The notes beneath the pieces are model-generated. The model was not told the origin of the DNA. It made no database searches and saw nothing but the letters and a program-made list of their open reading frames with translations. Positions 1 to 64,000 of a DNA stretch of 64,000 nucleotides are shown one piece after another. Location of the stretch: NCBI GenBank assembly GCA_964553025.1, contig CAZKJF010000018.1:1641-65640 (forward strand). Direction: 5' to 3'. Each line of letters opens with the position of its first letter. Position 1 is the stretch's first letter. The position numbers were made by a program, and so were the translations under genes. This DNA is from an uncultured Candidatus Saccharibacteria bacterium. GTDB lineage: Bacteria > Patescibacteriota > Minisyncoccia > 2-02-FULL-40-12 > GWA2-44-9.

Positions 1-467
1 GCCGTATCTTTGCCGTCTACTTTGATGATTTTGTCGCCCGTAACGATACCGGCTTTCTGCGCCGGACTGTCTTTGATCGGCGCGACAACAACCAGCACGC
101 CGTCCTTTTCGTCCAATTCGATACCGACTCCGCCGAACGAGCCGGAAATCTGCTCTTGGAATTTTTGGCTCGTCTCGGGTTCAAAAAATACGGTGTAGGG
201 ATCCCCGAGCGAATTAACCATGCCACTGATGGCGCTGTAGACCATTTTTTGCAAATCAAGCTTGGATTTGTCGACGTACTTGTTTTCCAGGATATTCCAG
301 GCCTTCCAAAATTCGCTGAAATCAACGTTTTGGACGTTGCCCGTGTCCTGATTGATCAGCGCCTGCACGCTTGCCGCTTTGGATTGATGGAACTGGGAAA
401 ATTCAAACCCGCCGCCGAAGCCGATGACCAAGGATGCGATGATGACAATGGGAAGAAATTTTTTCAT
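1..467 (-). CDS. C-terminal processing (S41/CtpA-like) peptidase, N-terminal part; CDS runs off the window 5' edge
   Basis: Manual minus-strand translation from ATG at 467: MKKFLPIVIIASLVIGFGGG... contains a signal/TM segment and a PDZ-like block (GGVGIELDEKDGVLVVVAPIKDSPAQKAGIVTGDKIIKVDGKD). The reading frame stays open to position 1. The ORF track omits it because it is truncated. Its ATG overlaps the upstream GT2 stop as ATGA. Confidence 0.75.
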   Translation of the reverse strand, partial: MKKFLPIVIIASLVIGFGGGFEFSQFHQSKAASVQALINQDTGNVQNVDFSEFWKAWNILENKYVDKSKLDLQKMVYSAISGMVNSLGDPYTVFFEPETSQKFQEQISGSFGGVGIELDEKDGVLVVVAPIKDSPAQKAGIVTGDKIIKVDGKDT

Positions 468-1273
468 GAAACGTGAGTAAAACGCCGGGTGCCGTATTTG
501 CGGAAATAGCGGATCGCGTCTTTGATGTGCTGGCGCGTTTGGCGGTTAACGAAAACGTCGAAGATGCCGACGCGGCCGCGCGATTCTCGGTGATGGTAAT
601 GAAACATCTGCGCTTCGGGAATATACGCGACGGCGTATCCATTGTCCCAAAATCGGCGCGGCCAGTCAACGTCGCTTAGATATAAAAACATGCTTTCATC
701 CATGGGGCCGACTTTTTCCGCCGCCGCCTTGGTAATCATGAAGGCGGAACCCGAGAGCCAGTCAACGAGAGTCGGATGCGTAAGGTCCCGATCGTTCATG
801 AAAAAATCGTTCATCGATTTTTTCATGAACGGCAAAAGGCCGAGCGGTGTCCGGCGCGACAAAATAGTGAGCGGGGTTACATATCGAAAGCATGACGCTT
901 GCGGCGTACCGTCGAAATTTAAAAGTTTGGGGCCGGCCATGCCTACCTCGGAATGGCCGATTAAATATTTGTGGAGAATCTCAAAACTGTTTGCCATCGG
1001 GATGATATCCGAGTTCATGATGAAGCAGGTATCGCCGCCTGCGGCGGCGATACCTGCGTTCACTCCTTTGGTATACCCGATATTTTCGGCAAACGGCAGG
1101 TATTTCACGGACGGAAATTCTTCAGTAACCACGCTTCGCGTCCGCGGGCCGGCCGCCACGTCGACCACCAGGATTTCATGGGCAAAACTCGGCGTGATCG
1201 CCCGCTGGATTGACTTCAAGCATAATCGCAAGAGTTCAGGCTTTTGATAATTGACGATAATGATCGAGAGCAT
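464..1273 (-). CDS. glycosyltransferase family 2
   Basis: N-terminus MLSIIIVNYQKPELLRLCLKSIQ plus DxD context typical of GT2. Sits in the tightly packed minus-strand operon. Confidence 0.8.
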   Translation of the reverse strand: MLSIIIVNYQKPELLRLCLKSIQRAITPSFAHEILVVDVAAGPRTRSVVTEEFPSVKYLPFAENIGYTKGVNAGIAAAGGDTCFIMNSDIIPMANSFEILHKYLIGHSEVGMAGPKLLNFDGTPQASCFRYVTPLTILSRRTPLGLLPFMKKSMNDFFMNDRDLTHPTLVDWLSGSAFMITKAAAEKVGPMDESMFLYLSDVDWPRRFWDNGYAVAYIPEAQMFHYHHRESRGRVGIFDVFVNRQTRQHIKDAIRYFRKYGTRRFTHVS

Positions 1274-1274
1274 G

Positions 1275-2324
1275 TTAGTTCAGGATCGTCTGGAACAGCG
1301 ATTTAATCTGATCGAAATTCCCGCCTTTGGGGGTCAGGATATAAATACCGTTGGCATCCTTGCCTTGATCGACAAGATTGTCGGTCGAGATGATATATTT
1401 CTTCATAGCCGCAAAGTCAGCCGTTTTGGCGAGCGTCACGAAGTTCTTAATGTCAAATACGCCGATGTCAGTGCGAATGTTGCTGCGAATGGTGTTGAAT
1501 ACGGAAATTGTTTTGAGCGGATCGCTGAAGAAATTCAAGGATAAAAGCTTGTCTTTGAGGGCGAACATGACCTGCTGCTGCCGGCGGGACCGGTCGAAAT
1601 CCGTGGAAGAATAGCGAGATCGGGCATAATAGAGCGCGTTTTGACCGTCCAAATGATTCGGTCCCGCCGGCAGCGAGAACGGATATCCCCACTGCTTGGG
1701 CTCACTGAAGGGCTGGTCCAGAGTTACATCGATTCCGCCGACCGAATCAATGATTTCTTTAAACGATGAAAAACTGAAAATCACAACGTTGTCAATATAT
1801 ACGCCGGTAATCTGCGAAATCTTATCTTTGATGAATTGGAGGGAATTATTGGAGTGGCTCAATCCGTATTCGTACGCCTCGTTTAATTTATTGTCGTTGT
1901 CGCCGTGAGTCCAGACAAGCAGATCGCGCGGGATCGAGATGAGCGAGGATTTATGAGTTTTTTTGTCGTAACTCAATACTTGGATCGAATCGGTCAGCAG
2001 CGCTCCCCCATCGGCAGCATCAGGATCGTCTTCGCCTCGCATGCCGAGAATTAAAACATCCAGACGGTCGTCTTCTTTTTCCGGCATGACATAATCGCGG
2101 CTCTTGGCGACAGGCAGCTTGTGAGGGTCGGTGTTTTCCGTTTCATTGCCGAATAGTTGTCCGATATTAATGCTGTGCGAGCCCGTAATTAAAAGATTGC
2201 CGATAATAACGGCGACGAAGACACCCAAAATCCAATAACCCACAGGCGGGATGGAAAGGCGTCGAAGCCATGATTTTCTGGGCTGCGGGGGCATGCCGGG
2301 TGAGAACGGCGGAATTGGAGCCAT
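1275..2324 (-). CDS. LCP family (LytR-CpsA-Psr) cell-envelope polymer transferase
   Basis: N-terminal TM followed by an LCP-like core (LILGMRGEDD...ALLTDSIQVLSYDKKTHKSSLISIPRDL). 1-nt gap to the downstream GT2. Confidence 0.7.
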   Translation of the reverse strand: MAPIPPFSPGMPPQPRKSWLRRLSIPPVGYWILGVFVAVIIGNLLITGSHSINIGQLFGNETENTDPHKLPVAKSRDYVMPEKEDDRLDVLILGMRGEDDPDAADGGALLTDSIQVLSYDKKTHKSSLISIPRDLLVWTHGDNDNKLNEAYEYGLSHSNNSLQFIKDKISQITGVYIDNVVIFSFSSFKEIIDSVGGIDVTLDQPFSEPKQWGYPFSLPAGPNHLDGQNALYYARSRYSSTDFDRSRRQQQVMFALKDKLLSLNFFSDPLKTISVFNTIRSNIRTDIGVFDIKNFVTLAKTADFAAMKKYIISTDNLVDQGKDANGIYILTPKGGNFDQIKSLFQTILN

Positions 2325-2330
2325 AAGAGA

Positions 2331-3374
2331 TTAAACGAAAAATCGGTGAATTTCCTGACCGGACGCGCGGGCGGATTTCATGATCGCCCGCCGCTTGTGA
2401 AGCATTCGCGGGATACCTTTCAAATAACGCGGCAGTTCGCCGAAGACTTGCGGTTCAAACAGCAGTGTATAGGCCAAGACGGCGATTTCGCGCGCGATGA
2501 TATAGGGCGCGTCCTTCAGAACATTCATTATATAATCGTTTTTGATCCGTGTCCATCGGGTATTGCGCCATTCCAAACGCCGCTTTTGGATGGGAATTTG
2601 TCGTCGAATACCGGTTCGACGGATTGAGCTTACCACCCCCGCGGCGTGGCTTTTGGTTGTTTGGCGGTCATGCCAGGCAATGATTCGAGGATCATAGACT
2701 TGTTTCCAGCCGGCGATGCTGATGCGCCAGGCGACATCCAGATCTTCGCCGTACCAGAACAGGTCGTGATCAGCGATCTCACCCAAAACGTGGATGCTTT
2801 CCAAAGCCGCCCTGCGAAAAACCGGAACGGCGCCTTCGACCCCGAATATTTCGCGGTAGGCGCCGAACCGCTCCCCATCCGGCTGGCCGTGGCCGATATT
2901 TGCCACGCGCCGCGAACGTTCGATCTGAAAGCCGCACGTGTCGATAATTTTCCGAGGCAAATTATCAGCTCGCTCTAAGTCAGCAATCGCGTACTGATAG
3001 ATTTTGGCTTGGAGTCCGCCTACTCGCTCGTCGGTATCCATAATCTCCAGCGCGCGGGCGAGGAAATTTTCTTCCAGCATGACATCGACCGACAGGAATA
3101 CTACGTACGCTCCCCGCGAGCGTTTCAGCAGCAATTCCTGGCCGCCCCACATGCCGTGATTTTCGCGGCTCTTGATAAACGAGACCGGCGCCTGATTGCC
3201 GAATTCTTTTTGCCAGTATTCGATGACCTCTTGCGTCCGGTCGCTCGATCCATTATCCAAGATAAGGATTTCAACGCGGCCCCAATCGACGCGCTGGCTT
3301 GCCAGCGCGTCGAGACAATGGCGGATATATTTTTCCCCATTGAGAACTACTAGTTGTACGGATATCGTACTCAT
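2331..3374 (-). CDS. glycosyltransferase family 2
   Basis: N-terminus MSTISVQLVVLNGEKYIRHCLDALASQ...ILILDNGSSDRTQEV. Overlaps the upstream gene by 4 nt. Confidence 0.8.
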   Translation of the reverse strand: MSTISVQLVVLNGEKYIRHCLDALASQRVDWGRVEILILDNGSSDRTQEVIEYWQKEFGNQAPVSFIKSRENHGMWGGQELLLKRSRGAYVVFLSVDVMLEENFLARALEIMDTDERVGGLQAKIYQYAIADLERADNLPRKIIDTCGFQIERSRRVANIGHGQPDGERFGAYREIFGVEGAVPVFRRAALESIHVLGEIADHDLFWYGEDLDVAWRISIAGWKQVYDPRIIAWHDRQTTKSHAAGVVSSIRRTGIRRQIPIQKRRLEWRNTRWTRIKNDYIMNVLKDAPYIIAREIAVLAYTLLFEPQVFGELPRYLKGIPRMLHKRRAIMKSARASGQEIHRFFV

Positions 3375-4930
3375 GCCAGGTTCTTTTCTTCCGCGAACAG
3401 AATTCCGAGAACCACGCTGAAAAATAGGAGCGCGCGCTCATCAAATAACGCTACATCAGTCATCAGATATGCCAGAACCCACGGAATTGAGATTAAACCC
3501 GCAGCATAGTAGGCCGAGAAAAAACCGTTTTGGGATGACCGGAATTTCAGATACAGTGTTTTCAAGATCAGCCAGACAAGATAAAGAGCAGCCAAAAGAG
3601 CCGGAATTCCCATCTCGGCGGCGATGTGAAGATAGATATTGTGAGCCGAGGAACCCGCCCGCGAGAGCTTAATGTCTTGATCCAAAACGACCGGGAAGTT
3701 GCCAATGCCAACGCCCAAAAGGGGCCGAGCTTCGATTGAAGAGAGCGTTTGTTTCCAGATTAGGATGCGCTGGGCATTGGATGTCTCGCCGAAATCAAGA
3801 ATTGATTTAATCCGTTGTTGAAGCAGCAACGCGTTGCCCTTGGAAACGAGAAATTGGGGCGAAGCGAAAATCGGGTACGCGATGCTGAATAGAAGAATGA
3901 ATATTGTCAGGTAGGATGCGACATATTTGAAGACATTGCGAGTCGGAAGCGGCACGCGCGTGTGGCGTATGAGCCAGATGACCAAGAAGCTCCAAACGAC
4001 GACTGCGGCCGCGCCCGCCCAAAACCCGCGCGTGCCGCTTAAAATCACGAACAAGAATATTGCCGGAATCCAAAGGACGGCCAGACTGCCGCGCGTTCGA
4101 ACCATGCTCCAGAACCGCTCCGCCCGCGCCAACGGTTTTTGGATGCTCCAGGCAAAGAATGCCGGCAAGCCGAGTAAGAGAAAGATCGGAAAAGAATGCG
4201 AATCCGGGAAAAGCGAGAATACGCGCAGTGAGAGCTGATCGCCGAAATACGCGAACCAGGTATTGCCGACGTGCGTTGCGATATAGGACCACTCGGTGCC
4301 GAATTGCCGAAGCTGGATTCCCTCGCCCCAGATGCGCATAAATTGATAGATGTCGACCAGGTATGTCGCGCAAACTTGGATTATTCCGACTGCCAGCGCG
4401 ATAATCACTGGCACCGTGAGGTTTCGAATCAGGCGGGCCGGCCGCCGGCCCGCCTGATTCCACGCGACGACTCCGATCAAAGCCGCATTGACGAAATAAA
4501 TTATTCGCTTCAGGCCTGCGACTGGATCCGGTGAATGCCACAGCGACAGGAAAGCCAGCAATATAAGCGCGTGGAGCGCGACTGCTGCCGGGTGTTTGTG
4601 GAAAAATTCGTGCGGATGATTGATCGCTAACTTCAATTCCCCGACCAGATAGCGCCGGGTTTCCGGCGCAAAGAGCCATTTGCAAAAAATAACGATTGAA
4701 AACAAGCGCCATTGATTGAAATTATCAAACGATGCGGTAAGCGGAATTGCAATAAAAAGCGGGATTGAGCGGACAAAAAAGACTATCCCATCTTCCAGAT
4801 TCATCAATGCCAGAGCGACGATGAGGATTCCGGTTTCCCAGATGACCAGCGACCGCGGCGCCAGCCCGGAAACGACAAGGCCAAAAAAAATCAGGTGAGC
4901 GATAAATAATGAAAGAGAAAATTTCTTCAT
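3371..4930 (-). CDS. O-antigen ligase / polymerase-like polytopic membrane protein (Wzy/WaaL family)
   Basis: 519 aa with more than 10 predicted TM helices, embedded between glycosyltransferase genes. Overlaps both neighbours by 4 nt. Confidence 0.55.
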   Translation of the reverse strand: MKKFSLSLFIAHLIFFGLVVSGLAPRSLVIWETGILIVALALMNLEDGIVFFVRSIPLFIAIPLTASFDNFNQWRLFSIVIFCKWLFAPETRRYLVGELKLAINHPHEFFHKHPAAVALHALILLAFLSLWHSPDPVAGLKRIIYFVNAALIGVVAWNQAGRRPARLIRNLTVPVIIALAVGIIQVCATYLVDIYQFMRIWGEGIQLRQFGTEWSYIATHVGNTWFAYFGDQLSLRVFSLFPDSHSFPIFLLLGLPAFFAWSIQKPLARAERFWSMVRTRGSLAVLWIPAIFLFVILSGTRGFWAGAAAVVVWSFLVIWLIRHTRVPLPTRNVFKYVASYLTIFILLFSIAYPIFASPQFLVSKGNALLLQQRIKSILDFGETSNAQRILIWKQTLSSIEARPLLGVGIGNFPVVLDQDIKLSRAGSSAHNIYLHIAAEMGIPALLAALYLVWLILKTLYLKFRSSQNGFFSAYYAAGLISIPWVLAYLMTDVALFDERALLFFSVVLGILFAEEKNLA

Positions 4931-6912
4931 ACGAGAGTTTTTACGATTGTAAGCCAGCGCTCGGTAAATTTCAGCCAGGAATAGCGCGCGCCGTGCGCAG
5001 GGCCTTCTGTTTTAATCCTATTCACTTTCGCCGTGTCCGTCAAAGCTTCCCGCATTGCAGCCGCAATGCGGGAAGGGCTGGCCTCGGTCGCATAAAACGC
5101 ATTATCTTCGAATAGTTCCCGCCCCAATTCGTTATCGGCGATAATCGGAGGTACTCCCAGCGCAAGTGCTTCCATCGGCGGCAAACCGAAAGCTTCACGA
5201 TCCGATACGTACAGGAGCGCCGCGGCATTTCGATATAAAACGGCTAATTCTTCTTGCGGCACATAATCTCGGTGACTTACCGCCTCGCGGCCAAGGGTTA
5301 AATTCACGGTTTTGACGATATAATCAATTGTCGGCGTTTCATATTTGTCGGGGCCAATCGTAATCAATCGGAAACTCGAAAATTCTTTGCCGATTTCTTT
5401 GAAAGCAAGGATCGTCTCTCGCAGATGCCGCCGCGGAAATGCTTGGCCGACGTACAGAAGATATGGATAATCAAGGACGGTGCCGCCTTCTTTCAGTTCT
5501 TCAATGTCTACGCCGAGCGGGTTGGCGATGATGCGTCGGGGATTAATGCGGTATAACCGCGCGACGTTTTTCTTTGAAGTTTCAGAAATGGTCATCACGC
5601 GCGACGCGCAATGAGCTGTCCACCAGCCGAAGATTCGATACGCCAGTCGGTAGCGGAACGGTAATTTCCCCTCGTGAGCCTCATAATAAATATCCTCGGT
5701 CAGAAGCGCGAACGAACGATTGAACGCGATGATCGGCAGCATATAGTTTGGCCAGAACATTACATTCAGACGCTCAAACCAGAGCTTAATCGGAAGCAAG
5801 AGATAGTAATAAATCGGGAACAGCCGCCGCCGAAACAGCGGGACGGGCGCAATTTTTTTCTCAAACATGGGTGATTTTAAAAACGGCAGATCAGGCGCTT
5901 CATCTTTGAAGTACAAAATAAATTCAAATGTTTCCGCCAGCTCGGGCTGCGCGGCGATTTGCTCGAGTAATTTAATGATCATTTTTCCGACTCCCCATAC
6001 TGGATTCTTGCCTTCGATTGATTCGCATTCGATGCCGACGCGGATTTTGGCGCCGTCGCCGCGATAGCCGACATAGAAGTCCTTGAAGCCAGCAAGAATC
6101 CCTTTGGAAGCTTCTGCATTTCTGCCCAGGAGTATCTTAAGCCATTGTTTCATTGCCACCCACCCGCTCCAGGGCACTGCCAAAAGAACTGCCCACAAGG
6201 GGCCGTGCTTGAAATTAAAGCGCAGCGCGCTGCGATAATGATGGCGAAATAAAAACGGCGAACCCATTTTGCCGGTAACTGCCGAAACCGCGTGGCGGAC
6301 TACAACATCATCGGTCAGGGTAAGCGGAATGCCGGCCCGATAGGCGCGAATGGAATAGTCGGCGTCTTCAAAATATAAAAAATATTTTTCGTCCAAGCCG
6401 CCGATGGTCTGGTAGGCGCGGCGGGATATAGCCATTGCCGCTCCGATTGCATAGGTATCGGGACCGATCCGTTCCGGTTTGTGGATATGCTGAAGCGTCG
6501 GTTTCAGCCACTGAATACTGCCCCCGTAGACGGTTCGGGAGCCCTCGTTGATAGCCAGGCCGACAAGCCCGTCTGAAGGGCCTAAAACGCCCTTCAGACG
6601 GGCGATAAAGTCAGTTTCGACCCAAGTGTCAGGATTGATCAGCAGAACCCAATCAGCCCCCTTTTTAAAGGCTTTAGCGAGGCCAAGGTTGCTGGCACCG
6701 GCGAAGCCGAGATTTCGAGGGCTGGAAATCAGATCAACCGAAGAGAAGTCTTGCTCAACCGCATGTTCGAGTTTTGTCCGGTCATGAGGCTTAGAATCAT
6801 TGTCCACGACAATCACCTCAAAGCTTGAATCGGTTTGATCCCGCAAAGATTTCAGGAGACGCAATAGTTCATCTGAGCCGTTGTAGTTGACGGAAACAAG
6901 CGATACTTTCAC
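4927..6912 (-). CDS. bifunctional glycosyltransferase (N-terminal GT2 domain fused to C-terminal GT4/GT1 domain)
   Basis: N-terminus MKVSLVSVNYNGSDELLRLLKSLRDQ..FEVIVVDNDS matches GT2. The C-terminus ...EALALGVPPIIADN...ELF is a GT4-type Rossmann motif. 661 aa. Confidence 0.7.
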   Translation of the reverse strand: MKVSLVSVNYNGSDELLRLLKSLRDQTDSSFEVIVVDNDSKPHDRTKLEHAVEQDFSSVDLISSPRNLGFAGASNLGLAKAFKKGADWVLLINPDTWVETDFIARLKGVLGPSDGLVGLAINEGSRTVYGGSIQWLKPTLQHIHKPERIGPDTYAIGAAMAISRRAYQTIGGLDEKYFLYFEDADYSIRAYRAGIPLTLTDDVVVRHAVSAVTGKMGSPFLFRHHYRSALRFNFKHGPLWAVLLAVPWSGWVAMKQWLKILLGRNAEASKGILAGFKDFYVGYRGDGAKIRVGIECESIEGKNPVWGVGKMIIKLLEQIAAQPELAETFEFILYFKDEAPDLPFLKSPMFEKKIAPVPLFRRRLFPIYYYLLLPIKLWFERLNVMFWPNYMLPIIAFNRSFALLTEDIYYEAHEGKLPFRYRLAYRIFGWWTAHCASRVMTISETSKKNVARLYRINPRRIIANPLGVDIEELKEGGTVLDYPYLLYVGQAFPRRHLRETILAFKEIGKEFSSFRLITIGPDKYETPTIDYIVKTVNLTLGREAVSHRDYVPQEELAVLYRNAAALLYVSDREAFGLPPMEALALGVPPIIADNELGRELFEDNAFYATEASPSRIAAAMREALTDTAKVNRIKTEGPAHGARYSWLKFTERWLTIVKTLV

Positions 6913-6988
6913 CCGTCTACCATAGCAAAAATCGCCCTTTTTTTCAATAAAAATGAAATCCCGCCGGCGAAGCCGGCGGGCAGACTCA

Positions 6989-7432
6989 CTATGACGGAAA
7001 CATTGCCATGATGTCTTGATTGATAATGATCAGGTCTACGAGCGATTCCGTCTCCACATTCAGGCGATGCGCCCGAACGACGATAAAGCGGAATATCGAG
7101 ATTTCGACGGGATCCCCGGTGATGCTGGCGCTTTCAGCGCCGTCATCATATAAACTTTCAAAATCTTCTTTCAGCAGCGAACGCTTGAGACGCTCGAACA
7201 CAATGTGGGCCGTGTCAGGCTTAGCCATTACTTCGGCATCCACGCACCGGAGGCAGGCCGTTGTATGATCGGAAAAGCCCGTGTGCGGAGAATTGTGCTT
7301 CTCGCAAAAAAGTCTGTGCCTTTTAGCGCACGGTAAGCACGCGCACGCTTCCAGGCCGCCGTCATCCCAATACGGAATAAGAGCGATCTGGCGAGCATCC
7401 TTCTTGCAGAAGACGCAATCCGTAAAAGCCAT
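6989..7432 (-). CDS. hypothetical Cys-rich (putative zinc-binding) protein with acidic C-terminal half
   Basis: Ten Cys within the first ~70 aa (CxxC, CAC, CxxC ... CxxC). I recognise no family. Confidence 0.4.
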   Translation of the reverse strand: MAFTDCVFCKKDARQIALIPYWDDGGLEACACLPCAKRHRLFCEKHNSPHTGFSDHTTACLRCVDAEVMAKPDTAHIVFERLKRSLLKEDFESLYDDGAESASITGDPVEISIFRFIVVRAHRLNVETESLVDLIIINQDIMAMFPS

Positions 7433-7473
7433 AAAGAACCCTACTCAACTTATACCCCACTTTTTAAAAATAA

Positions 7474-8586
7474 TCAAGATGTAATCTCCAAGATTTTTTT
7501 GTGGAAGGATGCGGCGGAAAATTTTGAAGCATGATCTTTGATCGCTGCCGGATCGTAATTGGAGTAATTCTCATTCAATCGGCGAATGCCGTCAGCCAGG
7601 CCTTCCGGAATCGGGTCGTCAAAAAACTCTCCAGTCATGCCTTCTAGAACAGTTTCCGTAGCGCCTCCTCGACGCAAGGCCAGAACCGGTTTGCCGAATG
7701 TCATAGCTTCGACGGCGGTAAGGCCGAAATCCTCCTCTTGGGGCATGATGAATGCCCGGCACGATGAATAAATGGCGGCAAGCGTTACATCGTCCACTGA
7801 ACGAAGAAAGGTAATATTTTTGCCGGCCAGCTGTCGAAGTTTTTTACGCGCCGGGCCATCCCCTACGATAACCAATGGATAGCCGAGCTTGTTGAACGCC
7901 TTGATTGCCACGCCAATATTCTTATACTCATACAGCCGCGCTACAATTAGGTAACACTCTTTCGGCACAGAATCTTTCTCTCCGCCAGGAATTCTATACG
8001 GTTCGGCGTGAGAAAGATTCTGTGCCGAAATTGATAGTTCAGTTGTAGGCGGATGAATGACGATAGCCTCGCGGCGGTAATACTTTTTGATGCGGGCAGC
8101 GACGGTTTCGGAAATCGCCACAAATTGATCAACTCGGTCAGCGGCCGGCCGATCCCACAATCGAAGCGCATGCTGAACCAGCCGCCCTGGCCACGAATTG
8201 TTTTCGGCCGCATATTCGGCATGCCGATCCCAGAGCTGGCGGCTCGGACTGTAGCAATAGCAGATATGCCGCGTTGAAGGCTTTAGGATAAGGCCTTTGG
8301 AAAAAATAACCGATGAAGAAATTACGGTATCAAACTCGCCCAGATCGAACGATTCAATCGCGACCGGCATCAGCAGGGCAATGAGCGGATACAATCGCGT
8401 AATAAGGGGAACTTTTTGCAGGAAACTCGGCCGGATATCGGCATCAGGCAGAAATTGGCGAACGAACGCCGGGCGATAGAACAGCGTGTAAATCGGCGCG
8501 GAAGGATATGTCCGATGCAGCTCCATCAAGACTCGCTCGGCGCCGGCCAGGTCTTTGATCCAATCGTGAACGATTGCCAGTTTCAT
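7474..8586 (-). CDS. glycosyltransferase family 4 (GT1 superfamily)
   Basis: MKLAIVHDWIKDLAGAERVL... and a C-terminal EDFGLTAVEAMTFGKPV motif typical of GT4. Confidence 0.8.
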   Translation of the reverse strand: MKLAIVHDWIKDLAGAERVLMELHRTYPSAPIYTLFYRPAFVRQFLPDADIRPSFLQKVPLITRLYPLIALLMPVAIESFDLGEFDTVISSSVIFSKGLILKPSTRHICYCYSPSRQLWDRHAEYAAENNSWPGRLVQHALRLWDRPAADRVDQFVAISETVAARIKKYYRREAIVIHPPTTELSISAQNLSHAEPYRIPGGEKDSVPKECYLIVARLYEYKNIGVAIKAFNKLGYPLVIVGDGPARKKLRQLAGKNITFLRSVDDVTLAAIYSSCRAFIMPQEEDFGLTAVEAMTFGKPVLALRRGGATETVLEGMTGEFFDDPIPEGLADGIRRLNENYSNYDPAAIKDHASKFSAASFHKKILEITS

Positions 8587-8624
8587 TGGTTTTCAGTATA
8601 GCGAAAATAGCATCCTTTTCTAGC

Positions 8625-8652
8625 TTGATTTTAAAGAAAGTTTGGGTATAAT
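8625..8652 (+). promoter_or_regulatory. sigma70-like promoter TTGATT-N16-TATAAT, TSS ~6 nt before the ATG at 8666
   Basis: TTGATT at 8625-8630 and TATAAT at 8647-8652, read directly from the sequence. Confidence 0.45.
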
Positions 8653-8665
8653 ATAGAAGTTCTTT

Positions 8666-8983
8666 ATGGATACCTCGGGTATCGGTTTTCCGGATTGCCG
8701 CCGAACGTCGTTGATCGAGTTTATTTCTTTCTCCCGCGTCTGTCTGAATAATTTCAAGAGCAAGGACGCGCACATGCAAGAGGAGGCCCAAACGCGGCAC
8801 CAAGAAGTCATCCAGCAGATATTCAGCGATACCGTGCCCGTGCTTGATACGCTGTTCATCAACCTGCTTGAACTGAAAGATATCTATTTGTCGCCGAAAG
8901 CGGAGAGCAAATATCGCTTGTTTCTGGAATTCGTCGCCAACCCCCAAGCCCTGCCCTTTCGTCCGGCACCGCCGCAAAAATGA
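8666..8983 (+). CDS. hypothetical small protein (105 aa)
   Basis: A good promoter sits upstream and a perfect bidirectional hairpin terminator lies immediately downstream. I recognise no family. Confidence 0.45.
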   Translation: MDTSGIGFPDCRRTSLIEFISFSRVCLNNFKSKDAHMQEEAQTRHQEVIQQIFSDTVPVLDTLFINLLELKDIYLSPKAESKYRLFLEFVANPQALPFRPAPPQK

Positions 8984-9006
8984 AAAGCCCGCTTCGCGGG
9001 CTTTTA
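8984..9006. terminator. bidirectional rho-independent terminator (GCCCGC-loop-GCGGGC, A-run/T-run flanks)
   Basis: aaaagcccgcttcgcgggctttt lies between the convergent 8666..8983 (+) ORF and mreB (-). Confidence 0.6.
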
Positions 9007-9008
9007 GA

Positions 9009-10016
9009 TTACGATCGGCGGGCCATGATGTTCTTCTTGTAGGCGTCGAGGTTTTCCAAGACGATGCCGGTCCCGCGAGCCACGCAGAATAGCGGGTCGT
9101 CGGCGATGCGCGCTGGCACGCCGGTTACTTTGGTAATGAATACATCTATGTTTTTCAGCAATGCGCCGCCGCCGGAGATAACGATCCCCTTATCCATAAT
9201 ATCCGAGCAGAGCTCGGGCGGCGTCACTTCGAGAACGCTTTTGACGATCTGGATGATCTCCCGCAGCTGATCGTGGAGCGCTTCGGTAATTTCATTGGAG
9301 GAAATTTCAATCGTTTGCGGATATCCGGTCGTAAGATCGCGGCCCTTGATGCTGATTTTTTCTTCGGCAGTCTGCTTCATGGCGCTTCCGATATTGATCT
9401 TGATCAATTCAGCTGTGCGTTCGCCGATCGCCAGGCTGTGCTTCTTTTTGATGTATTCAACGATTGCTTGGTCGAATTTATTGCCGCCGATGCGGACGGA
9501 TTGGGAACTGACGATGCCGCCCAGCGAGATCACGGCGAGTTCGGTCGTGCCGCCGCCGATGTTGAGGATCATGTTGCCGGAAGCGCTGTCGATGGGGATT
9601 TTGGCGCCGATCGCAGCCAAGACAGGTTCTTTGACGAGATAGACGGCTTTTGCGCCAGCATGGAGGGCCGCCTCGATTACGGCTCTCCGCTCCGTCGACG
9701 TGATTCCCGCCGGCACCGAAATTAAGACTTCGGGCTTCATGAAACTTAAAAACCCGCCGGCCTTTTTAATGAAATATTTGAGCATTGCGCCGGTGACGCG
9801 ATAGTCGGCAATCGCTCCGTCTACGAGCGGCCGCGAAACGATGATGCTTTCCGGCGCACGGCCGATCATTTCTTTGGCTCCGTTGCCGACGGCTAGGATT
9901 TTATTGTCCAGCACCGAGATTGCTACCACTGAAGGTTCATTAATGACAATGCCCTTCTGGGGCACGAAGACGACGGTATTGGTTGTTCCCAAATCGATGC
10001 CGATACTCCTTGCCAT
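9009..10016 (-). CDS. mreB: rod-shape-determining protein MreB (actin-like ATPase)
   Basis: MARSIGIDLGTTNTVVFVPQKGIVINEPSVVAI... and other actin-fold motifs throughout the protein. Confidence 0.9.
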   Translation of the reverse strand: MARSIGIDLGTTNTVVFVPQKGIVINEPSVVAISVLDNKILAVGNGAKEMIGRAPESIIVSRPLVDGAIADYRVTGAMLKYFIKKAGGFLSFMKPEVLISVPAGITSTERRAVIEAALHAGAKAVYLVKEPVLAAIGAKIPIDSASGNMILNIGGGTTELAVISLGGIVSSQSVRIGGNKFDQAIVEYIKKKHSLAIGERTAELIKINIGSAMKQTAEEKISIKGRDLTTGYPQTIEISSNEITEALHDQLREIIQIVKSVLEVTPPELCSDIMDKGIVISGGGALLKNIDVFITKVTGVPARIADDPLFCVARGTGIVLENLDAYKKNIMARRS

Positions 10017-10075
10017 AGTAAAAAATTATCTCAATTACTCTAGCTTGTTTCGCCCTAGAATGCAAATAAAGAGTG

Positions 10076-10084
10076 TGGTATAAT
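10076..10084 (+). promoter_or_regulatory. extended -10 promoter TGgTATAAT
   Basis: tgtggtataat at 10074-10084. The track ORF start at 10073 lies inside this box, so the real start is more likely ATG 10103. Confidence 0.4.
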
Positions 10085-10102
10085 AGTGTTCTAAGCTTTT
10101 CT

Positions 10103-10978
10103 ATGCACCGCACGACGCGCCGAATTATCTTCTACATTTGCCTTTGCATCTTTGTCGCCGTCAGTTACGTGGTTATTTTGTACGCCCAGGGCTATCGATA
10201 CAGCTTTGCTGAAAGCCGATTTACCCGAACCGGAGCTTTAGACGTGAAAGTAAATACCCAAGCCCGAGTGTATATTGACGGCGAAGATCGGGGTGCAACT
10301 TCGTTTTTGAGCAACGTCGGCGGCGTCGACGGCCTTGTACCCGGTACCTATACGTTAAGCGTGCGCAAAGACGGCTACTCGGTTTGGCAGAAAAAAGTAA
10401 CGATTGAGGAAGGGTTCGTTCAGCATTTTCCGCATGTGTTGATTTTGCCGCAAACGGGGCAAGATGCGGAGAATGTCCGCCAGGAAATTACCGCCTTGCT
10501 GTATCCTCCGATACCGTCGCCGACTGCTTCCGCTTCGGCCTCGCCGGGTATTTCTCCTTCCAAAACGCCGAAACCGACTGCAACCAAAAAACCGACGATC
10601 TCGCCCAGTCCCACTGCCACGCCGTATCCTTCAGCCCCCTTCTTTATTGATAAAAATACGCTCTATGTCCAAGGCTCGGATCAGCCTCAAGCTATCGCCC
10701 AAAACGTCTCCACCGCGTATCTTTCAGATGATCATCAAAAAGTAATGTGGATTTCGGGCGGACAGGTGTGGGTGTATTGGATTTCCGCTGCCGATTATCA
10801 GCCGTTCCATGAAGCCGGCGACATCGCGATGATCGCCAGTTTTAAGTCCTCAATCAAAGCTATTGCCTGGTTTCGGGATAGCGATCATATCGTCGCCGAT
10901 ATTGGGACAAGCGTCAGCCCGCTCTATAAGATCGTTGAACTTGATACGCGCGGCGGCTTGAATACTATCAGCTATTAG
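10103..10978 (+). CDS. membrane-anchored PEGA-domain protein with PT-rich linker
   Basis: N-terminal TM helix, a PEGA-like block (VDGLVPGTYTLSVRKDGYSVWQKKVTIEEG) and a Pro/Thr/Ser-rich stretch. Start moved to the second Met because of the promoter. Confidence 0.55.
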   Translation: MHRTTRRIIFYICLCIFVAVSYVVILYAQGYRYSFAESRFTRTGALDVKVNTQARVYIDGEDRGATSFLSNVGGVDGLVPGTYTLSVRKDGYSVWQKKVTIEEGFVQHFPHVLILPQTGQDAENVRQEITALLYPPIPSPTASASASPGISPSKTPKPTATKKPTISPSPTATPYPSAPFFIDKNTLYVQGSDQPQAIAQNVSTAYLSDDHQKVMWISGGQVWVYWISAADYQPFHEAGDIAMIASFKSSIKAIAWFRDSDHIVADIGTSVSPLYKIVELDTRGGLNTISY

Positions 10979-10990
10979 GTTTGCTGCTGT

Positions 10991-11028
10991 CCATCAGAAA
11001 AGGACCCGTACGGGTCCTTTTCTGATGG
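10991..11028. terminator. bidirectional terminator, 18-bp perfect stem
   Basis: ccatcagaaaaggacccgtacgggtccttttctgatgg lies between the PEGA gene (+) and rpsI (-). Confidence 0.7.
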
Positions 11029-11042
11029 AGACTGGCGGCTTG

Positions 11043-11591
11043 TTAGCGCTTGTTCCACTGCGGAGACTTTCGGGCTTTCTTGAGGCCGTACTTGCGGCGC
11101 TCTTTGGCGCGCGGATCGCGCATCAGGAATTGAGATTTCTTGAGCTTCTTGCGGAAGTTCAGATCGAATAACACCAAGGCACGAGCGATGCCGTGTTTAA
11201 TGGCACCGGCTTGGCCGGCAATGCCGCCGCCGTTGACGACGACGGTCGCTTTGAAGCGATTCAGTGATTTGAGTTTGCGAAGCGGCGATTCAACGATGTA
11301 TTGCAAATTCACGTCCGAGAAATAGTCAGTGTAGTTCTTGTCGTTCACCGTAACCAGAGCTTTCTCTTCGTCGGCGGCATCAGTTGATTTTTTGGTAAAT
11401 AATCGGACGCGGGCGATCGATTCCTTGCGGCGGCCGACGGCTTCATAGTATTTCTCTTTGCCGCCTTTAGCGTCAGTATCGGCTTCGAATACGGGCGCGG
11501 CTGCATCCATGTCGGAATCAACGATAACTTCTTCGACCTCTTTCTTGGCCGGAGTCAGTTTTTTGGGTTGTGCGGGTTTGCGGGGTGGCAT
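11043..11591 (-). CDS. rpsI: 30S ribosomal protein S9 with ~45-aa Lys/acidic N-terminal extension
   Basis: Core GRRKESIARVRLF...GGGIAGQAGAIKHGIARAL...KKARKSPQWNKR matches S9. The extension may reflect a later start (internal Met, M28). Confidence 0.85.
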   Translation of the reverse strand: MPPRKPAQPKKLTPAKKEVEEVIVDSDMDAAAPVFEADTDAKGGKEKYYEAVGRRKESIARVRLFTKKSTDAADEEKALVTVNDKNYTDYFSDVNLQYIVESPLRKLKSLNRFKATVVVNGGGIAGQAGAIKHGIARALVLFDLNFRKKLKKSQFLMRDPRAKERRKYGLKKARKSPQWNKR

Positions 11592-11593
11592 GA

Positions 11594-11935
11594 TTATTTA
11601 ACTTTCAAATTCTTGATGATTTTATCGCGAGTTTTGTTTTTCGGCAACATCCGATAGACGACATGGCGCAAAACTTCGGCCGGCGATTTTTCCCAGCGCT
11701 GACCAAGCGTGCGGGCGCTGATGCCGCTGTGATAGCCAGAATAGCGATAATACATTTTATTGTTGAGCTTGTCGCCGGTAAATCGGGCCTTGTCGAGGTT
11801 CTTCACGTGGACTTCGATCTGCGGAGTCTGATGAGGCGTATAGGCCGGCGTGTGCTTGCCGCGCAAAACACTCGCCGCTTCGGTGGCAACGCGACCCAGT
11901 GCTTTATTTGTTGCGTCGATTTCGTACGTAGTCAT
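11594..11935 (-). CDS. rplM: 50S ribosomal protein L13 (short form, 113 aa)
   Basis: ALGRVATEAASVLRGKHTPAYTPH...YYRYSGYHSG...RMLPKNK matches L13. Confidence 0.85.
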   Translation of the reverse strand: MTTYEIDATNKALGRVATEAASVLRGKHTPAYTPHQTPQIEVHVKNLDKARFTGDKLNNKMYYRYSGYHSGISARTLGQRWEKSPAEVLRHVVYRMLPKNKTRDKIIKNLKVK

Positions 11936-11937
11936 GG

Positions 11938-12285
11938 TTATTTCACAAGCTGAATTAAGGCCATTTCTGCGCCATCGCTTTTGCGCTGGCCGAGGCGGAT
12001 GATGCGGGTGTATCCGCCGGCGCGGCTTGCCTGATCTCTGGCGATCTCATTCATTAATTTTTGAACGGCCTTCGGTCCCAATTCGGCTGCCAGTTCGCGA
12101 CGGGCATTCAAATTCTGGCGTTTGGCGAGGGTGATCAAGCGGGCGATCTCTTTGGTCAAAGATTTGGCTTTGGCTTCGGTAGTTTTGATCTGGCCATGAT
12201 CAATCAGCGCCGTTGCCAGCGATTTATAGAGTGCGTTGCGGAGATTGCGCTCACGGCCGAATTTTCGATGATTTCCTCGTCGCAT
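11938..12285 (-). CDS. rplQ: 50S ribosomal protein L17
   Basis: MRRGNHRKFGRERNLRNALYKSLATALIDHGQIKTTEAKAK matches L17. Confidence 0.9.
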   Translation of the reverse strand: MRRGNHRKFGRERNLRNALYKSLATALIDHGQIKTTEAKAKSLTKEIARLITLAKRQNLNARRELAAELGPKAVQKLMNEIARDQASRAGGYTRIIRLGQRKSDGAEMALIQLVK

Positions 12286-12288
12286 GGT

Positions 12289-13026
12289 TTATTTGGTTTT
12301 CTTTTTGGTCGCTGCTGTAGACGGTTTCTTTTCTTTGACTTCCGGAATGGCGACATCGGAGACGGCTTTAAAATGATCGATTAAAATTTCAGCGGATTTC
12401 TTGAGGGCCAATTCCGGTTCCAGCGAACCGTCGGTTTCAATTTCCATCGTAATCTTGTTGAAATCAATGCGCTGGCCGACGCGGACGTCTTCGATTTTGA
12501 AGTTAACCAATCGGACCGGCGAGAAAGCAGCATCAATGGCGATGACCCCGATGGCGAGTTTTTCCTTCTGGCGCTGTTCAACAGGAACATAGCCGACGCC
12601 GCGTTCAACGTCGATCTCCATCGAGAATTCAGTTTTCTTGTCGGTAATCGTGGCAATATGCTGATCTTTATTAATGACTTCCACGTCCGGCGTGGTTTTG
12701 ATATCAGCGGCGGTAACGGCTTTTTCGCCTTTGACTTCGAGCGTAAGCTTGGCCGACGCTTCCCCGTGCAATTTAAAACGGATCTTCTTAAGATTCAAAA
12801 TAATTTCGATCACGTCTTCCAGGACGCCGGGCATGCTTGAGAATTCATGGTCAACTCCTTTGATCTTGACCGAAGTGATTGCCGCGCCTTCCAAAGATGA
12901 CAACAGCACGCGTCGAAGCGGATTGGCGATCGTTGCACCGTAGCCGGGCATCAGCGGTCCGATTTCGATCGTGGCCTTGCTGCCCTCTTTAGCGATTACT
13001 TTGATTGTATCCGGTAACTGTATCAT
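12289..13026 (-). CDS. rpoA: DNA-directed RNA polymerase subunit alpha, N-terminal domain only (no alpha-CTD)
   Basis: MIQLPDT...IEIGPLMPGYGATIANPLRRVLLSSLEGAAITSVKI matches the alpha NTD. Only 245 aa, ending in a Lys-rich tail. rplQ starts 3 nt downstream. Confidence 0.85.
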   Translation of the reverse strand: MIQLPDTIKVIAKEGSKATIEIGPLMPGYGATIANPLRRVLLSSLEGAAITSVKIKGVDHEFSSMPGVLEDVIEIILNLKKIRFKLHGEASAKLTLEVKGEKAVTAADIKTTPDVEVINKDQHIATITDKKTEFSMEIDVERGVGYVPVEQRQKEKLAIGVIAIDAAFSPVRLVNFKIEDVRVGQRIDFNKITMEIETDGSLEPELALKKSAEILIDHFKAVSDVAIPEVKEKKPSTAATKKKTK

Positions 13027-13080
13027 GGATTTGAGCTGGTATATGGATTAGTAATCTCGCATATATCCGCTTGTTATATT

Positions 13081-13716
13081 TTAACGGGAATAAAACTCGA
13101 TTATGGCTTGCAAGTCGTTGACGCCGATACCGCTTTCTTCGGGGGTCGTCATGCCTTTCACCGTCGCCGTCATCGTCTCTTTCTTTAATTCAATCCAGCT
13201 TGGCGCATCATACTTCGCCAGCCACTGCGGGACAAGATTCGTAAAGTAAGCGGCTTTTCGGCTTCCTTCTCGAACGGTAATGACATCGCCGATGCGGACA
13301 CGGAAAGACGGAATATTGACCTTCTCGCCGTTGACCAGGATATGGCCGTGATTGACGATCTGGCGAGCTTGGTCGCGAGACTGGGCAAGACCCATGCGGA
13401 AAACGACATTATCCAGGCGGTGCTCAAAGGCATTCAAAATGGTGCTGTAGGGTTCCTTTTTGGTGGCAACGGCTTTTTTGATATAGGCCTTGAACTGTTT
13501 TTCCAGCAAGCGATAGATGTTCTTTACCTTTTGCTTGGACTTCAGCTGGATTGCGTATTCGGAAGGCTTGCGGGAAGGTTTGCGGCCGTTAATACCCGGC
13601 GGATACGGTTTTTTGGTAATGGCAGTTTTGCCGTTTTGAGAACGTTCACCCTTGATGAGAATTTTCTCACCGATTCGTCGTTCTATTTTTTCTTTTGGTC
13701 CTGTATAGCGTGCCAT
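13081..13716 (-). CDS. rpsD: 30S ribosomal protein S4
   Basis: MARYTGPKEKIERRIGEKIL... matches S4. Confidence 0.9.
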   Translation of the reverse strand: MARYTGPKEKIERRIGEKILIKGERSQNGKTAITKKPYPPGINGRKPSRKPSEYAIQLKSKQKVKNIYRLLEKQFKAYIKKAVATKKEPYSTILNAFEHRLDNVVFRMGLAQSRDQARQIVNHGHILVNGEKVNIPSFRVRIGDVITVREGSRKAAYFTNLVPQWLAKYDAPSWIELKKETMTATVKGMTTPEESGIGVNDLQAIIEFYSR

Positions 13717-13725
13717 AGTGTGTGA

Positions 13726-14166
13726 TTATACGCGGCGCGGTTTCTTGCGTCGGACGCCGTTGTGGGCGATTGGCGTGTTATCCTGGATGGACATTACGTT
13801 CAAACCGCTGCCCGCGAGTCCGCGGATCGCGGACTCGCGGCCCGGCCCGACGCCTTTCACGACGATTTTAATATTTTGCAGATTATATTTCTTGGCCTTT
13901 TCGAGGCAATCCTTTGCTACTAGGTTTGCGGCATACGGAGTGGATTTCTTAGTACCCTTGAAGCCCAAAAGACCGGCTGAAGACCAGGAAATAATCTGGC
14001 CCTTGCTGTCGCCGATAGCGATAAGCGTGTTGTTGTATGAAACGTTGATATGAGCGGTCCCGTTCAAAACCTGCTTCTTGGAAGAAGCCTTCTTGGGAGC
14101 TTCGGCGACCGCCGGAGTTTCCGCGGCCGGAGCGTCTGTTTTCGTGATTAATTTATTCTTTCCCAT
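13726..14166 (-). CDS. rpsK: 30S ribosomal protein S11
   Basis: GTAHINVSYNNTLIAIGDSKGQIISWSSAG...GFKGTKKSTPYAA matches S11. Confidence 0.9.
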   Translation of the reverse strand: MGKNKLITKTDAPAAETPAVAEAPKKASSKKQVLNGTAHINVSYNNTLIAIGDSKGQIISWSSAGLLGFKGTKKSTPYAANLVAKDCLEKAKKYNLQNIKIVVKGVGPGRESAIRGLAGSGLNVMSIQDNTPIAHNGVRRKKPRRV

Positions 14167-14181
14167 GTGTTTGAATCAGGT

Positions 14182-14568
14182 TTATGTCTTTTCAGCTGAC
14201 GGTTTGCGACCCGAACCCATTGTCTTGCGGACGTTGCCGCGCGTGGTGCGGGAGTTGGTCTTGGTGCGGCCATGGAGCGGGAGACGACGCGCGTGGCGGA
14301 CGCCTTTCCAAGCCCCGATTTCCTTGAGGCGTTTGACATTCTGGCTGATCTCTCGGCGCAGATCGCCTTCCACGCGATAGCCCTTTTCGATGATTTTTTG
14401 AATTTTATTCAATTCCTCGGCGGTCAAATCTTTGGCGCGCTTGTCGAGGTCAATGCCGGCCGAGCGGAGAATTACCGTCGCAGCCGTGTGGCCAATACCG
14501 TATAAATACGGCAAGGCGTACTCGATCTTCTTATTATCCGGAATATTGATACCGAGAATTCGTGGCAT
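14182..14568 (-). CDS. rpsM: 30S ribosomal protein S13
   Basis: MPRILGINIPDNKKIEYALPYLYGIGHTAATVIL matches S13. Confidence 0.9.
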   Translation of the reverse strand: MPRILGINIPDNKKIEYALPYLYGIGHTAATVILRSAGIDLDKRAKDLTAEELNKIQKIIEKGYRVEGDLRREISQNVKRLKEIGAWKGVRHARRLPLHGRTKTNSRTTRGNVRKTMGSGRKPSAEKT

Positions 14569-14572
14569 GGAT

Positions 14573-14686
14573 TTAACCTTGGCGCTGCTTATGTTTGGGA
14601 TTTTTGCACACGCAATACAGGCGTCCCTTGCGGCGCACTAACTTGCAGTTATTGCACATGGGTTTTACTGATGCGCGTACTTTCAT
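14573..14686 (-). CDS. rpmJ: 50S ribosomal protein L36 (37 aa)
   Basis: Absent from the ORF track. Manual minus-strand translation gives [37 protein letters not shown] with the C-x2-C...C-x-C zinc-ribbon pattern of L36. It lies between infA and rpsM, as in the canonical operon. Confidence 0.85.
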
Positions 14687-14691
14687 CTCAA

Positions 14692-14982
14692 TTAATTGCG
14701 ATATACGATCCGGCCCCGCTGTCCGTCCGGAGAAAGCTCCATGGTAACGCGATCGCCGATCATCACTTTAATATAATTCATCCGCATTTTACCCGCCAGG
14801 TATGCCAATACTTCCCGGCCATCCTCGAGCTGGACTTTAAAAGTCGTATCGGGGAGAGCTTCGATAATAATGCCATTGATCTTTTCTTTTTGCGGGTTTT
14901 GTTGGCTTGGCACCGTGGGTGTATGGCTCTTTAAAAAAGAAAGGCCATCATGCGTGGTGGCTCTGGTAACGGGGGCCGCCAC
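14692..14982 (-). CDS. infA: translation initiation factor IF-1 (true start probably internal, around 14910)
   Basis: Core [62 protein letters not shown] is an S1-like OB fold matching IF-1. The first ~25 aa of the track ORF are unlikely to be real. Confidence 0.8.
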
Positions 14983-15082
14983 TTAGTAATCATGGGTCCC
15001 GTGGAGAAACTCTTGCCTGGAGGCCGTTATTTCAACTCCAGTATCTTAGCAAATAGGCCATTTTCTGTCAATGGGGATATCG

Positions 15083-16924
15083 CTAATAGCTGAAATTGAT
15101 GTGGACTTTGTCGCTGTTTTTAGGAATCGAACGGACCCAGAGCGGCCGGAGGACAACGTTGGCCGAGGTGATATTCGGCAGGTTTTCTAAGTAATTCTTG
15201 ATGTCCTGGTCATGTTTGCCCAGGAGTTGGGCAGTCAGTTGGCCGGCGTCGATTTTGGCGTAAGCCCGGCCGGTAACGGTGACCGTCATAGTAAGCGTTT
15301 TGGCAGCCGGATCGTAATGATCATTGCTGTAGGTAACCGTAATTTTGCCGGGTTCGACATGAAGGCCGTTCTTGGCGTCCACATAACCGGCGATTAAGGA
15401 TTGAATATCAGATTCGCGGAAACCGACGGCAGTTACAGTGCCTTTGAGCGTCATGGTGATGGTATCGGCGGCTTCATCAACCTCGGCCGAAACGGTGGGC
15501 GCGGCAATTTGAATGTCTGATTGGCCGAGCACTTTCAATCCGCTGGCCTGGGATCCAAGTTCATCCTGAACTTGGGATTTTAGCTGGTCGGTAAGCGTGG
15601 CTTTCAAAATGTCGTAATCGCTCTGGGTTACGACATTCGCTTTACCGCTCGTACCGCCTTTCATGGGAGCGGCGGCCTTACCGTAAATTTTTTGGAATTT
15701 GGTCGCATCCCCTTTTTCCTGAAAAGCAGGGATGGTGAACGTGCCGGCGGCGACGTTGTAATCAGTGCCGGCTTTGTCCGCGATGATCTGAACGTTAACA
15801 GTTCCCGGCGTGGTTGCATTCTTGGCCGCCGGCACGTTCACATTCGTTAAAGTGCGGAATACGTGGCCGTCAGAAGAAGTAAAGCGCGTTGTTGCAATCA
15901 ATGATTGGGCGGCGTTGGTTTCATTATATATCGTAATCGTGCCTCGTGCTTTCTGAGCTACGTCTTTTTGGCCGGTCGTGGCGGCGCTTTGGGAAACTTC
16001 TTTTTGAACCGTGAAAATCTGGCCCGGGATTTTCATGCCCGCGGCGTCAACCGTAGCGATATTCTCGCCGGCGGCGACATTCAAAGCCAAATTAATCGGT
16101 GTGCTTTGGGGCTCGACGGTGACTTGGGCGCTGCCGGTAGTCATATAGAGTACGCCGGCGGCGGCGGCGAGCAGGGCGACGGCAAACGTCGCAATCAGGC
16201 GCGTACGCATGCGGCGCCCGGACTTGGGCGGGACGCTTGCGGGCGCAATCCTGGTTTTCAGGCCGGCTTTCTTGGCGACGAATTCAGGCCGCCACATGCT
16301 TTCAACGGCATCTTCATCGATACCGCGTTCAGCGGCGGGAATGTGGTGAACTTCGAGATTTTGCTGTTTCTCCCGGGTTGCGGAAATCTTAACCGGCTTC
16401 TGGTCTTCAATATCGTCAGTATCAATAATTTCCTCCATCCGTCGGGCAACAGCAGGAACCGTTTCGGCTTCGCCCTCGTCAATGTCTTCTTTGGGAGTTT
16501 CTTCTATTTCGGGTTCAGATTGATCTTCGGCAACTTCTTGTTCATCGGCTGGATCCTCCTCTGTTTCTTCAACTGCGATTTCATGCTTGGCCGGCGCAAC
16601 TTGGTAGAATTCTTCAATCTGATTGACGACGTTTACGGAGTTGGATTTTTTGCGGCTGGATGATGCGGGCCGGGACAGTAAAACGTCAAATCCGTATTGT
16701 TTGGCGATTTCATTAACGTCAGGATTCGAACACAGAAAAGAAACCGTCTTTTTGATGGAATTGGCTTCTTCTCGGAGCGTAGCGAAGTGAGCTTCTTTTT
16801 GGAATGCTTTGGAACGTTTGGGCAGGACGAAGATTACTTCAGCAGCCGGCGTAGACTTGAAGATATCAAGGATTTCGCTAAAGGAGTCGTCCTTTAAAAC
16901 ATTGATAATCTTTGTAGAAGCCAT
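15083..16924 (-). CDS. hypothetical bitopic membrane protein (613 aa): N-terminal cytoplasmic domain, long acidic linker, one TM helix, large extracytoplasmic domain
   Basis: Acidic stretch EETEEDPADEQEVAEDQSEPEIEETPKEDIDEGEAE and TM segment LIATFAVALLAAAAGVLYM. I recognise no family. Confidence 0.5.
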   Translation of the reverse strand: MASTKIINVLKDDSFSEILDIFKSTPAAEVIFVLPKRSKAFQKEAHFATLREEANSIKKTVSFLCSNPDVNEIAKQYGFDVLLSRPASSSRKKSNSVNVVNQIEEFYQVAPAKHEIAVEETEEDPADEQEVAEDQSEPEIEETPKEDIDEGEAETVPAVARRMEEIIDTDDIEDQKPVKISATREKQQNLEVHHIPAAERGIDEDAVESMWRPEFVAKKAGLKTRIAPASVPPKSGRRMRTRLIATFAVALLAAAAGVLYMTTGSAQVTVEPQSTPINLALNVAAGENIATVDAAGMKIPGQIFTVQKEVSQSAATTGQKDVAQKARGTITIYNETNAAQSLIATTRFTSSDGHVFRTLTNVNVPAAKNATTPGTVNVQIIADKAGTDYNVAAGTFTIPAFQEKGDATKFQKIYGKAAAPMKGGTSGKANVVTQSDYDILKATLTDQLKSQVQDELGSQASGLKVLGQSDIQIAAPTVSAEVDEAADTITMTLKGTVTAVGFRESDIQSLIAGYVDAKNGLHVEPGKITVTYSNDHYDPAAKTLTMTVTVTGRAYAKIDAGQLTAQLLGKHDQDIKNYLENLPNITSANVVLRPLWVRSIPKNSDKVHINFSY

Positions 16925-16968
16925 GTATATAAGTTATTCTAACAGGTTTTTCAATTATAGCGCAAGAT

Positions 16969-17913
16969 TCAATTATTTGCCAAGACGGCCAGGGCCTGGC
17001 TGGCGTTTTTGGTCAGCATCAGCTGATCTCGCAATTCTTTGGCTTGGGGCCAGCCGGCGATGTATACCTTATAGAATCGCTTCAGAACGTCGTAATGCTT
17101 CTGTTCGCCCCAGAGTTCCATGAAGAGTTCAACGTGGCGACGGCACAATTTGATGCGTTCGAAAGGAGTTTTGGAGGCGGGATCGACGGTCGGATCAAAC
17201 AGCCACGGATTGCGGAATATCGCCCGTCCGACCATGATGCCGTCTAGGCCATGCTGATTAGCCTTCTCGATACCCTCTCGATGCGAAGCAACGTCGCCGT
17301 TAGCGACAACAGTGGTATCATATGATTTGGCCAGGCGAGCAATCTCACCTGCTAGCTCCCAATGGGCCGGGACTTTTGACATTTCTTTCATAGTCCGGAG
17401 ATGAACGATCAGCGCCGCGGCGCCCGCGGCGAGGATGTTTTCAAGCCATCTCATATCCGGTTCATTGAAGCCGAGCCGGGTTTTGAGGGAAACCGGCAGG
17501 CCGCCGGCGCCGCGTTTCGCAGCTTCAATAATCTCCCGCGCCAATTCCGGCGTTTTGCAGAGTGCGATTCCCGCTCCTTGTTTAATAACTTTGCGATCAG
17601 GGCAGCCCATATTGATATCGATGCCGTCAAATCCCAAATCCTTAATGAGCCGCGCGGATTCAAAGAAGTGCTCCGGATTATTGCCGAATATTTGGGCGAC
17701 AATCGGCCGTTCATTTTCTCGAAAAGCAAAATGCGGCAGCAATTTTGACTGGCCCCTTTCCGAGCATAAACCCGCCGCCGATACGAATTCGGTATAAAAA
17801 ACATCCGGCCGGCCGCACTCGGCCACGATCTGCCGGAAGGCCATATCCGTCACATCAGCCATCGGCGCCAGTGCGAAAAACGGCTTTTTAAGTTCCTGCC
17901 AGAAGTTTGCCAT
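16969..17913 (-). CDS. tRNA-dihydrouridine synthase (Dus family, TIM-barrel flavoenzyme)
   Basis: FFALAPMADVTDMAFRQIV...GIDINMGCP... matches Dus. Confidence 0.85.
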   Translation of the reverse strand: MANFWQELKKPFFALAPMADVTDMAFRQIVAECGRPDVFYTEFVSAAGLCSERGQSKLLPHFAFRENERPIVAQIFGNNPEHFFESARLIKDLGFDGIDINMGCPDRKVIKQGAGIALCKTPELAREIIEAAKRGAGGLPVSLKTRLGFNEPDMRWLENILAAGAAALIVHLRTMKEMSKVPAHWELAGEIARLAKSYDTTVVANGDVASHREGIEKANQHGLDGIMVGRAIFRNPWLFDPTVDPASKTPFERIKLCRRHVELFMELWGEQKHYDVLKRFYKVYIAGWPQAKELRDQLMLTKNASQALAVLANN

Positions 17914-17915
17914 AG

Positions 17916-19610
17916 TTAATTCACCACCGCGCGGATGCGGCGGATGCCGGCGGAGACGGCTTCTTCTTTTTTGATGGTGAAAATGCCGATTTCGCCGGTA
18001 CGGGAGACATGCGGTCCGCCGCAGAGTTCCTTGGAATATTCGCCGATTGAGTAGACCGTCACCCGTTCCGGATATTTTTGCTTGAAAAATGCCAAAGCTC
18101 CCGATCGAAGGGCCTCATCCGAGCTCATTTCCCTCTTGGTAACGGGGACATCTTTGATGATCAGGTCATTTACCCATCCTTGAACAGCCAGCAATTCTTG
18201 ATCAGTTAATTTTCGGGAAAAATTAAAATCAAATCGTAGCCGTTCAGCCGTGATATCGGATCCGTTTTGGCGAACTTCCGGGCCAAGAACAGCGCGAAGT
18301 GCTGCCTGAAGGAGATGGGTGGCGGTGTGGAGGCGGGTTTTGACGGCCATTTCAGCCGCGTCGGTGGCGGTCAGATCGCCTTCTTTTATAATGCCATGGC
18401 CGCCGAATTTCTTTTCGGCACCGGCGCGGGAAATATCCTGATGGCGCTTGCGTTCAGCCTCGAATCCCTCGCGAGTCACGCCTTCGGCTTTGGCGCCGGC
18501 GACTTCTTTGATTACTTCAAACGGCAATCCGAAACTTTCATAGAGCCGAAAAGCCGATGCATCGTCCAAGCCGGAAGATTTTTCGAGCTCCTTGATGCCG
18601 CGTTCAAGCGTGCGGGAAAACTTTTCGATTTCCCCCATGACCGTATCGGCTATTTTTGTATCATCAGCTTCATTGAAGCCATATTCTTTCGCAATTGATT
18701 CGAGGATTTTATAGATGTCGATTTTCAAGCCTTTTTCGTAATATAGTTTTTGGTACACGGCAATCCGCCGGATTAGGCGCCGCAAGACATACCCCTGGTC
18801 TTTATTGTTCGGAGTGGCGCCGTCATGGATAAGATGAGCGATGGCCCGAGAGTGGTCGGCAATGACTCGTTTTATTTTTTGCTCTAATTCGGCCGGTAAT
18901 TGATCGAAGATGTAATCAAAAAGATCGGTTTCGAAGATATTTTGCTTCTTTTGAACGACCATGGCCAGGCGTTCCAGGCCCATCCCTGTATCAATGCCCT
19001 TGGTTTGCAAGGGCTTATATTGTCCGCCCGCGGTTTTATAGAATTCATTGAATACAATGTTCCAAACTTCAAGACCGTTCACATAAATCTCAGTCGTCGG
19101 CCCGCAGGGACCTTCTTCGCCTGTAGGGCCCCAGAAGTTATCCGCGCGGCCGGAGTAGACGATTTTGAGATTCGGATCAATGGATTGCCAGATTGATTCC
19201 GATTCAGCGTCCATCGGGACGGTTTCGTCGCCCGCAAACACAGAGACAGAGTCGATCGCCAGACCCATTTCTTTGGTGATGAATTCATGTGCATAGGAAA
19301 TAGCTTCTTTTTTCCAATAGCCGCCGAAAGAAAAATTGCCGAGCATTTCGAAAAACGTCAAATGCGAGCCGTCGCCAACTTCGTCGATATCGGAAGTTCG
19401 GAGGCATTTCTGGATCGAAACCGTATTCAAAGACTCGAAATCTTTCTCTGGATCGGCGCTGCCGGTGTAGTAGGGCTTGAACTGCTGCATGCCGGCGGTC
19501 GTGAACAGAACCGAGGGATCGGTCGGCAGGAGAGATGAAGACGGCACGGCAGCATGGCCTTTGCTTCGGAAGAATTCGAGGAACTTAGTCCGGATATCCT
19601 GATGAGTCAT
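17916..19610 (-). CDS. alaS: alanine--tRNA ligase, short form (catalytic plus editing domains, C-Ala domain absent)
   Basis: N-terminus MTHQDIRTKFLEFFRSKGHAAVPSSSLLP..FTTAGMQQFKP. The editing-domain motifs HTATHLL and CGGPHV sit near the C-terminus. 564 aa. Confidence 0.85.
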   Translation of the reverse strand: MTHQDIRTKFLEFFRSKGHAAVPSSSLLPTDPSVLFTTAGMQQFKPYYTGSADPEKDFESLNTVSIQKCLRTSDIDEVGDGSHLTFFEMLGNFSFGGYWKKEAISYAHEFITKEMGLAIDSVSVFAGDETVPMDAESESIWQSIDPNLKIVYSGRADNFWGPTGEEGPCGPTTEIYVNGLEVWNIVFNEFYKTAGGQYKPLQTKGIDTGMGLERLAMVVQKKQNIFETDLFDYIFDQLPAELEQKIKRVIADHSRAIAHLIHDGATPNNKDQGYVLRRLIRRIAVYQKLYYEKGLKIDIYKILESIAKEYGFNEADDTKIADTVMGEIEKFSRTLERGIKELEKSSGLDDASAFRLYESFGLPFEVIKEVAGAKAEGVTREGFEAERKRHQDISRAGAEKKFGGHGIIKEGDLTATDAAEMAVKTRLHTATHLLQAALRAVLGPEVRQNGSDITAERLRFDFNFSRKLTDQELLAVQGWVNDLIIKDVPVTKREMSSDEALRSGALAFFKQKYPERVTVYSIGEYSKELCGGPHVSRTGEIGIFTIKKEEAVSAGIRRIRAVVN

Positions 19611-19650
19611 GATCCTTGTAATCTATCAAAATAAGGGCTTTTAGACAATA

Positions 19651-19675
19651 CAAAAGGGCCTTATGGGAAGGCCCT
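19651..19675 (-). terminator. hairpin terminator (AGGGCC-loop-GGCCCT followed on the minus strand by TTTTGTATTG)
   Basis: aagggccttatgggaaggccctt, downstream of the small GC-rich ORF. Confidence 0.45.
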
Positions 19676-19921
19676 TTGCCGACGGCGAATGCGGCGGGAA
19701 TCGTGCGGTTCGATGCCGAGTTCAGCCAGGCGTTTGACGGCCCGGGCGTGGAGCGCATCGGCGCGAGCCGCGCGAGCGTGTGAAGCGCCGCTCGCGGTGA
19801 GCGGATGTTCTTCACGCCGGACTTCGGAACGCGGAGCGGATGAAGCCGGTGCGGCGGGTTCGGAAGGAAAGATTTTGCGCGTGAGAGTTTTGATCCGCGC
19901 CAGAATTTTTTTCTTCGGCAT
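19661..19921 (-). CDS. hypothetical small Arg/Ala-rich basic protein (86 aa) in a locally GC-rich (~65%) segment; coding status uncertain
   Basis: Has its own sigma70-like promoter (TTGCAT-N17-TAAAAT on the minus strand, 19965..19937), the ORF MPKKKILARIK..., and a terminator hairpin. Confidence 0.3.
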   Translation of the reverse strand: MPKKKILARIKTLTRKIFPSEPAAPASSAPRSEVRREEHPLTASGASHARAARADALHARAVKRLAELGIEPHDSRRIRRRQRAFP

Positions 19922-19996
19922 AAGGTTCTGATTTTTATTTTAAGTTCAAAGAAAATCTCATGCAACAAAAATCTGCGGATAACTTCAAAAAAAAAT

Positions 19997-20018
19997 CGCC
20001 GCGGCGAATGCCGCGGCG
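19997..20018 (-). terminator. rho-independent terminator (9-bp GC stem, T-run on minus strand)
   Basis: cgccgcggcgaatgccgcggcg preceded on the plus strand by aaaaaaaaa. The 20022..20393 ORF ends immediately upstream. Confidence 0.65.
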
Positions 20019-20021
20019 GAC

Positions 20022-20393
20022 TCAACCGTTCGAAAGATCAGGCTGGTCGAAAAATTTTTGAATGAGATCGGGACGGATGCCGTAGAGCAATCCTTGAATC
20101 CAGGATCGGTCTCGATACGATAAGCCGGCGTTATTGATAAATCTGATGGCGTCGGCCACCCATAATTCCCGATAGAAGTAAACGATCGTTTCTTGTTCGT
20201 CGACTCTGGGAAGCCAACTTACCCCCATCAGCGCAGCCTCCGCGTTGATCTCTTTGAGCGTCTCATCAAGGCCATGCGGCACTCCGATATCGGCGAGCGG
20301 CTTAATGCCTCGGCTGACGGCCCAGATCGCTATCGAAGCTTGTCCGGCAAGGTACGAAGTTGCGTTTATCGGCCTGAACTGACCTGTCTCCAT
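20022..20393 (-). CDS. hypothetical protein (123 aa), co-transcribed downstream of the helicase-nuclease
   Basis: 24-nt gap after the helicase gene and a terminator follows. I recognise no family. Confidence 0.45.
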   Translation of the reverse strand: METGQFRPINATSYLAGQASIAIWAVSRGIKPLADIGVPHGLDETLKEINAEAALMGVSWLPRVDEQETIVYFYRELWVADAIRFINNAGLSYRDRSWIQGLLYGIRPDLIQKFFDQPDLSNG

Positions 20394-20417
20394 GCGTGCT
20401 GAGGCGAGTATAGCAAC

Positions 20418-23297
20418 CTACATCAGCCGCCGCAAGGCGCAGAATTCGCAGTCTTTATCGTCGCATGAACTGTCGAGAAGTTTTCCGGATTTAACAGTGT
20501 CGATAAGGAGTTGGACTTCTTTTTTTAGAATTTCAATGTCCGATGTTTCGATAGGAAGGGAAACAATCGGGCAACGCCCCTTGGCATCCGGTTTGATAAA
20601 TACGAGCGCCGGTTCAATCGTTTTTTTGGCGGCGCGGGGATCACCGAGTACTAATAGCTTATAGAACACTAACTGTCGGAAATAATTGCCATCATCGGTT
20701 TGGGTCTGGCCTTTGATTGCATTCACGCTCATTGCTTCGCGGGTCTTATAATCATAGATGCTTACTAAAGTACTCGATTCGATAACAGCATCAAGTTTGC
20801 CGTGTAAAAGCAACTCTCCGAACATGGTTTCTCGGCGTGTTTCAGTCGCGATAGCGCCAGATTGTCGTACATGGGCGGCTAATGCGGCTGCGACGATTGG
20901 CGCATCTTCTAATAAAGCTTCCAATGCAGGAGCTTTTTCGAAAGATGGCAGCAGCGAAGTTGAAAAATATTCTTTCACCACACGGCTGATGGTTTCGCCT
21001 ATCGTGTCTTTGGTTTTATGGGGAAGATGCCACACTGCGGCCATGGCTTCGTGCATGGCATTGCCTTTTTCGGTATTGAGGGTAGGAGCTTCGGGCAATC
21101 GGAGAATACTTTTGTAAAAAAACTTGGACGGGCAATCGCAAAAGTGATTCAATGCGGTGACTGAAAGTCCATTTTCATAGAGTACTTTCTTGGCCAGTTC
21201 GGCTGCTTCAGCGCGGCGTTTTGATGCGCGATTCATGCCATGCGGCACCGTCTGTTTCATTGACGCGGGAAGATCGGTTCGGGAAATTTTAGTCTGATCA
21301 AGTTCAGAAATAAATCGCAGCGGCGTGAGCTGACGGCTGGCATCTTCCAATGGAGAAATAATTATCAAGCGTGATCGGGCGCGAGTCAGCGCGACGTAAA
21401 ATAATCGCCGTTCATCAAGAATATTTTCGCCCTCATCGGCCTGACGCGGCAATACAAAATATTCTCCCCGCGCTCGGGGCAGCCAGGATTCTTCGACGGC
21501 GTACGGCAAAAAAACGTTATCAAACTCCAATCCTTTGGAACCGTGAGCTGTCATGACTCGGATCGGCGCCGCCGCGGCGCCGATCGAGATCTTGATGGTT
21601 CGGCTTCCCGCCGATGTTTGATACTCCAGCAATGACCGTATCAATTCAAGCGGATTATCAGGATTTGCCAGCGCAAGCTCGCCCGCAAGCGATATAATGC
21701 CGCGCCAGATTTGAGCTGCAACCGGATCGTGCTGCGCAATGCGAGTAAGGCCGGATTCGTCGCCGGCCATAATAAGATAAGCTACAGCGCCGGAATGATT
21801 TAATTCTTTGCGCAATGCCGCAACGGCTGGAATTTCCTTTTCAACATCTGCCACGAGTCCGGCTCGGAGAGATTTCACGAGTCGAATCTGTTCATCAATT
21901 GCAAAGTCCCATAACCCGCCTCCAATGCATTGCGCAAGCGACTCGACATGAGCGGGATTTGCCAGAAAATCAATCAGAGCAAAGAAAAGCCTGCCAAACG
22001 GATCAGCAAATATATCGCTCCCTCGTTCGGCGTATGCCGGTATCTCGTACTGATCAAGCAATGATAAAACTCTTTGCAGATCGCTATTCCGGCGGGTGAT
22101 GATCGCAGTCGTTTGCTTCGGATGATTATGAAGGATCGTCTGGAGCTGGGCGGCAAGATATTCATCTGCTGCCAGGTTATTCCCAGCTACCACGACATCG
22201 ACGGATTCAGTATCTTTTCGATCTGCTTCTAGGCGGATTCGAAGTTCTCTGTATTCATCCGGCGCATAATTATGTTCAATCATTGCGAAACTGGCATCAA
22301 GAATATTCTGGTGAGAGCGATAATTTTTCTTTAATCGAATGAGTTCCATTCCCTGCCATTTTTTTTGGAAACTCATAAAGTTTTCAACTGATGCACCTTG
22401 AAAGCGATAGATTGCTTGCTTTTCATCCCCCACCACAAATAAATTCGGACTATCAAAAAATTCCGCAATTAAACGAATAAGCAGATTTTGAGCATCATTG
22501 GTGTCTTGGTGTTCATCGATGAGAATATATTGGAATTTTTCTTGCAATAAGCGCAACAATAACTCATCCTGTCGGATTTTTGCAATTACTTCGATGATTA
22601 AATCATCGAAGTCGATTTTTCTCTGTTCGCGTTTTGCCGTCTCGTATCGGTCGTATATTTCAGAAAAAAGTATCGTCCGTTCGCATTTTTCAATGCGTTT
22701 GAGACCCTCCGCTTTTACCTTGCCCTTTGTTGGGCCACGGGTAGATTTCCATTCATCAGCCGTTTGAATGCGCTTGATTTCATCATATGCGAATGATCGA
22801 ACTATTTCAGGGGTCCAGGCTTCAGACTTACAGTCGCCGATTGCCCCGATAATCTTAGGAACGAACAAATCGGGATCTCCGGCAGGGCGCAGATTGTAAA
22901 ATTGCTTATCTTTTAAAATCTCACGTATGATTGTTTCGGCTTGGATTTCAGTTAGTTGTTCGGCTCGGGCGATATGAGGGAAATGATCATCAAATTCGCT
23001 GATGATCGATCTCGCAAAACCGTGATAGGTGTGTAGGCGGACACGATCAGCTGGCCCACCCATGATGAGCCGTAAGCGGCGGCGCATTTCTTTAGCGCCG
23101 GCTTCGGTGAACGTAAGTGCCAGAATATTCTCCGGCTCGGCTTGAGTTTTACGGAGAATGTTGGCGATTCGAAGGGTAAGAATCTGGGTTTTGCCGGTGC
23201 CCGGCCCCGCCACGACCATCACCGGGCCTTCCACTGCATCCACAGCTTTCTTCTGCTCCGGGTTCAGCTGGTTGTAGTACATTTCAAAGTCGGCCAT
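20418..23297 (-). CDS. UvrD/PcrA-type SF1 DNA helicase fused to a C-terminal PD-(D/E)xK nuclease with Cas4/AddB-like Cys cluster
   Basis: Walker A VVAGPGTGKTQIL and UvrD-family motifs throughout the helicase part. The C-terminus has FCDCPSKFF ... IYDYKT ... SSCDDKDCEFC, giving 1+3 Cys around a D-x-K nuclease motif. Confidence 0.75.
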   Translation of the reverse strand: MADFEMYYNQLNPEQKKAVDAVEGPVMVVAGPGTGKTQILTLRIANILRKTQAEPENILALTFTEAGAKEMRRRLRLIMGGPADRVRLHTYHGFARSIISEFDDHFPHIARAEQLTEIQAETIIREILKDKQFYNLRPAGDPDLFVPKIIGAIGDCKSEAWTPEIVRSFAYDEIKRIQTADEWKSTRGPTKGKVKAEGLKRIEKCERTILFSEIYDRYETAKREQRKIDFDDLIIEVIAKIRQDELLLRLLQEKFQYILIDEHQDTNDAQNLLIRLIAEFFDSPNLFVVGDEKQAIYRFQGASVENFMSFQKKWQGMELIRLKKNYRSHQNILDASFAMIEHNYAPDEYRELRIRLEADRKDTESVDVVVAGNNLAADEYLAAQLQTILHNHPKQTTAIITRRNSDLQRVLSLLDQYEIPAYAERGSDIFADPFGRLFFALIDFLANPAHVESLAQCIGGGLWDFAIDEQIRLVKSLRAGLVADVEKEIPAVAALRKELNHSGAVAYLIMAGDESGLTRIAQHDPVAAQIWRGIISLAGELALANPDNPLELIRSLLEYQTSAGSRTIKISIGAAAAPIRVMTAHGSKGLEFDNVFLPYAVEESWLPRARGEYFVLPRQADEGENILDERRLFYVALTRARSRLIIISPLEDASRQLTPLRFISELDQTKISRTDLPASMKQTVPHGMNRASKRRAEAAELAKKVLYENGLSVTALNHFCDCPSKFFYKSILRLPEAPTLNTEKGNAMHEAMAAVWHLPHKTKDTIGETISRVVKEYFSTSLLPSFEKAPALEALLEDAPIVAAALAAHVRQSGAIATETRRETMFGELLLHGKLDAVIESSTLVSIYDYKTREAMSVNAIKGQTQTDDGNYFRQLVFYKLLVLGDPRAAKKTIEPALVFIKPDAKGRCPIVSLPIETSDIEILKKEVQLLIDTVKSGKLLDSSCDDKDCEFCALRRLM

Positions 23298-23343
23298 ATG
23301 AACTCAGTGTACTGATTTCCGCTGAATTCCGCCAGAAGCGAAA

Positions 23344-23363
23344 GACCGCCCTTCGGGCGGTCG
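23344..23363 (-). terminator. hairpin terminator for the Cys-rich ORF
   Basis: gaccgcccttcgggcggtc followed on the minus strand by TTTCGCTTCT. Confidence 0.4.
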
Positions 23364-23387
23364 AAATAATCGGGTCAGGCATTGAAT

Positions 23388-23660
23388 TCAGGCAGCTTCC
23401 TTCAGAAGTCTTTTGGCCGACTCTATGCTCATCTTATGGCAAGCGACAAGATGATCTTTCATCCGGCCCGCCAGAATGGCGCGACCGCAGCAGCGGCATA
23501 GTCCATCACAACACGGCATCGCGTGGACAATGTCTCGATCTTCGGGGGGCTCAAAAATATGGATCGGCGCCGACATGAAACGATCATACGGGCCGCCTTT
23601 TCGAATGACTCGGTCATGGCAATCGCAATAGCATTCGTGAGCGCAGGTTACATGACTCAT
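23388..23660 (-). CDS. hypothetical Cys/His-rich metal-binding protein (90 aa, 11 Cys)
   Basis: MSHVTCAHECYCDCHD...MPCCDGLCRCCGRA...VACHK, with its own terminator. Confidence 0.45.
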   Translation of the reverse strand: MSHVTCAHECYCDCHDRVIRKGGPYDRFMSAPIHIFEPPEDRDIVHAMPCCDGLCRCCGRAILAGRMKDHLVACHKMSIESAKRLLKEAA

Positions 23661-23695
23661 AAAGAACTCTCGTTAGTATATTCCTCGGCCCGCGA

Positions 23696-24730
23696 ATGTC
23701 AAAAATATTGGCATCAAAACTTGCTGATTATCGGAATATAACGTATAATATATCTGCTATGCTGATTGATGATATTACAATTCGCGTTGTTGCCGGCAAA
23801 GGCGGCGACGGTACCGTCTCATTCAACAAAAACATGATGTCGCTCGGGCCCTCGGGAGCCTCCGGCGGCCGCGGCGGCGATGTCTATGTCGAAGGTATTT
23901 CCGACCTGGGCGCTTTGACGCGGCTTCGCCATGCCAAAGTTTTTCGCGCCGCCGACGGCGGCGTCGGCGGGCGCCAGTTCAACGATGGCTCTGACGGAGA
24001 AGATCTCGTTATTCCCGTCCCCGTCGGCACCGTTGTCCATAACCTGGAAACCAAAGAAGATGTTGAAGTGACCAAGATCGGCGAGAAAATCAAAATTGCC
24101 CGCGGCGGCCGCGGCGGCAAGGGTAATTTTCATTTCCGATCTTCGACTAATACCAGCCCCAAGCAATTCCAAGAAGGCCTGCCGGGAGAAAAATTCAAAA
24201 TCCGTCTCGAGCTCAAACTGATCGCTGATGTCGGCTTTATCGGCTTGCCCAACGCCGGCAAATCGAGTTTGCTCAATGAACTCACGCGTGCCAAAAGCAA
24301 AGTTGCCAATTACGCGTTTACCACCTTGGAACCGAATTTGGGCGTGTATTACTCCCTGATTCTAGCTGACGTGCCAGGAATCATTGAAGGCGCGGCCGAA
24401 GGCCGCGGCCTGGGCTTGAAGTTTTTGCGGCACGTGGAGCGGACAAAAACTCTCTTTCATTTAATTTCCGCCGAATCGGATGATCCGGTCCGAGATTACC
24501 GGATCATCCGTTCGGAATTAGGGCGTTATAACCAAGAGCTTCTGAACAAGAAGGAGTATCTGTTTGTCAGCAAATCGGATATTGTCGCGCCTGAAATCCT
24601 CAAAAAAACCCTCACTGCGCTTAAAAAATTGAATTCTTCCATCGCCCCAATTTCCATTCATGACGTCGATAGCCTCAAAGAAGTTCAGAAAATATTGAAC
24701 GGAATTGCAGATCAAAAAACCGCGGCCTAG
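23696..24730 (+). CDS. obg: GTPase Obg/CgtA (alternative start ATG 23758)
   Basis: Gly-rich Obg fold ITIRVVAGKGGDGTVSFNKN...GGRGGDVYV and G-domain GLPNAGKSSLLNELT...NYAFTTLEPNLGV. Confidence 0.9.
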   Translation: MSKILASKLADYRNITYNISAMLIDDITIRVVAGKGGDGTVSFNKNMMSLGPSGASGGRGGDVYVEGISDLGALTRLRHAKVFRAADGGVGGRQFNDGSDGEDLVIPVPVGTVVHNLETKEDVEVTKIGEKIKIARGGRGGKGNFHFRSSTNTSPKQFQEGLPGEKFKIRLELKLIADVGFIGLPNAGKSSLLNELTRAKSKVANYAFTTLEPNLGVYYSLILADVPGIIEGAAEGRGLGLKFLRHVERTKTLFHLISAESDDPVRDYRIIRSELGRYNQELLNKKEYLFVSKSDIVAPEILKKTLTALKKLNSSIAPISIHDVDSLKEVQKILNGIADQKTAA

Positions 24731-24743
24731 CCGCGGTTTTTTG
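24713..24743. terminator. bidirectional terminator; both convergent stop codons lie in the CTAG loop
   Basis: aaaaaaccgcggcctagccgcggtttttt: the obg TAG (24728-30) and the minus-gene stop (24727-29) share the palindromic loop. Confidence 0.7.
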
Positions 24744-25137
24744 ATCTCGGATACGAAAAGATGATCACCAGTGCTCCCGCAAGATCGGCAATCACGTCGC
24801 CGATGGTGTCCAGCGTGTCTCCGCCGTAGAAATATTTTAAAAACCAAGGCGCATACATCGGCGAATATACGGAAGACAGGTGTTCGGCGAGTTCCCAGAG
24901 CAAACCGATAGCGAGCACCAGACCGGCTGTCAGCAGCCAGGATTTTTGAACATGAAACGTCGGTTTTCGCGCCCGCAGGCATTCAATGCAAAACCACGCG
25001 GCGATCCCGCCGCCAAAGAAATGGAAAATTTTATCCAGATGCGGAATGTATGCGTAGAGATTGAACGCTCCGACGATGAATACGACAACAACGATAAAAA
25101 GACCAGCGACAAATATCGGAGCTTTAAGAGATTTCAT
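24727..25137 (-). CDS. small polytopic membrane protein (possibly VanZ-like)
   Basis: Four predicted TM segments. Last gene of the ECF-sigma/ABC operon. Confidence 0.5.
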   Translation of the reverse strand: MKSLKAPIFVAGLFIVVVVFIVGAFNLYAYIPHLDKIFHFFGGGIAAWFCIECLRARKPTFHVQKSWLLTAGLVLAIGLLWELAEHLSSVYSPMYAPWFLKYFYGGDTLDTIGDVIADLAGALVIIFSYPRSKNRG

Positions 25138-25899
25138 TTAGATTCGGCGGTAGCTGCGGACACCGAGGGGAATAAAGACAGCCAAGATCGCGATAATCCA
25201 CAGCAGCGCGTACCATACATTATCGCCCACCGGCAAGCCGAGCGCAAGCCCACGGACAACATTTACGACGTATGTAACCGGCGTATGCTCGGCAAACGCG
25301 CGAATCCAAGGCTTCATAGTCTCTACCGGGACGAAGATCGAACTGGCGAATGCCAGCGGAAATACCCAAATAAATCCGGCAACTTGGGCTGTTTCCGGAT
25401 TTTTAACGGCAAGGCCAATTGTGGCTGAAATCCACGAGAAGGCAAACCCAAACAGAGTCATGAATGCGATTGCGGCCAGGAAGTTGAAAAATCCGTGCTC
25501 AATGCGAAAACCGACAGCGAAGCCCACGCATGTCATCAAAATAATAACGAACACGTTTCGAAGCAAGTCAGAGATGGTTCTCCCGGCCAAAACCGCCGAT
25601 CGGGACATCGGCAATGATCGAAAACGGTCAATCAAGCCGTGAGAAAGGTCCGTTACCAGGCCAATTCCGGTCTGCATCGCCCCGAAGAGCACGGTTTGGA
25701 CAAGAATGCCCGGCAGCAGATAATTAATGTAGTCGCCGGAACCGGTGTTAATTGCGCCTCCGAATACGTAAGTAAAGAGAAGGAGAAACATCACTGGCTG
25801 GATCGTTGAGAATACCAGCAGCTGAGGAACGCGCAGATACAGGAGCATATTGCGTTTGGTCATCAGGCCGATATCCGAAATAGTTTGAGACAGTGTCAT
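25138..25899 (-). CDS. ABC-2 type exporter permease
   Basis: Six TM helices with an ABC-2 topology. 1-nt gap to the ATPase gene. Confidence 0.75.
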   Translation of the reverse strand: MTLSQTISDIGLMTKRNMLLYLRVPQLLVFSTIQPVMFLLLFTYVFGGAINTGSGDYINYLLPGILVQTVLFGAMQTGIGLVTDLSHGLIDRFRSLPMSRSAVLAGRTISDLLRNVFVIILMTCVGFAVGFRIEHGFFNFLAAIAFMTLFGFAFSWISATIGLAVKNPETAQVAGFIWVFPLAFASSIFVPVETMKPWIRAFAEHTPVTYVVNVVRGLALGLPVGDNVWYALLWIIAILAVFIPLGVRSYRRI

Positions 25900-25900
25900 G

Positions 25901-27007
25901 TTATTGGGTGGCGTGGCCGGTTAATTTCATAAATACGTCGTCCAGAGATGGCCGGCGCAGAACAATATCACGAATAGCGAGACCGGCGGCGTCGGCTTCG
26001 CGGACAACGTCAACCAATACGGCCGCGCCGCCGTCAATGGCCATGGTGACAATACCCGTGTCAGCTTCCGGACGGGGCTCATCAGTGCCGAACGGACGCA
26101 GAATATCCGCTGCGCGATCAACTTCAGCGTGATCGGCCACATGCAATTCCAAAATATCCCCACCGACTTGGCGCTTGAGCTCGTCAGCCGTGCCGTGAGC
26201 GATAATGTGGCCATGATCGATTACGAAAATTTTGTCCGCCAGCTGGTCAGCTTCTTCGAGATATTGAGTCGTCAGGAGGACCGTCGTCCCTTGTTGGACC
26301 AAATCGCGGATCACATGCCATAAGGCGAAACGGCTGCGCGGATCGAGGCCAGTTGTGGGTTCGTCAAGGAAAAGCACCGTCGGCTTGCTTACTAAGCTAG
26401 CCGCCAAATCCAAGCGTCGGCGCATGCCGCCAGAATAGGTTTTGGCGGAGCGATCGCCGGCATCAACGAGATCAAATTGTTCAAGTAAATCCTGGGCGCG
26501 CTGACGGGCGGTGGCAGGAGAAAAATGATACAACCGCGCGAACATTTCAAGATTCTCTCGACCGGTCAGCATCTCGTCGACGGCGGCGTATTGGCCCGCC
26601 AATCCGATGGCGCCGCGAAGCTGCTGGGCCTGCTGAACGGCGTTATAACCGGCAACACTAATATGGCCGCTGTCCGGAGCCAGTAGAGTGGTCAGAATTC
26701 GAACGAGGGTTGTTTTGCCGGCGCCATTAGGGCCCAATAATGCGGTAACGCCGCCGCGTTTGACTTCCAGGCTGACATTGTCCAAGGCGCGAACGGCACC
26801 GTATGTCTTTACTGCGTTATGTACCGTAATAATCGAGTCTTCGCTGACGGAGGGAATCGGCGTGATTTGAATGGCGCCGCCGACCAGAATATCGAGAATT
26901 TCATGAGTCTGCCACCCTGCCGCCAAAAGGGCCTGGATAATGTCCTGGTTGGACATGCCTCGGCTGCGGGCTTCATGAATGTAAGTAAACAGCGGATGAT
27001 TGCTCAT
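25901..27007 (-). CDS. ABC transporter ATP-binding protein (DrrA-like) with ~50-aa N-terminal extension
   Basis: Walker A GPNGAGKTTL, signature SGGMRRRL and Walker B LLFLDEPTTGLD. An unusual N-terminal helical extension MSNHPLFTYIHEARSRGMSNQDIIQALLAAGW precedes them. Confidence 0.85.
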   Translation of the reverse strand: MSNHPLFTYIHEARSRGMSNQDIIQALLAAGWQTHEILDILVGGAIQITPIPSVSEDSIITVHNAVKTYGAVRALDNVSLEVKRGGVTALLGPNGAGKTTLVRILTTLLAPDSGHISVAGYNAVQQAQQLRGAIGLAGQYAAVDEMLTGRENLEMFARLYHFSPATARQRAQDLLEQFDLVDAGDRSAKTYSGGMRRRLDLAASLVSKPTVLFLDEPTTGLDPRSRFALWHVIRDLVQQGTTVLLTTQYLEEADQLADKIFVIDHGHIIAHGTADELKRQVGGDILELHVADHAEVDRAADILRPFGTDEPRPEADTGIVTMAIDGGAAVLVDVVREADAAGLAIRDIVLRRPSLDDVFMKLTGHATQ

Positions 27008-27062
27008 AAAATGAAAAATATCCTAAGAGTATAGGATATTTACCTTTAAAATGCAACCGAAG

Positions 27063-27791
27063 CTATTGGCTGATTTTGACTTGGATAAGGCAGCGGGTTT
27101 TGAGCCAATCGCGGGTGTTTGAATCGCGTGTGGAGACAAGATGATCTTGGACGGCCTGATTGAAGCGAGTGCAGACTTCAATCTTCCGATCGGAGCCGTC
27201 CGGCGTTTGAACATGTTCGGCCCGCTCGATCGCGCGATCCACTTCATCACGGAAGTCTTCGTTCAATCGCTGGATCATCTGGACGCGTTTTTGCGCCGAC
27301 GCCGGCAAAGGAGGGCGCGACGCCGAAGCGGTTACCGTTAGCACGGTCATCGTGGGAGCTGCGGTTCGGCTCAGCGTCGGCACAGACGTTGTTGCCGCCG
27401 CACGAAGCGCTTCCAATTCACGCAAACGCCGCTGGGCCAAGTCTTCATGGAGTTTTATTTTTTGTTCATCGCTCAAGGTCAAATCTAAACGCACTTGCTC
27501 ACTGACTCGTTTGAGCGGATAGAGGACATTATCAGTCGAGACGTCGGCATTATCAGCCAATGCCGCCAAACCGCCGGTACTGATAACAACCACAAACAAC
27601 GCAATGAACGCATAGCGCCAATAGCGGGCATGAGCCATCATTCGCGCAGTCGAATTTCCATTCATGGTTCGGACTGACTTCAAAAATGACTCGCGCGCCG
27701 AATCGAGGAATTCTTTTTCGGGCTGAAGGGCGTGGTGAACGCGACTCTTCAAGCGCCAGTGCCGAACGATGTCCTTAAAAGCCTGAATCAT
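27063..27791 (-). CDS. putative membrane-anchored anti-sigma factor
   Basis: Overlaps the end of the ECF sigma gene by 17 nt. Has a cytoplasmic N-terminus, one TM helix (YAFIALFVVVISTGGLAALA) and an extracytoplasmic coiled region. Confidence 0.55.
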   Translation of the reverse strand: MIQAFKDIVRHWRLKSRVHHALQPEKEFLDSARESFLKSVRTMNGNSTARMMAHARYWRYAFIALFVVVISTGGLAALADNADVSTDNVLYPLKRVSEQVRLDLTLSDEQKIKLHEDLAQRRLRELEALRAAATTSVPTLSRTAAPTMTVLTVTASASRPPLPASAQKRVQMIQRLNEDFRDEVDRAIERAEHVQTPDGSDRKIEVCTRFNQAVQDHLVSTRDSNTRDWLKTRCLIQVKISQ

Positions 27792-28320
27792 AAATTTTAG
27801 ATATTTTTTTCTTTAAGCGATGGATCATAACGCGCAAATTAGCTTCGGATTTTCCGGTCATAACCGCCAAATCCGCATATGAAACATCTGCGATGAAATA
27901 TGAATGGAATAACTCCCGCTCCTCTTCGGGAAGCTGTTCGGCTATTGCCAACACGCGCTGCATCTCGGCATTGGTCTGGACTTGTTCATTGGGGTCAACG
28001 ACATCAAAGCCGGTTTCTTGCATGGCTTCCAAAGACTGCACGGGTTTCTTTTGTCGAAAAGAATCAATCAGCAGATTGCGAGCGATCTGCCAAAACCAGG
28101 AACTGAAATTCCCGACTTCAGCGTTAAACTGGCCGATGTTTTGAAGCATCTTCGCGAATACCTCTTGGACAAGATCTTGGGCGATCTCTTTCTGGTTTGT
28201 TCGAGAAAGAAAGTAGCGGTAAAAGGAAGTTGCGAATCGGTCAAAGATGGCTGCTCCCGCCTTCTCGTCGCCTTTTTGAAGGCGTTTTGCCAAGGCATTT
28301 ATAGTTGCTGATTCAGACAT
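27775..28320 (-). CDS. ECF-type RNA polymerase sigma-70 family factor
   Basis: Region 2 (FDRFATSFYRYFLSR...EIAQDLVQEVFAKMLQNIGQFN...FSSWFWQIARNLLID) and region 4 (YADLAVMTGKSEANLRVMIHRLKKKI) of sigma-70. Confidence 0.85.
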   Translation of the reverse strand: MSESATINALAKRLQKGDEKAGAAIFDRFATSFYRYFLSRTNQKEIAQDLVQEVFAKMLQNIGQFNAEVGNFSSWFWQIARNLLIDSFRQKKPVQSLEAMQETGFDVVDPNEQVQTNAEMQRVLAIAEQLPEEERELFHSYFIADVSYADLAVMTGKSEANLRVMIHRLKKKISKIYDSGF

Positions 28321-28457
28321 AGATACGATAAAAAGCCAGGTTTGTTACGGGAAATCGACCGGAATTGAGGGTTGTAATATACCATTTTTCAAGCCGTATT
28401 GAAAGGGGACAGGTCGAATTCAGTTCTTTTGAAGATAAACCAACTAATTAACTCTTC

Positions 28458-29120
28458 ATGTTTAAAACAAAAGTTCTGCTTGTCAGTGCGGCAGCTCTTG
28501 CTCTTATGCCTCTTGCAACGTTCGCGCAAGGGATTGACGCTGCGGCTCATGTCCATGTCGGCGGCCGTTTCGGCTATTTTCGCCATGGTATTGCCCGCGG
28601 CATTCATAGCTTGAAAAATGCCGTTGTCGGCACAGTGAGCGCCGTGAACGGTAACGGTTCTTTCACCGTTACGAAAAAGGACGGCTCCGCGGTTACCGTT
28701 ACAACCGATGCGTCCACGAAAGTAAACGACCATGGCACGACAGCCAGCGCCAGCGCGATTACTCTGAATGATAAAGTCGTTGCCGGCGGCACGTGGAATG
28801 ATGCCAAGACGAGTTTGGCTGCCTTGCGGGTCCGCATTGTAGACAACATCGTCAGTCCGGTCGCTGATTTCTGGAAAAATCTATTTGCCGCTCATGCGGT
28901 CGTCGGTACCATTACCGCCATCAATGGCAATGTGATCACAATCGTCAATAAGGACAATGCGACTTTTACCAGCGATATTTCGAGCGCTAAACTCGTCAAG
29001 AAGAACGGCCTCGATAATGCCTCAATCGCCGACTTTAAGGTAAACGATAAAGTCGAAGTCCTCGGTTCGGTTAGCGGCAGTGTTGTTACTGCCCAGGTTG
29101 CCCACGATCTGACGAACTAA
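28458..29120 (+). CDS. secreted repeat protein (DUF5666-like beta-rich domains), divergent partner of the ECF sigma operon
   Basis: Signal peptide MFKTKVLLVSAAALALMPLATFAQG and tandem ~90-aa repeats (VVGTVSAVNGNGSFTVTKKDGSAVTVT... / VVGTITAINGNVITIVNKDNATFTS...). Confidence 0.6.
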   Translation: MFKTKVLLVSAAALALMPLATFAQGIDAAAHVHVGGRFGYFRHGIARGIHSLKNAVVGTVSAVNGNGSFTVTKKDGSAVTVTTDASTKVNDHGTTASASAITLNDKVVAGGTWNDAKTSLAALRVRIVDNIVSPVADFWKNLFAAHAVVGTITAINGNVITIVNKDNATFTSDISSAKLVKKNGLDNASIADFKVNDKVEVLGSVSGSVVTAQVAHDLTN

Positions 29121-29136
29121 TCTGAAACGAAGTCAG

Positions 29137-29172
29137 AAAAAACCAGCGGCCATTTTGGCCGCTGGTTTTTTC
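29137..29172 (+). terminator. rho-independent terminator (CCAGCGGCC-loop-GGCCGCTGG plus T6)
   Basis: aaaaaaccagcggccattttggccgctggttttttc. Confidence 0.7.
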
Positions 29173-29180
29173 TTCGATTC
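29172..29180 (+). promoter_or_regulatory. extended -10 promoter TGcTATAAT driving tRNA-His
   Basis: catgctataatt, 13 nt upstream of the tRNA 5' end. Confidence 0.45.
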
Positions 29181-29192
29181 CATGCTATAATT

Positions 29193-29268
29193 CGAAAACC
29201 ATGGGGATCATGGTGAAGGAGTTATCACAGCGCTCTGTGGCAGCGCGGTCACGGGTGCGAATCCCGTT
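29193..29268 (+). tRNA. tRNA-His (anticodon GUG) with encoded G-1 and C73
   Basis: Manual fold: acceptor GGGATCA/TGATCCC with an extra 5' G pairing discriminator C; U8; D-arm GTGA-AGGAGTTA-TCAC; anticodon stem GCGCT/AGCGC with loop CTGTGGC (U33, GUG); T-arm ACGGG-TGCGAAT-CCCGT; CCA encoded. The T-loop has G instead of U at position 55. Confidence 0.75.
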
Positions 29269-29291
29269 GATCCCCCCATCATTTGATAGTG

Positions 29292-30122
29292 CTAGGGCTG
29301 GAGAATATCGGCGGTGCGGCCGTTGATTGAGACGACGACGCTGTTGAAACCTGGAAATTGCTTAAGGGTATTCGTGATCTCCGAACGAATGGCGCCGACG
29401 CGGCAAGAACCAGCGACGCCTGCCTCCAAATTCTCGTCAAAATCCGCATACACAGTCTGGCCTTTCAGGGTAACGCTTTTTACCGTTACATTATCGGGAA
29501 TCACATCCTGGGCGCCTTTTTTCTTTTCAGCAGAAGTCGGTCCTTTGAGTAATTCAACAACGCTCATGAAGCCAGGCGAAGAGGTCTGGTAGACATCGCG
29601 CGGAAACAGCGTGGTCGTGCTGCAATCGTCTGAAGTTACATAGGCCACATACACAGTACGCGTCGAGATCGTCTTGAGCCGGACATCCACCGCCGCGTAC
29701 CCTTCATAGGTACCATCGCCTTTGGCCGATTCAGCGAGAGCTTCAATTTTCAGATTCATCATCGCGCTGGCCGGAATCGGGAGGCGGACGGAATAGTTTC
29801 CGAACTGGCCGGAATCGGCGGCATCAGTCATGGCATGTACGGAGGCAACGATAGCACCGTTTGCGTCGCGCGCCTGCACGGTAAATTGATTCTCGAATAC
29901 GCGCGCCTTGCCGGTAACTGTGATCACGGGATCAACCGATTGATTCTCGGTCGGTGAGGTAATGGTGATATTGGGCTGGCTTGAAGGACTCGGCGAACGA
30001 GTCAATGCTGCCGTTGAAGACGGACTGGGAGTTGAGGCAAGGTGCGGCTGATATTTCGACCATATCAACCAACCGGCAGCCACAGCTACGATTACTGCGA
30101 TAATGGTAATGAATGTTTTCAT
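29292..30122 (-). CDS. secreted GerMN / Gmad2-like domain protein (LpqB-like)
   Basis: Signal/TM anchor followed by a PS-rich linker and an Ig-like plus GerMN-like C-terminal half (TLFPRDVYQTSSPGFMSVVELLKGPT...VTLKGQTVYADFDENL). Confidence 0.5.
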   Translation of the reverse strand: MKTFITIIAVIVAVAAGWLIWSKYQPHLASTPSPSSTAALTRSPSPSSQPNITITSPTENQSVDPVITVTGKARVFENQFTVQARDANGAIVASVHAMTDAADSGQFGNYSVRLPIPASAMMNLKIEALAESAKGDGTYEGYAAVDVRLKTISTRTVYVAYVTSDDCSTTTLFPRDVYQTSSPGFMSVVELLKGPTSAEKKKGAQDVIPDNVTVKSVTLKGQTVYADFDENLEAGVAGSCRVGAIRSEITNTLKQFPGFNSVVVSINGRTADILQP

Positions 30123-30141
30123 GGGTGTTTTCTTGTTTCTG

Positions 30142-30212
30142 TCGGGACGCCGAGATTTGAACTCGGACTAAATCCTCCCAAAGGACTCGTGCTACCGTTA
30201 CACTACGTCCCG
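30142..30212 (-). tRNA. tRNA-Pro (anticodon UGG)
   Basis: Manual fold of the minus strand: acceptor CGGGACG/CGTCCCG, U8A9, D-arm GTGT-AACGGTA-GCAC, anticodon stem AGTCC/GGATT with loop TTTGGGA (UGG, G37), T-arm CCGAG-TTCAAAT-CTCGG, discriminator A, CCA not encoded. Confidence 0.75.
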
Positions 30213-30224
30213 AACCGTCCTCGT

Positions 30225-30488
30225 TCAACTCTTTCGATTCTGCTCACCCCACCGCCACGCGGCTTTCTCGCCGGTCAGCCAGCAGATGAAGATAAGAATG
30301 GCGACCAGGATAATTTCGTGGACAACAATTAGCGCCCCGATTGCACCGTCCATTTCGTCGGCCACGTCGATCTGGAGCACATTTCTCACCGTCAGAATAA
30401 CAAAAACAGCAAGAATTAACCAGCCCTGCCACGCCGCTGGATACCATCCATACCCGTATCGCTTGGCTTTGAACCAAATTCTTTTCAT
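30225..30488 (-). CDS. small two-TM membrane protein (87 aa) nested between tRNA-Arg and tRNA-Pro
   Basis: MKRIWFKAKRYGYGWYPAAWQGWLILAVFVILTV...ILVAILIFICWLTGE. Its ATG shares one nt with the CCA end of tRNA-Arg. Confidence 0.4.
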   Translation of the reverse strand: MKRIWFKAKRYGYGWYPAAWQGWLILAVFVILTVRNVLQIDVADEMDGAIGALIVVHEIILVAILIFICWLTGEKAAWRWGEQNRKS

Positions 30489-30562
30489 GGTGTCCTCGGA
30501 GGGAATCGAACCCCCATCAAGGCCTTAGAAGAGCCCTGCTCTATCCGTTGAGCTACGAGGAC
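30488..30562 (-). tRNA. tRNA-Arg (anticodon UCU)
   Basis: Manual fold: acceptor GTCCTCG/CGAGGAC, D-arm GCTC-AACGGATA-GAGC, anticodon stem GGGCT/GGCCT (two G-U pairs) with loop CTTCTAA (UCU, A37), T-arm GGGGG-TTCGATT-CCCTC, discriminator A, CCA encoded. Confidence 0.75.
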
Positions 30563-30644
30563 ATGCTGCCAATACTCTACACCAAAACTGCCGTTTCAGC
30601 TAGTAATTTCAACAAAAATTTGCTAGAGTAGCAGAATAACTTTT

Positions 30645-30715
30645 GCGGGATTCGTATATCGGTAATACATGAGTTTTCCAAACTCAAGAGACGGGTTCGA
30701 CTCCCGTATCCCGCT
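30645..30715 (+). tRNA. tRNA-Gly (anticodon UCC)
   Basis: Manual fold: acceptor GCGGGAT/ATCCCGC, U8, D-arm GTAT-ATCGGTA-ATAC, anticodon stem TGAGT/ACTCA with loop TTTCCAA (UCC), T-arm ACGGG-TTCGACT-CCCGT, discriminator U. Confidence 0.8.
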
Positions 30716-30733
30716 CCTTCAGTCCGGCAACAA

Positions 30734-30760
30734 TTGACGCCTTGGTACGTTTGATATAAT
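30734..30760 (+). promoter_or_regulatory. sigma70-like promoter TTGACG-N15-TATAAT; predicted TSS coincides with the rarA ATG (leaderless)
   Basis: TTGACG at 30734-39 and TATAAT at 30755-60. The ATG is at 30767, 7 nt after the -10 box. Confidence 0.45.
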
Positions 30761-30766
30761 AACGCC

Positions 30767-31903
30767 ATGCCGGAACCGTTGGCAGTCCACATCCGTCCCC
30801 AAAACCTCTCTGAATTCATCGGTCAGCGGCATTTGGTTGGCCGGGGCGGGCCCTTGGCTGTCGCCATCGAAAAGAAACACTTATTCTCGTTTATTCTCTG
30901 GGGCCCGCCCGGCGTTGGCAAAACGACCCTTGCCCGCATCTACGCCAAGGCGCTGAACGCCGACTATCACGAACTTTCCGCCGTTTCCGCGGGCAAAGAC
31001 GACATTCGAAAGATCGTAGACCAAGAGCAGACGCTGTTCGGGCCAAAAATCCTTTTTCTCGACGAAATCCATCGCTTTAATAAAGCCCAACAAGATTATC
31101 TCCTGCCCTTCGTTGAATCCGGCCGTTTGACGTTGATCGGCGCCACGACTGAAAATCCCAGTTTTGAAGTCATTTCGGCGCTCTTGTCGCGCTGCCGCGT
31201 ATTTATCCTTGAAGAGCTTTCGGATGAAGAAATGCACCAGATTATCCGACGGACAGGCTTTCCATTAACTCCTGAAGCCGCGGAGTGGCTGGTCGCCATG
31301 GCCGGCGGGGATGCGCGCCAGGCGATTACGATGATCGAGAACACCGCTAAGCTGTATAAAGAAATTACCGTCGAAAATCTTAAAAATACCCTGCAATCGA
31401 AATTTCTTCGCTACGATAAAAAAGGAGAAGAGCATTATAACACCATCAGCGCCTTCATCAAAAGCATGCGGGCCAGCCAACCGGACGCGGCGATGTACTA
31501 CCTCGCTCGGATGGTAGACGCCGGCGAAGACCCGAAGTTTATCGCCCGGCGAATGGTGATTTTCGCCTCAGAAGATATTGGCCTTGAGGATTCGCATGCG
31601 CTCGCGGTGGCCAATGCCGTCTTTCAGGCCGTCGAGACGATCGGCATGCCGGAAGCGGGCATCAATCTCGCCCACGGCGTAGCGTATCTATCCCAGTGCC
31701 CGAAAGCAAAACGTTCTTACGAGGCCTATCTGGCTGCAACGGAAGACGTCAAAAAATTCGGCAATTTGCCGATTCCGATGCTAATCCGAAATCCTGTTAC
31801 CAAGCTCATGAAGGAAGTCGGCTATGGTAAGGGCTATACCCGCTACCCGAAACAAGACCTGCTCCCCGAAAAACTCAAAGGCCGGAAGTATTTGAAAAGA
31901 TAA
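30767..31903 (+). CDS. rarA: replication-associated recombination protein A (RarA/MgsA AAA+ ATPase)
   Basis: FIGQRHLVG...[22 protein letters not shown] and Walker [17 protein letters not shown] match RarA. Confidence 0.85.
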
Positions 31904-31906
31904 CCT

Positions 31907-31929
31907 AAAACCGCGCGAAGCGCGGTTTT
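31907..31929. terminator. hairpin terminator between rarA (+) and hup (-)
   Basis: aaaaccgcgcgaagcgcggtttta. Confidence 0.55.
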
Positions 31930-31961
31930 AGGTTGGTATGTCGGATCCAACATGCCAAGGA

Positions 31962-32246
31962 CTACATGATAGCTTCTTTCAGGAGCTTACCGGCGGTAAA
32001 GCGGGGTTTCTTGGAAGCTTTGATCTGGATTTTTTCACCAGTGCGAGGGTTGATACCTTCGCGAGCTTTGCGGTCAGCGACTTTGAAGATACCAAAACCG
32101 GTAATATTCACCTTGTCTCCTTTGCGGAGAGCTTTGGTGATTTCTTCGGTAAAGCCGTCAATCCACTCGGCGGACTGCTTTTTGGAGACAGCGAAGCGGT
32201 CTGCCAAAATCTGCGCCAATTGAGCCTTTTTGATTGCGTTTGCCAT
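31962..32246 (-). CDS. hup: DNA-binding protein HU
   Basis: MANAIKKAQLAQILADRF...GFGIFKVADRKAREGINPRTGEKIQIKASK matches HU. Strong SD agagagg upstream. Confidence 0.9.
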   Translation of the reverse strand: MANAIKKAQLAQILADRFAVSKKQSAEWIDGFTEEITKALRKGDKVNITGFGIFKVADRKAREGINPRTGEKIQIKASKKPRFTAGKLLKEAIM

Positions 32247-32370
32247 ATAACACCTCTCTTTCTATACTGAACGGGCTTAAAAACCCGCTCAATTACTTGG
32301 TTATTCTATAGCTACTCCCCAATTCTCTAGGTTTTTCGCAATTTTTGCAATACCCCCTGTTTATAACCGC

Positions 32371-33903
32371 TTACCGGGCATATTCGACGGCGCGGGTCTC
32401 ACGGATGACGTTTACCTTAATCTCGCCGGGATATTTCATCTCCTCTTCGATTTTTTTGGCGATATCTTTGGCTAATTTGATAGCTCCCAGATCATCAATG
32501 CGGGTAGGCGTGACGAATACGCGCAGTTCGCGGCCGGCTTGAATGGCGTACGACCGATCAACCCCTTCGAATGAATTGGAGATTCGCTCAAGTTCTTCCA
32601 AACGTTTGAGATAGATTTCGACGGTATCCTTGCGGGCACCGGGCCGGGCGCCGGAAATAGCGTCGGCGGCCTGAACGATGCGGGCTTCCAAAATCGCATA
32701 CGGATACTCCTCATGGTGAGCCTCCATCGCCTGAATAACTTTCGGATCGATGTTGAATTTCTGGAGTAATTTGCGGCCGATCTCCACATGCGTTCCCTGA
32801 ACTTCGTGGTCAACAGCTTTGCCTAAGTCGTGAAATAACGCGCCTTTTTTGGCAACGCTCACATCAGCGCCCAATTCGGCCGCCAGCATGCCGGCGATAT
32901 GGGTCATTTCGATCGAATGGAGAAGCACGTTCTGGCCGAAGCTGGTTCGGAAGGCAAGGCGGCCGAGTAAATAAGTTAATTTCGGATCCACCGGCCCGAC
33001 GCCGGTTTCAAACAGCGCGGCTTCGCCGGCCTCGCGAATCTTTTCATTAATTTCATTTTTGGCTTTTTCAACCATTTCCTCAATCTTGGCGGGATGGATG
33101 CGGCCGTCGGCGATGAGTTTCTCAATGGCTAAGCGTGCGATTTGCCGGCGAACCGGGTCATAGCCGGAAATAATCAGCGCTTCGGGCGTATCGTCAATAA
33201 TTACATCCACTCCCGTGAGGCGTTCGATAGTTTTGATATTGCGGCCTTCTTTGCCGATAATCTTGCCTTTGACCTCATCCGAAGGCAGATTCACGACGGT
33301 CGTCAATGAATCGGCGATATGCGATCCGGCATAACGCTGGATGGCCAGAGTCAGGATTTCCCGGGCTTTCTTGTCGAGTTCCTCTTTGTTTTCGGTCTCG
33401 AGCTTGCGGATGCGCTTGTAGAGGTCGTCTTTGTATTCTTCCTCGATCTTTTGAATAAGTTCGGTCTTGGCGGTTTCTCGGTTCAAGCCGGCGACGCGTT
33501 CCAATTCAGTGATCTGCTTGGCCCGCGTTTCATCGATCTGATGCTTCAGGGCGGTAATTTCAGCGGCTTTGGTTTTCAGGGTTTCTTTTTCCGAATGGAT
33601 CTCTCGGCTGCGCTGTTCAAGCTCGCTTTCCTTCTTGGTTAAAAGGTTTTCAATGCGCGAAAGCTGGGCCATGCGGTCCTTTTCTTCATTCTTGGATTCT
33701 TCTAAGGTTTGGAGCGCTTTGTTCTTGGCTTCCAGGAGAATGTCCTGAGCTTTTTGCTTAGCGTCTCCGAGAATTGTCTGAGCTTTGGATTCGGCTTGGG
33801 TAGCCCGTAATGCGGCGATAACTTGGCGAATAAGATAGCCGGCGACTAAGCCCATTAAACCGGCCAAAATCAGCGCCACAAGGCGTGGAAGTCCTAAAAT
33901 CAT
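32371..33903 (-). CDS. rny: ribonuclease Y
   Basis: N-terminal TM, coiled coil, KH domain ([26 protein letters not shown]) and HD domain ([17 protein letters not shown]...LFHDLGK). Confidence 0.9.
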
Positions 33904-34033
33904 GGTTGTAAGCGGTTACAAACGGCATAAATGACTGGAGATGTCGTTATAACTGGAATTAAAAGATAAACTTGACGCCAGTATACAAAAATCGGCTTAT
34001 TTTATCAACTGAAATCTTCCACAAGAAAAAAGG

Positions 34034-34062
34034 CCGCTGGGTCAATGACCCAGCGGCCAGTC
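34034..34062 (-). terminator. rho-independent terminator (13-bp stem, T6 on minus strand) overlapping the 3' end of the 34042..34419 ORF
   Basis: aaaaaaggccgctgggtcaatgacccagcggcc. Confidence 0.55.
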
Positions 34063-34419
34063 GTCGGAAAATCGGGGCAGCTTTTCTTGCTCGAGGCACC
34101 AGCGCAGAACTCCTTGCGCTCGGACGCGATCTTGATGACACCAAAGCATGAAGATGTTGTAGGTGCTCGGCGCCCAACCGTGGCTGGCAAGCCGATGAGC
34201 ATTGGCGGTTGTGAGGCCGCGCCAGACCAAAGGCGCGACAATCGAGTATCCACGAGCGATAATGTTATCGTGAGGATGCTGGCCGCCGACGCCGGACAAA
34301 GCCCGTTCGCGGACGACATGGAGCCGGATGATCGCGCGCTGAATGTCGGGATTCAGCTTCAAGAATTCGCCTGAAAAATCAAGGGGTTTGAAATTCGACG
34401 CTGTCGACATAATAGTCAT
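34042..34419 (-). CDS. hypothetical protein (125 aa)
   Basis: Minus-strand ORF ending in a strong terminator. Preferred over the antisense 34045..34374 ORF because of terminator orientation. I recognise no family. Confidence 0.35.
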   Translation of the reverse strand: MTIMSTASNFKPLDFSGEFLKLNPDIQRAIIRLHVVRERALSGVGGQHPHDNIIARGYSIVAPLVWRGLTTANAHRLASHGWAPSTYNIFMLWCHQDRVRAQGVLRWCLEQEKLPRFSDDWPLGH

Positions 34420-34481
34420 AAGAACAGGTGGATATCATAGCAGACAATTCTTATTTTGTAAATTTCTGATATACTAAATTC

Positions 34482-36020
34482 ATGAAACCAATCGTTCTTG
34501 CCATTTTGGACGGGTGGGGCCATTCGACCACCCGCACCGGCAACGCGATCTTGAGCGCCCAGACGCCGACGCTCAACGAGATCGTCCATACCTATCCTTC
34601 CATGCTTTTGCAGGCGTCCGGACCGGCCGTCGGCATGACATTCGGCGAATCGGGCAACAGCGAAGTTGGCCACATGACGCTGGGCGGCGGCCGAGTGATA
34701 TTCCAGTACTTGATGCGGATCAATAAGGCCATCGAGAACGGGGATTTTTTCACCAATCCGACGCTCGTCGAGGCCGCCGCCCATGTCCAGCGCCACGGCT
34801 CGACCCTTCATATCGCCGGTTTGCTGACGTCGGGCGTCGTTCATGCTTCCTTCAATCATCTGGTTGCTCTCGTAAAATATGCCAAGACCAATAATATCTC
34901 ATATCGCCTTCATCTTTGGACTGATGGCCGCGATTCCGGCCTCAAAGAAGGCTCCGACTTGCTCAAAAAGCTTTCCGATGAGATCGGAGGGCTGGAAAAC
35001 CTAGCTACCGTCATCGGCCGCGATTTCGCCATGGACCGAAACAACAACTGGGACCGGACCGAAGCGACGTACAACTTGATCGCCAACGCCGCCGGGACCC
35101 AAGTTCCCGATATTTTCGCGGCCATGGGCGCGTACTACAAACAAAACATCACGGACGGCGCGATTCCTGCGACTGTCGTTACCCCATCGCCGCTGAACAG
35201 CGGCGATGGGGTCGTCTTCTTCAATTTCCGCGAGGACTCGATGCGCCAGATCGTCCGTGTTTTCACCGAACCCGGTTTCGATACGTTTCTTAAAAAAGTG
35301 CCTGATAGTCTGTTCATCGCCGGCATGACCCAATATCTCGAAAATCCGCAGCTTCGCGTCATCATGTCTCCGCCGAACGTCAAAAATTGCCTCTCGGAAG
35401 TGTTATCGCTGAACGGCAAAAAGCATCTCCATGTCGCCGAGACCGAAAAATACGCCCACGTAACGTTCTTTTTCAACGGGTTGCGAACTAAACCCTTTGA
35501 CGGAGAAACGGATTTCTTCATTGAATCACTGGAAAATCTGACCCAGCATCCGCAGATGCGCGCCGCGGATATCACCCAAAAAGTTGTAGCCGAAATGGAT
35601 CGGGATTTCTACGATGTCTTTATCGTCAATTATGCCAATGGCGACATGCTGGCTCATTTAGGCATCCTTGATGCGGCCATCCAGGGCGTTCAGGCCGTGG
35701 ATGCTTCCTTGGCCATCTTGAAACAAAAGGTTTTAGAAAAAGACGGGACGCTGATCATTACTGCCGACCACGGCAATGTTGAGGCCATGATCTACCAGAC
35801 CACCGGCGATCGAGAGACGCGCCACGATTCGAATCCCGTGCCGCTGTATCTCGTCGGCGCTCCGTTCGCTCGGTCGCGATCGGACGCGGAAATCGCCCAA
35901 TCTTATGCCCAAGTCAACGGCATCATCGCCGATGTGGCGCCGACGATTCTTGAATTGCTGGGAATTCAAAAGCCGGTCGAAATGACCGGCTCAAGTCTGC
36001 TCGGAATCCTCAAGTCGTAA
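34482..36020 (+). CDS. gpmI: 2,3-bisphosphoglycerate-independent phosphoglycerate mutase
   Basis: MKPIVLAILDGWGHS...GNSEVGHMTLGGGRV... and C-terminal ITADHGN match iPGM. Confidence 0.9.
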   Translation: MKPIVLAILDGWGHSTTRTGNAILSAQTPTLNEIVHTYPSMLLQASGPAVGMTFGESGNSEVGHMTLGGGRVIFQYLMRINKAIENGDFFTNPTLVEAAAHVQRHGSTLHIAGLLTSGVVHASFNHLVALVKYAKTNNISYRLHLWTDGRDSGLKEGSDLLKKLSDEIGGLENLATVIGRDFAMDRNNNWDRTEATYNLIANAAGTQVPDIFAAMGAYYKQNITDGAIPATVVTPSPLNSGDGVVFFNFREDSMRQIVRVFTEPGFDTFLKKVPDSLFIAGMTQYLENPQLRVIMSPPNVKNCLSEVLSLNGKKHLHVAETEKYAHVTFFFNGLRTKPFDGETDFFIESLENLTQHPQMRAADITQKVVAEMDRDFYDVFIVNYANGDMLAHLGILDAAIQGVQAVDASLAILKQKVLEKDGTLIITADHGNVEAMIYQTTGDRETRHDSNPVPLYLVGAPFARSRSDAEIAQSYAQVNGIIADVAPTILELLGIQKPVEMTGSSLLGILKS

Positions 36021-36419
36021 TTTTGGCCGCGGATTGAGCTGTCGCCGCTGGTTTATGATACCGCTCGGTTCGCCGCGGATGCTTCTCAGCCAGATCAGAT
36101 CGTCGTCCAGCCGTCGAACTAATTTCTCAATGGACGGGCCGGACAAACCTCGTTCCCAGCGATACTGGATCAAAATGTTCTGAATGTATTTCGTGCTCAC
36201 TTTCACCGATCCCACTTCGCAAAATGTCATACGCCGAAGATAGTATGTCAGATCGACGACTGTCTTGGGTTTCAAAACCTCGACGCATTTTCGTAAAACG
36301 TATAGTTTGCGAAATTTGGAAAGATAGTATTGGAAATCATCGGAGATTTTTTGTTCGTCCTCTTTCGTCAGAACATGGGGCCCGCGTTGTTGCATGAAGA
36401 ACTGGCCCCAGCGTATCAC
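35991..36419 (-). CDS. hypothetical protein (142 aa) co-transcribed downstream of mnmA
   Basis: 4-nt overlap with the mnmA stop. Its 3' end overlaps the convergent gpmI by 30 nt. Confidence 0.45.
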   Translation of the reverse strand: MIRWGQFFMQQRGPHVLTKEDEQKISDDFQYYLSKFRKLYVLRKCVEVLKPKTVVDLTYYLRRMTFCEVGSVKVSTKYIQNILIQYRWERGLSGPSIEKLVRRLDDDLIWLRSIRGEPSGIINQRRQLNPRPKLRLEDSEQT

Positions 36420-37456
36420 ACAATAATACCACCGCCAAGAAGTTCCCTGCCGCGATAGAACACGGCTGATTGGCCCTGGGTAACCGCTCGTTCCGGTTTG
36501 GCGAATTCAAGCGTGCCATCCTTGGCCAACCGGGCGCGCGCCGAAGGCGCGCGATACCGAACTTTGACATCGAGATTTCCGGCAGGATACGAGCCGCCAA
36601 TCCAGTTGCATTTCTTGACCCGAGTCTCGCTCAATGCAGCAGCAGCGTCTTCGCCGACGTATAAAACATTCTTTGCAACATCTTTGCCGATGACATAATA
36701 CGGCCCGCTTCCATCGGCAATGTCCAATCCGTGCCGCTGGCCGATTGTGTAGTAATACACGCCGTCATGAGCGCCGATTTTCCGGCCATCAAGGGCTAAA
36801 ATCTTGCCCGGCTTGGGTTTAATGTATCCAGTGAGAAATTCTTTCATGTCCAAGGGACCGATGAAACAGACCCCCTGGCTGTCTTTTTTGGCGTAATTTG
36901 GGAGCTTATATTTCTTGGCCAATACCCGGACTTCGGGCTTGGTATAATCGCCGATCGGAAAGATGCACCGCGCAAGCTGCCGCTGCGTCAGCGTCCACAA
37001 AAAATAACTTTGATCTTTGTTGGAATCTTTAGCTTGATAGAGTTTGATTCCGTGCGAAGTTTTTTTGAGCCGCACGTAATGGCCGGTGGCGATAAAATCC
37101 GCGCCGGCCGCAAGCGCTTTTTTGAGAAACAGCCCGAACTTAATCTCCTTATTGCACATGACGTCGGGATTCGGCGTGCGGCCGGCGCGGTATTCGCGGA
37201 TCAGGTAGTCAGTGACGGATTTTTTGTACTCGCGCGAAAAATCCCAGGTTTTGAACGGGATGCCGATCGCCGCAGCCGCGCGCAGCGCGTCCTCGCGATC
37301 TTGTTTCCAGAGACAAACGGGGTCCTCGTCGCCGCCCGGCTGCCACGGCTTCATGAACACGCCCACGACATCATAGCCCTGGCGTTTTAGAAGGGCGGCT
37401 GCAACCGCGCTGTCGACTCCCCCGCTCATCCCCACATACACGAGACCTTTTTCCAT
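36416..37456 (-). CDS. mnmA: tRNA-specific 2-thiouridylase MnmA
   Basis: PP-loop VYVGMSGGVDSAVAAALL followed by ...DVMCNKEIKFG... matches MnmA. Confidence 0.9.
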   Translation of the reverse strand: MEKGLVYVGMSGGVDSAVAAALLKRQGYDVVGVFMKPWQPGGDEDPVCLWKQDREDALRAAAAIGIPFKTWDFSREYKKSVTDYLIREYRAGRTPNPDVMCNKEIKFGLFLKKALAAGADFIATGHYVRLKKTSHGIKLYQAKDSNKDQSYFLWTLTQRQLARCIFPIGDYTKPEVRVLAKKYKLPNYAKKDSQGVCFIGPLDMKEFLTGYIKPKPGKILALDGRKIGAHDGVYYYTIGQRHGLDIADGSGPYYVIGKDVAKNVLYVGEDAAAALSETRVKKCNWIGGSYPAGNLDVKVRYRAPSARARLAKDGTLEFAKPERAVTQGQSAVFYRGRELLGGGIIV

Positions 37457-37493
37457 TCCCTATATTATACTGAAAATCATCGAAACGGCAACC

Positions 37494-38759
37494 CTAGATG
37501 CCGTGTTCCTGGAGCCAGCGAAGCTTCACGAGATATCCTTTGGTTTCAATCGCTAATCCGCCTTTTTTGGAAGTCAGAGCGTTGATCCAATCTTGGATGC
37601 CGCTAATAATTGCGGCGGCCAAAGATTTATGGGCGCGCGTCGGCGAACCGTTATACGAAGCGGCGAGATATTCTTCCAAACGAGGATCTTTCAAAACGCT
37701 TTGGCCGTTGGCGGTAATCAGCGAGGTCAGATTCGTGTCGTACAGCAAAATTGCCGCTTTCATTGAATTTAACTGATCTTTAGCGCCTTCGGTGAAATCC
37801 TTAATTAAATTTGCTTTGGGATATTGTTTAACGATTTGTTTGTATGTTTGGGGCGTAAATTGAACCCAGCCGCAGGCGCTGGAAGAATTGCACGTATTGG
37901 CAAAGGCCAGCGATTGATTGGCGCCGATAATGACGTTGATCCGGTCAACCGTGCTTTGCGGATCAATCATAAATTCGGTCAGGTCGGTCTGCTCCAAATA
38001 CGGAATATGTTCGAAAAATTCCGCGTGCGGCTGCCAGACCGCGGCAACCGTGGAGCCGCTCACTGCCGCCGACGGGACGTCGGCGGCAGTGAGCTCCGCA
38101 AACGCTTGTACTACGACCGAATGCAAATACTGCTTGCCGGCCGAAATCAAATCGGGCGTATGAATATCGGGGCTGTAGGGCGAATAAAAGTAATAATCAA
38201 TATCCAAGCTCGACGTATCCCGATCGGGATAGACGTTTGCAATGATGATTTTGTTGTCCGGTTTCTCAACGCGGTAAGCGGTATTCCAACTGTTCCAGCG
38301 AATGCCGTTCGGCCGCTCTAAAATCGATATATTCCAACCGTCCGGCGCAATCAGATCAGCGCCATGTTTGACGATCGTAATGATTGAGATTTCTCCGGTC
38401 TTGCTATCGAGCGCGGCCAGCGCAATTTCTTTTTCCGGCTCTTTGAAGGTCCGGCTGGTAACCGTGGTTTGTCCCGTCGCCGGGTCTTGGCTGATCCGAT
38501 CTTCAGCGTATGAAATATCCTGCGTCCCGACTTTTAATTTCACATCCGCCAAAAGCTGATGAGCCGCCGCGATTTTGTCTTCAATGCTCCATGAAACCGG
38601 CGCCGGCGTCGTGATCACCGTCGAAATGACGCTCAATTGCCGAGGCGGAATCTTGCCGATGAAGAAAAAAACGGCCGCGCCGAGCCCAAGCACGCCCAAC
38701 AGAAGAACGGAAAGCCGATTCCGTCCCGGCGATGATGGTAAAAAATTCAAATCGGTCAT
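37494..38759 (-). CDS. hypothetical secreted/membrane-anchored protein (421 aa)
   Basis: N-terminal TM anchor. Co-transcribed with the upstream lytic transglycosylase (4-nt overlap). Confidence 0.5.
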   Translation of the reverse strand: MTDLNFLPSSPGRNRLSVLLLGVLGLGAAVFFFIGKIPPRQLSVISTVITTPAPVSWSIEDKIAAAHQLLADVKLKVGTQDISYAEDRISQDPATGQTTVTSRTFKEPEKEIALAALDSKTGEISIITIVKHGADLIAPDGWNISILERPNGIRWNSWNTAYRVEKPDNKIIIANVYPDRDTSSLDIDYYFYSPYSPDIHTPDLISAGKQYLHSVVVQAFAELTAADVPSAAVSGSTVAAVWQPHAEFFEHIPYLEQTDLTEFMIDPQSTVDRINVIIGANQSLAFANTCNSSSACGWVQFTPQTYKQIVKQYPKANLIKDFTEGAKDQLNSMKAAILLYDTNLTSLITANGQSVLKDPRLEEYLAASYNGSPTRAHKSLAAAIISGIQDWINALTSKKGGLAIETKGYLVKLRWLQEHGI

Positions 38760-40069
38760 AAGCTTTTCTCAATCTCGGCCGCAGTGCGCTGGACGGAATT
38801 CGCGTAGGAGTTGCAAGCCGCGGTCGAGCATTTTGAGTTGCCGCTGTAATATGCTTTTGACGCCGCGATTTCAGCAGCCGCCGTTTTGCCGGTTGCACCG
38901 CCATTAGCAAGCTTGATAGCCGCAGCCGTAAAGGCATCTTCGATATTCCAAGGATTGGCAGGGTGGCCGACGACAGCTGTTACCCGATCGACGTACGCGA
39001 TCCAGGTCGAAGGAATGAACTGTGCCGGCCCCATTGCGCCGCCCCAGCCGTATTGCTTGCCGTTAATGAATTGCGGGCAGGAGACCGCCGTATTGTTCGG
39101 ATCCAATCCAAGCTGGCTGGTGATCGTCAGGAAGGGCTGGTGATCGCGCGGGTGCATGATCGCCTGCCAATGTTTAGAGGGCGGGTCTTCCGGCCGGTTG
39201 CATTTGCCGACGTTTTTACCGAGTCCGGATTCGATTTCCAATTCAGCCAGTAAAAACGCCGGCCGAATACCCGCTGAAATCGCCGCGAGATTTCCGTATT
39301 TGATCGCATCGTCCACCGACACGCCATTTTGAGTCAAATACGTAATTTCGCTCTGCAGCCGCGTAATGTCCGTTTTAGATTGGGTCACCAGCTGCTGGAA
39401 CTTCGATTCCTGGCCTTTGGTATCCTTCAAAAGCTTATCTTTTTGAGCCTTGGCCTGGTTTAAACTGTCTTTTTCAAGCTGTTCAAGATTCTGCTGCTGG
39501 CGAAGATCGTCAAGCTGATCTTCAAGTTCGTTTTCTTTGTCTTCCAAGTCCGCGTGGACGGTTTTAATGTTGTCGATCGTGGCTTTAAGGTCGTCCTGGG
39601 TCGTCTCGACGCTATTTAGATCGTTAAAAAAATCGGACAATGTATCATGTTTGAGTAGAATGGTCGTTAAATTTTCTTGATCGTTCTTATAGACCAGGAG
39701 CAAGTATTGCGCCAAGGCCTGCCGGTCTTTTTCAATGCGATTCTCGGCATCAGTAATCTGGCTTTGAGTATCGGCGATCTGGAGATTTGTTTTGCTGATA
39801 GAAATATTCAAACTCTGAATCTCAAGCGAAATCTGGCTGATCTGGGCGTTCAAGGCATTCACTTGGCCTTGCAAGGTCAGGGCTTGGGAATGAATAACGT
39901 CGATTTGCGATTGATATTGATCAATCTGTTTTTGAAGTTCTTCGATCTGCTGGTTCTTGGCCGCGATGTCATCCTGAGTGGCCGCCGAAGCGTTGAAGAC
40001 ATGAAAAACCCAGGCGCACAAAGGCAAAACTAGGGCCAACGTCCAGAGATGATGCATTCGGAACTTCAT
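38756..40069 (-). CDS. secreted coiled-coil protein with C-terminal MltB-like lytic transglycosylase domain
   Basis: Signal peptide, ~230 aa of heptad-rich Q/L/E coiled coil, then a C-terminal ...KQYGWGGAMGPAQFIPSTW... block resembling the GAMGQ.QFMPS motif of MltB-family lytic transglycosylases. Confidence 0.6.
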   Translation of the reverse strand: MKFRMHHLWTLALVLPLCAWVFHVFNASAATQDDIAAKNQQIEELQKQIDQYQSQIDVIHSQALTLQGQVNALNAQISQISLEIQSLNISISKTNLQIADTQSQITDAENRIEKDRQALAQYLLLVYKNDQENLTTILLKHDTLSDFFNDLNSVETTQDDLKATIDNIKTVHADLEDKENELEDQLDDLRQQQNLEQLEKDSLNQAKAQKDKLLKDTKGQESKFQQLVTQSKTDITRLQSEITYLTQNGVSVDDAIKYGNLAAISAGIRPAFLLAELEIESGLGKNVGKCNRPEDPPSKHWQAIMHPRDHQPFLTITSQLGLDPNNTAVSCPQFINGKQYGWGGAMGPAQFIPSTWIAYVDRVTAVVGHPANPWNIEDAFTAAAIKLANGGATGKTAAAEIAASKAYYSGNSKCSTAACNSYANSVQRTAAEIEKSL

Positions 40070-40145
40070 CGCAATAAGTATATCAAAAAAGTGGACAACC
40101 TGCTATGGATATACGCGTAAATGTTTTATACTGTTAATAACTCAC

Positions 40146-42299
40146 GTGAAAAAGTCTGCATTCCTCTCGATTCTGATATGCGGTTTCATCAGTTCGGTTT
40201 TGATATTCCGAAGCGTTCTCGCCGCCGGCAACACTCCGAATCCTCCGCCCGTCCCCATTGCGGCTGATTTGAGCAACGTCACCTTCACCAGCGACGTGAA
40301 CCAGGACGTTCGGAATTGGCCGGCAAACATCAATCTTTCGGTGAGCGTCACCCAGGACAGCGTCAATTTCAGCTACGACAAGCTGGATCAATTCGCGCCC
40401 GTGGGCAATGACAATTCGGTCGGCAACGGCTGGATCTTCTACTACAACGACGGCTGGTACGGCACCACCACCAATCAATTCCGAGCCAATCACGGCAACG
40501 ACAACAAAAGCATTTTCAATGAGATTCTCTGCGGGGGCATTGCCGGCACGCCGACCTTCGGCGGCAATTTCGTTCCCGTCCAAGGCCAGCAATACGGCTT
40601 CATGGTGTCTGGGCAAGCGCGGGCCGGCGCGGCGCCCGCCCCCGACCACGGCAAACTGCGCACTCCCCTGGTCAAGGCCGCCTGGAATTCTTCGATTACC
40701 AGCGGTGATTGCGGACCCGGCTCGGGAGGCGGCGGAACCGGAGGCACTGGCGGCGGCGCCAATGCCGGGGGTGATATCGGCGGCGGGGTGAGTTTGCCGC
40801 CCATAGAGAGCGGCGGTTCAGAAGCTTCCGACGCTACCGTTGGTTTTAACGGCCAAGTCGTATTTAATTCCCAGAACGGCACTTGGATGGTCGTTAGCGA
40901 AAACGCGGGTAAAGAAATTTACGCCCGTATTTTAGACAACAATGGCAACCCTCTCGGCGACATGATCACCGTGGCCCCCTCCGGCTATTGGCCCCGAGTC
41001 TCCTATTCGCCGGACTCGAACAAATTCTTCGTCACTTGGACCACGAGCGTCGCCAAAGACGACGAGATCATCTACGGCCAATTTATAAATCCCGATGGGT
41101 CATTCTCCGGGGCCAAAATTCAGATCGATCGGGGCACGTTTACCCTCGGCACTACTTCCAACAACCCTCCCATTCGCTACGATACCAAAAACAAAAAATT
41201 CGTGATGGTTTACGAGGATCGGGGCAGCCGAATCATCGAAGTTCGATTGGTTTCGGTCTCCATCACCGGCCAAGTCGATCCGCCAGTTGTCGTGACAACA
41301 CCGGCCGACGGTACGTTTAACGGCGCACCGGGCGTCGCGGTCAATCCGGACAAGAACGAATATTGCGTCGTCTATCAGCACGTGCTGGACGGCACCGGCG
41401 TTGAAAACACCAGCGAGGTAACGGTCAAAGCGATCAATGCGGCCACGCGCAGCGTCGGTCCCGCTTCCACGGTTACCAACAACATGTTCTTTCTCTACGG
41501 GATCGACTACAGCACCGTAGACCATCAATATTTTGCCCTCTGGTCAGACTATGCAATCAAAGAATTAATGGGCTCTTTCCTTTCGTCTTGCGCCGCGGAT
41601 CCGAACCAAGAACCCTTTGTTATTTCTGAAAATCCACACAACGGCGTTCTCGTATATAATTCTCAATCCAATACGTTTGGCATGATTACCTTGGATCGCG
41701 ATAATGCGCTTAACCATGTTTATATTATCGACGGCTCGGGAGCAGTCATTGTCAGCCAAGACCTTTTCGGCGGCGGAAAGAACGGCAACTTTACTCCCTC
41801 TATCGGCGCCAATACCATTAACGGCACCTATGCCGCCATCGCGGCTGAGGATTATGCAACCACTAAATTCATTCCTAACGTCGGCTGGCCCGACGTCACC
41901 ACCGGCCGCCGGGCCGGCGGTGCGTTTGCCGGATCAGTCACGCCGCCGTTGCGGACGGAGGGCCTGCCGACGGATCTCGGAGCCATGATTGAATGGATAT
42001 TCTCCTGGTCGCTGCGGATCGTCGGAATCGTGATCTTCCTGCGGTTCTTCTATGCCGGATTCATCTGGTTCACGGCCCGAGGCAATGCGGCTCGAACCGG
42101 CGAGGCTAAAGCCATGATGATCAATGCCTTGTATGGCGTCGTCATCCTGTTTGCCGCGTATATCATTCTGTACAGCATCAATCCCGATTTGGTCGGAAGT
42201 ACGGTGAATTTGCCGGGATTTGGGAATATACAGCCAAATCCTTCTGCTTCTCCTTCTGTTTCAACATCGCCTTCGCCGACTTTGACGCCGGCGCCGTAG
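40146..42299 (+). CDS. large secreted repeat (beta-propeller-like) protein ending in a VirB2/TrbC-pilin-like two-helix membrane module and PT tail
   Basis: Signal peptide, a Gly-rich segment GPGSGGGGTGGTGGGANAGGDIGGG, and ~50-aa repeats (..VAVNPDKNEYCVVYQ.. / ..YSPDSNKFFVTWT..). Ends with two TM helices, IVGIVIFLRFFYAGFIWF and INALYGVVILFAAYIILY, separated by a short loop. Confidence 0.55.
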   Translation: MKKSAFLSILICGFISSVLIFRSVLAAGNTPNPPPVPIAADLSNVTFTSDVNQDVRNWPANINLSVSVTQDSVNFSYDKLDQFAPVGNDNSVGNGWIFYYNDGWYGTTTNQFRANHGNDNKSIFNEILCGGIAGTPTFGGNFVPVQGQQYGFMVSGQARAGAAPAPDHGKLRTPLVKAAWNSSITSGDCGPGSGGGGTGGTGGGANAGGDIGGGVSLPPIESGGSEASDATVGFNGQVVFNSQNGTWMVVSENAGKEIYARILDNNGNPLGDMITVAPSGYWPRVSYSPDSNKFFVTWTTSVAKDDEIIYGQFINPDGSFSGAKIQIDRGTFTLGTTSNNPPIRYDTKNKKFVMVYEDRGSRIIEVRLVSVSITGQVDPPVVVTTPADGTFNGAPGVAVNPDKNEYCVVYQHVLDGTGVENTSEVTVKAINAATRSVGPASTVTNNMFFLYGIDYSTVDHQYFALWSDYAIKELMGSFLSSCAADPNQEPFVISENPHNGVLVYNSQSNTFGMITLDRDNALNHVYIIDGSGAVIVSQDLFGGGKNGNFTPSIGANTINGTYAAIAAEDYATTKFIPNVGWPDVTTGRRAGGAFAGSVTPPLRTEGLPTDLGAMIEWIFSWSLRIVGIVIFLRFFYAGFIWFTARGNAARTGEAKAMMINALYGVVILFAAYIILYSINPDLVGSTVNLPGFGNIQPNPSASPSVSTSPSPTLTPAP

Positions 42300-42316
42300 T
42301 ATTCGACAGACAGCGA

Positions 42317-43294
42317 TTACGAGTTCTCGCAGAGTTCGTGCTTAAAAGATTCGATGGCCGGCACTCGAATCGGGTCAATGCTGCGTTTGTTTGCCAGTGC
42401 AAGCGCGATCCAGTGGGCGCTAATCAAAGAGTGAATTACTTTTTCGATCGGTGTTTCCCCCTCTAGAGGAATTGAATATGATTTCACCCCGCGCGTCTCA
42501 AGAAGTTTAATCGTCTGGGCGATCCGATTCATGATGCGCGGATTTTCCTGATCTTCCAAAATAATGCAGCGGAATTGTTGGGGATTGGCGGCATCAATCA
42601 ACGCTTCAAGTTCGTTGTGATCCAATTCCGGAAACCGATTGCAAAACGCCGGCATTTTGGCGGTTTCGTTCAATATTATTTTCCAACCATATCCAAGCTC
42701 ATTGAAGCGATTCGGAGCGTAGACAAGGGGGATCGAACCCTCCAGATGGCGGACAGCGTCCGGAAGAAATGCCGGCGCCTGGCCGCTGATGCGGCCGCAA
42801 AGAATGATGCTGGTCAAATCAAGCTTTAAAATGCCCGCCAGAGCCATAATTTCGTAGCCAACTGCCAGGCGAGGCACCAAATCGTTGACCGGAAGAATTA
42901 CATGCGGCAAATCGTGTTCTTGGGCCAAGCGGATCAATTCCCCGCCGGAAGCTATAACAGCCAGCGGAAGATTATGCTGAAGCGCCATGTTGGTAGCTGA
43001 AACTGTTTCAGCCGTGTTGCCTGAATACGAATGCGCGATAACAAAAGAGTGGCGCAGATGATCAGGCGTAAAATGCGGCAAATCGTAATCGGAGTGAATA
43101 TGGAGTTCCAGATCCGGGCGATGAATATTCAAAAAATCGGGAGCCAGCCGTGAGCCGCCCATGCCGGCAATGATAACTCGATCAAAATCAGCGGGCAGTT
43201 TGTCGGCATGGATAATTTCGGGCCGGTACGAGAACTGGCGAGGCAACCCAAGAATCATGTCTTCGTATGTCATGAAGGAAGTATACAAAACCAC
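42317..43294 (-). CDS. bifunctional phosphoglucose/phosphomannose isomerase (archaeal-type SIS-domain PGI/PMI)
   Basis: The SIS fold (IIAGMGGSRLAPDF...IAHSYSGNTAETV) matches the PGI/PMI family. Confidence 0.65.
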   Translation of the reverse strand: MVLYTSFMTYEDMILGLPRQFSYRPEIIHADKLPADFDRVIIAGMGGSRLAPDFLNIHRPDLELHIHSDYDLPHFTPDHLRHSFVIAHSYSGNTAETVSATNMALQHNLPLAVIASGGELIRLAQEHDLPHVILPVNDLVPRLAVGYEIMALAGILKLDLTSIILCGRISGQAPAFLPDAVRHLEGSIPLVYAPNRFNELGYGWKIILNETAKMPAFCNRFPELDHNELEALIDAANPQQFRCIILEDQENPRIMNRIAQTIKLLETRGVKSYSIPLEGETPIEKVIHSLISAHWIALALANKRSIDPIRVPAIESFKHELCENS

Positions 43295-43343
43295 AGCGGG
43301 GGCGTAAACGCCCCCGCTGTGGTTTATTTAAACGCCTTGATTA

Positions 43344-43553
43344 TTACATCGCGTTCTTTTTCATCATGCTTTTTCCTGCAAACAAAACAAACAAAGCCGC
43401 TAAGCCAACCAAATCATAGACGACTTTGGTTGCCATGCCATCGCCAAAGATGGCGGTTACCAGGTTCCAGTCCAGCAGGCCGACGAGACCCCAGTTCAAA
43501 CCGCCGATGATCACGAGGATCCATGCGATTTTGCCGAGCATTCTCTCATGCAC
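43344..43553 (-). CDS. DUF378-family small membrane protein
   Basis: KIAWILVIIGGLNWGLVGL...LVGLAALFVLFAGK with a strong SD upstream. Confidence 0.6.
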   Translation of the reverse strand: MHERMLGKIAWILVIIGGLNWGLVGLLDWNLVTAIFGDGMATKVVYDLVGLAALFVLFAGKSMMKKNAM

Positions 43554-43630
43554 CTCCCTTCTTGCTTAGATTGTTTCCTAACCCTGATGCTTTCAGTATA
43601 CCCTATTTGCAAATCGCCTTATGCACAGGT

Positions 43631-44080
43631 CTAGCGCGCGGGGTTCGGAGACGGCAGCATCGGCCGGATTTGAATCTGCTGGGCCGTTACGGTATTGTCG
43701 CTGTTCGTGGTACCCATAACCGAGACGGAATCGCCGACTTTCAAGTCCGACGTCGAGCCGGCTGCTGTTTTAGAGATGTTCGTAGAATTCGAGAGAATAA
43801 CAACGCGGCTCGAACCGTCCGCCAATTTTATCGTCATCTGCGAGCCGGAAATATCGAGAATCTCGCCGAATGTGCCGCCGCCGAACTGAACCGTCCGGCC
43901 GCCGACCATTGCCGTGCCGTTTTGATTGGCGCCGGTCGCCTGGAAACGGAATTGCTGGTTGCCGTTGCCCAAACGCGCAAAGGGCGACTTTGACTGGGCG
44001 TACTTATACCCGCCGAAGAATGCGCCTCCGGCAATCACGACTGCGACCGCGATACCGCCGACAAGGAATTTTTTGTTCAT
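43631..44080 (-). CDS. secreted beta-rich protein (DUF5666-like), last gene of MacAB-like operon
   Basis: Signal/TM anchor plus ...GSQMTIKLADGSSRVVILSNSTNISK...LKVGDSVSVMGTTNSDNTVTAQQIQI. Confidence 0.5.
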   Translation of the reverse strand: MNKKFLVGGIAVAVVIAGGAFFGGYKYAQSKSPFARLGNGNQQFRFQATGANQNGTAMVGGRTVQFGGGTFGEILDISGSQMTIKLADGSSRVVILSNSTNISKTAAGSTSDLKVGDSVSVMGTTNSDNTVTAQQIQIRPMLPSPNPAR

Positions 44081-44106
44081 ATGTTTTGATTAATTTATTT
44101 TTAAAA

Positions 44107-45327
44107 TTATTCGTACCGCAGGGCCTCAATCGGATTCAGTTTGGCCGCGCGGCGCGCGGGATAATATCCGAACACGATCCCGATGAGCGCTGCCACGCCG
44201 AATGCCAGCGCTACCGAATACAATGTGACGGCAGTCTGCAGGGCAAAGAAATGTGCCGCTAAAATCGCGATAATCCAGCCCAAGGCCACGCCGATCAAGC
44301 CGCCGGCGACCGTAAGCATCACTGATTCGGCCAGGAATTGGGCACTGATATCGCTCGCTTTGGCGCCGATAGCCTTGCGAAGTCCGATTTCCCGGGTCCG
44401 TTCGGTTACGCTCGTCAGCATCATGTTCATGATCCCGATGCCGCCGACCAAGAGCGAAATGCCCGCGATCGCGGCCAGAAGGATTGTAAACGTACCCGTT
44501 ACGCTGGACGCCGCAGCGATAATATCCGATTGATTGATGACGCTGAAATCGGCATTCGCCTCATCGGCGATGCGATGGCGGTCAAGCAGCACGGCCGTGA
44601 TGTCGGCCTGGACGGCCGACATCACGTTTTGACTTGCAGCCTGGACGCTGATGTTCGACAGGTACTTGTCCCCCGACAAATACCGTTCGGCGGTCGTGAT
44701 AGGAATATAGATCGCGTCATCGGCGTTGCTTAAACCCGAGCCGCCCTTGGCTTGGGTTACGCCGATAACAGTAAAAATAACTTTGTTTATTTTAATTTTC
44801 TGGCCGATCGGATCGACTCCTTCGCCGAAAAGATCGTCCCGCGTCGTCGGACCCAGCACCGCCACTTTGGAATAACTGCTCAAAGCGCCCTGATCGAAGA
44901 ACGATCCGTCGCCGATTTCAACATTGTGAACGTTTGGATATGCTTCAGTCGCGCCGGTCACGGAGGTATTGGTATTCTGGCCGCCGTACACGACTTGGTA
45001 GCGGCGGGAAATTTCCGGCGAGACGTTAGTGATATTCGAAACCTGGGCCGCAATCGCGTCTGCGTCTTCCTCGCTTAACGTTTCGGCGCTGCCGCGGCCG
45101 GTGCTGACTTGAAACCCAAAACCGCGCTGGGCGCCGGGCTGGACGATGAGCAAATTGGAACCGATGGACTCGATGCTCGACTGAATCGAATCCTGCGCGC
45201 CCTGACCGATCGAAACGAGGCCGATCACCGAAGCGATGCCGATAACGATGCCAAGTATGGTCAAACTCGACCGAGCCTTGTTGACGGTCAGGGCGCTGTA
45301 CGTTTCCAGCATGAGATCTTTAGGCTT
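44107..45327 (-). CDS. ABC transporter permease, MacB/FtsX family (start trimmed to MKPKDL)
   Basis: MacB periplasmic domain and C-terminal FtsX 4-TM domain. With the start at MKPKDL, it overlaps the ATPase gene by 8 nt. Confidence 0.8.
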   Translation of the reverse strand, partial: KPKDLMLETYSALTVNKARSSLTILGIVIGIASVIGLVSIGQGAQDSIQSSIESIGSNLLIVQPGAQRGFGFQVSTGRGSAETLSEEDADAIAAQVSNITNVSPEISRRYQVVYGGQNTNTSVTGATEAYPNVHNVEIGDGSFFDQGALSSYSKVAVLGPTTRDDLFGEGVDPIGQKIKINKVIFTVIGVTQAKGGSGLSNADDAIYIPITTAERYLSGDKYLSNISVQAASQNVMSAVQADITAVLLDRHRIADEANADFSVINQSDIIAAASSVTGTFTILLAAIAGISLLVGGIGIMNMMLTSVTERTREIGLRKAIGAKASDISAQFLAESVMLTVAGGLIGVALGWIIAILAAHFFALQTAVTLYSVALAFGVAALIGIVFGYYPARRAAKLNPIEALRYE

Positions 45328-46033
45328 CATGGCGAGTGGTGATGCGGCGTTTTTGGCGGTTTTTTTCATCGCGGATAATCGCGCCATCCTTAATTTGAAT
45401 AATCCGGTCCGCGTGTTCGGCGATATACTGCTCGTGAGTGATCAGCACGATCGTGCGGCCGGCTTCGTTGAGACGCTGGAACGTGCTCAACACGATCTCG
45501 CCCGTCCTGGAATCCAAGTTTCCGGTCGGTTCGTCAGCCAAGATAATGGCCGGATCATTGACCAGCGCCCGGGCGATAGCGACGCGCTGCATTTGGCCAC
45601 CCGAAATTTGGTTTGATAAATACTGAAAGCGTGATTCGTCCATACCGGCTGCATGAAGCGCTTTTGCGGCGCGCTTAGTCCGCTCAGCTTCCGGCACTTC
45701 CGAGTACAGCAGCGGCAGCGCGACATTCCGGAGCACCGTCGCGCGCCGCAGAAGATTGAATGATTGGAACACAAAGCCGATTTTAGTCTTTCGCACCTCG
45801 GCGAGCTCGTCGTCCGAAAGCGTCGAAATATCGCGACCGGCAAGAACGTAGCGTCCTGTCGAGGGCACGTCGAGCGCGCCCAAAATGTTCATAAGCGTTG
45901 ATTTGCCCGAGCCGGACGGGCCCATGATGGCAACGAATTCACCCTCATCAATTTTAAATGAAACGTCCTTCAGAACGTGGGTTTTTTCGCCGCTGTTGAC
46001 GTACGTTTTGCTGATGTGGGCGCATTCGATCAT
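45320..46033 (-). CDS. ABC transporter ATP-binding protein (MacB/LolD-like)
   Basis: Walker [11 protein letters not shown], signature [14 protein letters not shown] and Walker [13 protein letters not shown]. Confidence 0.9.
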
Positions 46034-46039
46034 AGATAT

Positions 46040-47812
46040 TTATCGGACAAACGTAGCGTTGCCGCCGCCAAGCGATTGGACACGAACAGCGCCGCCGCCG
46101 GTTGTGCCGCCAAAGGCGCGCGTGTTGGTTTGAGCGGTGCTAGAGCTAGAACTCGGCATGATGGTGCGAGTGACAATTTCGTCGCCTTCAGCCAGGCCGC
46201 TTTTAATTTCTGTTTCCGTATCGCCCTGAAGGCCGATTTCGACCTGCTTCATCTCCGGCTGGGCCGGCAAGGCTGCGGAGCCGATGGTCGTCGTGCCGGC
46301 CGCACCCACATCCACGCCAGTAATTGTCTGGACAAACCATTGGCCGTTCGTCTGGCGTACTGCGGTCGTCGGCACCATCAAAACATCGGTGCTCACGCCG
46401 CTTAAGATCGTAACTGTCGTACTCATCCCGGGTTTGACTTTGTCGTTTTCAACATCGAGCGCGACTTGGGCGTTATACGAGACGACGCCCTGGCTGACAG
46501 TCCCAAGCGAGTCGACCGAGATGACCGTCCCGGTGAGAGTAACATCGGGCAATGCATCGAACGTAAGGGTCGCTTTCTGGCCTTCGTGGATATTCGCAAT
46601 ATCAGTTTCGTTCAAAGAAATGTCGGCGATGCTCTTTTGGGTATAGATTGTCGCCACGGTCGTGCCGCTGGAAACGGAATCGCCGCGCTGCACGGGCACA
46701 TCGGCCAGTACGCCGTCAAACGGAGCGCGAACGTACAGATCGGCCAGCGCATCTTTGGCATCCTGCAGCGCGGCCTCTTTCTGGGCTACAGAATTCTGCT
46801 GGTTAGCCAGATCAAGCGGATCGCCGAGCTGGGAGCTTTGGATGGATTGCTTGATACTGCGGATCGAATCGCGCGAACTGGTTACGCTCGACAACCGGCT
46901 GTTAATCGTGCTTGCATAGCCGGCAAGATCGCCCTGATAATTTGTGACCTGCGCAGGTATGGTATTGATGACTTGGCCGTTCGCGCCGACCGTGCGATTC
47001 TTGCTTTGCGCGTCGCTAACCGCATCCAGCAAATTCTGCTCGCTCTTGATGGCCTGGGCTTCAAGCTTCAAAACTGAAATCGTGGTATCCAGCATCGTCG
47101 CAATGGTATCTTCATCGGTTTCGTCCAGGCGGAGCGTGCGATAGGTGGCTAAAGCCGGATCGTACGCCGCGCGTGCGGCGTTATAATCGGTCTGGGCCTG
47201 CGTTGCCAGTGCCTGAATGGCGTCATGTTCATCGGTGTCAGTGCCGTAGTTCGCGTACTGACAGAGATTGGGCGTACAGTCGCCTTTGAGCGTGTTGGCA
47301 TAGAGCACATCGTCGGTGCCCTGCATCACATCCACTAAGCTCAAGAAGGTGCTCGAAATCTGGCTGACCGCGTCGGTATAGCTCTTTGTCAGATTATCGT
47401 CTCGATCTTGCTGGCTTGAAGATTGATCGAGTTGGAATTTCTGCAGGGCAACTTTGGCGTTATCGAGCGCAAGTTGGGCGTCACGGACGTTTTTCTGGGC
47501 GTCGGTGGTATCGAGCTGGGCAATCAGTTGGCCGGACTTGACCGTCTGGCCTTTTTTGGCCGCAACGTACGTTATATCGCCGGACGCTTTGGGTTTAATA
47601 TCAACTTTGTTCTGCGAAGAAATTTGGCCGGCTTCGGTAATGCCTGCCGTCACCGTTCCTTTTTGGACAGTTCCAATCACATACTGCGTCTCGGCTTTTG
47701 AGGTGCTATGGAAGAACCCGTAATACACGGCCACCGCAATAATCAAAACGGCAAACAGCGACACGATCTTATGCCTTCGAACATACGAACCGAACGAAGA
47801 AAAATAATTCAT
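46040..47812 (-). CDS. periplasmic adaptor (HlyD/MacA-like membrane fusion protein) with long coiled-coil
   Basis: N-terminal TM, biotin-lipoyl-like beta strands, long coiled-coil hairpin and C-terminal beta-barrel segments. 590 aa. Confidence 0.8.
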   Translation of the reverse strand: MNYFSSFGSYVRRHKIVSLFAVLIIAVAVYYGFFHSTSKAETQYVIGTVQKGTVTAGITEAGQISSQNKVDIKPKASGDITYVAAKKGQTVKSGQLIAQLDTTDAQKNVRDAQLALDNAKVALQKFQLDQSSSQQDRDDNLTKSYTDAVSQISSTFLSLVDVMQGTDDVLYANTLKGDCTPNLCQYANYGTDTDEHDAIQALATQAQTDYNAARAAYDPALATYRTLRLDETDEDTIATMLDTTISVLKLEAQAIKSEQNLLDAVSDAQSKNRTVGANGQVINTIPAQVTNYQGDLAGYASTINSRLSSVTSSRDSIRSIKQSIQSSQLGDPLDLANQQNSVAQKEAALQDAKDALADLYVRAPFDGVLADVPVQRGDSVSSGTTVATIYTQKSIADISLNETDIANIHEGQKATLTFDALPDVTLTGTVISVDSLGTVSQGVVSYNAQVALDVENDKVKPGMSTTVTILSGVSTDVLMVPTTAVRQTNGQWFVQTITGVDVGAAGTTTIGSAALPAQPEMKQVEIGLQGDTETEIKSGLAEGDEIVTRTIMPSSSSSTAQTNTRAFGGTTGGGAVRVQSLGGGNATFVR

Positions 47813-47909
47813 ATTTAAGATAAGCGGATATACAAATAAAGCCGCGCGAATTGCCGCGCAACCTTATGCACCCTAATACGCAATTCTCCTGGAATCGTTA
47901 CATTCAGGG

Positions 47910-48566
47910 CTATTGGACTGTCGGGAGAGACTGGCAGTCGCGGCCGTTATAATTCACGTCCGAGAGGGACACATAACCGGTAGCGCTGCCCTGGAGCGAG
48001 CCGTCCGAGAGGTCGACTTTAGCCCACGACGAAGCGGAAGTACCGGTTACTCCGGTAACTTTGGTGTAATCGCCGAAATGCATCGTCGCCACGACCGAAG
48101 CCGCAGCTGATTTGCTTGATCGGACCGGAATATCGGCCTGGGCCATGGTGTAGCAGGTAAACGGCGGCAAAGTCGGCATTTCCGGTACGTTATCGCAATC
48201 ACCCTGGAGCTGGAAATCGGCATCGGGCGGAATCCAGCGCAATCGGAACGGTCCGACATTCGGTGCTTGAGCGGAAGCCGGATCAAAGCCGACCCAGCCG
48301 TTGGCAGTCACGCCACCGGCGATAATCTGGTCATCCGAAGTGGCTTGGCCGAACACCGGCGCCTGGGTGCTGGGTCGGCTGTAAACGGTCGTCGTCTCGC
48401 GCAGTACAATATCGCACGAAGACGCGAGTCCCGTCGGAGAAACGCTGGCGCTTGCCGACGGAGTCGGACTGGTGCCGGCGTGTTCCGATCGCGGATTCCA
48501 GTACCATAAATAGAGGCCGGCCAGCCCAACCAATATGATAATGATGATCGAGAAAAGTGTTTTCAT
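47910..48566 (-). CDS. hypothetical secreted protein (218 aa)
   Basis: N-terminal TM/signal and a PS-rich linker. Confidence 0.45.
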   Translation of the reverse strand: MKTLFSIIIIILVGLAGLYLWYWNPRSEHAGTSPTPSASASVSPTGLASSCDIVLRETTTVYSRPSTQAPVFGQATSDDQIIAGGVTANGWVGFDPASAQAPNVGPFRLRWIPPDADFQLQGDCDNVPEMPTLPPFTCYTMAQADIPVRSSKSAAASVVATMHFGDYTKVTGVTGTSASSWAKVDLSDGSLQGSATGYVSLSDVNYNGRDCQSLPTVQ

Positions 48567-48583
48567 ATGTAGAGAGTATATGC

Positions 48584-49930
48584 TTAATATCCGAACTTTT
48601 CAAAGTGGATCCGGGCCGGCGCCACTCCTAAGCCGCTGACGATGTGCCGTATGGCTTCTGTCATGGCCGCCGGGCCGCAAAAATATATATCCCGCTCCCG
48701 ATAATCAGAGACATACTCCTTTATGTGGCCGCCGTCAATACGGCCGGGCTCATGGCTCGATTGATGCTGTTCGAGGAAGAAATAGAGCTTGAACGGATGC
48801 CGGCGCTGGAGCGCGAGCAATTCCTCTTTAAACACGATATCGTGTTCGGTGCGATTGGCGTACAGTAATATCACATCGGCGCCGGCGGCCGCCAACGGTT
48901 CGATCATAGCCCGGATGGGCGTGATGCCGATGCCGCCGGCGATCAGCAGGAATTTGTCAGTCTGGGCGATCTCCCGCGTAAATACTCCCAGCGGCCCGTC
49001 AATGACGACTCTCGTTTCCGCCTCCAGCTTATTGATTCGGGACGTAAAATCGCCCGCACCCCGAATCGTAAACCGAATCTCGCTGCCGCCGGGCGGCAGC
49101 GAGAACGAGAATGGATGGGCGAACAGCATTCCTTTCTGCAAAAAGAATAAATTGGCGAACTGGCCGGGCCGATACCGAAAAGCCGCCAGGTTCCTGCCGG
49201 TTATATAAATAGAGTGGACGTCGGGCGCTTCGCGGACGATCCGATCGATGCGGAATTTAAACCGGTTCAGATTCCAGAGCGGTCTTATGAACCGGAATAG
49301 CACTAGAAGGCCGAACGCACCCCAGGTAATGGATTGCCATGCAAACTTGGCGGCAGGATTGCCGGCGAAATCGCCGAAGTTTGTTTGATGCTCGAGCACC
49401 AGGATAATCGCGGCGTAGACGGAGAGATGGATAAGGTACCACGTTTCGTAGCGATAGCGCCGGTGCAGAAACATCCGCACCGAAGCGATAATAATCGTGG
49501 CGAAAATCACCCAGGCAATAAACGCTTCCCAAACTCCGTCCCAGACGGTAACCAGCGTCCAAGCCTGGCCCCAAAATCCCGTCTGGCTCCAAACTGCGTG
49601 ACCCAGAATGATCAGGAGCGGATGCAGTATCAAGAAAGCCGACAGCGTGAACCCGTTATACTGATGCCAGCGATTCAGTTTATCGTGGCCGAAAGCCTGC
49701 TCGATAAAGGGAATGCGACCGATTAGGAATATCTGCAGGAGCACGCCGGCCTCCGCCAGGAGGCCGGCGAGGCGGCCCAGCGCGACCACACGGGCGCCGG
49801 GCCCGCCCCGGTTCATCAAAGCCCCCCACCCCGGCGGTCCCCAGAAAAAAAAAAGACAGCCCCAGGCCGCCGCGCCGATTGCGGAGATAATTAACCGTTT
49901 TAAGGCAAGTAATCGAGTACATTGAGCCAT
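48584..49930 (-). CDS. NOX/FRE-family flavocytochrome: ferric-reductase-like 6-TM domain fused to FAD/NAD(P)H-binding oxidoreductase domain
   Basis: TM region with His pairs, an FAD motif (RPGQFANL..HPFSFS) and an NAD(P)H motif (LLIAGGIGITP). 448 aa. Confidence 0.7.
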   Translation of the reverse strand: MAQCTRLLALKRLIISAIGAAAWGCLFFFWGPPGWGALMNRGGPGARVVALGRLAGLLAEAGVLLQIFLIGRIPFIEQAFGHDKLNRWHQYNGFTLSAFLILHPLLIILGHAVWSQTGFWGQAWTLVTVWDGVWEAFIAWVIFATIIIASVRMFLHRRYRYETWYLIHLSVYAAIILVLEHQTNFGDFAGNPAAKFAWQSITWGAFGLLVLFRFIRPLWNLNRFKFRIDRIVREAPDVHSIYITGRNLAAFRYRPGQFANLFFLQKGMLFAHPFSFSLPPGGSEIRFTIRGAGDFTSRINKLEAETRVVIDGPLGVFTREIAQTDKFLLIAGGIGITPIRAMIEPLAAAGADVILLYANRTEHDIVFKEELLALQRRHPFKLYFFLEQHQSSHEPGRIDGGHIKEYVSDYRERDIYFCGPAAMTEAIRHIVSGLGVAPARIHFEKFGY

Positions 49931-50541
49931 CCGTTCAATTCATCCTTGGTCTGCACGTAGCCGGCAATCGTGATCGCCGTCCCGACGTGAATTCCCAGAT
50001 GCAAATGCTTCCGTTCGCCGTCTGTTTCCGAACTATAGCCGGTTCCCAGAACCGCGATCTGCCGGCCGTGGATCAATTGGTCGCCGACCGCCGCAAATAC
50101 GCTTGTCAGCCGGACATGGCCGTAAATCACCGTGACGTCCTGGCCGTCTAAAACGCAGCGCTGGACCATCACGCCGCCATAGCCGCTTGCTGTTCGTTTT
50201 TGAACCAGTGGCCCGTCACACAAAGCATATACGGCCACATCTACGTTTTGTTCCGCTTCCGTGGTCTCGAAATCAACGCCGGTATGATAGCCGGTGAAGC
50301 GCTCGGGCTGAACCGGCGAGGAGCCTGGCTTGACGAATATGCCCAGCGGCTTTTTGGTTACCCGGTCGCGGGCATGAGAGATCGGCTCGGCAATCGCTGC
50401 CGCCGGAGCCGACGCGCTTACCGACGGACTCGGCGAGTTCGTCGCACTCGGCATCTCAACTTTCTCTCGGAAGACCCAGAACGCGCTAAACCCGCCCAGA
50501 ACAATAATAAAGCAGGCGATAACTATCCGGCGGCGATTCAT
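49900..50541 (-). CDS. M23 family metallopeptidase (LytM-like)
   Basis: HTGVDF...D...HLHLGIHVG matches the HxxxD / HxH motifs of M23. Confidence 0.75.
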   Translation of the reverse strand: MNRRRIVIACFIIVLGGFSAFWVFREKVEMPSATNSPSPSVSASAPAAAIAEPISHARDRVTKKPLGIFVKPGSSPVQPERFTGYHTGVDFETTEAEQNVDVAVYALCDGPLVQKRTASGYGGVMVQRCVLDGQDVTVIYGHVRLTSVFAAVGDQLIHGRQIAVLGTGYSSETDGERKHLHLGIHVGTAITIAGYVQTKDELNGWLNVLDYLP

Positions 50542-50550
50542 GGGCGAAAA

Positions 50551-51087
50551 TTAATACGAAATGAAATTAATCCCCTGCGGCATCGCGAACACCGATGCGT
50601 CCACGCTGGCGCTGGTGCAAGAATAATTCAAGTTCTGATTGAAGTTTACGCCCTGGTTCGATTGGCTGGAGCTGCTGGAAGCCGAAACCGTAGTCTTCAC
50701 GCCGGTAGCAGACAAGCTGGACCAGCTATACACGTCCGAACCGTTGACCAGCACATATGCTTTCATGGTTTGGCCCGCTGCTGAAACATCGAAATCACCC
50801 CTCAATTTGCCGTTGGAGATATATACAATACCCGAACTGATGTCCATTTCCGTGCTGTGCTGGACCGTGCATTTTACGGAACCTTTCATGGCCAGCAAGG
50901 TCTGCAGCGTCCCGCTCGACGATCCGCTTGCCGTCGGCGACGCTGTCTCGCTCGCGCTCGGAAACGGCGTCGCCGACGGACAAGGATTCGAACCCCCGAG
51001 GTCCGAATGGCCGACAAAATACCAGACACCGGCCCCAATCACCGCCACCCCCGCAATCCACGCAATTCCCATCGCAACTTTTGACAT
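50551..51087 (-). CDS. hypothetical secreted protein (start moved to MSKVAMGIAW)
   Basis: The track ORF (to 51252) would overlap the deacetylase gene by 67 nt. An internal Met precedes the TM anchor. Confidence 0.4.
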   Translation of the reverse strand: MSKVAMGIAWIAGVAVIGAGVWYFVGHSDLGGSNPCPSATPFPSASETASPTASGSSSGTLQTLLAMKGSVKCTVQHSTEMDISSGIVYISNGKLRGDFDVSAAGQTMKAYVLVNGSDVYSWSSLSATGVKTTVSASSSSSQSNQGVNFNQNLNYSCTSASVDASVFAMPQGINFISY

Positions 51088-51185
51088 AATAAAAGAAGGA
51101 TTAGCCGTTTTCTGAATCTTACACAATAACTTCGATTTTGGAAATACCAAAAGCGGCTCTGACGAGCCGCTTTTGGAGCAAGCAG

Positions 51186-54100
51186 TTACTGGCGTTTGTA
51201 TGGGGGGACTTGCGAGAGCGAAGTGTAGGCGTTCGAAGAGAGCGTGTACCACGCGAATTCATTGTTGTTGACGCAGAACACTTTTTTGAAGAATTCCGGG
51301 TCTTGAGCAACGGCCTGATCGCCGGCCATATTGACCCAATGCAGGATTGCAGTATCTTCGCCCGTCACCTCCACCGCGTAGACCTTCGGATCGTTGGTCT
51401 CACAATTTTGGAAGAGGGTCGTGGTCGGAAACGCATCGCGGGCTTCGGGCGTGATAGTCTTCACATTGCTCCAGCCGCCGAGGTGGCCGTAGAAGTTGAA
51501 GATCACGGGATTCAGGAACAGCCGCTTATAGCCGTAAGTATTGATTATATAAATGTCGGGGTCATTGGAGCCAGCGGCGCTGATCATTTGACCTTCGTTA
51601 AGACCGTACTTGCCAAGGTTAGCCGAATCCCCAGTCGTGATACCCAAGACAGTCGGACTGGGCGTAGGTGTCGGCGAAACCACAGGCGTTATTGCGCCGC
51701 AGCCGCCACAACCCCCGCCTCCACCACTGGATAAAGGTTGCGGAGTCGGCGTGGGCGTAGGTGTCGGCGAAGTTGACGCTTCAATCTCATTGCCATACGT
51801 TTCCGGCGAGCCGTGCGATACCGGCCGGAAATAATACGAGGTTGCCGCGGCCAACCCGCTGATCGTCACCGAATGGCTCACAACCAATTGAGAATCTTCA
51901 CCGGTCGTATTCGCATACCCGTAGCATTCGAAAGATGCGGAAGCGACAGCTGTCGGATTGCAAGTGTTCGCGCCGACCGGCTCATGGGAAACCGTATCCC
52001 AGACGACGCGGCTTGTCGCCGGATGAGTTGTAGTCCACGTGATCGTAATGCTGTCCGAGGTGGCAGAAGCGGTTTGTTGGGCAAGCACATGGAGCGTGGC
52101 GGGAATGACGGTTTCAAATTGAGCGGAAGCTACGCCGATATTTCCGGCCGCGTCAGTAGCTTTGAGGGTAAAGATATGGGAACCGCTGGCCGTGAGAACA
52201 GGTTCGAACGGCGAAGCGCATACCGCAAACGAAATAGAATCGATCTTGCATTCGGTCGTTGTCGGACTAGCGTCAGAAACGCTGAACGCCAGATGGGGTG
52301 CGGCGTCGGTGGGACTCGCGATGGGATCAATCGAAACTGCGGGAGCGGTAACATCTTTGTCGCGAAGCGTGATGATACAGGCGGCAGAATGGCCCGTCGA
52401 GAGGGCGCCGACGCACTCGGCTGATCTCGAGGCGGCATAATTGGAAGGTACTGGGGTCGTAATATTCACCGCATACTGTTGATTGGAAGAAATACTGACC
52501 AAGGTTCCCTCGCTGCTGCCGACGAAGGATTGCGGATTGGCAACCACTCCGTCCACGGAAATCGTTAGATCGCTTGGAACCATCGTCCCGCCGAAATTAT
52601 TTTCCACATTCACGGTTACGTTTAGGCTCGGGTCTTTCATTTTTTCCACTCCTTCGGAAACCGTGTACACGGGAATATTCACGGAACGAATGTAATCGAG
52701 AATCGTCCGCAGCATTTCCGGCGTTGCGCCGTACGCCATATCTTCGCTGGTAGATACGCCTTCTTCAATCTGATGGAAAACGAGAATCAGCCAAGTCCGG
52801 TCGGCAACGGCCTGATTGATCCAATTCTTGACCTGGTCGGGTGTAGTATCGGCATTCACCGATTGGCCGTACAGCGCGAACATGTCCACATTCTTGTCGT
52901 TGAAGCCGGGAGAAACGGTGCGGCCCGACGTGTATCCGGCGCCGGCTGAAATTTCTTCAACCGAGTGGTTGTAGCTGCCGTAGGGATATGCGATGGGCAA
53001 AACGGGAGCCAAGCCGCCGCCAAGCAGTTCCTGGCGATTGCCGGAAATTTCCAATGTTGCATCGGTACCGCCAAGCGTGGCCAAATCGGGATGCGTCTGG
53101 GTATGGCCGCCTACCTCATGCCCGTCCGCTTCCAGGCCAGCGACTTGTTCCGGCGTCATAAATATGCTGAATGCTCCGAATGCAACGTCATCCACCGTCA
53201 GCGTCCCCGCTCCGCGAAGTCCGTGAATGACTGTCACCAATTTGGCATCGGGCGGAATATAAATATTGGAAGTTGAATACTGGGTCCACTCGTCGCCCGA
53301 TGAACCAAGCGTCGCATACGGTTTCTTGTCGGAAGTCGCATTGCCGTCGCTATCGATATATTCAAGCGAGCCGCTTGCCACCGTGATTTGAACAAAAATC
53401 GCGGATTGGGTGCTGCTTTTATACCAATCGCTGTAGGAATAAAACTTGTCGGGCAAGATCGTTACGGGCGAGAAATACCAGCCCGGACTGTTGCTGTTGG
53501 TATTGCTTTGATTGGAATGAACTTGTACCGCTCGGCCGGAATGGCCGCCGGAAGAAAGATAGGAAAATGTCGCGTTGGCGCTGCCGGACGTAAGCCAATC
53601 CTTGGGCATGCTTGAGTTTTCCGGATCGACCGTCTCCAATCCGGGGTTCGCAACGCCGAAACCCGACGCGTGAGAAATGATATAAAAGGTTCCTTTGACT
53701 CCCGCCGCGTCCAAAATCGGCTGGGCAATGGTCGCATGATCGGCATAACCGTCATCGAACGTAAGCGAAACAAAGCCGTTAGCGAATGGCACCGGCGGTT
53801 TAACCTGAATTAAACTAAAGTTGTCCAGCGTCAGCGTGCCGGCTGAATAAAGAATATGGTAGACGGTCATGGATGCTGCGCCGTCGGGGACGATAAATGT
53901 TTCGGTAATTGATTTCCAGGTCGTCGTCGGAGTTGCCGGAATATTGTAGAACCCCATGTAGGACAAATGATTGCCGCCCGCGTCGAAAAATTCAGCGGTG
54001 ATAATCGTGGGGACCGACGCCACATAAGCGTCGGAGAACGTGTATTGCCGGCCGGACGTAACGGCGACAGGGTCAAAATACCATTTGGCATCTCCGCCTT

Positions 54101-54767
54101 CATTCAAGCCCGTCGGGTCGCTGTAGACGCCTTGATAGGACGGAAATGAAACGCGGATCGCGTTGCCGTTTGAAATATCGGACTCGGGGCCGCCGGCGAC
54201 GGGATACTCGTAAAGCGGCGCGTTTACGCCCCACTGGGTGCCCTTGGACCAGCCGAGTGGCAGAGACGGATCGGAGCCGGCGGTTTCCAACCCCGGATTC
54301 TTGACGAGATTGGGACTGGGCGCGTTCGGGTCTCCTTCGTCGATGTCATCATAGATAATCGTACAGGTAACGGTATCGTCGGCCGCAATCGATCCGGTGC
54401 AATCAGGAGAGAGCAGTGCTTTGTAGCTTGAGCCTGGGTTGGTGGCGACGATGTAGGCGGCGTTCGGATCGAGCGTGATTACACGTTCGATCGCGCTGCC
54501 GGGAAACGATGACAGGGAGGGATTGGCGCCGGAAACGGTGATGATGAAGTTGCTTTCGATATTCGTGCCGCCATTGTCATTCACGACTGCGGTGATGATC
54601 TTGAGAGTCGCAGGACCCGCCGGTTCGGGTGTCGGGGTCGGTGAAGGACTTTCACTCGGAGTGGGTGTCGGAGTTTCATCGGCGCTGGCGGCGAAGGGGC
54701 TCAAAGGCAGCAGGAAAGAAACCGCTGAAACGACTGCTACTGACAAGAGAAATTTTTTGGTTGACAT
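51186..54767 (-). CDS. giant secreted multidomain polysaccharide deacetylase (NodB-homology domain plus beta-sandwich/CBM/FN3-like modules and PT linkers)
   Basis: Signal peptide; NodB core FVSLTFDDGYADHATIAQPILDAAGVKGTFYII...; numerous beta-rich modules; C-terminal TPTPTPTP...GGGGGCGGCG linker. 1193 aa. Confidence 0.7.
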   Translation of the reverse strand: MSTKKFLLSVAVVSAVSFLLPLSPFAASADETPTPTPSESPSPTPTPEPAGPATLKIITAVVNDNGGTNIESNFIITVSGANPSLSSFPGSAIERVITLDPNAAYIVATNPGSSYKALLSPDCTGSIAADDTVTCTIIYDDIDEGDPNAPSPNLVKNPGLETAGSDPSLPLGWSKGTQWGVNAPLYEYPVAGGPESDISNGNAIRVSFPSYQGVYSDPTGLNEGGDAKWYFDPVAVTSGRQYTFSDAYVASVPTIITAEFFDAGGNHLSYMGFYNIPATPTTTWKSITETFIVPDGAASMTVYHILYSAGTLTLDNFSLIQVKPPVPFANGFVSLTFDDGYADHATIAQPILDAAGVKGTFYIISHASGFGVANPGLETVDPENSSMPKDWLTSGSANATFSYLSSGGHSGRAVQVHSNQSNTNSNSPGWYFSPVTILPDKFYSYSDWYKSSTQSAIFVQITVASGSLEYIDSDGNATSDKKPYATLGSSGDEWTQYSTSNIYIPPDAKLVTVIHGLRGAGTLTVDDVAFGAFSIFMTPEQVAGLEADGHEVGGHTQTHPDLATLGGTDATLEISGNRQELLGGGLAPVLPIAYPYGSYNHSVEEISAGAGYTSGRTVSPGFNDKNVDMFALYGQSVNADTTPDQVKNWINQAVADRTWLILVFHQIEEGVSTSEDMAYGATPEMLRTILDYIRSVNIPVYTVSEGVEKMKDPSLNVTVNVENNFGGTMVPSDLTISVDGVVANPQSFVGSSEGTLVSISSNQQYAVNITTPVPSNYAASRSAECVGALSTGHSAACIITLRDKDVTAPAVSIDPIASPTDAAPHLAFSVSDASPTTTECKIDSISFAVCASPFEPVLTASGSHIFTLKATDAAGNIGVASAQFETVIPATLHVLAQQTASATSDSITITWTTTHPATSRVVWDTVSHEPVGANTCNPTAVASASFECYGYANTTGEDSQLVVSHSVTISGLAAATSYYFRPVSHGSPETYGNEIEASTSPTPTPTPTPQPLSSGGGGGCGGCGAITPVVSPTPTPSPTVLGITTGDSANLGKYGLNEGQMISAAGSNDPDIYIINTYGYKRLFLNPVIFNFYGHLGGWSNVKTITPEARDAFPTTTLFQNCETNDPKVYAVEVTGEDTAILHWVNMAGDQAVAQDPEFFKKVFCVNNNEFAWYTLSSNAYTSLSQVPPYKRQ

Positions 54768-54952
54768 TACGGTAAATTCCGGCAGAGATGCCGGTTCCGG
54801 GCATGCATTTCTAGTGAGGCATATTATAGTCTTTTGCCTTAAATAGTCAAGTATGATGCTGCCGTAACAATCTCAAGGAGAATCAGTATCTACTTCCTGG
54901 CTATCCACAGCAGCGCCTAGAGAAGGCTTATGCATGTGGTACCTTTGAAGCC

Positions 54953-56350
54953 ATGGGAAAAACTCTATTTTCAATGTTAGTAGGGTTTATGAGCCTTGTC
55001 ACATTCTCCCATTACGGCGGCGACTTCCGGACCCACTTCCAACGCGAGATTGTAATACGTCATGTAAATTCAAATCCGACGGCAACGCCGGATTTTGATG
55101 CTGGTCAAATTTCGGATGGCGCCGTAATTTCTTCGTCTTCGTTTGATCCGGCCAATCAAATCGCTCTTTTGCCCTTAACGAAATTACGCAGTTCCCGATC
55201 CCCCGTTTTGCATACGCCGGCGCCGCCCAAACCAACGTTAACTCCAAAGAACATGCCTACCCCACAACCGACTGCAGTACCGACTCCTGCTCCCACTGTA
55301 GTTTTGACGGCGACTCCGCTTGCTACGATTAAAGCCACAATTACTCCCACACCTGTAAACACGCAAGTAGCTTCCGCTCCCACCACTACGCCAAAATCCA
55401 CACCAGCCCCCACTCCCACCAAAACTCCCGCGCCAAGCAAAACACCTACCCCGGCTCCGACTGCAACTCCTAAATCCAGTCCGACGAGAACCCCGACGCC
55501 GTCGCCAATCAAAACTCCCACGCCCACTCCCGCACCATCGCCAACTCCGACTCCCGTCCAGCCGCCCAGCGGCCTAACCTGGGGCGCCTATGTCGGCGAT
55601 GGTTCGGCATCAGCATTTGAATCGCTCGTCGGACACTCCATGGACATGCAAGCGATATTCTCGGCCTGGAACGACGGATTTCCGTCTTATGCTAAATCTA
55701 CAGTCGGCGCCGGCAAAACATTGGTCATATTTTGGGAACAATACGACGTAACTCTGGATCAAATTATCAGCGGCAGCCAAGACAGTGTTATCACTCAATT
55801 CGCCGCCGGCGCCCGATCCTACGGCTCGCCTATTATTCTCGCCCCCTTCCATGAAATGAACGGGAACTGGGACCCCTGGGATGGCACAGTGGGCTCCAAC
55901 ACGCCCGCTAAAGTAATCACTGCCTGGAAACATCTTCGCGACGTGTTCGGCAACGTCTCCAACGTTAAATTCGCCTGGGACGTAAACAACGAATCGGTCC
56001 CCGATACCTCGGGAAATGAGATCAGGGATTATTACCCCGGCGACGCGTATGTGGACTACCTTGCCGTGGACGGCTTTAACTTCGGCAATCCCTGGCAGAC
56101 GTGGGAACAGGTCTTCTCCGATGCGCTCGGCCAGCTCTCGGCTATTTCCTCAAAGCCGATCTATATCCTCTCCATGGCTTCGGCTGATGGCAGCCAGAAA
56201 GGCGCCTGGATCACTGACGGCCTGGGTTCGGCGATTAAAAAATACCCGCAAGTCGCGGGCTGGGTCTGGTTCAATGAAAACAAGGAAGAGAATTGGCTGG
56301 TAAACTCTACGAGCGCGGCTCTGGCCGCTTTCAAGTCGGTAATTCCTTAG
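54953..56350 (+). CDS. glycoside hydrolase (GH26-like, clan GH-A) with ~150-aa Pro/Thr-rich linker
   Basis: N-terminal anchor, a PT-rich low-complexity linker, and a catalytic region with ...ILAPFHEMNGNW... and WVWFNEN. Confidence 0.5.
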   Translation: MGKTLFSMLVGFMSLVTFSHYGGDFRTHFQREIVIRHVNSNPTATPDFDAGQISDGAVISSSSFDPANQIALLPLTKLRSSRSPVLHTPAPPKPTLTPKNMPTPQPTAVPTPAPTVVLTATPLATIKATITPTPVNTQVASAPTTTPKSTPAPTPTKTPAPSKTPTPAPTATPKSSPTRTPTPSPIKTPTPTPAPSPTPTPVQPPSGLTWGAYVGDGSASAFESLVGHSMDMQAIFSAWNDGFPSYAKSTVGAGKTLVIFWEQYDVTLDQIISGSQDSVITQFAAGARSYGSPIILAPFHEMNGNWDPWDGTVGSNTPAKVITAWKHLRDVFGNVSNVKFAWDVNNESVPDTSGNEIRDYYPGDAYVDYLAVDGFNFGNPWQTWEQVFSDALGQLSAISSKPIYILSMASADGSQKGAWITDGLGSAIKKYPQVAGWVWFNENKEENWLVNSTSAALAAFKSVIP

Positions 56351-56793
56351 TTGCAGGCTTCAGCGTCAAGAAGCCTATCGAGAATTTCCTGATTCTGGAC
56401 TTCGCTGCCGGTATACTCGGAGATAGAAAACTTTTCCGCCAGCGCCGCGCGGGAGCTAAAATCAGCCGGCAGGTCTTTTGCGTGCAAATAATCCACGAGC
56501 GAATTTCCCTGGTAGGTTTCCAACTCGGAAATGCAGGTGTGTGATCGATATTTCACGAATGCCGTCGGAATCGGAACGGCCTCCGAATGACCGTCCGTCG
56601 TTTCCCAAAAATCAAGCAAACTTAAAATCTTGTCGGGACGAACGTATCGTTCAACGTGCCGGCTGGCCCGGGAGATATATTTGATATTCGAAGAATTGCT
56701 GGCCAGTCCGGCGCCGATCATAATTCCCGCGGTCGTGAAAACGAACGCAGTGATCAGCACGATGATAAGAATGGGAAGAAACCGGTACTTCAT
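56347..56793 (-). CDS. hypothetical membrane-anchored protein (148 aa)
   Basis: N-terminal TM helix. I recognise no family. Confidence 0.4.
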   Translation of the reverse strand: MKYRFLPILIIVLITAFVFTTAGIMIGAGLASNSSNIKYISRASRHVERYVRPDKILSLLDFWETTDGHSEAVPIPTAFVKYRSHTCISELETYQGNSLVDYLHAKDLPADFSSRAALAEKFSISEYTGSEVQNQEILDRLLDAEACN

Positions 56794-56929
56794 TATTTTT
56801 TCAGGAAATACGTTTCGCGCGCTTTGTCATACGCGCCGCGCGTCTTTTTCCAGCCGATGACGACCAGGTGCACGAGCGTTGAGAGGCCGACAAATGAAAG
56901 AAAGAATGTCATTGCGTACATGTAAGTGT

Positions 56930-57967
56930 TTAAATTTGGACTCGATCGGGTTTGAACCAGACGAGATTTTTTTTGCGAAGGATAACTTCCTTGATGCACT
57001 GCTCGACCAGAATGTATGCGTTGACGTACATCAGGAACATGTACGCAAACGGCGCCAGTACCAGATCAATACGCCGCTCGAAATATGCGGCCAAGATACC
57101 GAAAAGAATTGCGTTGACCAAATACGGGACGAAGAACAATAAGGCCAGCTTCAAATTGATCAGCGGCAGAATGAACATCATCAGAGGGAGAATCACGCCT
57201 TCAATATAAATTAAACCGAGCTCCAGTGCCCCTGCTGGTTTGAAAATAATATCCAAGTGTTTAACGAGATTCTGCCAGCCGCCACCGTACCAGCGGCGAA
57301 GCTGATTGCGGTAGGCATGGAGCGTGGCCGGGTCCTGGGTATTTACCACCGCCTTGCGGTTATACGCGATCTTGTAGCCGGCTTTGTGAATCTTGTACGT
57401 AAAGTCCAGGTCCTCGGTGATCGTGTCATGATCGAAAGTGCAGTAGTCGCGAAAAACTTGGGTTCGGAAGGCCGCTGCCGCGCCCGGGATGACGAACATG
57501 AACCCAATATAGCTTTGGGCCAATTTATGGATATTCTGGCTGATCGAATACTCAAAGGCGCGGCAGCGGGTCAGCCAATTATATTTCATGCTCCGAACAT
57601 ATCCCGACGCCGCGCCGACTGCCGAATCTTTAAATTCTTTTATGATTTCCTCGATGAATCGAGGATCGAGGATCGTATCGGCATCGGTCGTTACCATGAT
57701 GTCGCCGGTTACAAACCGAAGACCGTATTCCTGAGCGCTAGATTTGTTGCCAGTGTTCTTGGGCGTCCGCAGGACCGTAATCCGATCGGCGTATCGAGCC
57801 AGAATTTCCGGCGTCCGGTCTTTGCTGCAGTCATCCACGAAAATAACCTGGTCGGCGGGCCGGGTCTGGTTCAGACAGGACAATACGCATTTCTCGACCA
57901 TTGCTTCCTCGTTATAGCAAGGAATTAAGATCGAAATATTTGGTTTTTTCGTTCGGGACAATGACAC
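56930..57967 (-). CDS. glycosyltransferase family 2, processive (cellulose-synthase-like)
   Basis: ILIPCYNEE...VDDCSKD...TTDADTILDP...QLRRWYGG, with D,D,D and QxxRW motifs plus C-terminal TM helices. Confidence 0.8.
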   Translation of the reverse strand: MSLSRTKKPNISILIPCYNEEAMVEKCVLSCLNQTRPADQVIFVDDCSKDRTPEILARYADRITVLRTPKNTGNKSSAQEYGLRFVTGDIMVTTDADTILDPRFIEEIIKEFKDSAVGAASGYVRSMKYNWLTRCRAFEYSISQNIHKLAQSYIGFMFVIPGAAAAFRTQVFRDYCTFDHDTITEDLDFTYKIHKAGYKIAYNRKAVVNTQDPATLHAYRNQLRRWYGGGWQNLVKHLDIIFKPAGALELGLIYIEGVILPLMMFILPLINLKLALLFFVPYLVNAILFGILAAYFERRIDLVLAPFAYMFLMYVNAYILVEQCIKEVILRKKNLVWFKPDRVQI

Positions 57968-58041
57968 GGATCAGATATATCAAAAAATAAATAGGCGGCT
58001 AAGCCGCCCTATTTATTATCGCAAAATCCCGATTTTGTCAA

Positions 58042-58257
58042 CTATTGGGCTGGTTTTATGAGATCATATAGGAAGAAAGAGACAAATGAAACCAAAAAGC
58101 ACAACGCGCCAAATGTATCCTCGCGGGGCCATGACGCGAAATGCGTCAACGGCAAAGACAGAGTTTCCGGGTGGGTGGACGCGTTGATCGCAATATACAC
58201 CCACCCCAAAAGTCCGAATATGAACAAGGTTTTTGATGCTGATTGAATGAATTTCAT
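58042..58257 (-). CDS. small membrane protein (71 aa)
   Basis: Two predicted TM helices. Confidence 0.3.
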   Translation of the reverse strand: MKFIQSASKTLFIFGLLGWVYIAINASTHPETLSLPLTHFASWPREDTFGALCFLVSFVSFFLYDLIKPAQ

Positions 58258-58266
58258 GATTATAAT

Positions 58267-59574
58267 TTACTGACCGTTCAGGACTTTTTCAAGCGCGTCA
58301 TAAGCCGGCTTCTTGCTGCCGTCATACCTTACCAATCCAAAGAAGTTTTCTTTATTACTACTGTCAGTCCCTACATCTTGGAAAGAGTACCAAAGAAAAG
58401 GTCCCGCCCACGCATACTCCTTATAGTGAGCTAACGCATCCTCCAATATTCTTGATTGCAAATCCTCACTTACATGATCGGCTGCTCCTTCTTTCTTTGT
58501 ATTTCCCAGAATGGCCATATCTCCAGGGCCATTGGTCGGAGCTCCAAATTCTGTAATCCAAATTTTCTTTTGCCCATCACCATTATTCGCCATTATCTGG
58601 TACATCTGCGTCATACCCGGCCATGGATTTCCTGTTGTATTAAAGCTCGGCAAAAAGGGATACGAGTAAGGATGTACTGCTACTCCATCAAAGTATCCTT
58701 TTGCACCATTTGCATACAATTGCTTAACAAAATCAATTTCACCTATATTCCCCTGTCCTGTCATAACCGCAGCCAGACCGCCGGTAAGAACTGTTGCATT
58801 CGGATCGACATTCTTGATTGCAATATAGCTTGCCTTTAATAGAGAGACATAAGAAGACATGTTTACCGTTGGCATCCAGTACCCATAATAGTTCTCCTCG
58901 TTCCAAATTTCCCAAACCTTTACTCCACTAGCTGCATATCTCTTAGCCGCCAAAGAGACAAATTCCGCAAATTGCGAAGGGTCCGCTGGCGCACACTTAT
59001 TTGAAGAGCAGCCAGATGTTCGGGCCCATGTTGGAGTATAGGTCAATAATGCTATTGGTTCTATTCCAAGCTCTTGAGCAACAGAAACAACTAAATCGTA
59101 TCCTGCCCAATTATAAGACTTAGGACCATCTTTTTGAACCAAACTCCAGTCAATATCAAATCTGATCCATTTCACGCCCGCATTCTTCATGACTTGAAAC
59201 CGGGCAGTTAAATCTTTCCGGGACAAAAAAGAAAGACCACCACCGGCCGCAATACCAAAATTGTCTTGCAATGATACAGGCGTATTTGTGTTGGGCACAC
59301 TTGAAGGTTGGGGCAAAGGAGTATTTGCTTTTGAAGAAATTGGTATTACTGTCCTTGCTGGTTTTTGAGGAGATGGCCGAGGGGTCGGAGTCGGCGCAAA
59401 CTGGGATCGATGAGAGAAGAAAGGGTAACGGATCAAGGCCATCGGGCTTTCTTGCTGACTCACGTCTGTTGCGACTTGAGGCATTCTAAAATAAAATACC
59501 CCTAGAACAAGGAGAGTAACCAGGATAATAGAGAGAAAAATCAGTTTACCAAATTCGGGATGTCTATTGCTCAA
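58267..59574 (-). CDS. glycoside hydrolase, clan GH-A TIM-barrel (GH5/GH39-like) with PT linker
   Basis: TM anchor, a PT-rich linker, an acid/base region KVWEIWNEENYYG and a nucleophile region KIWITEFGAP. Confidence 0.65.
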   Translation of the reverse strand: MSNRHPEFGKLIFLSIILVTLLVLGVFYFRMPQVATDVSQQESPMALIRYPFFSHRSQFAPTPTPRPSPQKPARTVIPISSKANTPLPQPSSVPNTNTPVSLQDNFGIAAGGGLSFLSRKDLTARFQVMKNAGVKWIRFDIDWSLVQKDGPKSYNWAGYDLVVSVAQELGIEPIALLTYTPTWARTSGCSSNKCAPADPSQFAEFVSLAAKRYAASGVKVWEIWNEENYYGYWMPTVNMSSYVSLLKASYIAIKNVDPNATVLTGGLAAVMTGQGNIGEIDFVKQLYANGAKGYFDGVAVHPYSYPFLPSFNTTGNPWPGMTQMYQIMANNGDGQKKIWITEFGAPTNGPGDMAILGNTKKEGAADHVSEDLQSRILEDALAHYKEYAWAGPFLWYSFQDVGTDSSNKENFFGLVRYDGSKKPAYDALEKVLNGQ

Positions 59575-60891
59575 AGCTTGATTTTACTTAAATATTGGGC
59601 TATAATAGTAATTACCTATTATAGCACATCCTTGAAAGAAAAGCTTTATAATTTATACCAGGATAGCTTATTCCGTAACTCCTTTTTTCTTATCCTAACT
59701 TCCGGCCTCATGGCTGGATTTGGCTTCTTTTTTTGGCTTATTTGTGCACGTGTTTTTGACGCCAAAAATGTTGGCTTGGCAACATCTCTTATTTCTGCAG
59801 CATCTCTTATGTCTATCTTCAGTACTCTTGGGTTTAACAATGTAATTATTCGTTTCCTCCCAACTTCCCAAAGAAAAGACCATCAAATATCGACAGCCCT
59901 AATTTCAACAGGAATTCTTAGTATTATTGTTTCTGCCCTATTCTGTATTTGGGCAATTTTTACTCACAATTCAGCTTTTACAGCGACTAACGTATTATGG
60001 TTGCTAATTATGACCTTCTCACTGCAGGTCTTCAGTACAACTCTTAACACTATATTCGAGAGTGTCTTTATAGCATATCGTCGTGCAGGATATATTTTGA
60101 CAAAGAGCATCATCTTTAGCACTTTAAAATTAATTATCCTTTTCACTGTCATTGATTACGGTTTTTATGGCATCCTTGGTGCCACTGCTATTTCTACAAC
60201 GATAGCTTGTCTCTTAAGTATCATCTGGCTAATAAAGAAATTTTCTTACCACCCGGTTTTAACTATTGATTCTGAAACAGTTGAAGAAACAAAACATTTT
60301 GCAGCAGGAAATTATCTAGGCACTCTGTTTGGCATACTACCTTCTACAACTTTAATCCTTATTATTTCTTCTCGACTTGGTCCTGAATTTGCTGCATTCT
60401 TCTATATCCCTTCCATGTTTATTACCTTATTGAATGTCATCCCTAGTTCAAGTGCCCAATCTTTCTTCGCAGAAGTATCCCACGATGAACCTGGAATGCA
60501 TACTTACTTTAAACAAACAATAAAACATCTCTTCGGACTTCTTGTCCCGGCTTCAGCCTTAATTATCTTAGCTGGTGGTTATATTTTAAGTTTTTTTGGA
60601 GCTAATTACGCCCAAGCAGGCACAAATCCTCTACGTATCATGGTGCTAGCAAGTTTTGTCGGTGCCGCAAATTATCTTGGAGATACCTTATTGAATATTA
60701 AAAAGATGTCGAGAACATATATATTCATGAATGCTTTGAACTCTCTTGCTATTGTTATTCCAGCTTACATTGTGGCACCTTATGGCCTCGTGACTATTGC
60801 ATGGATATCCCTACTGGGACAAATTATAACATTGGGTATTTACCTAATCATAAACCGGAATCTCCTTATTAGCTTGCGAACAAACTCTTGA
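59560..60891 (+). CDS. polysaccharide biosynthesis flippase (Wzx / MOP superfamily)
   Basis: About 12-14 TM helices with typical Wzx-like topology. AT-rich gene. Confidence 0.65.
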   Translation: MSIAQSLILLKYWAIIVITYYSTSLKEKLYNLYQDSLFRNSFFLILTSGLMAGFGFFFWLICARVFDAKNVGLATSLISAASLMSIFSTLGFNNVIIRFLPTSQRKDHQISTALISTGILSIIVSALFCIWAIFTHNSAFTATNVLWLLIMTFSLQVFSTTLNTIFESVFIAYRRAGYILTKSIIFSTLKLIILFTVIDYGFYGILGATAISTTIACLLSIIWLIKKFSYHPVLTIDSETVEETKHFAAGNYLGTLFGILPSTTLILIISSRLGPEFAAFFYIPSMFITLLNVIPSSSAQSFFAEVSHDEPGMHTYFKQTIKHLFGLLVPASALIILAGGYILSFFGANYAQAGTNPLRIMVLASFVGAANYLGDTLLNIKKMSRTYIFMNALNSLAIVIPAYIVAPYGLVTIAWISLLGQIITLGIYLIINRNLLISLRTNS

Positions 60892-61951
60892 TAGCATTTC
60901 TGGTATTTTCAACAATTGAAGGCCAGTTTAACTTCTCGGCATAAGCCTTTGCGTTTTGAGATTTTTGTTCTAATTTCTCAAGATTTTCAGCTGATTTGAC
61001 CATTGCATCAATCAGGCCATTAGGAGAAACGGGGTTATATTTGTAAACCAAATTGTCAGGTAAGAGAGATAAATCTCCAAGATTGGGCACTATTGCAGAT
61101 CGACCAAAAGAGAAAGAAAGGAGAATTGAACTTGAAGTAGTCACTTTTTTAAAAGGCAGGACCGTAATATTTGCGGCCGCAAAATAAAATTGCAACTCAT
61201 CATCAGGAATTATACCATCATGCCAAATAATTTCATTCGATTCTGACGCCTTATCCAATACTGAACGTAAATGTCGATCCAAACAAAGCCCTCCCACAAT
61301 AAGATGATTATGAGAGCTTTTAATTTTTCTATAAGCGCCCAATAAATCTTCTAATCCTTTATACGGCCTGATACTCCCTATGTAGAGATAAACAAAATCA
61401 CCTAGGGGAATCCGCAACCTTTGTCTACTTTCAAGTCTTTCTGCACCCATTGGATATACTCCAATATAACTCCCAATTGGTACTACAATACTTTTATGTG
61501 GCTTCATTATCTTGATTATTTCGTTTTGTGTTAGAACAGATGGAAATATTACGAGATCAGATTTTTTAATTAAATTAACTCGGGCCTGAAAATCATTTAA
61601 AAACACAGACTCGTGAGGCATAATATTGTGAGCCGTCCATACCAATTTATATCCTAAAAACTTGATCAGAAACAAACAAAATAGATAATACTGATAAAGG
61701 ATTTTCTTTGCAATTCGATTTTGCCAGATTTTTGCTTTGAGAGAAAAGGGGTATACCCAATGAATATGTAAAATTTTATATCCTTGTGTCCTTTTTAAGA
61801 CAAAGAAAACAGGTAAGGAAAATAAATTAAGAGTAGCGCTTGAAGAAAAAGATGGTATATATACAATATTATCACCTCTTTCTCGCATGTGCCGATAGAG
61901 AAGCTCTTGATATGGATTTCCTGTATCTCTAGGGAAAGCAAGAATTTTCAT
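60869..61951 (-). CDS. glycosyltransferase family 4
   Basis: C-terminal GT4-like block ...YIGSIRPYKGLEDLL...; N-terminal Rossmann half. Confidence 0.65.
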   Translation of the reverse strand: MKILAFPRDTGNPYQELLYRHMRERGDNIVYIPSFSSSATLNLFSLPVFFVLKRTQGYKILHIHWVYPFSLKAKIWQNRIAKKILYQYYLFCLFLIKFLGYKLVWTAHNIMPHESVFLNDFQARVNLIKKSDLVIFPSVLTQNEIIKIMKPHKSIVVPIGSYIGVYPMGAERLESRQRLRIPLGDFVYLYIGSIRPYKGLEDLLGAYRKIKSSHNHLIVGGLCLDRHLRSVLDKASESNEIIWHDGIIPDDELQFYFAAANITVLPFKKVTTSSSILLSFSFGRSAIVPNLGDLSLLPDNLVYKYNPVSPNGLIDAMVKSAENLEKLEQKSQNAKAYAEKLNWPSIVENTRNAIKSLFAS

Positions 61952-61953
61952 AA

Positions 61954-62844
61954 TTATTTATGGAGTAAAATTAGAATAACTTTTTTATAAAACCCCAAGG
62001 CATAGATGAGATTCAAAAAAGTTGTTTTAAATGGCTTTTGGCGGATATTTTTGATTATTGGAATAATAATAGTAAGCGGATACCACCAAAAAATAAAAGT
62101 GAGCGGCAAGCCGAGCATCCATGCTCCATATATGATGGGAACGGTATTGTCCCCAGTAATTTTCCAGCGTTGTTTAGGGTGTTTTTTCAAGAGCTGGGCT
62201 TTCGCCATTCCGTATTTGAAAGCTCGCTTCACTTCATCTTTAAAGTTACCCCAATCATGAGTAACAACTGCTTCTCGCACAAATCGAATACGATTACCTT
62301 TTTCTATTGACCGCCATGTAAAATCAACATCGGAACCAAAAGAAAATGACTCATCGAAACCACCTACTGATTCCCAGACACTCTTTTTAAAAGCCAAGTT
62401 AATAGTGGGGCTCGAAGTTAAATAATCGCCTTTTTTATCAGCCGAATTTAAATTTACATGAGTATGCGGACTAAAAGCCTTAACTGATCCCGCCGTCATT
62501 GTTTCTCGGCCCTGGATAATTGGTTCCGTGAGGTTAATAAGCCAATTTTCCGAAGGAACACAGTTTGCATCAATAAAGACAATAATATCCCCGAGCGCAT
62601 TTTTAATACCCATATTTCTTTGCTCTGGAATAGATGCTTTATTCTTAATTACGGAAGGAGCGAAATTAAACCAACGAACCTCAGGATATTTTTTTCTAAG
62701 TGATTCAAACAGGCCTACCCGTGAAGCATCCACAACAATAATTTCGTTGGGAAGCGAACTTTTTTGATACGTCAAAGCATCTAGAGTATTCGCGATACCC
62801 CAGTCATTTTTAACAATTATGATAATTGAAATAACCGGTTTCAT
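61954..62844 (-). CDS. glycosyltransferase family 2
   Basis: MKPVISIIIIVKNDWGIANTLDALTYQ...IIVVDAS...FIDANCVP matches GT2. Confidence 0.75.
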   Translation of the reverse strand: MKPVISIIIIVKNDWGIANTLDALTYQKSSLPNEIIVVDASRVGLFESLRKKYPEVRWFNFAPSVIKNKASIPEQRNMGIKNALGDIIVFIDANCVPSENWLINLTEPIIQGRETMTAGSVKAFSPHTHVNLNSADKKGDYLTSSPTINLAFKKSVWESVGGFDESFSFGSDVDFTWRSIEKGNRIRFVREAVVTHDWGNFKDEVKRAFKYGMAKAQLLKKHPKQRWKITGDNTVPIIYGAWMLGLPLTFIFWWYPLTIIIPIIKNIRQKPFKTTFLNLIYALGFYKKVILILLHK

Positions 62845-62847
62845 AGA

Positions 62848-63948
62848 TTATTTAAATATCTGCGCTGTTTTATTATCGTAAATCTTATTTTTGTTTGCTT
62901 CCAAAAATTTTGACGGATATGTGTAGGCATACTCAGAGCCATTATTATCATACATCCCTTTACCACTGAGGGTATTTAAGTAACTAAGGTAGACATAAGA
63001 GTCCTTACTGATTATTGAGGGTAGTGTCTCAGTAATAATTTTACCCTTACTAATAAAAGAAAAGGCCGTAAGTTGGTGGTATCCCGGGTTGCTCGTAAAG
63101 ATCAAAGAATTATTGTCATAAATATTTTTGAACCACAAAGAAGCTGCTACCTCTGGGGTGCTTGTGTAAAATTTATCATAATCTTCTCCGTAATTATTAA
63201 GGCCGATAGATGGAAATCCCCCGGTTATATTAAAAACAAACCCAGAGTAAAACAAAAACTGAATGCAATAGAGACAAGCCAAAATAAACATACTCGCTCT
63301 TTTACTCTTGATAGTTTTTATTAGGGAAAAACCTCCATAAACACCGCAAATCCCCCAAAAAATAAGGAGTTGGAAATAAAGTCGCTCTAGATTATATTGA
63401 TCCAATGCTTGTGGAATCAAAAGAAATAAAGCTAGCAAAATAAAACCAGAGAACGAAAGCCAAATAAATTCACTTAACTTAAACTTACCTCTATACCAGC
63501 CATATACCAAGAGTAAAACTCCAGCAACAACGAAGATGTTGTTTAACGTAATCTTGGTATATTTAAAAGTCAGGAGTATAAAAGATTTTACTTTTACCCC
63601 AAGAAGAGGTGGAATTTGTTTAAATACAGCAGAACTAATTACTTGGACAGAAATCTCTTGATCATTATAATATCGAAGCGAGGGCTCTTTTTTCTTAAAA
63701 TATTCAGTAGCTTGGGTAATATAGGTCGGCAGATCGACACTGGCTGAATTAGCATATAATGTTTGGTCAATTGCTCCAGTGATTATATCTGATGTAAAAA
63801 TCTTGCTGACATTAGAGGATGATTGATCGATAAAATTTGTAAAATTATTTGAGGTGTGAGTAATGAAAGTATTCCAAACCAATACAGAGCAAACAAGAAA
63901 TATAATGAAAAAAAATGAAATCGTGCTACTAAAAACAACATCGGGCAC
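62848..63948 (-). CDS. polytopic membrane protein, possible oligosaccharide repeat-unit polymerase (Wzy-like)
   Basis: Multiple TM helices, embedded in the GT/flippase cluster. Start near the window edge is uncertain. Confidence 0.4.
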   Translation of the reverse strand: MPDVVFSSTISFFFIIFLVCSVLVWNTFITHTSNNFTNFIDQSSSNVSKIFTSDIITGAIDQTLYANSASVDLPTYITQATEYFKKKEPSLRYYNDQEISVQVISSAVFKQIPPLLGVKVKSFILLTFKYTKITLNNIFVVAGVLLLVYGWYRGKFKLSEFIWLSFSGFILLALFLLIPQALDQYNLERLYFQLLIFWGICGVYGGFSLIKTIKSKRASMFILACLYCIQFLFYSGFVFNITGGFPSIGLNNYGEDYDKFYTSTPEVAASLWFKNIYDNNSLIFTSNPGYHQLTAFSFISKGKIITETLPSIISKDSYVYLSYLNTLSGKGMYDNNGSEYAYTYPSKFLEANKNKIYDNKTAQIFK

Positions 63949-64000
63949 AAGTTTCTTAATTCGCGACCAGCGAGTTACCCAAAAAGAAATCTTGTTTAAA

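Follow-up and report, generated by a model that had tools for sequence, protein, structure and literature searches.

A Patescibacteria UvrD-Cas4-like helicase–nuclease fusion in core synteny, probably a DNA-maintenance enzyme rather than a defence module

Fusions of an N-terminal UvrD-like SF1 helicase with a C-terminal PF12705 (Cas4-like) nuclease carrying four cysteines were described by Hudaiberdiev et al. [quoted passage not shown] No biochemistry of this class was found in the literature searched. A gene in the window analysed here (the whole stretch of DNA, 64 kb) encodes a 959-aa protein with the same domain order, a PF12705 nuclease with its catalytic residues, and four cysteines, and by its sequence is the Patescibacteria version of this already-described class. 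Unlike the described fusions, the Patescibacteria gene sits in housekeeping core synteny, and one of its two forms (clade A) adds a further cysteine, C909.

The three ORFs of 959, 123 and 90 aa called by the first-pass annotation were all found at its coordinates, together with the strings FCDCP and SSCDDKDCEFC. The genes and the signals around them are:

19997..20018, minus strand: intrinsic terminator closing the helicase–orf123 unit (9 G-C pairs, 4-nt loop, then T9)
20022..20393, minus strand: 123-aa gene, orf123 (ORF call)
20418..23297, minus strand: 959-aa helicase–nuclease gene, UvrD-Cas4-like fusion, clade A form (ORF call and Pfam)
23344..23362, minus strand: terminator-like hairpin 3′ of the 90-aa gene (8-pair stem, 7 of them G-C, with a T-rich interrupted tail)
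23388..23660, minus strand: 90-aa Cys/His-rich gene (ORF call)
23675..23702, minus strand: σ70-like promoter candidate 5′ of the 90-aa gene (TTGACA-16-TATACT, 11 of 12 matches, consensus match only)

The locus is flanked by genes for Obg, AlaRS, Dus and ribosomal proteins. Only 24 bp separate the helicase–nuclease stop codon from the orf123 start, a scan of this gap found no terminator, and the two genes probably share one transcript. The strong terminator reported after orf123 was confirmed and is also kept in the sister genome (L002). The proposed separate termination of the 90-aa ORF held in part: the hairpin exists, 47 nt ahead of the helicase start codon, but it is weaker than the post-orf123 terminator and read-through may occur. 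As no promoter-like site was found between this hairpin and the helicase ATG, transcription reading through from the promoter candidate 5′ of the 90-aa gene is possible.

The 959-aa protein comprises a motor and a nuclease domain, with the following features:

21288..23297, minus strand: SF1A UvrD/PcrA-type motor, residues 1–670 (motifs and Pfam)
Motor motifs, first half: Walker A GPGTGKT, residues 31–37; DEHQD, 261–265; motif III GDEKQAIYRFQGA, 290–302
Motor motifs, second half: YRS, residues 326–328; TAHGSKGLE, 583–591; RRLFYVALTRA, 630–640
20418..21167, minus strand: RecB-fold PD-(D/E)xK nuclease domain, residues 711–959 (PF12705)
Catalytic residues, minus strand: D836 at 20790–20792; D849-Y-K851 at 20745–20753; Q875...Y879
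21132..21134, minus strand: Cys722, predicted Fe-S ligand 1, in the turn between helices 713–721 and 723–731
20439..20465, minus strand: Cys945-x4-Cys950-x2-Cys953, predicted Fe-S ligands 2–4, on the terminal loop and last helix (951–958)
20571..20573, minus strand: Cys909, fifth invariant cysteine, clade A only (100% in 119 homologues)

In line with the first-pass annotation, the UvrD/PcrA core is complete: Pfam assigned PF00580 (UvrD-helicase; residues 11–313, E 4.7e-63) and PF13361 (UvrD_C; E 3.3e-31), and every motor motif is preserved without change across 119 homologues and in both clades A and B, which marks it as an SF1A, 3′→5′ type motor. Its best solved sequence matches were PcrA (1pjr, E 2.4e-54) and UvrD (5e-51), at ~25% identity, followed by AdnB (1e-23), AddA (9e-21) and RecB (1.5e-14). 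When the full-length model was compared with the PDB, AddA matched best over the whole chain, ahead of PcrA/UvrD, AdnA, RecB and AddB.

PcrA/UvrD/Rep thus provide the nearest motor by sequence, sharing all SF1A motifs and the 1A/1B/2A/2B domains, whereas the ~290 extra C-terminal residues of the 959-aa protein form its nuclease. This proximity fits a different reading, in which the protein takes the place of UvrD/PcrA in this lineage, with a strand-degrading nuclease built in. It would act not in double-strand-break resection but in nucleotide-excision or mismatch repair, in clearing RecA filaments or in resolving replication–transcription conflicts, in reduced genomes lacking separate ssDNA exonucleases. 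PcrA is also the best NCBIfam model, JGI annotation names the homologues PcrA/helicase II, the canonical slot of the gene adjoins dnaG–rpoD, and neither the window nor the 1.17 Mb of loci sampled contains a second UvrD-like gene. The NCBIfam scores nevertheless fall far below the equivalog cut-offs (TIGR01073 PcrA, 272 vs. 911 bits; TIGR01075 UvrD, 219 vs. 1144 bits), and the nuclease belongs to a class that, in resection enzymes, works on free ends; no PcrA or UvrD is known to carry a nuclease. We consider a UvrD/PcrA equivalent rather unlikely, if still the foremost competitor. Orthology to PcrA/UvrD in the strict sense was rejected on the cut-offs and the extra nuclease domain.

The nuclease domain matched PF12705 (PDDEXK_1) at residues 711–957 (E 2.4e-22; 80.5 bits against a cut-off of 22). 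D836, D849, K851, Q875 and Y879 are invariant in 119 homologues, and the D...D-x-K...Q-x-x-x-Y active site reads as intact. Dna2, AdnA and Cas4 are the closest solved folds, and in PADLOC the isolated domain was matched by Cas4 models only. Four conserved cysteines, one N-terminal and three C-terminal, are laid out like the [4Fe-4S] ligands of AddB and are predicted to act as such. Cys722 is present in 100% of 119 clade-A homologues and in 77% of clade B, where 17% have Ser; Cys945, Cys950 and Cys953 are each conserved at 99% in clade A and at 94, 83 and 94%, respectively, in clade B. A fusion encoded on a Hymenobacter plasmid shares both the C-x4-C-x2-C triad and an identical 'C-P' first cysteine. 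Clade B has Tyr or Ile in place of Cys909, and the Hymenobacter relative lacks this cysteine; the set conserved in the wider family is 1+3 (C722 plus C945/C950/C953). The 1+3 arrangement claimed in the first-pass annotation therefore stands with C722 as its first member, C720 of FCDCP being only 28% conserved. Its assignment to the AddB/Cas4 Fe-S type is likewise upheld by the Cas4-only matches and by the AddB-like topology, with the first cysteine in an inter-helix turn and three on a C-terminal loop and helix, but not by the spacing: AddB has its first cysteine ~300 aa upstream and a canonical C-x2-C-x5-C, and the departure from it counts against an AddB-like cluster.

AddAB consists of two subunits encoded together and AdnAB of two paralogues from one operon, whereas the 959-aa protein joins both functions in one chain and has neither a partner gene nor an adjacent paralogue (88 loci). 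As previously suggested, no AddB/RecC-like gene lies next to it, a result that covers 10 kb here and 6 kb in each of 87 other loci. In AdnAB, the motor-like domain of AdnA is described as trailing and the AdnB motor as driving; the motor of the 959-aa protein is fully intact. No inactive helicase-like (Chi-recognition) domain was identified in it. Dna2 has the reverse domain order and an SF1B motor, and Cas4, a small protein of one domain, works together with Cas1–Cas2. Several named identities were rejected: AddA (TIGR02785, 144.5 vs. 707.65 bits; no AddB-like neighbour), RecB of RecBCD (neither the equivalog score nor RecC/RecD partners were found) and CRISPR Cas4 (TIGR00372, 25.9 vs. 65 bits; no Cas1/Cas2 Pfam families within 10 kb).

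Single-chain processing of DNA ends or forks for recombinational repair appears to be the most likely role. The motor would start from an end, a nick or a stalled fork, move along one strand and unwind the duplex, while the predicted Fe-S-stapled nuclease would degrade one strand. If it acts like AddB, AdnA, Dna2 and Cas4, it would remove the displaced 5′-ended strand and expose a 3′ tail to RecA. In that case a single polypeptide, possibly as a homodimer, would do the work of two-subunit AddAB/AdnAB, uniting an active motor of AddA/AdnB type with an Fe-S nuclease of AddB/AdnA type. In RecB, AddA and AdnB, however, it is the 3′ tracking strand that is cut by the nuclease joined to an active motor, which counts against the 5′-strand proposal, and end resection as the specific role falls somewhat short of probable. 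A preprint on RecA as a CPR marker implies that RecA is widespread in CPR. Should the protein be the only source of resection or UvrD-type activity in such ultra-small genomes, it would rank as the simplest bacterial helicase–nuclease for recombinational repair and a compact model of the division of labour in AddAB/AdnAB-type heterodimers.

The protein is 100% identical to one deposited 'Candidatus Paceibacterota' MAG protein and has >7,600 homologues, thousands of them with the same architecture; the best 120 of these are full-length and from Patescibacteria. Species-representative genomes yielded at least 598 matching stretches, with one match per large contig (738, 599, 407 and 346 kb) among the matches listed, and none of 88 loci had a second copy within ±6 kb. 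The gene occupies the slot rpoC–dnaG–rpoD | X | dsbA–exonuclease–hisS in 54 of 80 loci, and it recurs between obg and alaS and between yqeY and an MFS gene. Its dN/dS against the sister genome (0.048) resembles those of Obg (0.055) and AlaRS (0.052). The gene is thus phylum-wide across the sampled Patescibacteria, in syntenic core positions and under strong purifying selection. Of the two marks that the first-pass annotation had named for a housekeeping, AdnA-like role, a lack of other end-resection machinery and conservation in all relatives, the second applies to all relatives sampled. Given the core-genome position and the single copy per sampled locus or contig, we read the product as a DNA-maintenance enzyme: that it has a core housekeeping function and belongs to neither a two-gene nor a defence module is highly likely, and that the whole is best explained by a core DNA-maintenance fusion enzyme serving recombinational repair through DNA-end or fork processing, not defence, is on balance probable. 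A Ser at one ligand position in 13–17% of clade B proteins counts against this explanation.

The helicase–nuclease gene exists in two forms, clades A and B, which are only 32–39% identical and came to light as an unexpected result. Among genomes of equal relatedness either form can occupy the same locus, and across 88 loci the two are alternative occupants of one slot, not co-resident paralogues, which suggests repeated in-situ replacement. The dimorphism makes such replacement of a core DNA-repair gene concretely testable.

Two divergent forms alternating among close relatives are also a pattern that arms races produce, and as such count against a housekeeping function, as do the defence-associated fusion-family members elsewhere (PMC5704561), tied to type III restriction–modification, Dcm/Vsr and other defence contexts, and the Hymenobacter copy adjoining BREX-1 on its plasmid. 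The latter, the one outside member with which the helicase was compared, aligns full-length with the 959-aa protein (93% coverage, 26% identity) and is nearer clade B than A. A rival reading is an anti-phage or anti-plasmid UvrD-Cas4-type effector, degrading invading DNA ends alone or with its small neighbours by a Gabija-, Nhi- or Hachiman-like logic, which the first-pass annotation had named on a par with recombinational repair. RecBCD-type enzymes are themselves anti-phage hubs (PMC9836394), and PADLOC returned strong GajB matches. These matches span the generic UvrD core only, however, and no GajA/OLD partner adjoins the gene; Gabija was rejected accordingly, the weak GajA matches in the region corresponding to an ABC transporter ATPase. 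Core synteny, a single copy per locus across the sampled phylum and a dN/dS of 0.05 oppose a defence role, as do flanks in which PADLOC found no defence-family match, the near-absence of full-length relatives from mobile elements (1 of 72,556 plasmids, 0 of 50,697 phages) and the lack of conservation of the small neighbours. We hence regard a defence effector as improbable. One candidate defence system is thereby struck off, and the gene is placed in a described but biochemically uncharacterised fusion class.

The first-pass annotation had also presented the helicase–nuclease gene and orf123 as a two-gene operon flanked by a Cys-rich mini-protein. This unit does not extend beyond two genomes: orf123 and the 90-aa gene are present only in the source genome and its 84%-identical sister, and absent from a 70%-identical relative and 80 other loci. 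Neither matched Pfam, NCBIfam, PADLOC or PHROG. Both are real genes and recent lineage-specific insertions, and neither is a general partner of the helicase–nuclease.

Among 5.8e9 proteins, orf123 has one close homologue, its 120-aa orthologue in L002 (dN/dS 0.19), and a profile search retrieved 36 remote relatives, some encoded between terminase genes, beside a serine recombinase or on two IMG/VR viral contigs. By these relationships, orf123 is a lineage-specific addition from a small uncharacterised family associated with phages and mobile elements. The 24-bp spacing, the common terminator and the arrangement kept in the sister genome, along with purifying selection on orf123 and the phage genomes in which its family resides, would be compatible with a functional pair in the source lineage, for instance a captured phage-family protein regulating or inhibiting the enzyme in the manner of Gam, gp5.9 and Abc2, which act on RecBCD. 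Yet the pairing occurs in only 2 of 88 loci, the family was not seen beside helicase–nucleases elsewhere, orf123 has no structural or functional annotation, and the adjacency may be an accident of the insertion site, making such a pair very improbable. More speculatively, and with little likelihood overall, the 959-aa protein could be the sole end-resection machine of Patescibacteria, a minimal and possibly ancestral-like one-chain AddAB/AdnAB equivalent with its lead motor fused to an Fe-S 5′-strand nuclease; on this reading phage-encoded inhibitors would target the enzyme and thereby drive the in-situ exchange of forms A and B among close relatives, and in this lineage orf123 could be one such modulator.

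For the 90-aa gene, no homologue was found beyond L002, and none of the other loci examined had a recurrent Cys-rich ORF beside the helicase–nuclease gene. The L002 copy is 74% identical, with an in-frame 3-codon indel and a dN/dS of 0.13. The protein contains 10 Cys, not the 11 initially counted, and 7 His; 9 of the 10 Cys are kept in L002, and it is probably metal-binding.

ORF calling confirmed the three genes of the locus at the positions claimed for them, together with their transcription signals:

23702–23675, minus strand: near-consensus promoter-like site of the 90-aa ORF (consensus match)
23388–23660, minus strand: 90-aa Cys/His-rich ORF (ORF call)
23362–23344, minus strand: weaker hairpin after the 90-aa ORF (terminator search)
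20418–23297, minus strand: helicase-nuclease gene, 959 aa (ORF call)
20022–20393, minus strand: 123-aa ORF (ORF call)
20018–19997, minus strand: strong terminator after the 123-aa ORF, as previously described (9 G-C pairs plus T9)

The helicase-nuclease gene and the 123-aa ORF are spaced by 24 bp, with no terminator in the gap. The 90-aa mini-protein, said to carry 11 cysteines, has 10, along with seven histidines. Neither small protein had a match in Pfam, NCBIfam, PADLOC or PHROGs.

In the 959-aa protein, Pfam recovered each of the expected domains, namely UvrD-helicase (residues 11–313, E = 4.7e-63), UvrD_C and PDDEXK_1 (residues 711–957, E = 2.4e-22). The SF1A motifs (Walker A GPGTGKT, DEHQD, motif III GDEKQAIYRFQGA, YRS, TAHGSKGLE and RRLFYVALTRA) were invariant across 119 homologues and both clades of the family (clade A, which includes the window protein, and the divergent clade B), as were the nuclease residues D836, D849-Y-K851 and Q875...Y879. 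By sequence comparison, the motor was nearest to PcrA (E = 2.4e-54) and UvrD, with AdnB, AddA and RecB well behind. A narrow profile of the nuclease domain (A1) found no PDB match by sequence; a wider, two-clade profile (A5) matched the AdnA nuclease (E = 3.4e-4), aligning G-x-x-D and D-x-K, with D849 as the counterpart of AdnA D934, and stopping short of the cysteine segments. PADLOC matches of the isolated nuclease domain were to Cas4 models only and covered both cysteine-bearing ends. The full-length structural model (pLDDT 82.8) matched AddA over the whole chain, followed by PcrA/UvrD, AdnA, RecB and AddB.

From the string 'FCDCP ... SSCDDKDCEFC', the first-pass annotation had proposed a 1+3 cysteine bracket around the nuclease. 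Five cysteines are invariant in the clade A nuclease domain, and four, C722 plus C945/C950/C953, are conserved family-wide (clades A and B and a distant, plasmid-borne UvrD-Cas4-like fusion of Hymenobacter); the bracket therefore holds for these four but not for C720 of FCDCP, which is variable. C722 is modelled in an inter-helix turn, C945 and C950 in the terminal loop and C953 in the last helix, which equals the layout known for C801/C1121/C1124/C1130, the [4Fe-4S] ligands of AddB (PMC3321194), the comparison with AddB/Cas4 ligands resting on topology and HMM end-coverage. The spacing, in contrast, is C-x4-C-x2-C (also in the distant Bacteroidota relative) rather than the C-x2-C-x5-C of AddB. 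Taken together, the motifs, Cas4 matches and AddB-like cysteine layout support, from sequence and model, a putative AddB/Cas4/Dna2-type Fe-S nuclease on a UvrD motor. In 13–17% of clade B proteins, the predicted ligand C722 or C950 is replaced by serine, which suggests that the cluster has been lost or altered in some lineages.

This architecture is already known; the 959-aa protein is a new member whose setting, the core genome, is different. The UvrD-Cas4-like fusion constitutes the largest pfam12705 branch (Hudaiberdiev et al. 2017, PMC5704561), and our literature search returned no later characterisation of the class, nor, on the recombination and repair repertoire of Patescibacteria/CPR, anything useful beyond one RecA-marker preprint. 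The 959-aa protein is 100% identical to a protein of a 'Candidatus Paceibacterota' MAG (GCA_035548855.1, contig DASZRS010000004.1), and >7,600 database proteins match it at E ≤ 1e-10. The best 120 of these are almost all 950–1,030 aa long with identical Pfam architecture, the named ones all being Patescibacteria (Yanofsky-, Zambryski-, Taylorbacteria and others). Among species-representative genomes, at least 598 stretches encode a relative (598 of 600 among the matches listed), and the best 80 loci were nearly all labelled as Patescibacteria-type MAGs. Full-length relatives occurred on one of 72,556 plasmids and in none of 50,697 phage records.

The window gene is flanked by genes for Obg, an ABC transporter, AlaRS and Dus and by an infA-rpmJ-rpsM-rpsK-rpsD-rpoA-rplQ cluster. 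The order obg–X–alaS-dus (X, the helicase-nuclease gene) is retained in a sister genome and in a separate relative, whose helicase-nucleases are 84% and 70% identical, respectively. In 80 further loci, the commonest slot was rpoC-dnaG-rpoD–X–dsbA(-)-RNase H-like exonuclease(-)-hisS(-) (54 loci), DsbA being encoded immediately downstream in 44, and a third recurrent slot was yqeY–X–MFS-rnj. Relative to the sister genome, dN/dS of the helicase-nuclease (0.048) was like that of Obg (0.055) and AlaRS (0.052). As to whether the locus is variable, gene conservation, core-gene slots and a dN/dS at the level of Obg and AlaRS thus indicate housekeeping. The lack of an adjacent AddB/RecC partner was borne out here and in related loci: no locus examined had a gene resembling AddB, RecC or a second UvrD within 6–10 kb.

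A defence role, one of the readings originally offered, could draw on the dimorphism of the locus (see below) and on the associations of the fusion family elsewhere. UvrD-Cas4-like fusions are associated with defence loci (PMC5704561), in agreement with which the sole plasmid copy (Hymenobacter, 26–27% identity) adjoins BREX-1 and umuDC. The core setting of the window gene contrasts with this placement; its flanking genes matched no defence family apart from generic ABC-ATPase similarity, and the PADLOC GajB matches, strong as they were, were confined to the generic UvrD core. The context of the helicase-nuclease is housekeeping, not defence, and a defence role for it is unlikely.

Two genes downstream of X in the canonical rpoD slot, on the opposite strand, 39 of 80 related loci encode a ~190-aa RNase_H_2/PolB-exonuclease-like protein, as in two rpoD-slot loci:

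L006, 15014–15595, opposite to the helicase-nuclease: RNase_H_2/PolB-exonuclease-like gene, conserved neighbour
L007, 13673–14251, opposite to the helicase-nuclease: RNase_H_2/PolB-exonuclease-like gene, conserved neighbour

This linkage may be purely syntenic, though a second nuclease is kept near the helicase-nuclease gene.

The protein has a UvrD-type motor and a RecB-fold active site, both intact, together with a conserved AddB-like four-cysteine staple, and its gene behaves as a core gene. Such an enzyme would use ATP to translocate 3'->5', unwinding DNA that it enters at an end, a nick or a fork, while the tethered nuclease would degrade one strand. The 5' strand falls to the Fe-S nuclease in both AddAB (AddB) and AdnAB (AdnA), the Fe-S subdomain of AdnAB being located at the strand-separating junction (PMC3321194, PMC8789073, PMC13000450). 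By analogy, the product might be a 3' tail for RecA. Unlike those complexes, however, the helicase-nuclease would unite an active AddA/AdnB-like motor and an AddB/AdnA-like nuclease in one chain. As RecB, AddA and AdnB deliver the 3' strand to the nuclease that is joined to the active motor, either strand may be the one degraded here, by a monomer or possibly a homodimer. In the main rival to end resection, the protein would be a helicase of the UvrD/PcrA type that carries its own nuclease and serves excision repair or replication; the greater similarity of the motor to PcrA/UvrD and the location beside dnaG-rpoD favour this reading. A possible minimal single-chain resection enzyme, along with a locus that exists in two forms, slightly raises the interest of the system.

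Mean identity within clade A is about 51%, and clade B proteins are 32–39% identical to those of clade A. Identity tiers of 44–55% and 31–35% had prompted us to consider an unlinked AdnA/AdnB-like paralogue pair. This was rejected, as no second copy was found within ±6 kb at 88 loci, both clades keep the motor and nuclease motifs and the 1+3 cysteines, and A and B occupy an identical position in each of the three syntenic slots (rpoD–X–dsbA, 28 A and 26 B; obg–X–alaS, 3 and 4; yqeY–X–MFS, 2 and 3). Relatedness in flanking markers does not follow the A/B split: RpoD identity averaged 0.72 in A-A, 0.68 in B-B and 0.69 in A-B pairs, and in only 26 of 42 cases did the nearest marker neighbour carry the same helicase clade. 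Compared with the window, an A locus (L003) and a B locus (L040) had identities of 0.75 and 0.77 for Obg, 0.76 and 0.74 for the ABC permease, 0.65 and 0.62 for AlaRS and 0.64 and 0.62 for Dus, vs. 0.70 and 0.39 for the helicase-nuclease; A/B contrasts were similar in other slots (L082 vs. L085; L016 vs. L014 and L070). Divergence between the forms was highest in the 2B domain (14% identity), linker, 1B domain and Fe-S arm, and lowest in the motor core (about 58% identity). Since the Hymenobacter outgroup is nearer to clade B and a fifth cysteine, C909, is specific to clade A, A looks like the derived form from these sequences. The most economical reading of the alternation is repeated in-situ replacement, with recombination taking place in the conserved flanking genes. 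It would be less economical to suppose that every genome has lost one or the other member of an ancestral tandem pair, or that each has a second copy at another site; the matches listed included only one per large contig (738, 599, 407 and 346 kb).

The 123-aa protein, previously taken for the operon partner of the helicase-nuclease, had a single close homologue in 5.8 billion proteins, the 120-aa product of the gene that the sister genome carries at the corresponding position (55% identity, compared with 84% for the helicase; dN/dS 0.19). The 90-aa gene is likewise present there (74% identity, an in-frame 3-codon indel, nine of ten cysteines retained, dN/dS 0.13), with no homologue found outside that genome. 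In the 70%-identical relative, which lacks both genes, alaS comes directly after the helicase, in front of which lies a 165-bp gap, and both small genes were absent from all other loci examined. The 123-aa protein is no true orphan, as a profile search of 1.84 billion representatives revealed 36 remote relatives sharing the pattern K-P-x-A-E-V-G ... Y-G-F-Y-R-x-P-W ... D-R-x-W-I-x-G-L-L-F-G-Y-x-x-x-A-I-Q-x-F, without Pfam or PDB match. Relatives with available context were all in mobile DNA (the viral scan used the 10 closer members, the full 31-sequence alignment having no conserved block):

L090, 1950–2741: relative in a fusion with DUF551, on a phage contig, flanked by the small- and large-terminase genes
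L093, 427–876: relative adjoining a large serine recombinase
L094 and L095, about 5001–5483: two relatives on IMG/VR viral contigs

Because of this two-genome restriction and the mobile contexts of its relatives, the supposed partner is best interpreted as a recent insertion, its family being associated with phages or mobile elements, rather than as a component of the helicase-nuclease system. The 0.8-kb insert between helicase and alaS has neither direct nor inverted repeats at its borders. Given the genomic context and the restricted small genes, the notion of a defence module made up of the two-gene operon and the mini-protein was not supported.

In its C-terminal half, the 90-aa protein contains C-x2-C-x11-H-x4-H (C55, C58, H70, H75), resembling a C2H2-type zinc finger, and its N-terminus a CAHECxCDCH cluster; the sister genome retains both motifs.

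The ~390-nt stretch that separates the 123-aa gene's terminator from the start of alaS (19611–19996, minus strand; 12725–13132 in the sister genome, L002) is 92% identical between the two genomes, whose neighbouring genes show a synonymous divergence (pS) of 0.6–0.7. An NCBI-annotated 86-aa ORF within it (19661–19921) has a pS of 0.26 and a dN/dS of 0.44. The stretch has a variable central patch, an end hairpin (19677–19653) about 40 nt before the alaS ATG and a folding z-score of -2.3; the 70%-identity relative lacks it, and it matched no Rfam family. Rather than encoding a protein, it may represent a conserved leader or small RNA.

The alanyl-tRNA synthetase itself (17916–19610, minus strand) has only 564 aa (tRNA-synt_2c and tRNA_SAD; 551–564 aa in relatives), compared with ~870 aa for canonical bacterial AlaRS. 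Between dus and infA, a 613-aa protein (15083–16924, minus strand) has a weak Baseplate_J match in the precomputed Pfam table. As a 572-aa gene without Pfam match occupies the same position in a Yanofskybacteria relative, the 613-aa protein is apparently the product of a conserved gene of unknown function and not a prophage remnant. Across the last ~6 kb of the window (58001–64000), GC content falls from 0.50–0.57 to 0.35–0.42, which could reflect either an island of foreign DNA or chimeric joining of the MAG contig.

Follow-up and report, generated by a model that had tools for sequence, protein, structure and literature searches.

How is a protein gene expressed when its start codon begins on the last nucleotide of a tRNA gene? 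This question is raised by ORF87, a gene for an 87-amino-acid small membrane protein (30225..30488, minus strand), recognized from the list of open reading frames, its homologues, dN/dS, and an AlphaFold model, and located between the tRNA-Arg and tRNA-Pro genes of the window (i.e., the whole 64 kb stretch of DNA that was analyzed). The host is a tiny-genome Paceibacterota/CPR bacterium. An earlier interpretation of this locus, referred to here as the sequence-only reading, described a small membrane ORF wedged between tRNA-Arg and tRNA-Pro, which is borne out, all three genes lying on the same strand, and placed its start on the last nucleotide of the tRNA-Arg CCA, which is also right: the minus-strand junction reads ...CGAGGAC-A-CCA|TG, and the terminal A of the tRNA-Arg CCA is the A of the ORF87 ATG. 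Two of its distances need correction, as the ORF87 stop codon lies 12 nt (30213..30224), not 13, from tRNA-Pro, and the gap between the tRNA-Pro discriminator (30142) and the ATG (30122) of the following gerMN-like gene is 19 nt, not 20.

In the 64 kb window, ARAGORN detected four tRNAs and no more, for His, Pro, Arg, and Gly, at the places where the sequence-only reading had folded them, and all four score well above the Rfam RF00005 gathering score (53.5–66.5 versus 29 bits). tRNA-His(GTG) lies on the plus strand at 29203..29278, with an encoded G-1 at 29203 and an encoded CCA (the ARAGORN span is 29204..29278). The other three are tRNA-Pro(TGG) on the minus strand at 30141..30212, lacking an encoded CCA, with the discriminator A followed by CAG; tRNA-Arg(TCT) on the minus strand at 30488..30562, with an encoded CCA that overlaps the ORF87 ATG by 1 nt at 30488; and tRNA-Gly(TCC) on the plus strand at 30645..30717, again lacking an encoded CCA. 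In two relatives, L001 and L004, identity is 72/73 for tRNA-His, 71/71 for tRNA-Pro, and 67/72 for tRNA-Arg; tRNA-Gly is 72/73 identical in L001, while L004 has a different tRNA-Gly on the other strand. The description of a single compact four-tRNA island does not hold, since the genes are spread over two strands and probably belong to three or four transcription units. The neighbors encode Gmad2/Germane, DUF5666, ECF sigma factor, and MgsA/RarA proteins. The first is the 276-amino-acid product of the gerMN-like gene (29292..30122, minus strand), with Gmad2 (Ig-like) and Germane (GerMN) domains (Pfam, 3.7e-16 and 1e-13). This gene has no Shine–Dalgarno (SD) sequence and no lipobox cysteine; since the N-terminal region is cysteine-free, the protein is signal-anchored, and of the previous label ‘GerMN lipoprotein-like’ only the GerMN part survives.

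The arrangement is conserved. The order tRNA-Arg/ORF87/tRNA-Pro/GerMN/tRNA-His is kept in close relatives (72–79% amino acid identity, dS up to 1.4); every close relative found carries ORF87 in a syntenic position, and the gerMN-like gene is syntenic in L001, L002, and L004. The junction reads ...GAGGACA-CC-ATG in the window, ...GAGGACA-CAGG-GTG in L001, L003, and L013, and ...GAGGACA-CAGG-ATG in L004. Across the window and all close relatives, the tRNA-Arg/ORF87 spacer is between −1 and +4 nt, and the distance from the ORF87 stop to tRNA-Pro is 10–13 nt. Past the in-frame stop, the first start codon reached is the one at the junction, and the invariant W5 comes four codons later, which pins the ORF87 start codon at the tRNA-Arg junction. 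The next homologues, at 51–53% identity, sit in ordinary protein operons, and the nearest relatives outside the clade have no tRNA neighbors. The uncommon feature is the zero-length spacer between tRNA-Arg and ORF87, and the genome that carries it seems to do without both Shine–Dalgarno sequences and long leaders.

The geometry is that of a tRNA-punctuated transcript, with same-strand tRNAs abutting the ORFs and leaving no room for a promoter or terminator. A -10-like hexamer, TAGAGT (30574..30579, minus strand), ends 11 nt before the tRNA-Arg 5′ end within the block TTTTGGTGTAGAGTA, which an alignment shows to be conserved in L001 and L003, and is the putative promoter of a tRNA-Arg/ORF87/tRNA-Pro/gerMN unit. 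From this promoter region to gerMN, the scanner reported no promoter-like site, and the only minus-strand terminator-like match over these ~460 nt (30347..30331) falls inside the ORF87 coding sequence; such matches are no commoner than in shuffled sequences (4 found versus 4.1 expected). A promoter inside tRNA-Arg was considered and discarded, as no TAnnnT hexamer in the sequence is suitably spaced from the ATG. Downstream, a bidirectional intrinsic-terminator hairpin (29135..29173, both strands) has an 18-bp stem flanked by an A-run and, on the opposite side, a T-run. Located after the plus-strand DUF5666 gene, it is the only terminator-like site that the minus-strand operon could reach, and then only by reading antisense through tRNA-His. 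An Rfam ‘Thr_leader’ match at 29133..29216 (28.8 bits versus a gathering score of 55) coincides with this hairpin and was treated as chance.

The plus-strand genes have candidate promoters of their own. An extended -10 promoter-like element read from the sequence, TGCTATAAT (29183..29191), ends 11 nt before the tRNA-His G-1 and was missed by the consensus scanner because it has no -35 hexamer. Similarly, TGCTAGAGT (30621..30629), found by the same kind of inspection 15 nt before tRNA-Gly, is an extended -10-like element that may serve tRNA-Gly, divergent from the putative tRNA-Arg promoter. Inspection also brought out a near-consensus promoter at 30734..30766 (plus strand; TTGACG-15 nt-TGATATAAT-6 nt-ATG) ahead of the rarA/mgsA gene (30767..31903, plus strand), whose geometry predicts a leaderless rarA/mgsA mRNA.

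How, then, do genes in this window start translation? No Shine–Dalgarno enrichment was seen upstream of the start codons of the 49 window genes: SD-core 4-mers at −20 to −5 occur in 3/49, compared with 4.1 ± 2.1 at random positions. A TAnnnT -10-like hexamer ending 5–9 nt before the start is found in 11/49 genes (1.9 ± 1.2 at random positions), for instance TGATATAAT-6-ATG (rarA), TATACT-6-ATG (34482), and TATAAT-7-ATG (36416), which suggests leaderless mRNAs for about a fifth of the window's genes. Most of the genes are internal to operons and have neither an SD sequence nor a nearby -10 box; evidently, they are translated without an SD and without a nearby 5′ end.

Our preferred explanation, to which we assign a probability of roughly 0.55, is that a tRNA-Arg–ORF87–tRNA-Pro–gerMN co-transcript is cut by the tRNA-processing enzymes, which would free a near-leaderless ORF87 mRNA. 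ORF87 has no expression signals of its own. A promoter just upstream of tRNA-Arg would drive a single precursor carrying tRNA-Arg, ORF87, tRNA-Pro, and the gerMN-like gene, in which the tRNA-maturation enzymes would act as punctuation, with RNase P cleaving the tRNA 5′ ends and RNase Z, or an equivalent 3′ endonuclease, cleaving at or beside the discriminator. The ORF87 mRNA so released would have a 5′ end of 0–4 nt and a 12-nt 3′ tail, and the gerMN mRNA a leader of ~19 nt; translation of ORF87 would rely on Shine–Dalgarno-independent, leaderless-type initiation, as apparently elsewhere in this genome. With one A belonging to both the CCA and the ATG, each precursor molecule would supply an intact AUG or a complete CCA but not both, and the tRNA would be mended by the CCA-adding enzyme. 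Co-transcription of tRNA-Arg and ORF87 is a strong inference from the geometry, which leaves a promoter no space; we infer, in addition, that the translated mRNA is made by the tRNA enzymes and that initiation is of the leaderless type. In some bacteria (B. subtilis), an encoded CCA inhibits RNase Z. The tRNA-Arg of the window has an encoded CCA, an observation that runs against processing.

The same kind of junction appears elsewhere in the family. In L006 and L024, a family gene follows tRNA-Leu(CAA) as CCA-TTCT-ATG; in L056, the junction with tRNA-Ala(TGC) reads discriminator-CAA-ATG; and in L093 and L095, gaps of 1 and 3 nt separate tRNA-Ser(GGA) from the family gene. These tight junctions are independent recurrences. 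They do not amount to a significant enrichment: among the 80 best genome loci, a same-strand tRNA lies no more than 40 nt upstream of the family gene in 4, and ~30% of nearby tRNAs flank the family gene, which is the random expectation with roughly 7 intergenic gaps per locus. The idea that the family is enriched next to tRNAs was dropped on this ground. A metagenome pattern scan (a T-loop and then WFKAK) returned 79 matches; 74 were chance, which leaves just 5 genuine members of the family located after tRNAs, and these five are examples and give no frequency. Unrelated genes in the comparison loci also start 4–26 nt after a same-strand tRNA, with gaps forming a continuum (4, 6, 8, 10, 16, 18, 19 ... 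nt), and, mixed operons being long known, to call a protein gene in a tRNA co-transcript ‘unusual’, as was done before, is too strong.

These frequencies bear on a possible but, in our judgment, somewhat doubtful explanation, namely plain genome compaction, where ORF87 would be co-transcribed with the tRNAs, its translation would use precursor RNA that is still uncut or cut only in part, by SD-independent internal initiation, tRNA excision would be irrelevant or competing, and the 0–4 nt spacer would be the end point of spacer loss. Both the continuous range of gaps after tRNAs for unrelated genes and the lack of significant enrichment of the family beside tRNAs fit this account. So does the fact that most window genes, internal in operons and without an SD or nearby -10 box, must still be translated, and therefore processing may not be needed for translation. 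Against it, the start codon sits directly against the foot of the acceptor stem in the folded precursor, which would be a poor ribosome site. tRNA processing is normally fast and near-complete, so that little precursor should persist, and a junction of 1–4 nt has arisen beside four or more different tRNAs.

Integration classically targets tRNA 3′ ends, and the sequence-only reading had linked the locus to integration hot-spots. Nevertheless, a mobile element inserted at a tRNA gene, with ORF87 as its cargo or remnant, is improbable. Two observations could favor it: in L004, the tRNA-Gly side carries an AT-rich foreign ORF (GC 0.30 versus 0.51) and a replaced tRNA-Gly, and in L009 and L025, a relic tRNA-Leu 3′ half lies between tRNA-Leu and the family gene. 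In the window, no integrase or recombinase was found among the neighbors of the island's tRNAs, and a search with the 16- to 22-nt 3′ and 5′ ends of the four tRNAs, allowing up to 2–3 mismatches, found no second copy of any tRNA end in the 64 kb. ORF87 shows no shift in composition (GC 0.511 versus 0.507 for the window), its GC and GC3 match those of its neighbors, the Arg/ORF87/Pro/GerMN/His order is stable across dS ~1.4, and the family is chromosomal and widespread, occurring in at least 509 species genomes. With no integrase, att-like repeat, or composition shift, nothing points to an integrated element.

Slightly less credible still is a double role for the 3′ side of the tRNA-Arg acceptor stem (CGAGGAC), which would also serve as a Shine–Dalgarno sequence 4–6 nt upstream of the start; translation would then need the tRNA part of the RNA to be unfolded. 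GAGG does lie 4 nt before the start codon in the window and 6 nt before it in L001 and L004, but it is locked within a 7-bp acceptor helix, the Leu, Ala, and Ser junctions lack such a motif (CCTTCGGCACCATTCTATG; GGTAGGGTCCACAAATG), and the window's genes show no SD usage (3/49 versus 4.1 expected at random). We rejected the idea on the last two grounds.

Finally, a chance open frame in a tRNA spacer, as might be suspected of a short ORF with no Pfam or NCBIfam match and no ribosome-binding site, has a negligible probability and is refuted by a dN/dS of 0.10–0.17 (dS 0.7–1.4, against three relatives), homologues (816 family representatives at E ≤ 1e-10), invariant motifs, and a confident model with two transmembrane helices. 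ORF87 is a real gene under selection, encoding a small membrane protein with two helices, and the homology and conservation whose lack would have spoken against the earlier description are there. A word-indexed search gave 42 homologues, and the family comprises 2,402 representatives at 50% identity (E ≤ 1e-3), distributed over CPR, DPANN archaea, Burkholderia, and others. Twelve alignment columns do not vary; among them are W5, F6, K9, Y11, G12, G14, W15, and P17. The protein consists of an N-terminal β-hairpin (WFKAKRYGYGWYP), transmembrane helices at residues 20–43 and 48–72, both present in the AlphaFold model (pLDDT 83), and a C-terminal motif, LTGEKxxWRWG. Homologues are sometimes fused to NUDIX hydrolases, and the family may therefore be a membrane anchor. 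The family is large and has no name in Pfam or NCBIfam: ORF87 has 0 Pfam matches at E ≤ 0.1, the 42 family members give scattered Pfam matches only (all E > 0.006), and nothing in NCBIfam comes near the cut-offs. A Foldseek search of the PDB gave no usable match (best E = 2.5). The JGI label ‘YhaH (DUF805)’ is unsupported, as a single member matches DUF805, at E = 0.039.

The closest known parallel to the proposed excision of ORF87 mRNA is the ‘tRNA punctuation’ of mitochondrial polycistronic transcripts, reportedly described by Ojala, Montoya and Attardi in 1981. As in mitochondria, ORF87 is butt-joined to tRNAs on both sides, RNase P and RNase Z are expected to generate its mRNA ends, the mRNA is predicted to be leaderless and without an SD, and restoring the tRNA 3′ end, which overlaps by 1 nt, would fall to the CCA-adding enzyme. 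The human mt-tRNA-Tyr and mt-tRNA-Cys genes overlap in a way comparable to the CCA/ATG overlap (PMC4787750). Unlike mitochondria, the setting is a free-living-type bacterial chromosome with many promoters, the predicted unit contains only two tRNAs and two ORFs, and the neighboring tRNA-His and tRNA-Gly have their own putative promoters. Mixed tRNA–protein operons have long been known in bacteria, e.g., thrU-tyrU-glyT-thrT-tufB and tyrT-tpr of E. coli. An archaeal case is tRNA-Lys in the 5′-UTR of TK0306 in Thermococcus kodakarensis (PMC4247193). Such operons share with the predicted ORF87 unit the presence of tRNAs and a protein gene on one transcript from which the tRNAs would be excised, but their protein gene keeps a normal leader and ribosome-binding signals, whereas ORF87 has a 0–4 nt spacer, no SD, and a second tRNA 12 nt after its stop. 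Leaderless mRNAs occur in Actinobacteria, Deinococcus, and archaea, with M. tuberculosis as an example (PMC3898074). Like these, ORF87 is predicted to initiate at a 5′-terminal AUG or GUG without an SD, in keeping with the -10 boxes of the window; however, their triphosphate end comes from transcription initiation, while that of ORF87 would be a monophosphate end made by RNA processing. With tRNA-targeted genomic islands, ORF87 has in common a non-tRNA gene immediately 3′ of a tRNA gene, and it differs in having no integrase, att duplication, or compositional shift and in its stable synteny. In a limited literature search, reports of tRNA punctuation were essentially organellar and eukaryotic only, and no direct precedent was found for bacterial tRNA punctuation or for leaderless translation in CPR.

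A bolder generalization is that tiny-genome prokaryotes, including Patescibacteria (CPR), might routinely make leaderless mRNAs by tRNA excision, with the ORF87 family repeatedly captured 3′ of tRNA-Arg, Leu, Ala, and Ser, and with the CCA/AUG overlap making tRNA and mRNA maturation mutually exclusive for each precursor; we advance it tentatively and think it rather unlikely in this form. The case is neat, not extraordinary. A practical lesson is that gene calling and annotation need to admit start codons abutting or overlapping a tRNA gene. If the proposed mechanism is wrong, the locus is simply a clear case of a reduced genome shedding a spacer. If it is right, tRNA 3′ processing would create the 5′ end of a functional bacterial mRNA that is translated leaderless, a route that, to our knowledge, is textbook for mitochondria and barely documented for bacteria, and that would help explain how small genes are expressed in CPR genomes, where promoters are few and SD signals absent.

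The 64 kb window holds exactly four tRNA genes according to ARAGORN, namely tRNA-His(GTG) at 29204..29278 (+), tRNA-Pro(TGG) at 30141..30212 (-), tRNA-Arg(TCT) at 30488..30562 (-), and tRNA-Gly(TCC) at 30645..30717 (+). The Rfam tRNA model scores all of them at 53-67 bits against a threshold of 29, which bears out the four tRNAs of the sequence-only reading. ORF87, an 87-codon gene for a two-TM membrane protein (30225..30488, -), is wedged between tRNA-Arg and tRNA-Pro as that reading claimed: at the minus-strand junction (...CGAGGAC-A-CCA|TG), the A of the ATG is the final A of the encoded CCA. The stop codon lies 12 nt from tRNA-Pro, and gerMN, which encodes a 276-aa Gmad2+Germane protein (29292..30122, -), has its ATG 19 nt beyond the tRNA-Pro discriminator; the distances first proposed were right to within one nucleotide. 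The GerMN gene had been called lipoprotein-like, wrongly, as the protein has a hydrophobic N-terminal anchor without a lipobox cysteine. tRNA-His and gerMN converge 13 nt apart with no terminator between them; the sole terminator-like hairpin in this region (29135..29292) is bidirectional and lies beyond tRNA-His (29135..29173), so a minus-strand operon transcript would have to cross tRNA-His in antisense, and transcription from tRNA-His would extend antisense into gerMN. The adjacent block (27063..29120), which also adjoins the tRNA island in two close relatives, L001 and L004, consists of genes for an ECF sigma factor (27775..28320), a DUF5667 protein overlapping it (27063..27791), and, divergently, a secreted DUF5666 protein (28458..29120).

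ORF87 is a genuine gene, with homologues and conservation. An identical protein, annotated as hypothetical, belongs to a 'Candidatus Paceibacterota bacterium' MAG, which places the window in a CPR/Patescibacteria genome. A word-indexed search with the 87-aa protein returned 42 homologues, and a profile search picked out 816 cluster representatives among 1.84 billion at E<=1e-10, rising to 2,402 at E<=1e-3. The family occurs in at least 509 species genomes, including CPR phyla, DPANN archaea, Burkholderia, and Verrucomicrobia; searches of Pfam, NCBIfam, and PDB with ORF87 found no relative. Twelve alignment columns are invariant (W5, F6, K9, Y11, G12, G14, W15, P17, W20, G22, G73, and E74), within the consensus WFKAKRYGYGWYPATWQGW...LTGEKxRWRWG, and comparison with three close relatives gives dN/dS of 0.10-0.17 at dS of 0.7-1.4. 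An AlphaFold2 model (pLDDT 83) has a short N-terminal beta-hairpin and TM helices at residues 20-43 and 48-72. The commonest fusion partner is a NUDIX hydrolase, with the ORF87 module N-terminal in family proteins P0061, P0087, P0096, and P0101 and in those of loci L042 and L075 (3001..3723 in each). The module is likewise N-terminal in fusions to TspO/MBR (P0071, P0163), Sua5/YrdC (P0064), and a HAD hydrolase (P0104), and lies at the C-terminal side in a fusion to a MIP channel (P0127). Fusions to NUDIX hydrolases and other proteins suggest that the family may act as a membrane anchor or partner.

The start codon of ORF87 truly lies at the tRNA-Arg end, since it is the first start after an in-frame stop and stands four codons ahead of the invariant W5. 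The junction reads GAGGACA-CAGG-GTG in the close relatives L001, L003, and L013, GAGGACA-CAGG-ATG in L004, and GAGGACA-CC-ATG in the window, with a discriminator-to-start spacer of 2-4 nt throughout. The 'encoded CCA' of the window tRNA-Arg may be a by-product of a spacer shorter by 2 nt. L001-L004 and L013, with ORF87 identities of 72-79%, share the order rarA, tRNA-Gly, tRNA-Arg, ORF87, tRNA-Pro, gerMN, tRNA-His, DUF5666, ECF sigma factor. The next-closest homologues (51-53%) lie in ordinary protein operons with no tRNA neighbours, so the tRNA-flanked gene is a trait of a narrow clade, within which it has outlasted saturated synonymous divergence.

The gap between tRNA-Arg and the start codon leaves no space for a promoter or Shine-Dalgarno (SD) sequence, and no -10-like hexamer occurs inside tRNA-Arg at a suitable distance. 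From tRNA-Arg to the end of gerMN, no spacer contains a terminator-like site; the only match (30347..30331) falls within ORF87 coding sequence, at a match rate not above shuffles. Ahead of tRNA-Arg, the conserved block TTTTGGTGTAGAGTA stops 11 nt short of the gene, in the same geometry as the TGCTATAAT element before tRNA-His. On these grounds we strongly infer that tRNA-Arg, ORF87, tRNA-Pro, and gerMN are co-transcribed. In L004, tRNA-Gly lies on the same strand 10 nt upstream and would be part of the same transcription unit.

Upstream signals were scored for 49 confident window genes against random positions. SD-core 4-mers at -20..-5 precede three of the 49 (random, 4.1 +/- 2.1), and 11 have a -10-like TAnnnT hexamer whose last base falls 5-9 nt upstream of the start codon (random, 1.9 +/- 1.2), among them rarA, next to the island (TTGACG-15-TGATATAAT-6-ATG). 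Boxes of the TATAAT/TATACT type thus located precede about one-fifth of window genes (e.g., 4927..6912, 13081..13716, 30767..31903, 34482..36020, 36416..37456, 38756..40069, and 47910..48566). This pattern is typical of leaderless mRNAs and of initiation without SD sequences, and implies that leaderless mRNAs are widespread in this Paceibacterota genome, which appears SD-less. The best mechanistic reading, to which we give a probability of roughly 0.55, is that tRNA processing releases a near-leaderless ORF87 mRNA. tRNA 3' processing would make the 5' end 0-4 nt before the AUG or GUG, and the RNA should be translatable here; processing would precede translation, as the folded precursor holds the start codon directly against the acceptor helix.

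Tight junctions also occur elsewhere in the family: tRNA-Leu(CAA)-CCA-TTCT-ATG in Peribacteria (L006, L024), tRNA-Ala(TGC) discriminator-CAA-ATG in a Saccharibacteria contig (L056), and spacers of 1 and 3 nt after tRNA-Ser(GGA) in L093 and L095, along with looser gaps of 15-37 nt. L056 (3..436), where tRNA-Ala(TGC), 2 nt, the family gene, 43 nt, and tRNA-Ala(CGC) follow one another, is a second, independent case of a gene wedged between tRNAs. Among the 80 best genome loci, just 4 carry a tRNA on the same strand and no more than 40 nt upstream, and the share of nearby tRNAs flanking a family gene equals that of random placement among intergenic gaps. Since the family is not significantly enriched beside tRNAs and unrelated genes start 4-26 nt after tRNAs in the comparison loci, tight junctions look like a general low-frequency trait of compact genomes, not a family property. 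A protein gene in a tRNA co-transcript had been thought unusual; ORF87 is indeed embedded and very probably co-transcribed, but by this comparison not very unusual. The main rival to mRNA release by tRNA processing, simple compaction with initiation independent of processing, is a tentative and less probable account. In metagenome contig L153, an unrelated 172-aa ORF (MKKQSAGLLVYRIKNGQLEVLIIHN...) begins 4 nt after a same-strand tRNA-Val(cac); therefore, near-zero spacers are not limited to the ORF87 family.

A tRNA that is rare as a rule, tRNA-Ile(UAU), occurs no more than 3 kb from a family gene in seven loci (L036 2552..2626, L037 846..922, L039 33..109, L040 3287..3363, L055 2855..2929, L084 70..143, and L091 2878..2952) and within 60 nt in four (L040, L055, L084, and L091). 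This makes 7 of 76 distinct tRNA contexts, far over the expected share of about 1 in 45, with L055 and L091 being one lineage.

That ORF87 is an integration scar, in line with the hot-spot link drawn in the sequence-only reading, is unsupported: the island has no integrase, native composition, and stable synteny, and no tRNA end has a second copy in the 64 kb window. The hot-spot idea is echoed outside the window, in L004 and at a tRNA-Leu of L009 and L025. On the tRNA-Gly side of L004, an AT-rich 230-aa ORF (1386..2155; GC 0.30 vs 0.51 for the locus) has a weak HTH match and, by eye, a putative LAGLIDADG-like 'LGLGIYLGEGT' motif, and the tRNA-Gly(TCC) is on the opposite strand and identical to that of the window at 50/73 positions; therefore, this side was remodelled by foreign DNA. 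A relic tRNA-Leu 3' half separates tRNA-Leu(CAA) from the family gene in L009 (2870..3000), and likewise in L010 and L025. In L009, it comprises GAGGGTTCGA, a 40-nt insert, and then ATTCCCTCCTTCGGCACCA; its end has exactly the sequence of the 3' end of the functional tRNA-Leu that adjoins the family gene in L006, which suggests an earlier duplication or recombination at this tRNA.

Release of ORF87 mRNA by tRNA processing would follow the logic of mitochondrial tRNA punctuation, with a 5' end from tRNA 3' processing. The arrangement packs a mixed tRNA-protein operon of the bacterial tufB type more tightly and would add leaderless translation as in Actinobacteria; it is not a tRNA-targeted island. 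Within the literature collection searched, queries on bacterial tRNA punctuation gave essentially only organellar or eukaryotic work, and those on leaderless translation in CPR gave nothing specific; one archaeal tRNA, tRNA-Lys of Thermococcus kodakarensis, lies inside an mRNA 5'-UTR (TK0306; PMC4247193). Interest in ORF87 would grow if transcript mapping showed systematic tRNA punctuation in CPR bacteria.

Follow-up and report, generated by a model that had tools for sequence, protein, structure and literature searches.

Organization of the Locus

The window that we analyzed is a 64-kb stretch of the chromosome of a Candidatus Paceibacterota, an ultra-small bacterium of the CPR/Patescibacteria. 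Three neighboring open reading frames had been reported in it by a first-pass annotation, and an ORF check recovered all of them in place; we refer to them here as genes A, B, and C, and their features are as follows.

37494..38759, minus strand: gene A, 421 aa, membrane-anchored, predicted lytic-transglycosylase fold (ORF; AF2 model)
37506..38156, minus strand: gene A, helical SLT/goose-lysozyme-like domain, aa 202-418
38184..38531, minus strand: gene A, β-rich domain, aa 77-192 (AF2 secondary structure, pLDDT >90)
38658..38717, minus strand: gene A, N-terminal membrane anchor, aa 15-34 (hydropathy; helix in model)
38756..40069, minus strand: gene B, 437 aa, signal peptide, coiled coil and SLT_2 (MltB-like) lytic transglycosylase
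38759..39307, minus strand: gene B, catalytic domain, aa 255-437 (PF13406, ortholog hits, invariant columns)
39320..39979, minus strand: gene B, coiled coil, about aa 31-250 (~220 aa; coiled-coil family matches)
39980..40069, minus strand: gene B, signal peptide, aa 1-30, ending NASA/A (sequence inspection and hydropathy)
40070..40145, no strand: divergent intergenic spacer between B and C, 76 bp
40146..42299, plus strand: gene C, 717 aa
40146..40226, plus strand: gene C, signal peptide, aa 1-27 (hydropathy)
40227..40739, plus strand: gene C, poorly modeled N-terminal domain, aa 28-198 (pLDDT <50)
40740..40817, plus strand: gene C, Gly-rich low-complexity linker, aa 199-224 (sequence)
40818..41885, plus strand: gene C, seven-bladed β-propeller ectodomain, aa 225-580 (structure prediction, Foldseek)
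41976..42194, plus strand: gene C, PF18895 'T4SS_pilin' helical hairpin (HMM; modeled helices)
42195..42296, plus strand: gene C, Pro/Ser/Thr-rich extracytoplasmic C-terminal tail, aa 684-717 (sequence; pLDDT <50)

A 4-bp overlap (ATGA) joins genes A and B on the minus strand. Gene C is transcribed divergently from B and forms its own transcription unit outside of the B-A operon; a promoter scan of the spacer between B and C gave no signal above chance. The trio is a conserved envelope cluster assembled from known protein families, for which the domain identities, the topology signals, the conserved catalytic residues and the conserved juxtaposition of the genes are established. Its interpretation as a type IV secretion system (T4SS) appendage is possible but unproven.

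Gene B Encodes a Coiled-Coil Protein with an MltB-Like Domain

The gene B product begins with a Sec-type signal peptide whose end reads ASA/A (hydropathy, sequence). The coiled coil that had been noticed behind it is backed by many family matches, with residues 30-250 aligning to SMC, Rad50, EnvC, tropomyosin and other coiled-coil models. The C-terminal domain had been regarded as peptidoglycan-cleaving on account of its GAMGPAQFIPS motif, and our searches point the same way: PF13406 (SLT_2) matches B across this motif with a sub-threshold score (19.4 bits; cut-off 24.3), TIGR02283 matches it with an E-value of 0.0042, and precomputed PF13406 hits are present in most of the 120 B orthologs among the matches listed (52-97% identical). 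Several orthologs among these matches are named lytic murein transglycosylase, and JGI labels B relatives as 'peptidoglycan hydrolase CwlO-like'. In an alignment of 30 sequences, E280 and S281 are invariant; they form part of the LE(I/V)ESGLG motif in the catalytic domain, which also carries GAMGPAQFIPSTW. Within the segment GGAMGPAQFIPSTW, G343, G344, A345, G347, A349, Q350, F351, P353, T355, and W356 are invariant across the same 30 sequences, and M346, I352, and S354 are conserved in at least 90% of them.

B is near-universal in Patescibacteria (at least 545 tblastn-confirmed stretches) and is 50-70% identical between deep lineages of this group. About 60 lineages possess B without A and without a pilin gene within 10 kb, and outside of the clade carrying the trio its neighbors are housekeeping genes, such as those for L25, fructose-bisphosphate aldolase and DeoC. 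This ubiquity, together with the many lineages that lack an A or pilin neighbor, argues for a core role of B that is independent of C. Of the earlier suggestion that the architecture of B recalls VirB1-type or PcsB-like enzymes, the VirB1-type reading is weak for a protein that occurs phylum-wide and mostly without a pilin, and no genes for a secretion or pilus machine lie near B within the 64-kb window. The fit of B to FtsEX-controlled hydrolases of the PcsB/CwlO/EnvC type is a match of architecture only, accompanied by a weak match to the EnvC model (E 0.019). In the window, ftsEX does not adjoin B, and the sole gene with an FtsX fold is that of a permease of the MacB type, which is paired with HlyD.

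Gene A Encodes a Membrane-Anchored Protein with a Predicted Transglycosylase Fold

Gene A finds no match in Pfam or NCBIfam and belongs to a family of more than 130 Patescibacteria proteins; its AF2 model has a pLDDT of 89.3. It had been listed as a secreted protein, and it does start with a hydrophobic helix (residues 15-34), but a cleaved signal peptide is not borne out: because no obvious cleavage site is present, we regard this helix as a membrane anchor. For the β-rich domain, no specific fold match was found among the top structural matches listed. The helical domain behind it contains an invariant E256 within LEQTDLTEF, positioned at the end of a helix in the model, as well as ACGWVQFT and AASYNG motifs, of which GWVQFT and SYNG are conserved. 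PF01464 matches three of 33 gene A relatives (best E-value 1.4e-5) and leaves gene A itself without a Pfam match. On the basis of the model, A is predicted to adopt a lysozyme-like lytic-transglycosylase fold, a feature that the first-pass annotation had overlooked.

Gene C Combines a β-Propeller with a Pilin-Domain Hairpin

A protein that is 99% identical to the gene C product carries the name 'pilin' at NCBI. The repeat or β-propeller domain postulated for it is confirmed by structure prediction: the block-mean pLDDT of residues 225-580 is mostly above 90, and Foldseek finds seven-bladed matches to YncE, the Photorhabdus lectins PHL/PLL, G-beta and sialidases (E about 1e-10), with TM-scores, normalized by target length, of up to 0.72. 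The N-terminal domain has a few homologs, with homologous stretches in P0339, P0002, P0378, and L124. Matches of gene C to antibody linkers were rejected as spurious, drawn by the Gly-rich linker.

Close to the C-terminus, hydropathy and the AF2 model corroborate the two hydrophobic helices (residues 611-643 and 648-678) and the short basic loop between them, TARGNAARTGEAKA, that had been read from the sequence. A conserved GLPTDLG motif (residues 606-612) starts at position 41961, just upstream of the hairpin segment, and an INPDLV motif lies within it. PF18895 scores 22.5 bits with the whole protein and 26.4 bits with the isolated domain (cut-off 26.6); it matches 15 of 15 close subfamily members of the C hairpin (best E-value 3.1e-11), and the same-locus relatives of C have precomputed PF18895 hits. 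HMM searches thus support both the transglycosylase and the pilin-like C-terminus, borderline in the proteins of the window and clearly across their families. With the whole protein as query, 9,723 representative clusters were found at E ≤ 1e-3, most short hits among the matches listed aligning to the hairpin domain alone.

The C-terminus had been likened to the VirB2/TrbC pilins. This likeness lies in the architecture and in the name of the Pfam family; homology to canonical VirB2 is undetectable. The canonical VirB2/TrbC family PF04956 does not match C at E ≤ 1, a profile-profile comparison by hhalign with four aligned, annotated VirB2/TrbC proteins (Agrobacterium-type VirB2) yielded a probability of 3.8%, and no sequence match turned up in the PDB. 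Hairpins encoded next to B have a median pairwise identity of 53% and are joined to ectodomains ranging from none to ~2,000 aa, bare pilins making up 19 of the 72 B-adjacent partners. Since the hairpin is conserved while the ectodomains vary, it is the hairpin that appears to carry the conserved function. Some loci contain tandem pilin paralogs.

Conservation of the Trio across a Large Clade

Conservation of the gene neighborhood in relatives had been named as a touchstone for the first-pass annotation, and so had HMM support for its domain assignments; both were looked for and both were found. The trio is kept across many diverged relatives that form one large clade. When metagenomes were scanned with the pilin domain alone, 42 of the 47 loci with enough upstream DNA had B divergently adjacent to the pilin gene and A behind it; across these loci, B falls into 45 clusters at 90% identity and has a median identity of 51%. 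The trio was likewise present in all loci retrieved by exact protein look-up and in most genome loci whose B is at least 41% identical, and it is intact despite differing flanks in L001, L002, L120, L154, and L160-162. A search of ~1.3 Mb with the pilin HMM gave no further hit elsewhere in the genome loci. The hairpins adjacent to B constitute a separate, well-conserved subfamily, and pilin genes of lower similarity occur without B. Three genome loci (L013, L024, and L080) retain B-A without a pilin gene, and one (L015) retains pilin-B without A.

The trio is itself embedded in a longer conserved housekeeping block, pgi-PIL-B-A-mnmA-gpmI-rny. Its adjacency is therefore weaker as proof of a common function, and part of it may be inherited gene order.

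Possible Function of the Cluster

We consider the best explanation to be a three-gene envelope cluster in which transglycosylase activity is coupled to the neighboring pilin-domain protein, and we give this reading about an even chance of being correct. B and A would form an operon that supplies two lytic-transglycosylase-type enzymes outside the cytoplasm, B being secreted with its coiled coil ahead of the MltB/SLT_2 domain, and A being tethered by a single N-terminal helix and exposing its β domain and its predicted SLT/MltE-like domain. C would be exported via Sec, its signal peptide would be cleaved, and the VirB2-like hairpin (PF18895) would hold it in the membrane with the basic loop in the cytoplasm and both ends outside, so that the propeller and the N-terminal domain would be extracellular, with the Pro/Ser/Thr-rich tail likewise pointing outward. 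B and A would then cleave the glycan strands in the wall of the cell that produces them and, in the clade carrying the trio, this activity may be coupled to setting in place or assembling the pilin-domain protein across the peptidoglycan, whether that protein is bare or decorated. The enzymatic activity, the cell's own wall as its substrate, the coupling of the enzymes to C and the binding of a ligand by the propeller are all points that we infer.

An absence of any functional coupling seems to us somewhat improbable. B-A would then be a housekeeping pair of autolysins for growth or division, the coiled coil of B being regulatory as in PcsB, CwlO, and EnvC with FtsEX, and C would be an independent, membrane-anchored lectin-like adhesin held next to them by a frozen ancestral gene order. 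The near-universal presence of B and its housekeeping surroundings outside the clade fit this picture, as do the conservation of the longer block, the CwlO-like label of B relatives and the separate, divergent transcription unit of C. Patescibacteria also possess FtsX with an FtsX_ECD domain; in L083, its gene precedes B by two genes on the upstream side. Yet just 4 of ~165 loci have a true FtsX gene at a distance of up to 10 kb from B, the trio is held tighter than its flanks and survives where pgi or mnmA is displaced (it is found in the 42 of 47 pilin-seeded loci), and the subfamily of B-adjacent hairpins is one of its own, distinct from the lower-similarity pilin genes that lack B.

Unlikely, in our estimate, is a true T4SS pilus module, in which C and its bare-pilin orthologs would be subunits, or minor subunits bearing an adhesin, of a VirB2-type pilus, the T4SS would be encoded elsewhere, and B and A would act as functional equivalents of VirB1 that open the wall. 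Paceibacteria T4SS genes usually lie near dnaA. The match of the C hairpin subfamily to PF18895 speaks for such a pilus, as do the bare pilins among the B-adjacent partners, and the strong conservation of the hairpin, including the juxtamembrane motifs, fits a polymerizing unit; moreover, in L169 the genes of a related but more distant pilin-domain subfamily (876- and 779-aa proteins) follow immediately after that of a VirB4-like ATPase (P-loop_TraG/AAA_10). Of 3,035 Patescibacteria assemblies, 2,417 contain VirB4, Southlakia epibionticum depends on its PF18895 pilins as essential components, and a recognized VirB1 is missing from most genomes that have VirB2-like pilins (PMC12102498, PMC10633639, PMC12857230); in the single species put to the test, both the Patescibacteria T4SS and its VirB2-like pilins are essential (PMC10633639, PMC12857230). 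On the other hand, no VirB4, VirB6, VirD4, or TrsD was found among the sizeable ORFs of the 64-kb window, in agreement with the earlier remark that it holds no T4SS ATPases, or in the related trio loci inspected. The undetectable homology to canonical VirB2 and the missing PDB sequence match also weigh against a pilus, as does the fact that most lineages have B without pilin neighbors. Judged by the geometry of VirB2/TraA pili, a helical filament of the VirB2 type would be crowded if each subunit bore a ~360-aa propeller.

We rate as very unlikely that the cluster is the host-attack module of an epibiont, with the propeller binding host surface glycans and B and A digesting the host wall for nutrients. 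A role in compromising host envelopes has been proposed for Patescibacteria lytic transglycosylases (PMC11665869), fucose-binding Photorhabdus lectins and sialidases are among the best matches of the propeller, and variable ectodomains are expected of host-facing parts. But the ubiquity of B and its identity over deep lineages would be unusual for a host-directed weapon, the membrane tether of A and the regulatory-type coiled coil of B both fit action on the cell's own wall, and the propeller matches are generic (9-14% identity).

A more far-reaching version of the coupled cluster, which we regard as a long shot, holds that Yanofskybacteria-like Paceibacteria have a conserved appendage system of their own, made up of the B-adjacent PF18895 proteins, in which the hairpin polymerizes or docks into a wall-spanning assembly aided by a dedicated transglycosylase pair and bears interchangeable ectodomains, here a lectin-like propeller. 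If true, this would be a 'decorated T4SS-type pilus' or a modular display fiber for attachment to hosts or particles, and it would provide the 'missing VirB1' function of the Patescibacteria T4SS.

Patescibacteria represent a large share of bacterial diversity and lead a host-attached life. New in our data are a well-conserved pilin-domain subfamily that, at all loci inspected, is located apart from virB4 and is tied to two transglycosylase-type genes, one of which (A) belongs to a family unrecognized by Pfam and NCBIfam, and the use of the hairpin as a constant module bearing very different extracellular domains. Should the coupling be real, it would offer a concrete candidate for the passage of pilin-anchored proteins through the wall of monoderm cells and define a set of variable surface proteins as candidates for host recognition; should it not be, the locus would amount to ordinary envelope housekeeping and one annotated 'pilin'.

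Comparison with Known Systems

B resembles PcsB, CwlO, EnvC, and RipC in its N-terminal signal peptide, long coiled coil and C-terminal wall-cleaving domain, but the catalytic domains of these proteins are of the CHAP, NlpC/P60 or LytM type, whereas that of B is of the lytic-transglycosylase type. From MltB/Slt35 (family-3 lytic transglycosylases) it differs by the additional fusion to a coiled coil. VirB1 is small and consists of an SLT domain only, unlike the MltB/SLT_2-family protein B with its coiled coil; compared with VirB1, pIP501 TraG, and EtgA, B is housekeeping-like, phylum-wide, mostly without pilin neighbors and without T4SS genes nearby. In relation to MltE/Slt70/MltC (family 1) and the phage lysins phiKZ gp144 and phi6 P5, A has diverged past Pfam detection and possesses an extra β domain and a membrane anchor.

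The propeller of C shares its fold with Photorhabdus PHL/PLL and E. coli YncE (TM-score 0.66-0.72, normalized by target length), but identity is just 11-14%, and in C the propeller is joined to a membrane hairpin. Canonical VirB2/TrbC pilins (PF04956; Agrobacterium VirB2, RP4 TrbC) have the same architecture and predicted topology, with the ends outside and the loop inside, yet they comprise ~70-120 aa without large ectodomains. The PF18895 pilins of Patescibacteria, such as the essential array of pilins of the Southlakia epibionticum T4SS cluster, come from the same phylum and share with C the signal peptide, the two-helix hydrophobic hairpin and the short basic loop; in contrast to them, C adjoins two lytic-transglycosylase genes rather than virB4, and it carries a ~580-aa ectodomain (propeller and N-terminal domain) before the hairpin and a Pro/Ser/Thr-rich tail after it.

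Genomic setting of the gene cluster

The window comes from the chromosome of a member of Candidatus Paceibacterota (CPR/Patescibacteria). The three open reading frames that had been read, from the sequence, as a surface-appendage module with a VirB2/TrbC-pilin-like anchor are present as described in the first-pass annotation:

37494-38759 (-), gene A, 421 aa
38756-40069 (-), gene B, 437 aa
40146-42299 (+), gene C, 717 aa

Genes A and B have the same direction and overlap by 4 bp, while C is divergent from B and separated from it by 76 bp; a scan for promoters and terminators gave counts that were not above those of shuffled controls. NCBI has a protein 99% identical to C under the name "pilin [Candidatus Paceibacterota bacterium]". 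On one side, the trio (A, B and the pilin-domain gene, here C) is flanked by genes for RNase Y, phosphoglycerate mutase and MnmA, and on the other by those for phosphoglucose isomerase, a DUF5666 protein and a MacB/ABC/HlyD system. Elsewhere in the window are genes for glycosyltransferases, MreB, ribosomal proteins, RpoA, AlaRS, a UvrD-like helicase, Obg and an ECF sigma factor. None of the sizeable ORFs of the window carries a VirB4, VirB6, VirD4 or other T4SS domain. We discarded a prophage or lysis-cassette origin of the trio in view of its housekeeping context and of the PHROGs search, which found no phage relation, the sole match, with tape-measure proteins, being of coiled-coil type. Several ORFs of 80-170 aa run antisense to or overlap A, B and C (including 40134-40649, minus strand); most likely, these are non-coding by-products of a sequence with a G+C content of ~52%.

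The following features of the window were recorded in addition.

Further features of the window
27063-27791, DUF5667 protein
27775-28320, ECF-type sigma factor, beside DUF5667 and DUF5666 proteins
28458-29120, DUF5666 protein
43631-44080, second DUF5666 protein, near the trio
44107-47812, tripartite-type system: MacB-type permease (MacB_PCD and FtsX), ABC ATPase and 590-aa HlyD-like adaptor
47910-48566, SH3_3 protein, near the 1,193-aa deacetylase protein
49900-50541, M23 peptidase, adjoining the 1,193-aa deacetylase protein
51186-54767, 1,193-aa protein with two polysaccharide-deacetylase stretches and a purple-acid-phosphatase N-terminal domain
58000-64000, genes for a Polysacc_synt flippase-like protein, GT1 and GT2 glycosyltransferases and a GH5/GH39-like hydrolase

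The 1,193-aa protein, the M23 peptidase and the SH3_3 protein are further cell-wall machinery of the window. The MacB/ABC/HlyD system, of tripartite type in a presumed monoderm, lies 4 kb away from B; a similar set was retrieved at one related locus only (L154), where it follows the pilin gene. Between positions 58000 and 64000 the G+C content drops from ~0.50-0.57 to 0.35-0.42, and this part may be an island of surface-glycan genes gained by horizontal transfer, or else reflect a join in the assembly.

Genes A and B encode transglycosylase-type proteins

The B protein possesses a predicted cleavable signal peptide, followed by a region (aa 30-250) that matches many coiled-coil models, in agreement with the coiled coil proposed initially. 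The peptidoglycan-cleaving domain assigned to it at the same time is a sub-threshold match in B itself (SLT_2, PF13406; 19.4 bits versus a cut-off of 24.3; the match to TIGR02283, MltB_2, is weak), but most of its orthologues are listed with PF13406. The family is very large, with >4,800 proteins at E<=0.001 among 8,000 candidates. Its best 120 homologues are 52-97% identical to B, most of them with a precomputed PF13406 match, and names such as lytic murein transglycosylase or "CwlO-like" are attached to several. An alignment of 30 sequences shows E280-S281 (LE[I/V]ESGLG) as invariant, and GGAMGPAQFIPSTW as invariant or, at the remaining positions, at least 90% conserved. Together with the PF13406 matches of the orthologues, this conservation marks B, as judged from sequence, as a secreted coiled-coil/MltB-type lytic transglycosylase. 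Searches of NCBIfam yielded coiled-coil matches and nothing specific.

Gene A had been described simply as encoding a secreted protein, and its predicted fold had not been recognised. It carries a single N-terminal hydrophobic helix. No match to A was found in Pfam or NCBIfam, and its family comprises >130 proteins of Patescibacteria, many of which share contigs with B orthologues. In their alignment the C-terminal half is strongly conserved, with an invariant E256 (LEQTDLTEF) and the further motifs ACGWVQFT, NSMKAAILLYD and LEEYLAASYNG. Sequence comparison suggests a transglycosylase only marginally: the best match of the family profile in the PDB was the phiKZ gp144 lytic transglycosylase (E 0.05), and PF01464 was matched by 3 of 33 relatives. 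In the AF2 model (pLDDT 89.3), a membrane helix is followed by a beta domain spanning aa 77-192 and a helical domain spanning aa 202-418. Foldseek related the model with a probability of 1.0 to MltE and gp144; its best matches covered 140-190 residues, the extent to be expected of the helical domain. From model and matches, A is clearly a second, membrane-tethered protein with a predicted lytic-transglycosylase fold. PDB searches with single sequences of the three proteins returned only coiled-coil or Gly-linker noise.

FtsEX was considered as a partner of B and set aside, since ftsX occurs near B in only 4 of ~165 loci. At one of these (L083:7004-11308), FtsX, here with an FtsX_ECD domain, is encoded two genes upstream of the B orthologue, and its gene is preceded by a P-loop ABC-ATPase-like ORF, likely ftsE; control of the coiled-coil transglycosylase by FtsEX thus remains a weak lead from loci of this type.

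Gene C encodes a propeller protein with a PF18895 hairpin

The C protein begins with a signal peptide; towards its C-terminus, two hydrophobic helices are split by TARGNAARTGEAKA, and a Pro/Ser/Thr-rich tail comes last. A word-indexed homologue search gave two proteins, probably because low-complexity words crowded the candidate list, and an exhaustive HMMER search was used instead. With the whole-protein query, 9,723 representative clusters reached E<=1e-3; of the short matches listed, the majority cover the C-terminal domain only. C is accordingly modular: an N-domain (~aa 27-198) with few relatives and a Gly-rich linker behind it, a central domain (~aa 225-580) that also occurs in many proteins of >1,000 aa, and a C-terminal domain (~aa 585-700) present in many architectures. 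The suspected beta-propeller is the central domain, where block-mean pLDDT values of the AF2 model are mostly >90 and Foldseek finds seven-bladed propellers (E ~1e-10), among them YncE, Photorhabdus lectins, G-beta and sialidases (TM-score by target length up to 0.72). An ESPR Pfam match at aa 238-254 falls within the propeller and is spurious.

As for the anchor, the two-helix segment (hairpin) has the architecture of PF18895 ('T4SS_pilin') and lies at its threshold (22.5 bits in context and 26.4 alone; cut-off 26.6), with matches in 15 of 15 members of its subfamily (best 3e-11), but homology to VirB2 was not detectable. PF04956 did not match C, the pilin-domain profile matched no PDB sequence, and an hhalign comparison with four aligned, annotated VirB2/TrbC proteins gave a probability of 3.8%. 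The resemblance to VirB2 is therefore one of architecture and otherwise rests on the Pfam family name. The GLPTDLG motif, with the helix and basic loop behind it, was also considered as an LPXTG-like sortase sorting signal; this was rejected because a second conserved helix and INPDLV come after it, and because in relatives the domain directly follows the signal peptide or sits mid-protein.

One protein from the HMMER search (P0325, 612 aa) matches the hairpin in four tandem copies (aa 38-121, 149-236, 255-345 and 385-470), which would imply eight membrane helices, odd for a 'pilin'.

The trio is conserved in one large clade

The order of the trio is conserved in relatives, as seen in exact-protein look-ups, a genome scan and a metagenome scan. 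All four B orthologues looked up (56-68% identical) showed the same order: directly downstream of B comes A, and upstream, in divergent orientation, are one or two genes with a PF18895 domain (247-756 aa). A B-profile scan of GTDB species genomes yielded 80 loci, which were HMM-screened for A, B and the pilin domain. Among these, A and a pilin gene stand beside B only in Yanofskybacteria-like lineages, with a B of ~41% identity or more; one exception, L027, has a B of 39% identity and a pilin gene, and lacks A. Some 60 more distant lineages (Azam-, Magasanik-, Doudna-, Uhr-, Jorgensen-, Harrisonbacteria and others) have neither A nor a pilin gene within 10 kb of B, which there comes after genes such as those for L25 or fructose-bisphosphate aldolase.

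The reverse test, a metagenome scan seeded by the pilin domain alone, gave 80 loci, and B was divergently adjacent in 42 of the 47 that had upstream DNA of 1.5 kb or more. The full-length B proteins next to pilin genes form 45 clusters at 90% identity (median pairwise identity 51%). In the five loci without B the pilin domains are less similar, and in two of them (L139, L149) the pilin genes lie in housekeeping contexts.

Part of this adjacency may be due to inherited order, since the longer arrangement pgi-PIL-B-A-(variable)-mnmA-gpmI-rny (PIL, pilin-domain gene) is itself often conserved. The trio persists where pgi or mnmA is displaced or absent (L001, L002, L120, L154, L160-162), and is the tightest part of the block. 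B and A are kept without a pilin gene at L013, L024 and L080, and A is absent at L015.

The pilin partner varies around a constant hairpin

Pilin-domain ORFs adjacent to B range from 106 to 2,080 aa. Among 72 such partners, 19 are little more than bare pilins; stretches of at least 200 aa precede the hairpin in 34, and stretches of at least 60 aa follow it in 27. The propeller of C is common to only about ten. Clustering of the ectodomains by BLAST was abandoned as a measure of hypervariability, as single linkage joined 48 of 72 segments, for which linkers or shared domains are the probable cause, and variation was judged instead by size range and propeller presence. The hairpins have a median identity of 53%, including the extracytoplasmic GLPTDLG and INPDLV motifs. 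It is hence the hairpin, not the ectodomain, that is constant beside B-A.

Several B-adjacent loci hold tandem pilin-gene copies, for instance the pairs at L159:666-10202 and L112:4216-10628. One protein from these tandem loci, of 2,080 aa, has its hairpin mid-protein (aa 1344-1440), so that large extracellular parts are possible on either side.

Possible roles of the cluster

Two transglycosylase-type genes in an operon and a PF18895-anchored propeller protein are juxtaposed, and this juxtaposition is conserved in one large clade. The favoured reading, at about even odds, is that the two wall-cutting enzymes are coupled to the pilin-domain protein; A and B would then assist its placement or assembly across the peptidoglycan. 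A serious alternative is that no coupling exists, B-A being housekeeping autolysins and C an independent adhesin. The ubiquity of B speaks for this, and its coiled coil may, by analogy with PcsB, CwlO and EnvC, be regulatory.

A full T4SS pilus is possible. Most Patescibacteria with VirB2-like pilins are without a recognised VirB1, according to PMC12102498, and A and B would fit this gap; the lack of any local T4SS gene and of demonstrable VirB2 homology argues against it. The wider pilin-domain family does have T4SS-linked members: at L169:5726-13809, a locus without B, a VirB4-like ATPase (P-loop_TraG/AAA_10, 598 aa) is immediately followed by pilin-domain proteins of 876 and 779 aa, with hairpins in their N-terminal parts that are ~40% identical to that of C. 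Large pilin-domain fusions thus occur inside T4SS clusters as well. An attack on host cells is the least likely role, because B is strongly conserved.

What the first-pass annotation had observed is borne out. Its interpretation finds partial support, in the envelope parts and the conserved order; homology to VirB2 was not detected, and a T4SS link is possible. In the accessible parts of the literature mentioning PF18895, we found no account of a pilin/transglycosylase trio or of large ectodomain fusions. The cluster is made of known kinds of components.
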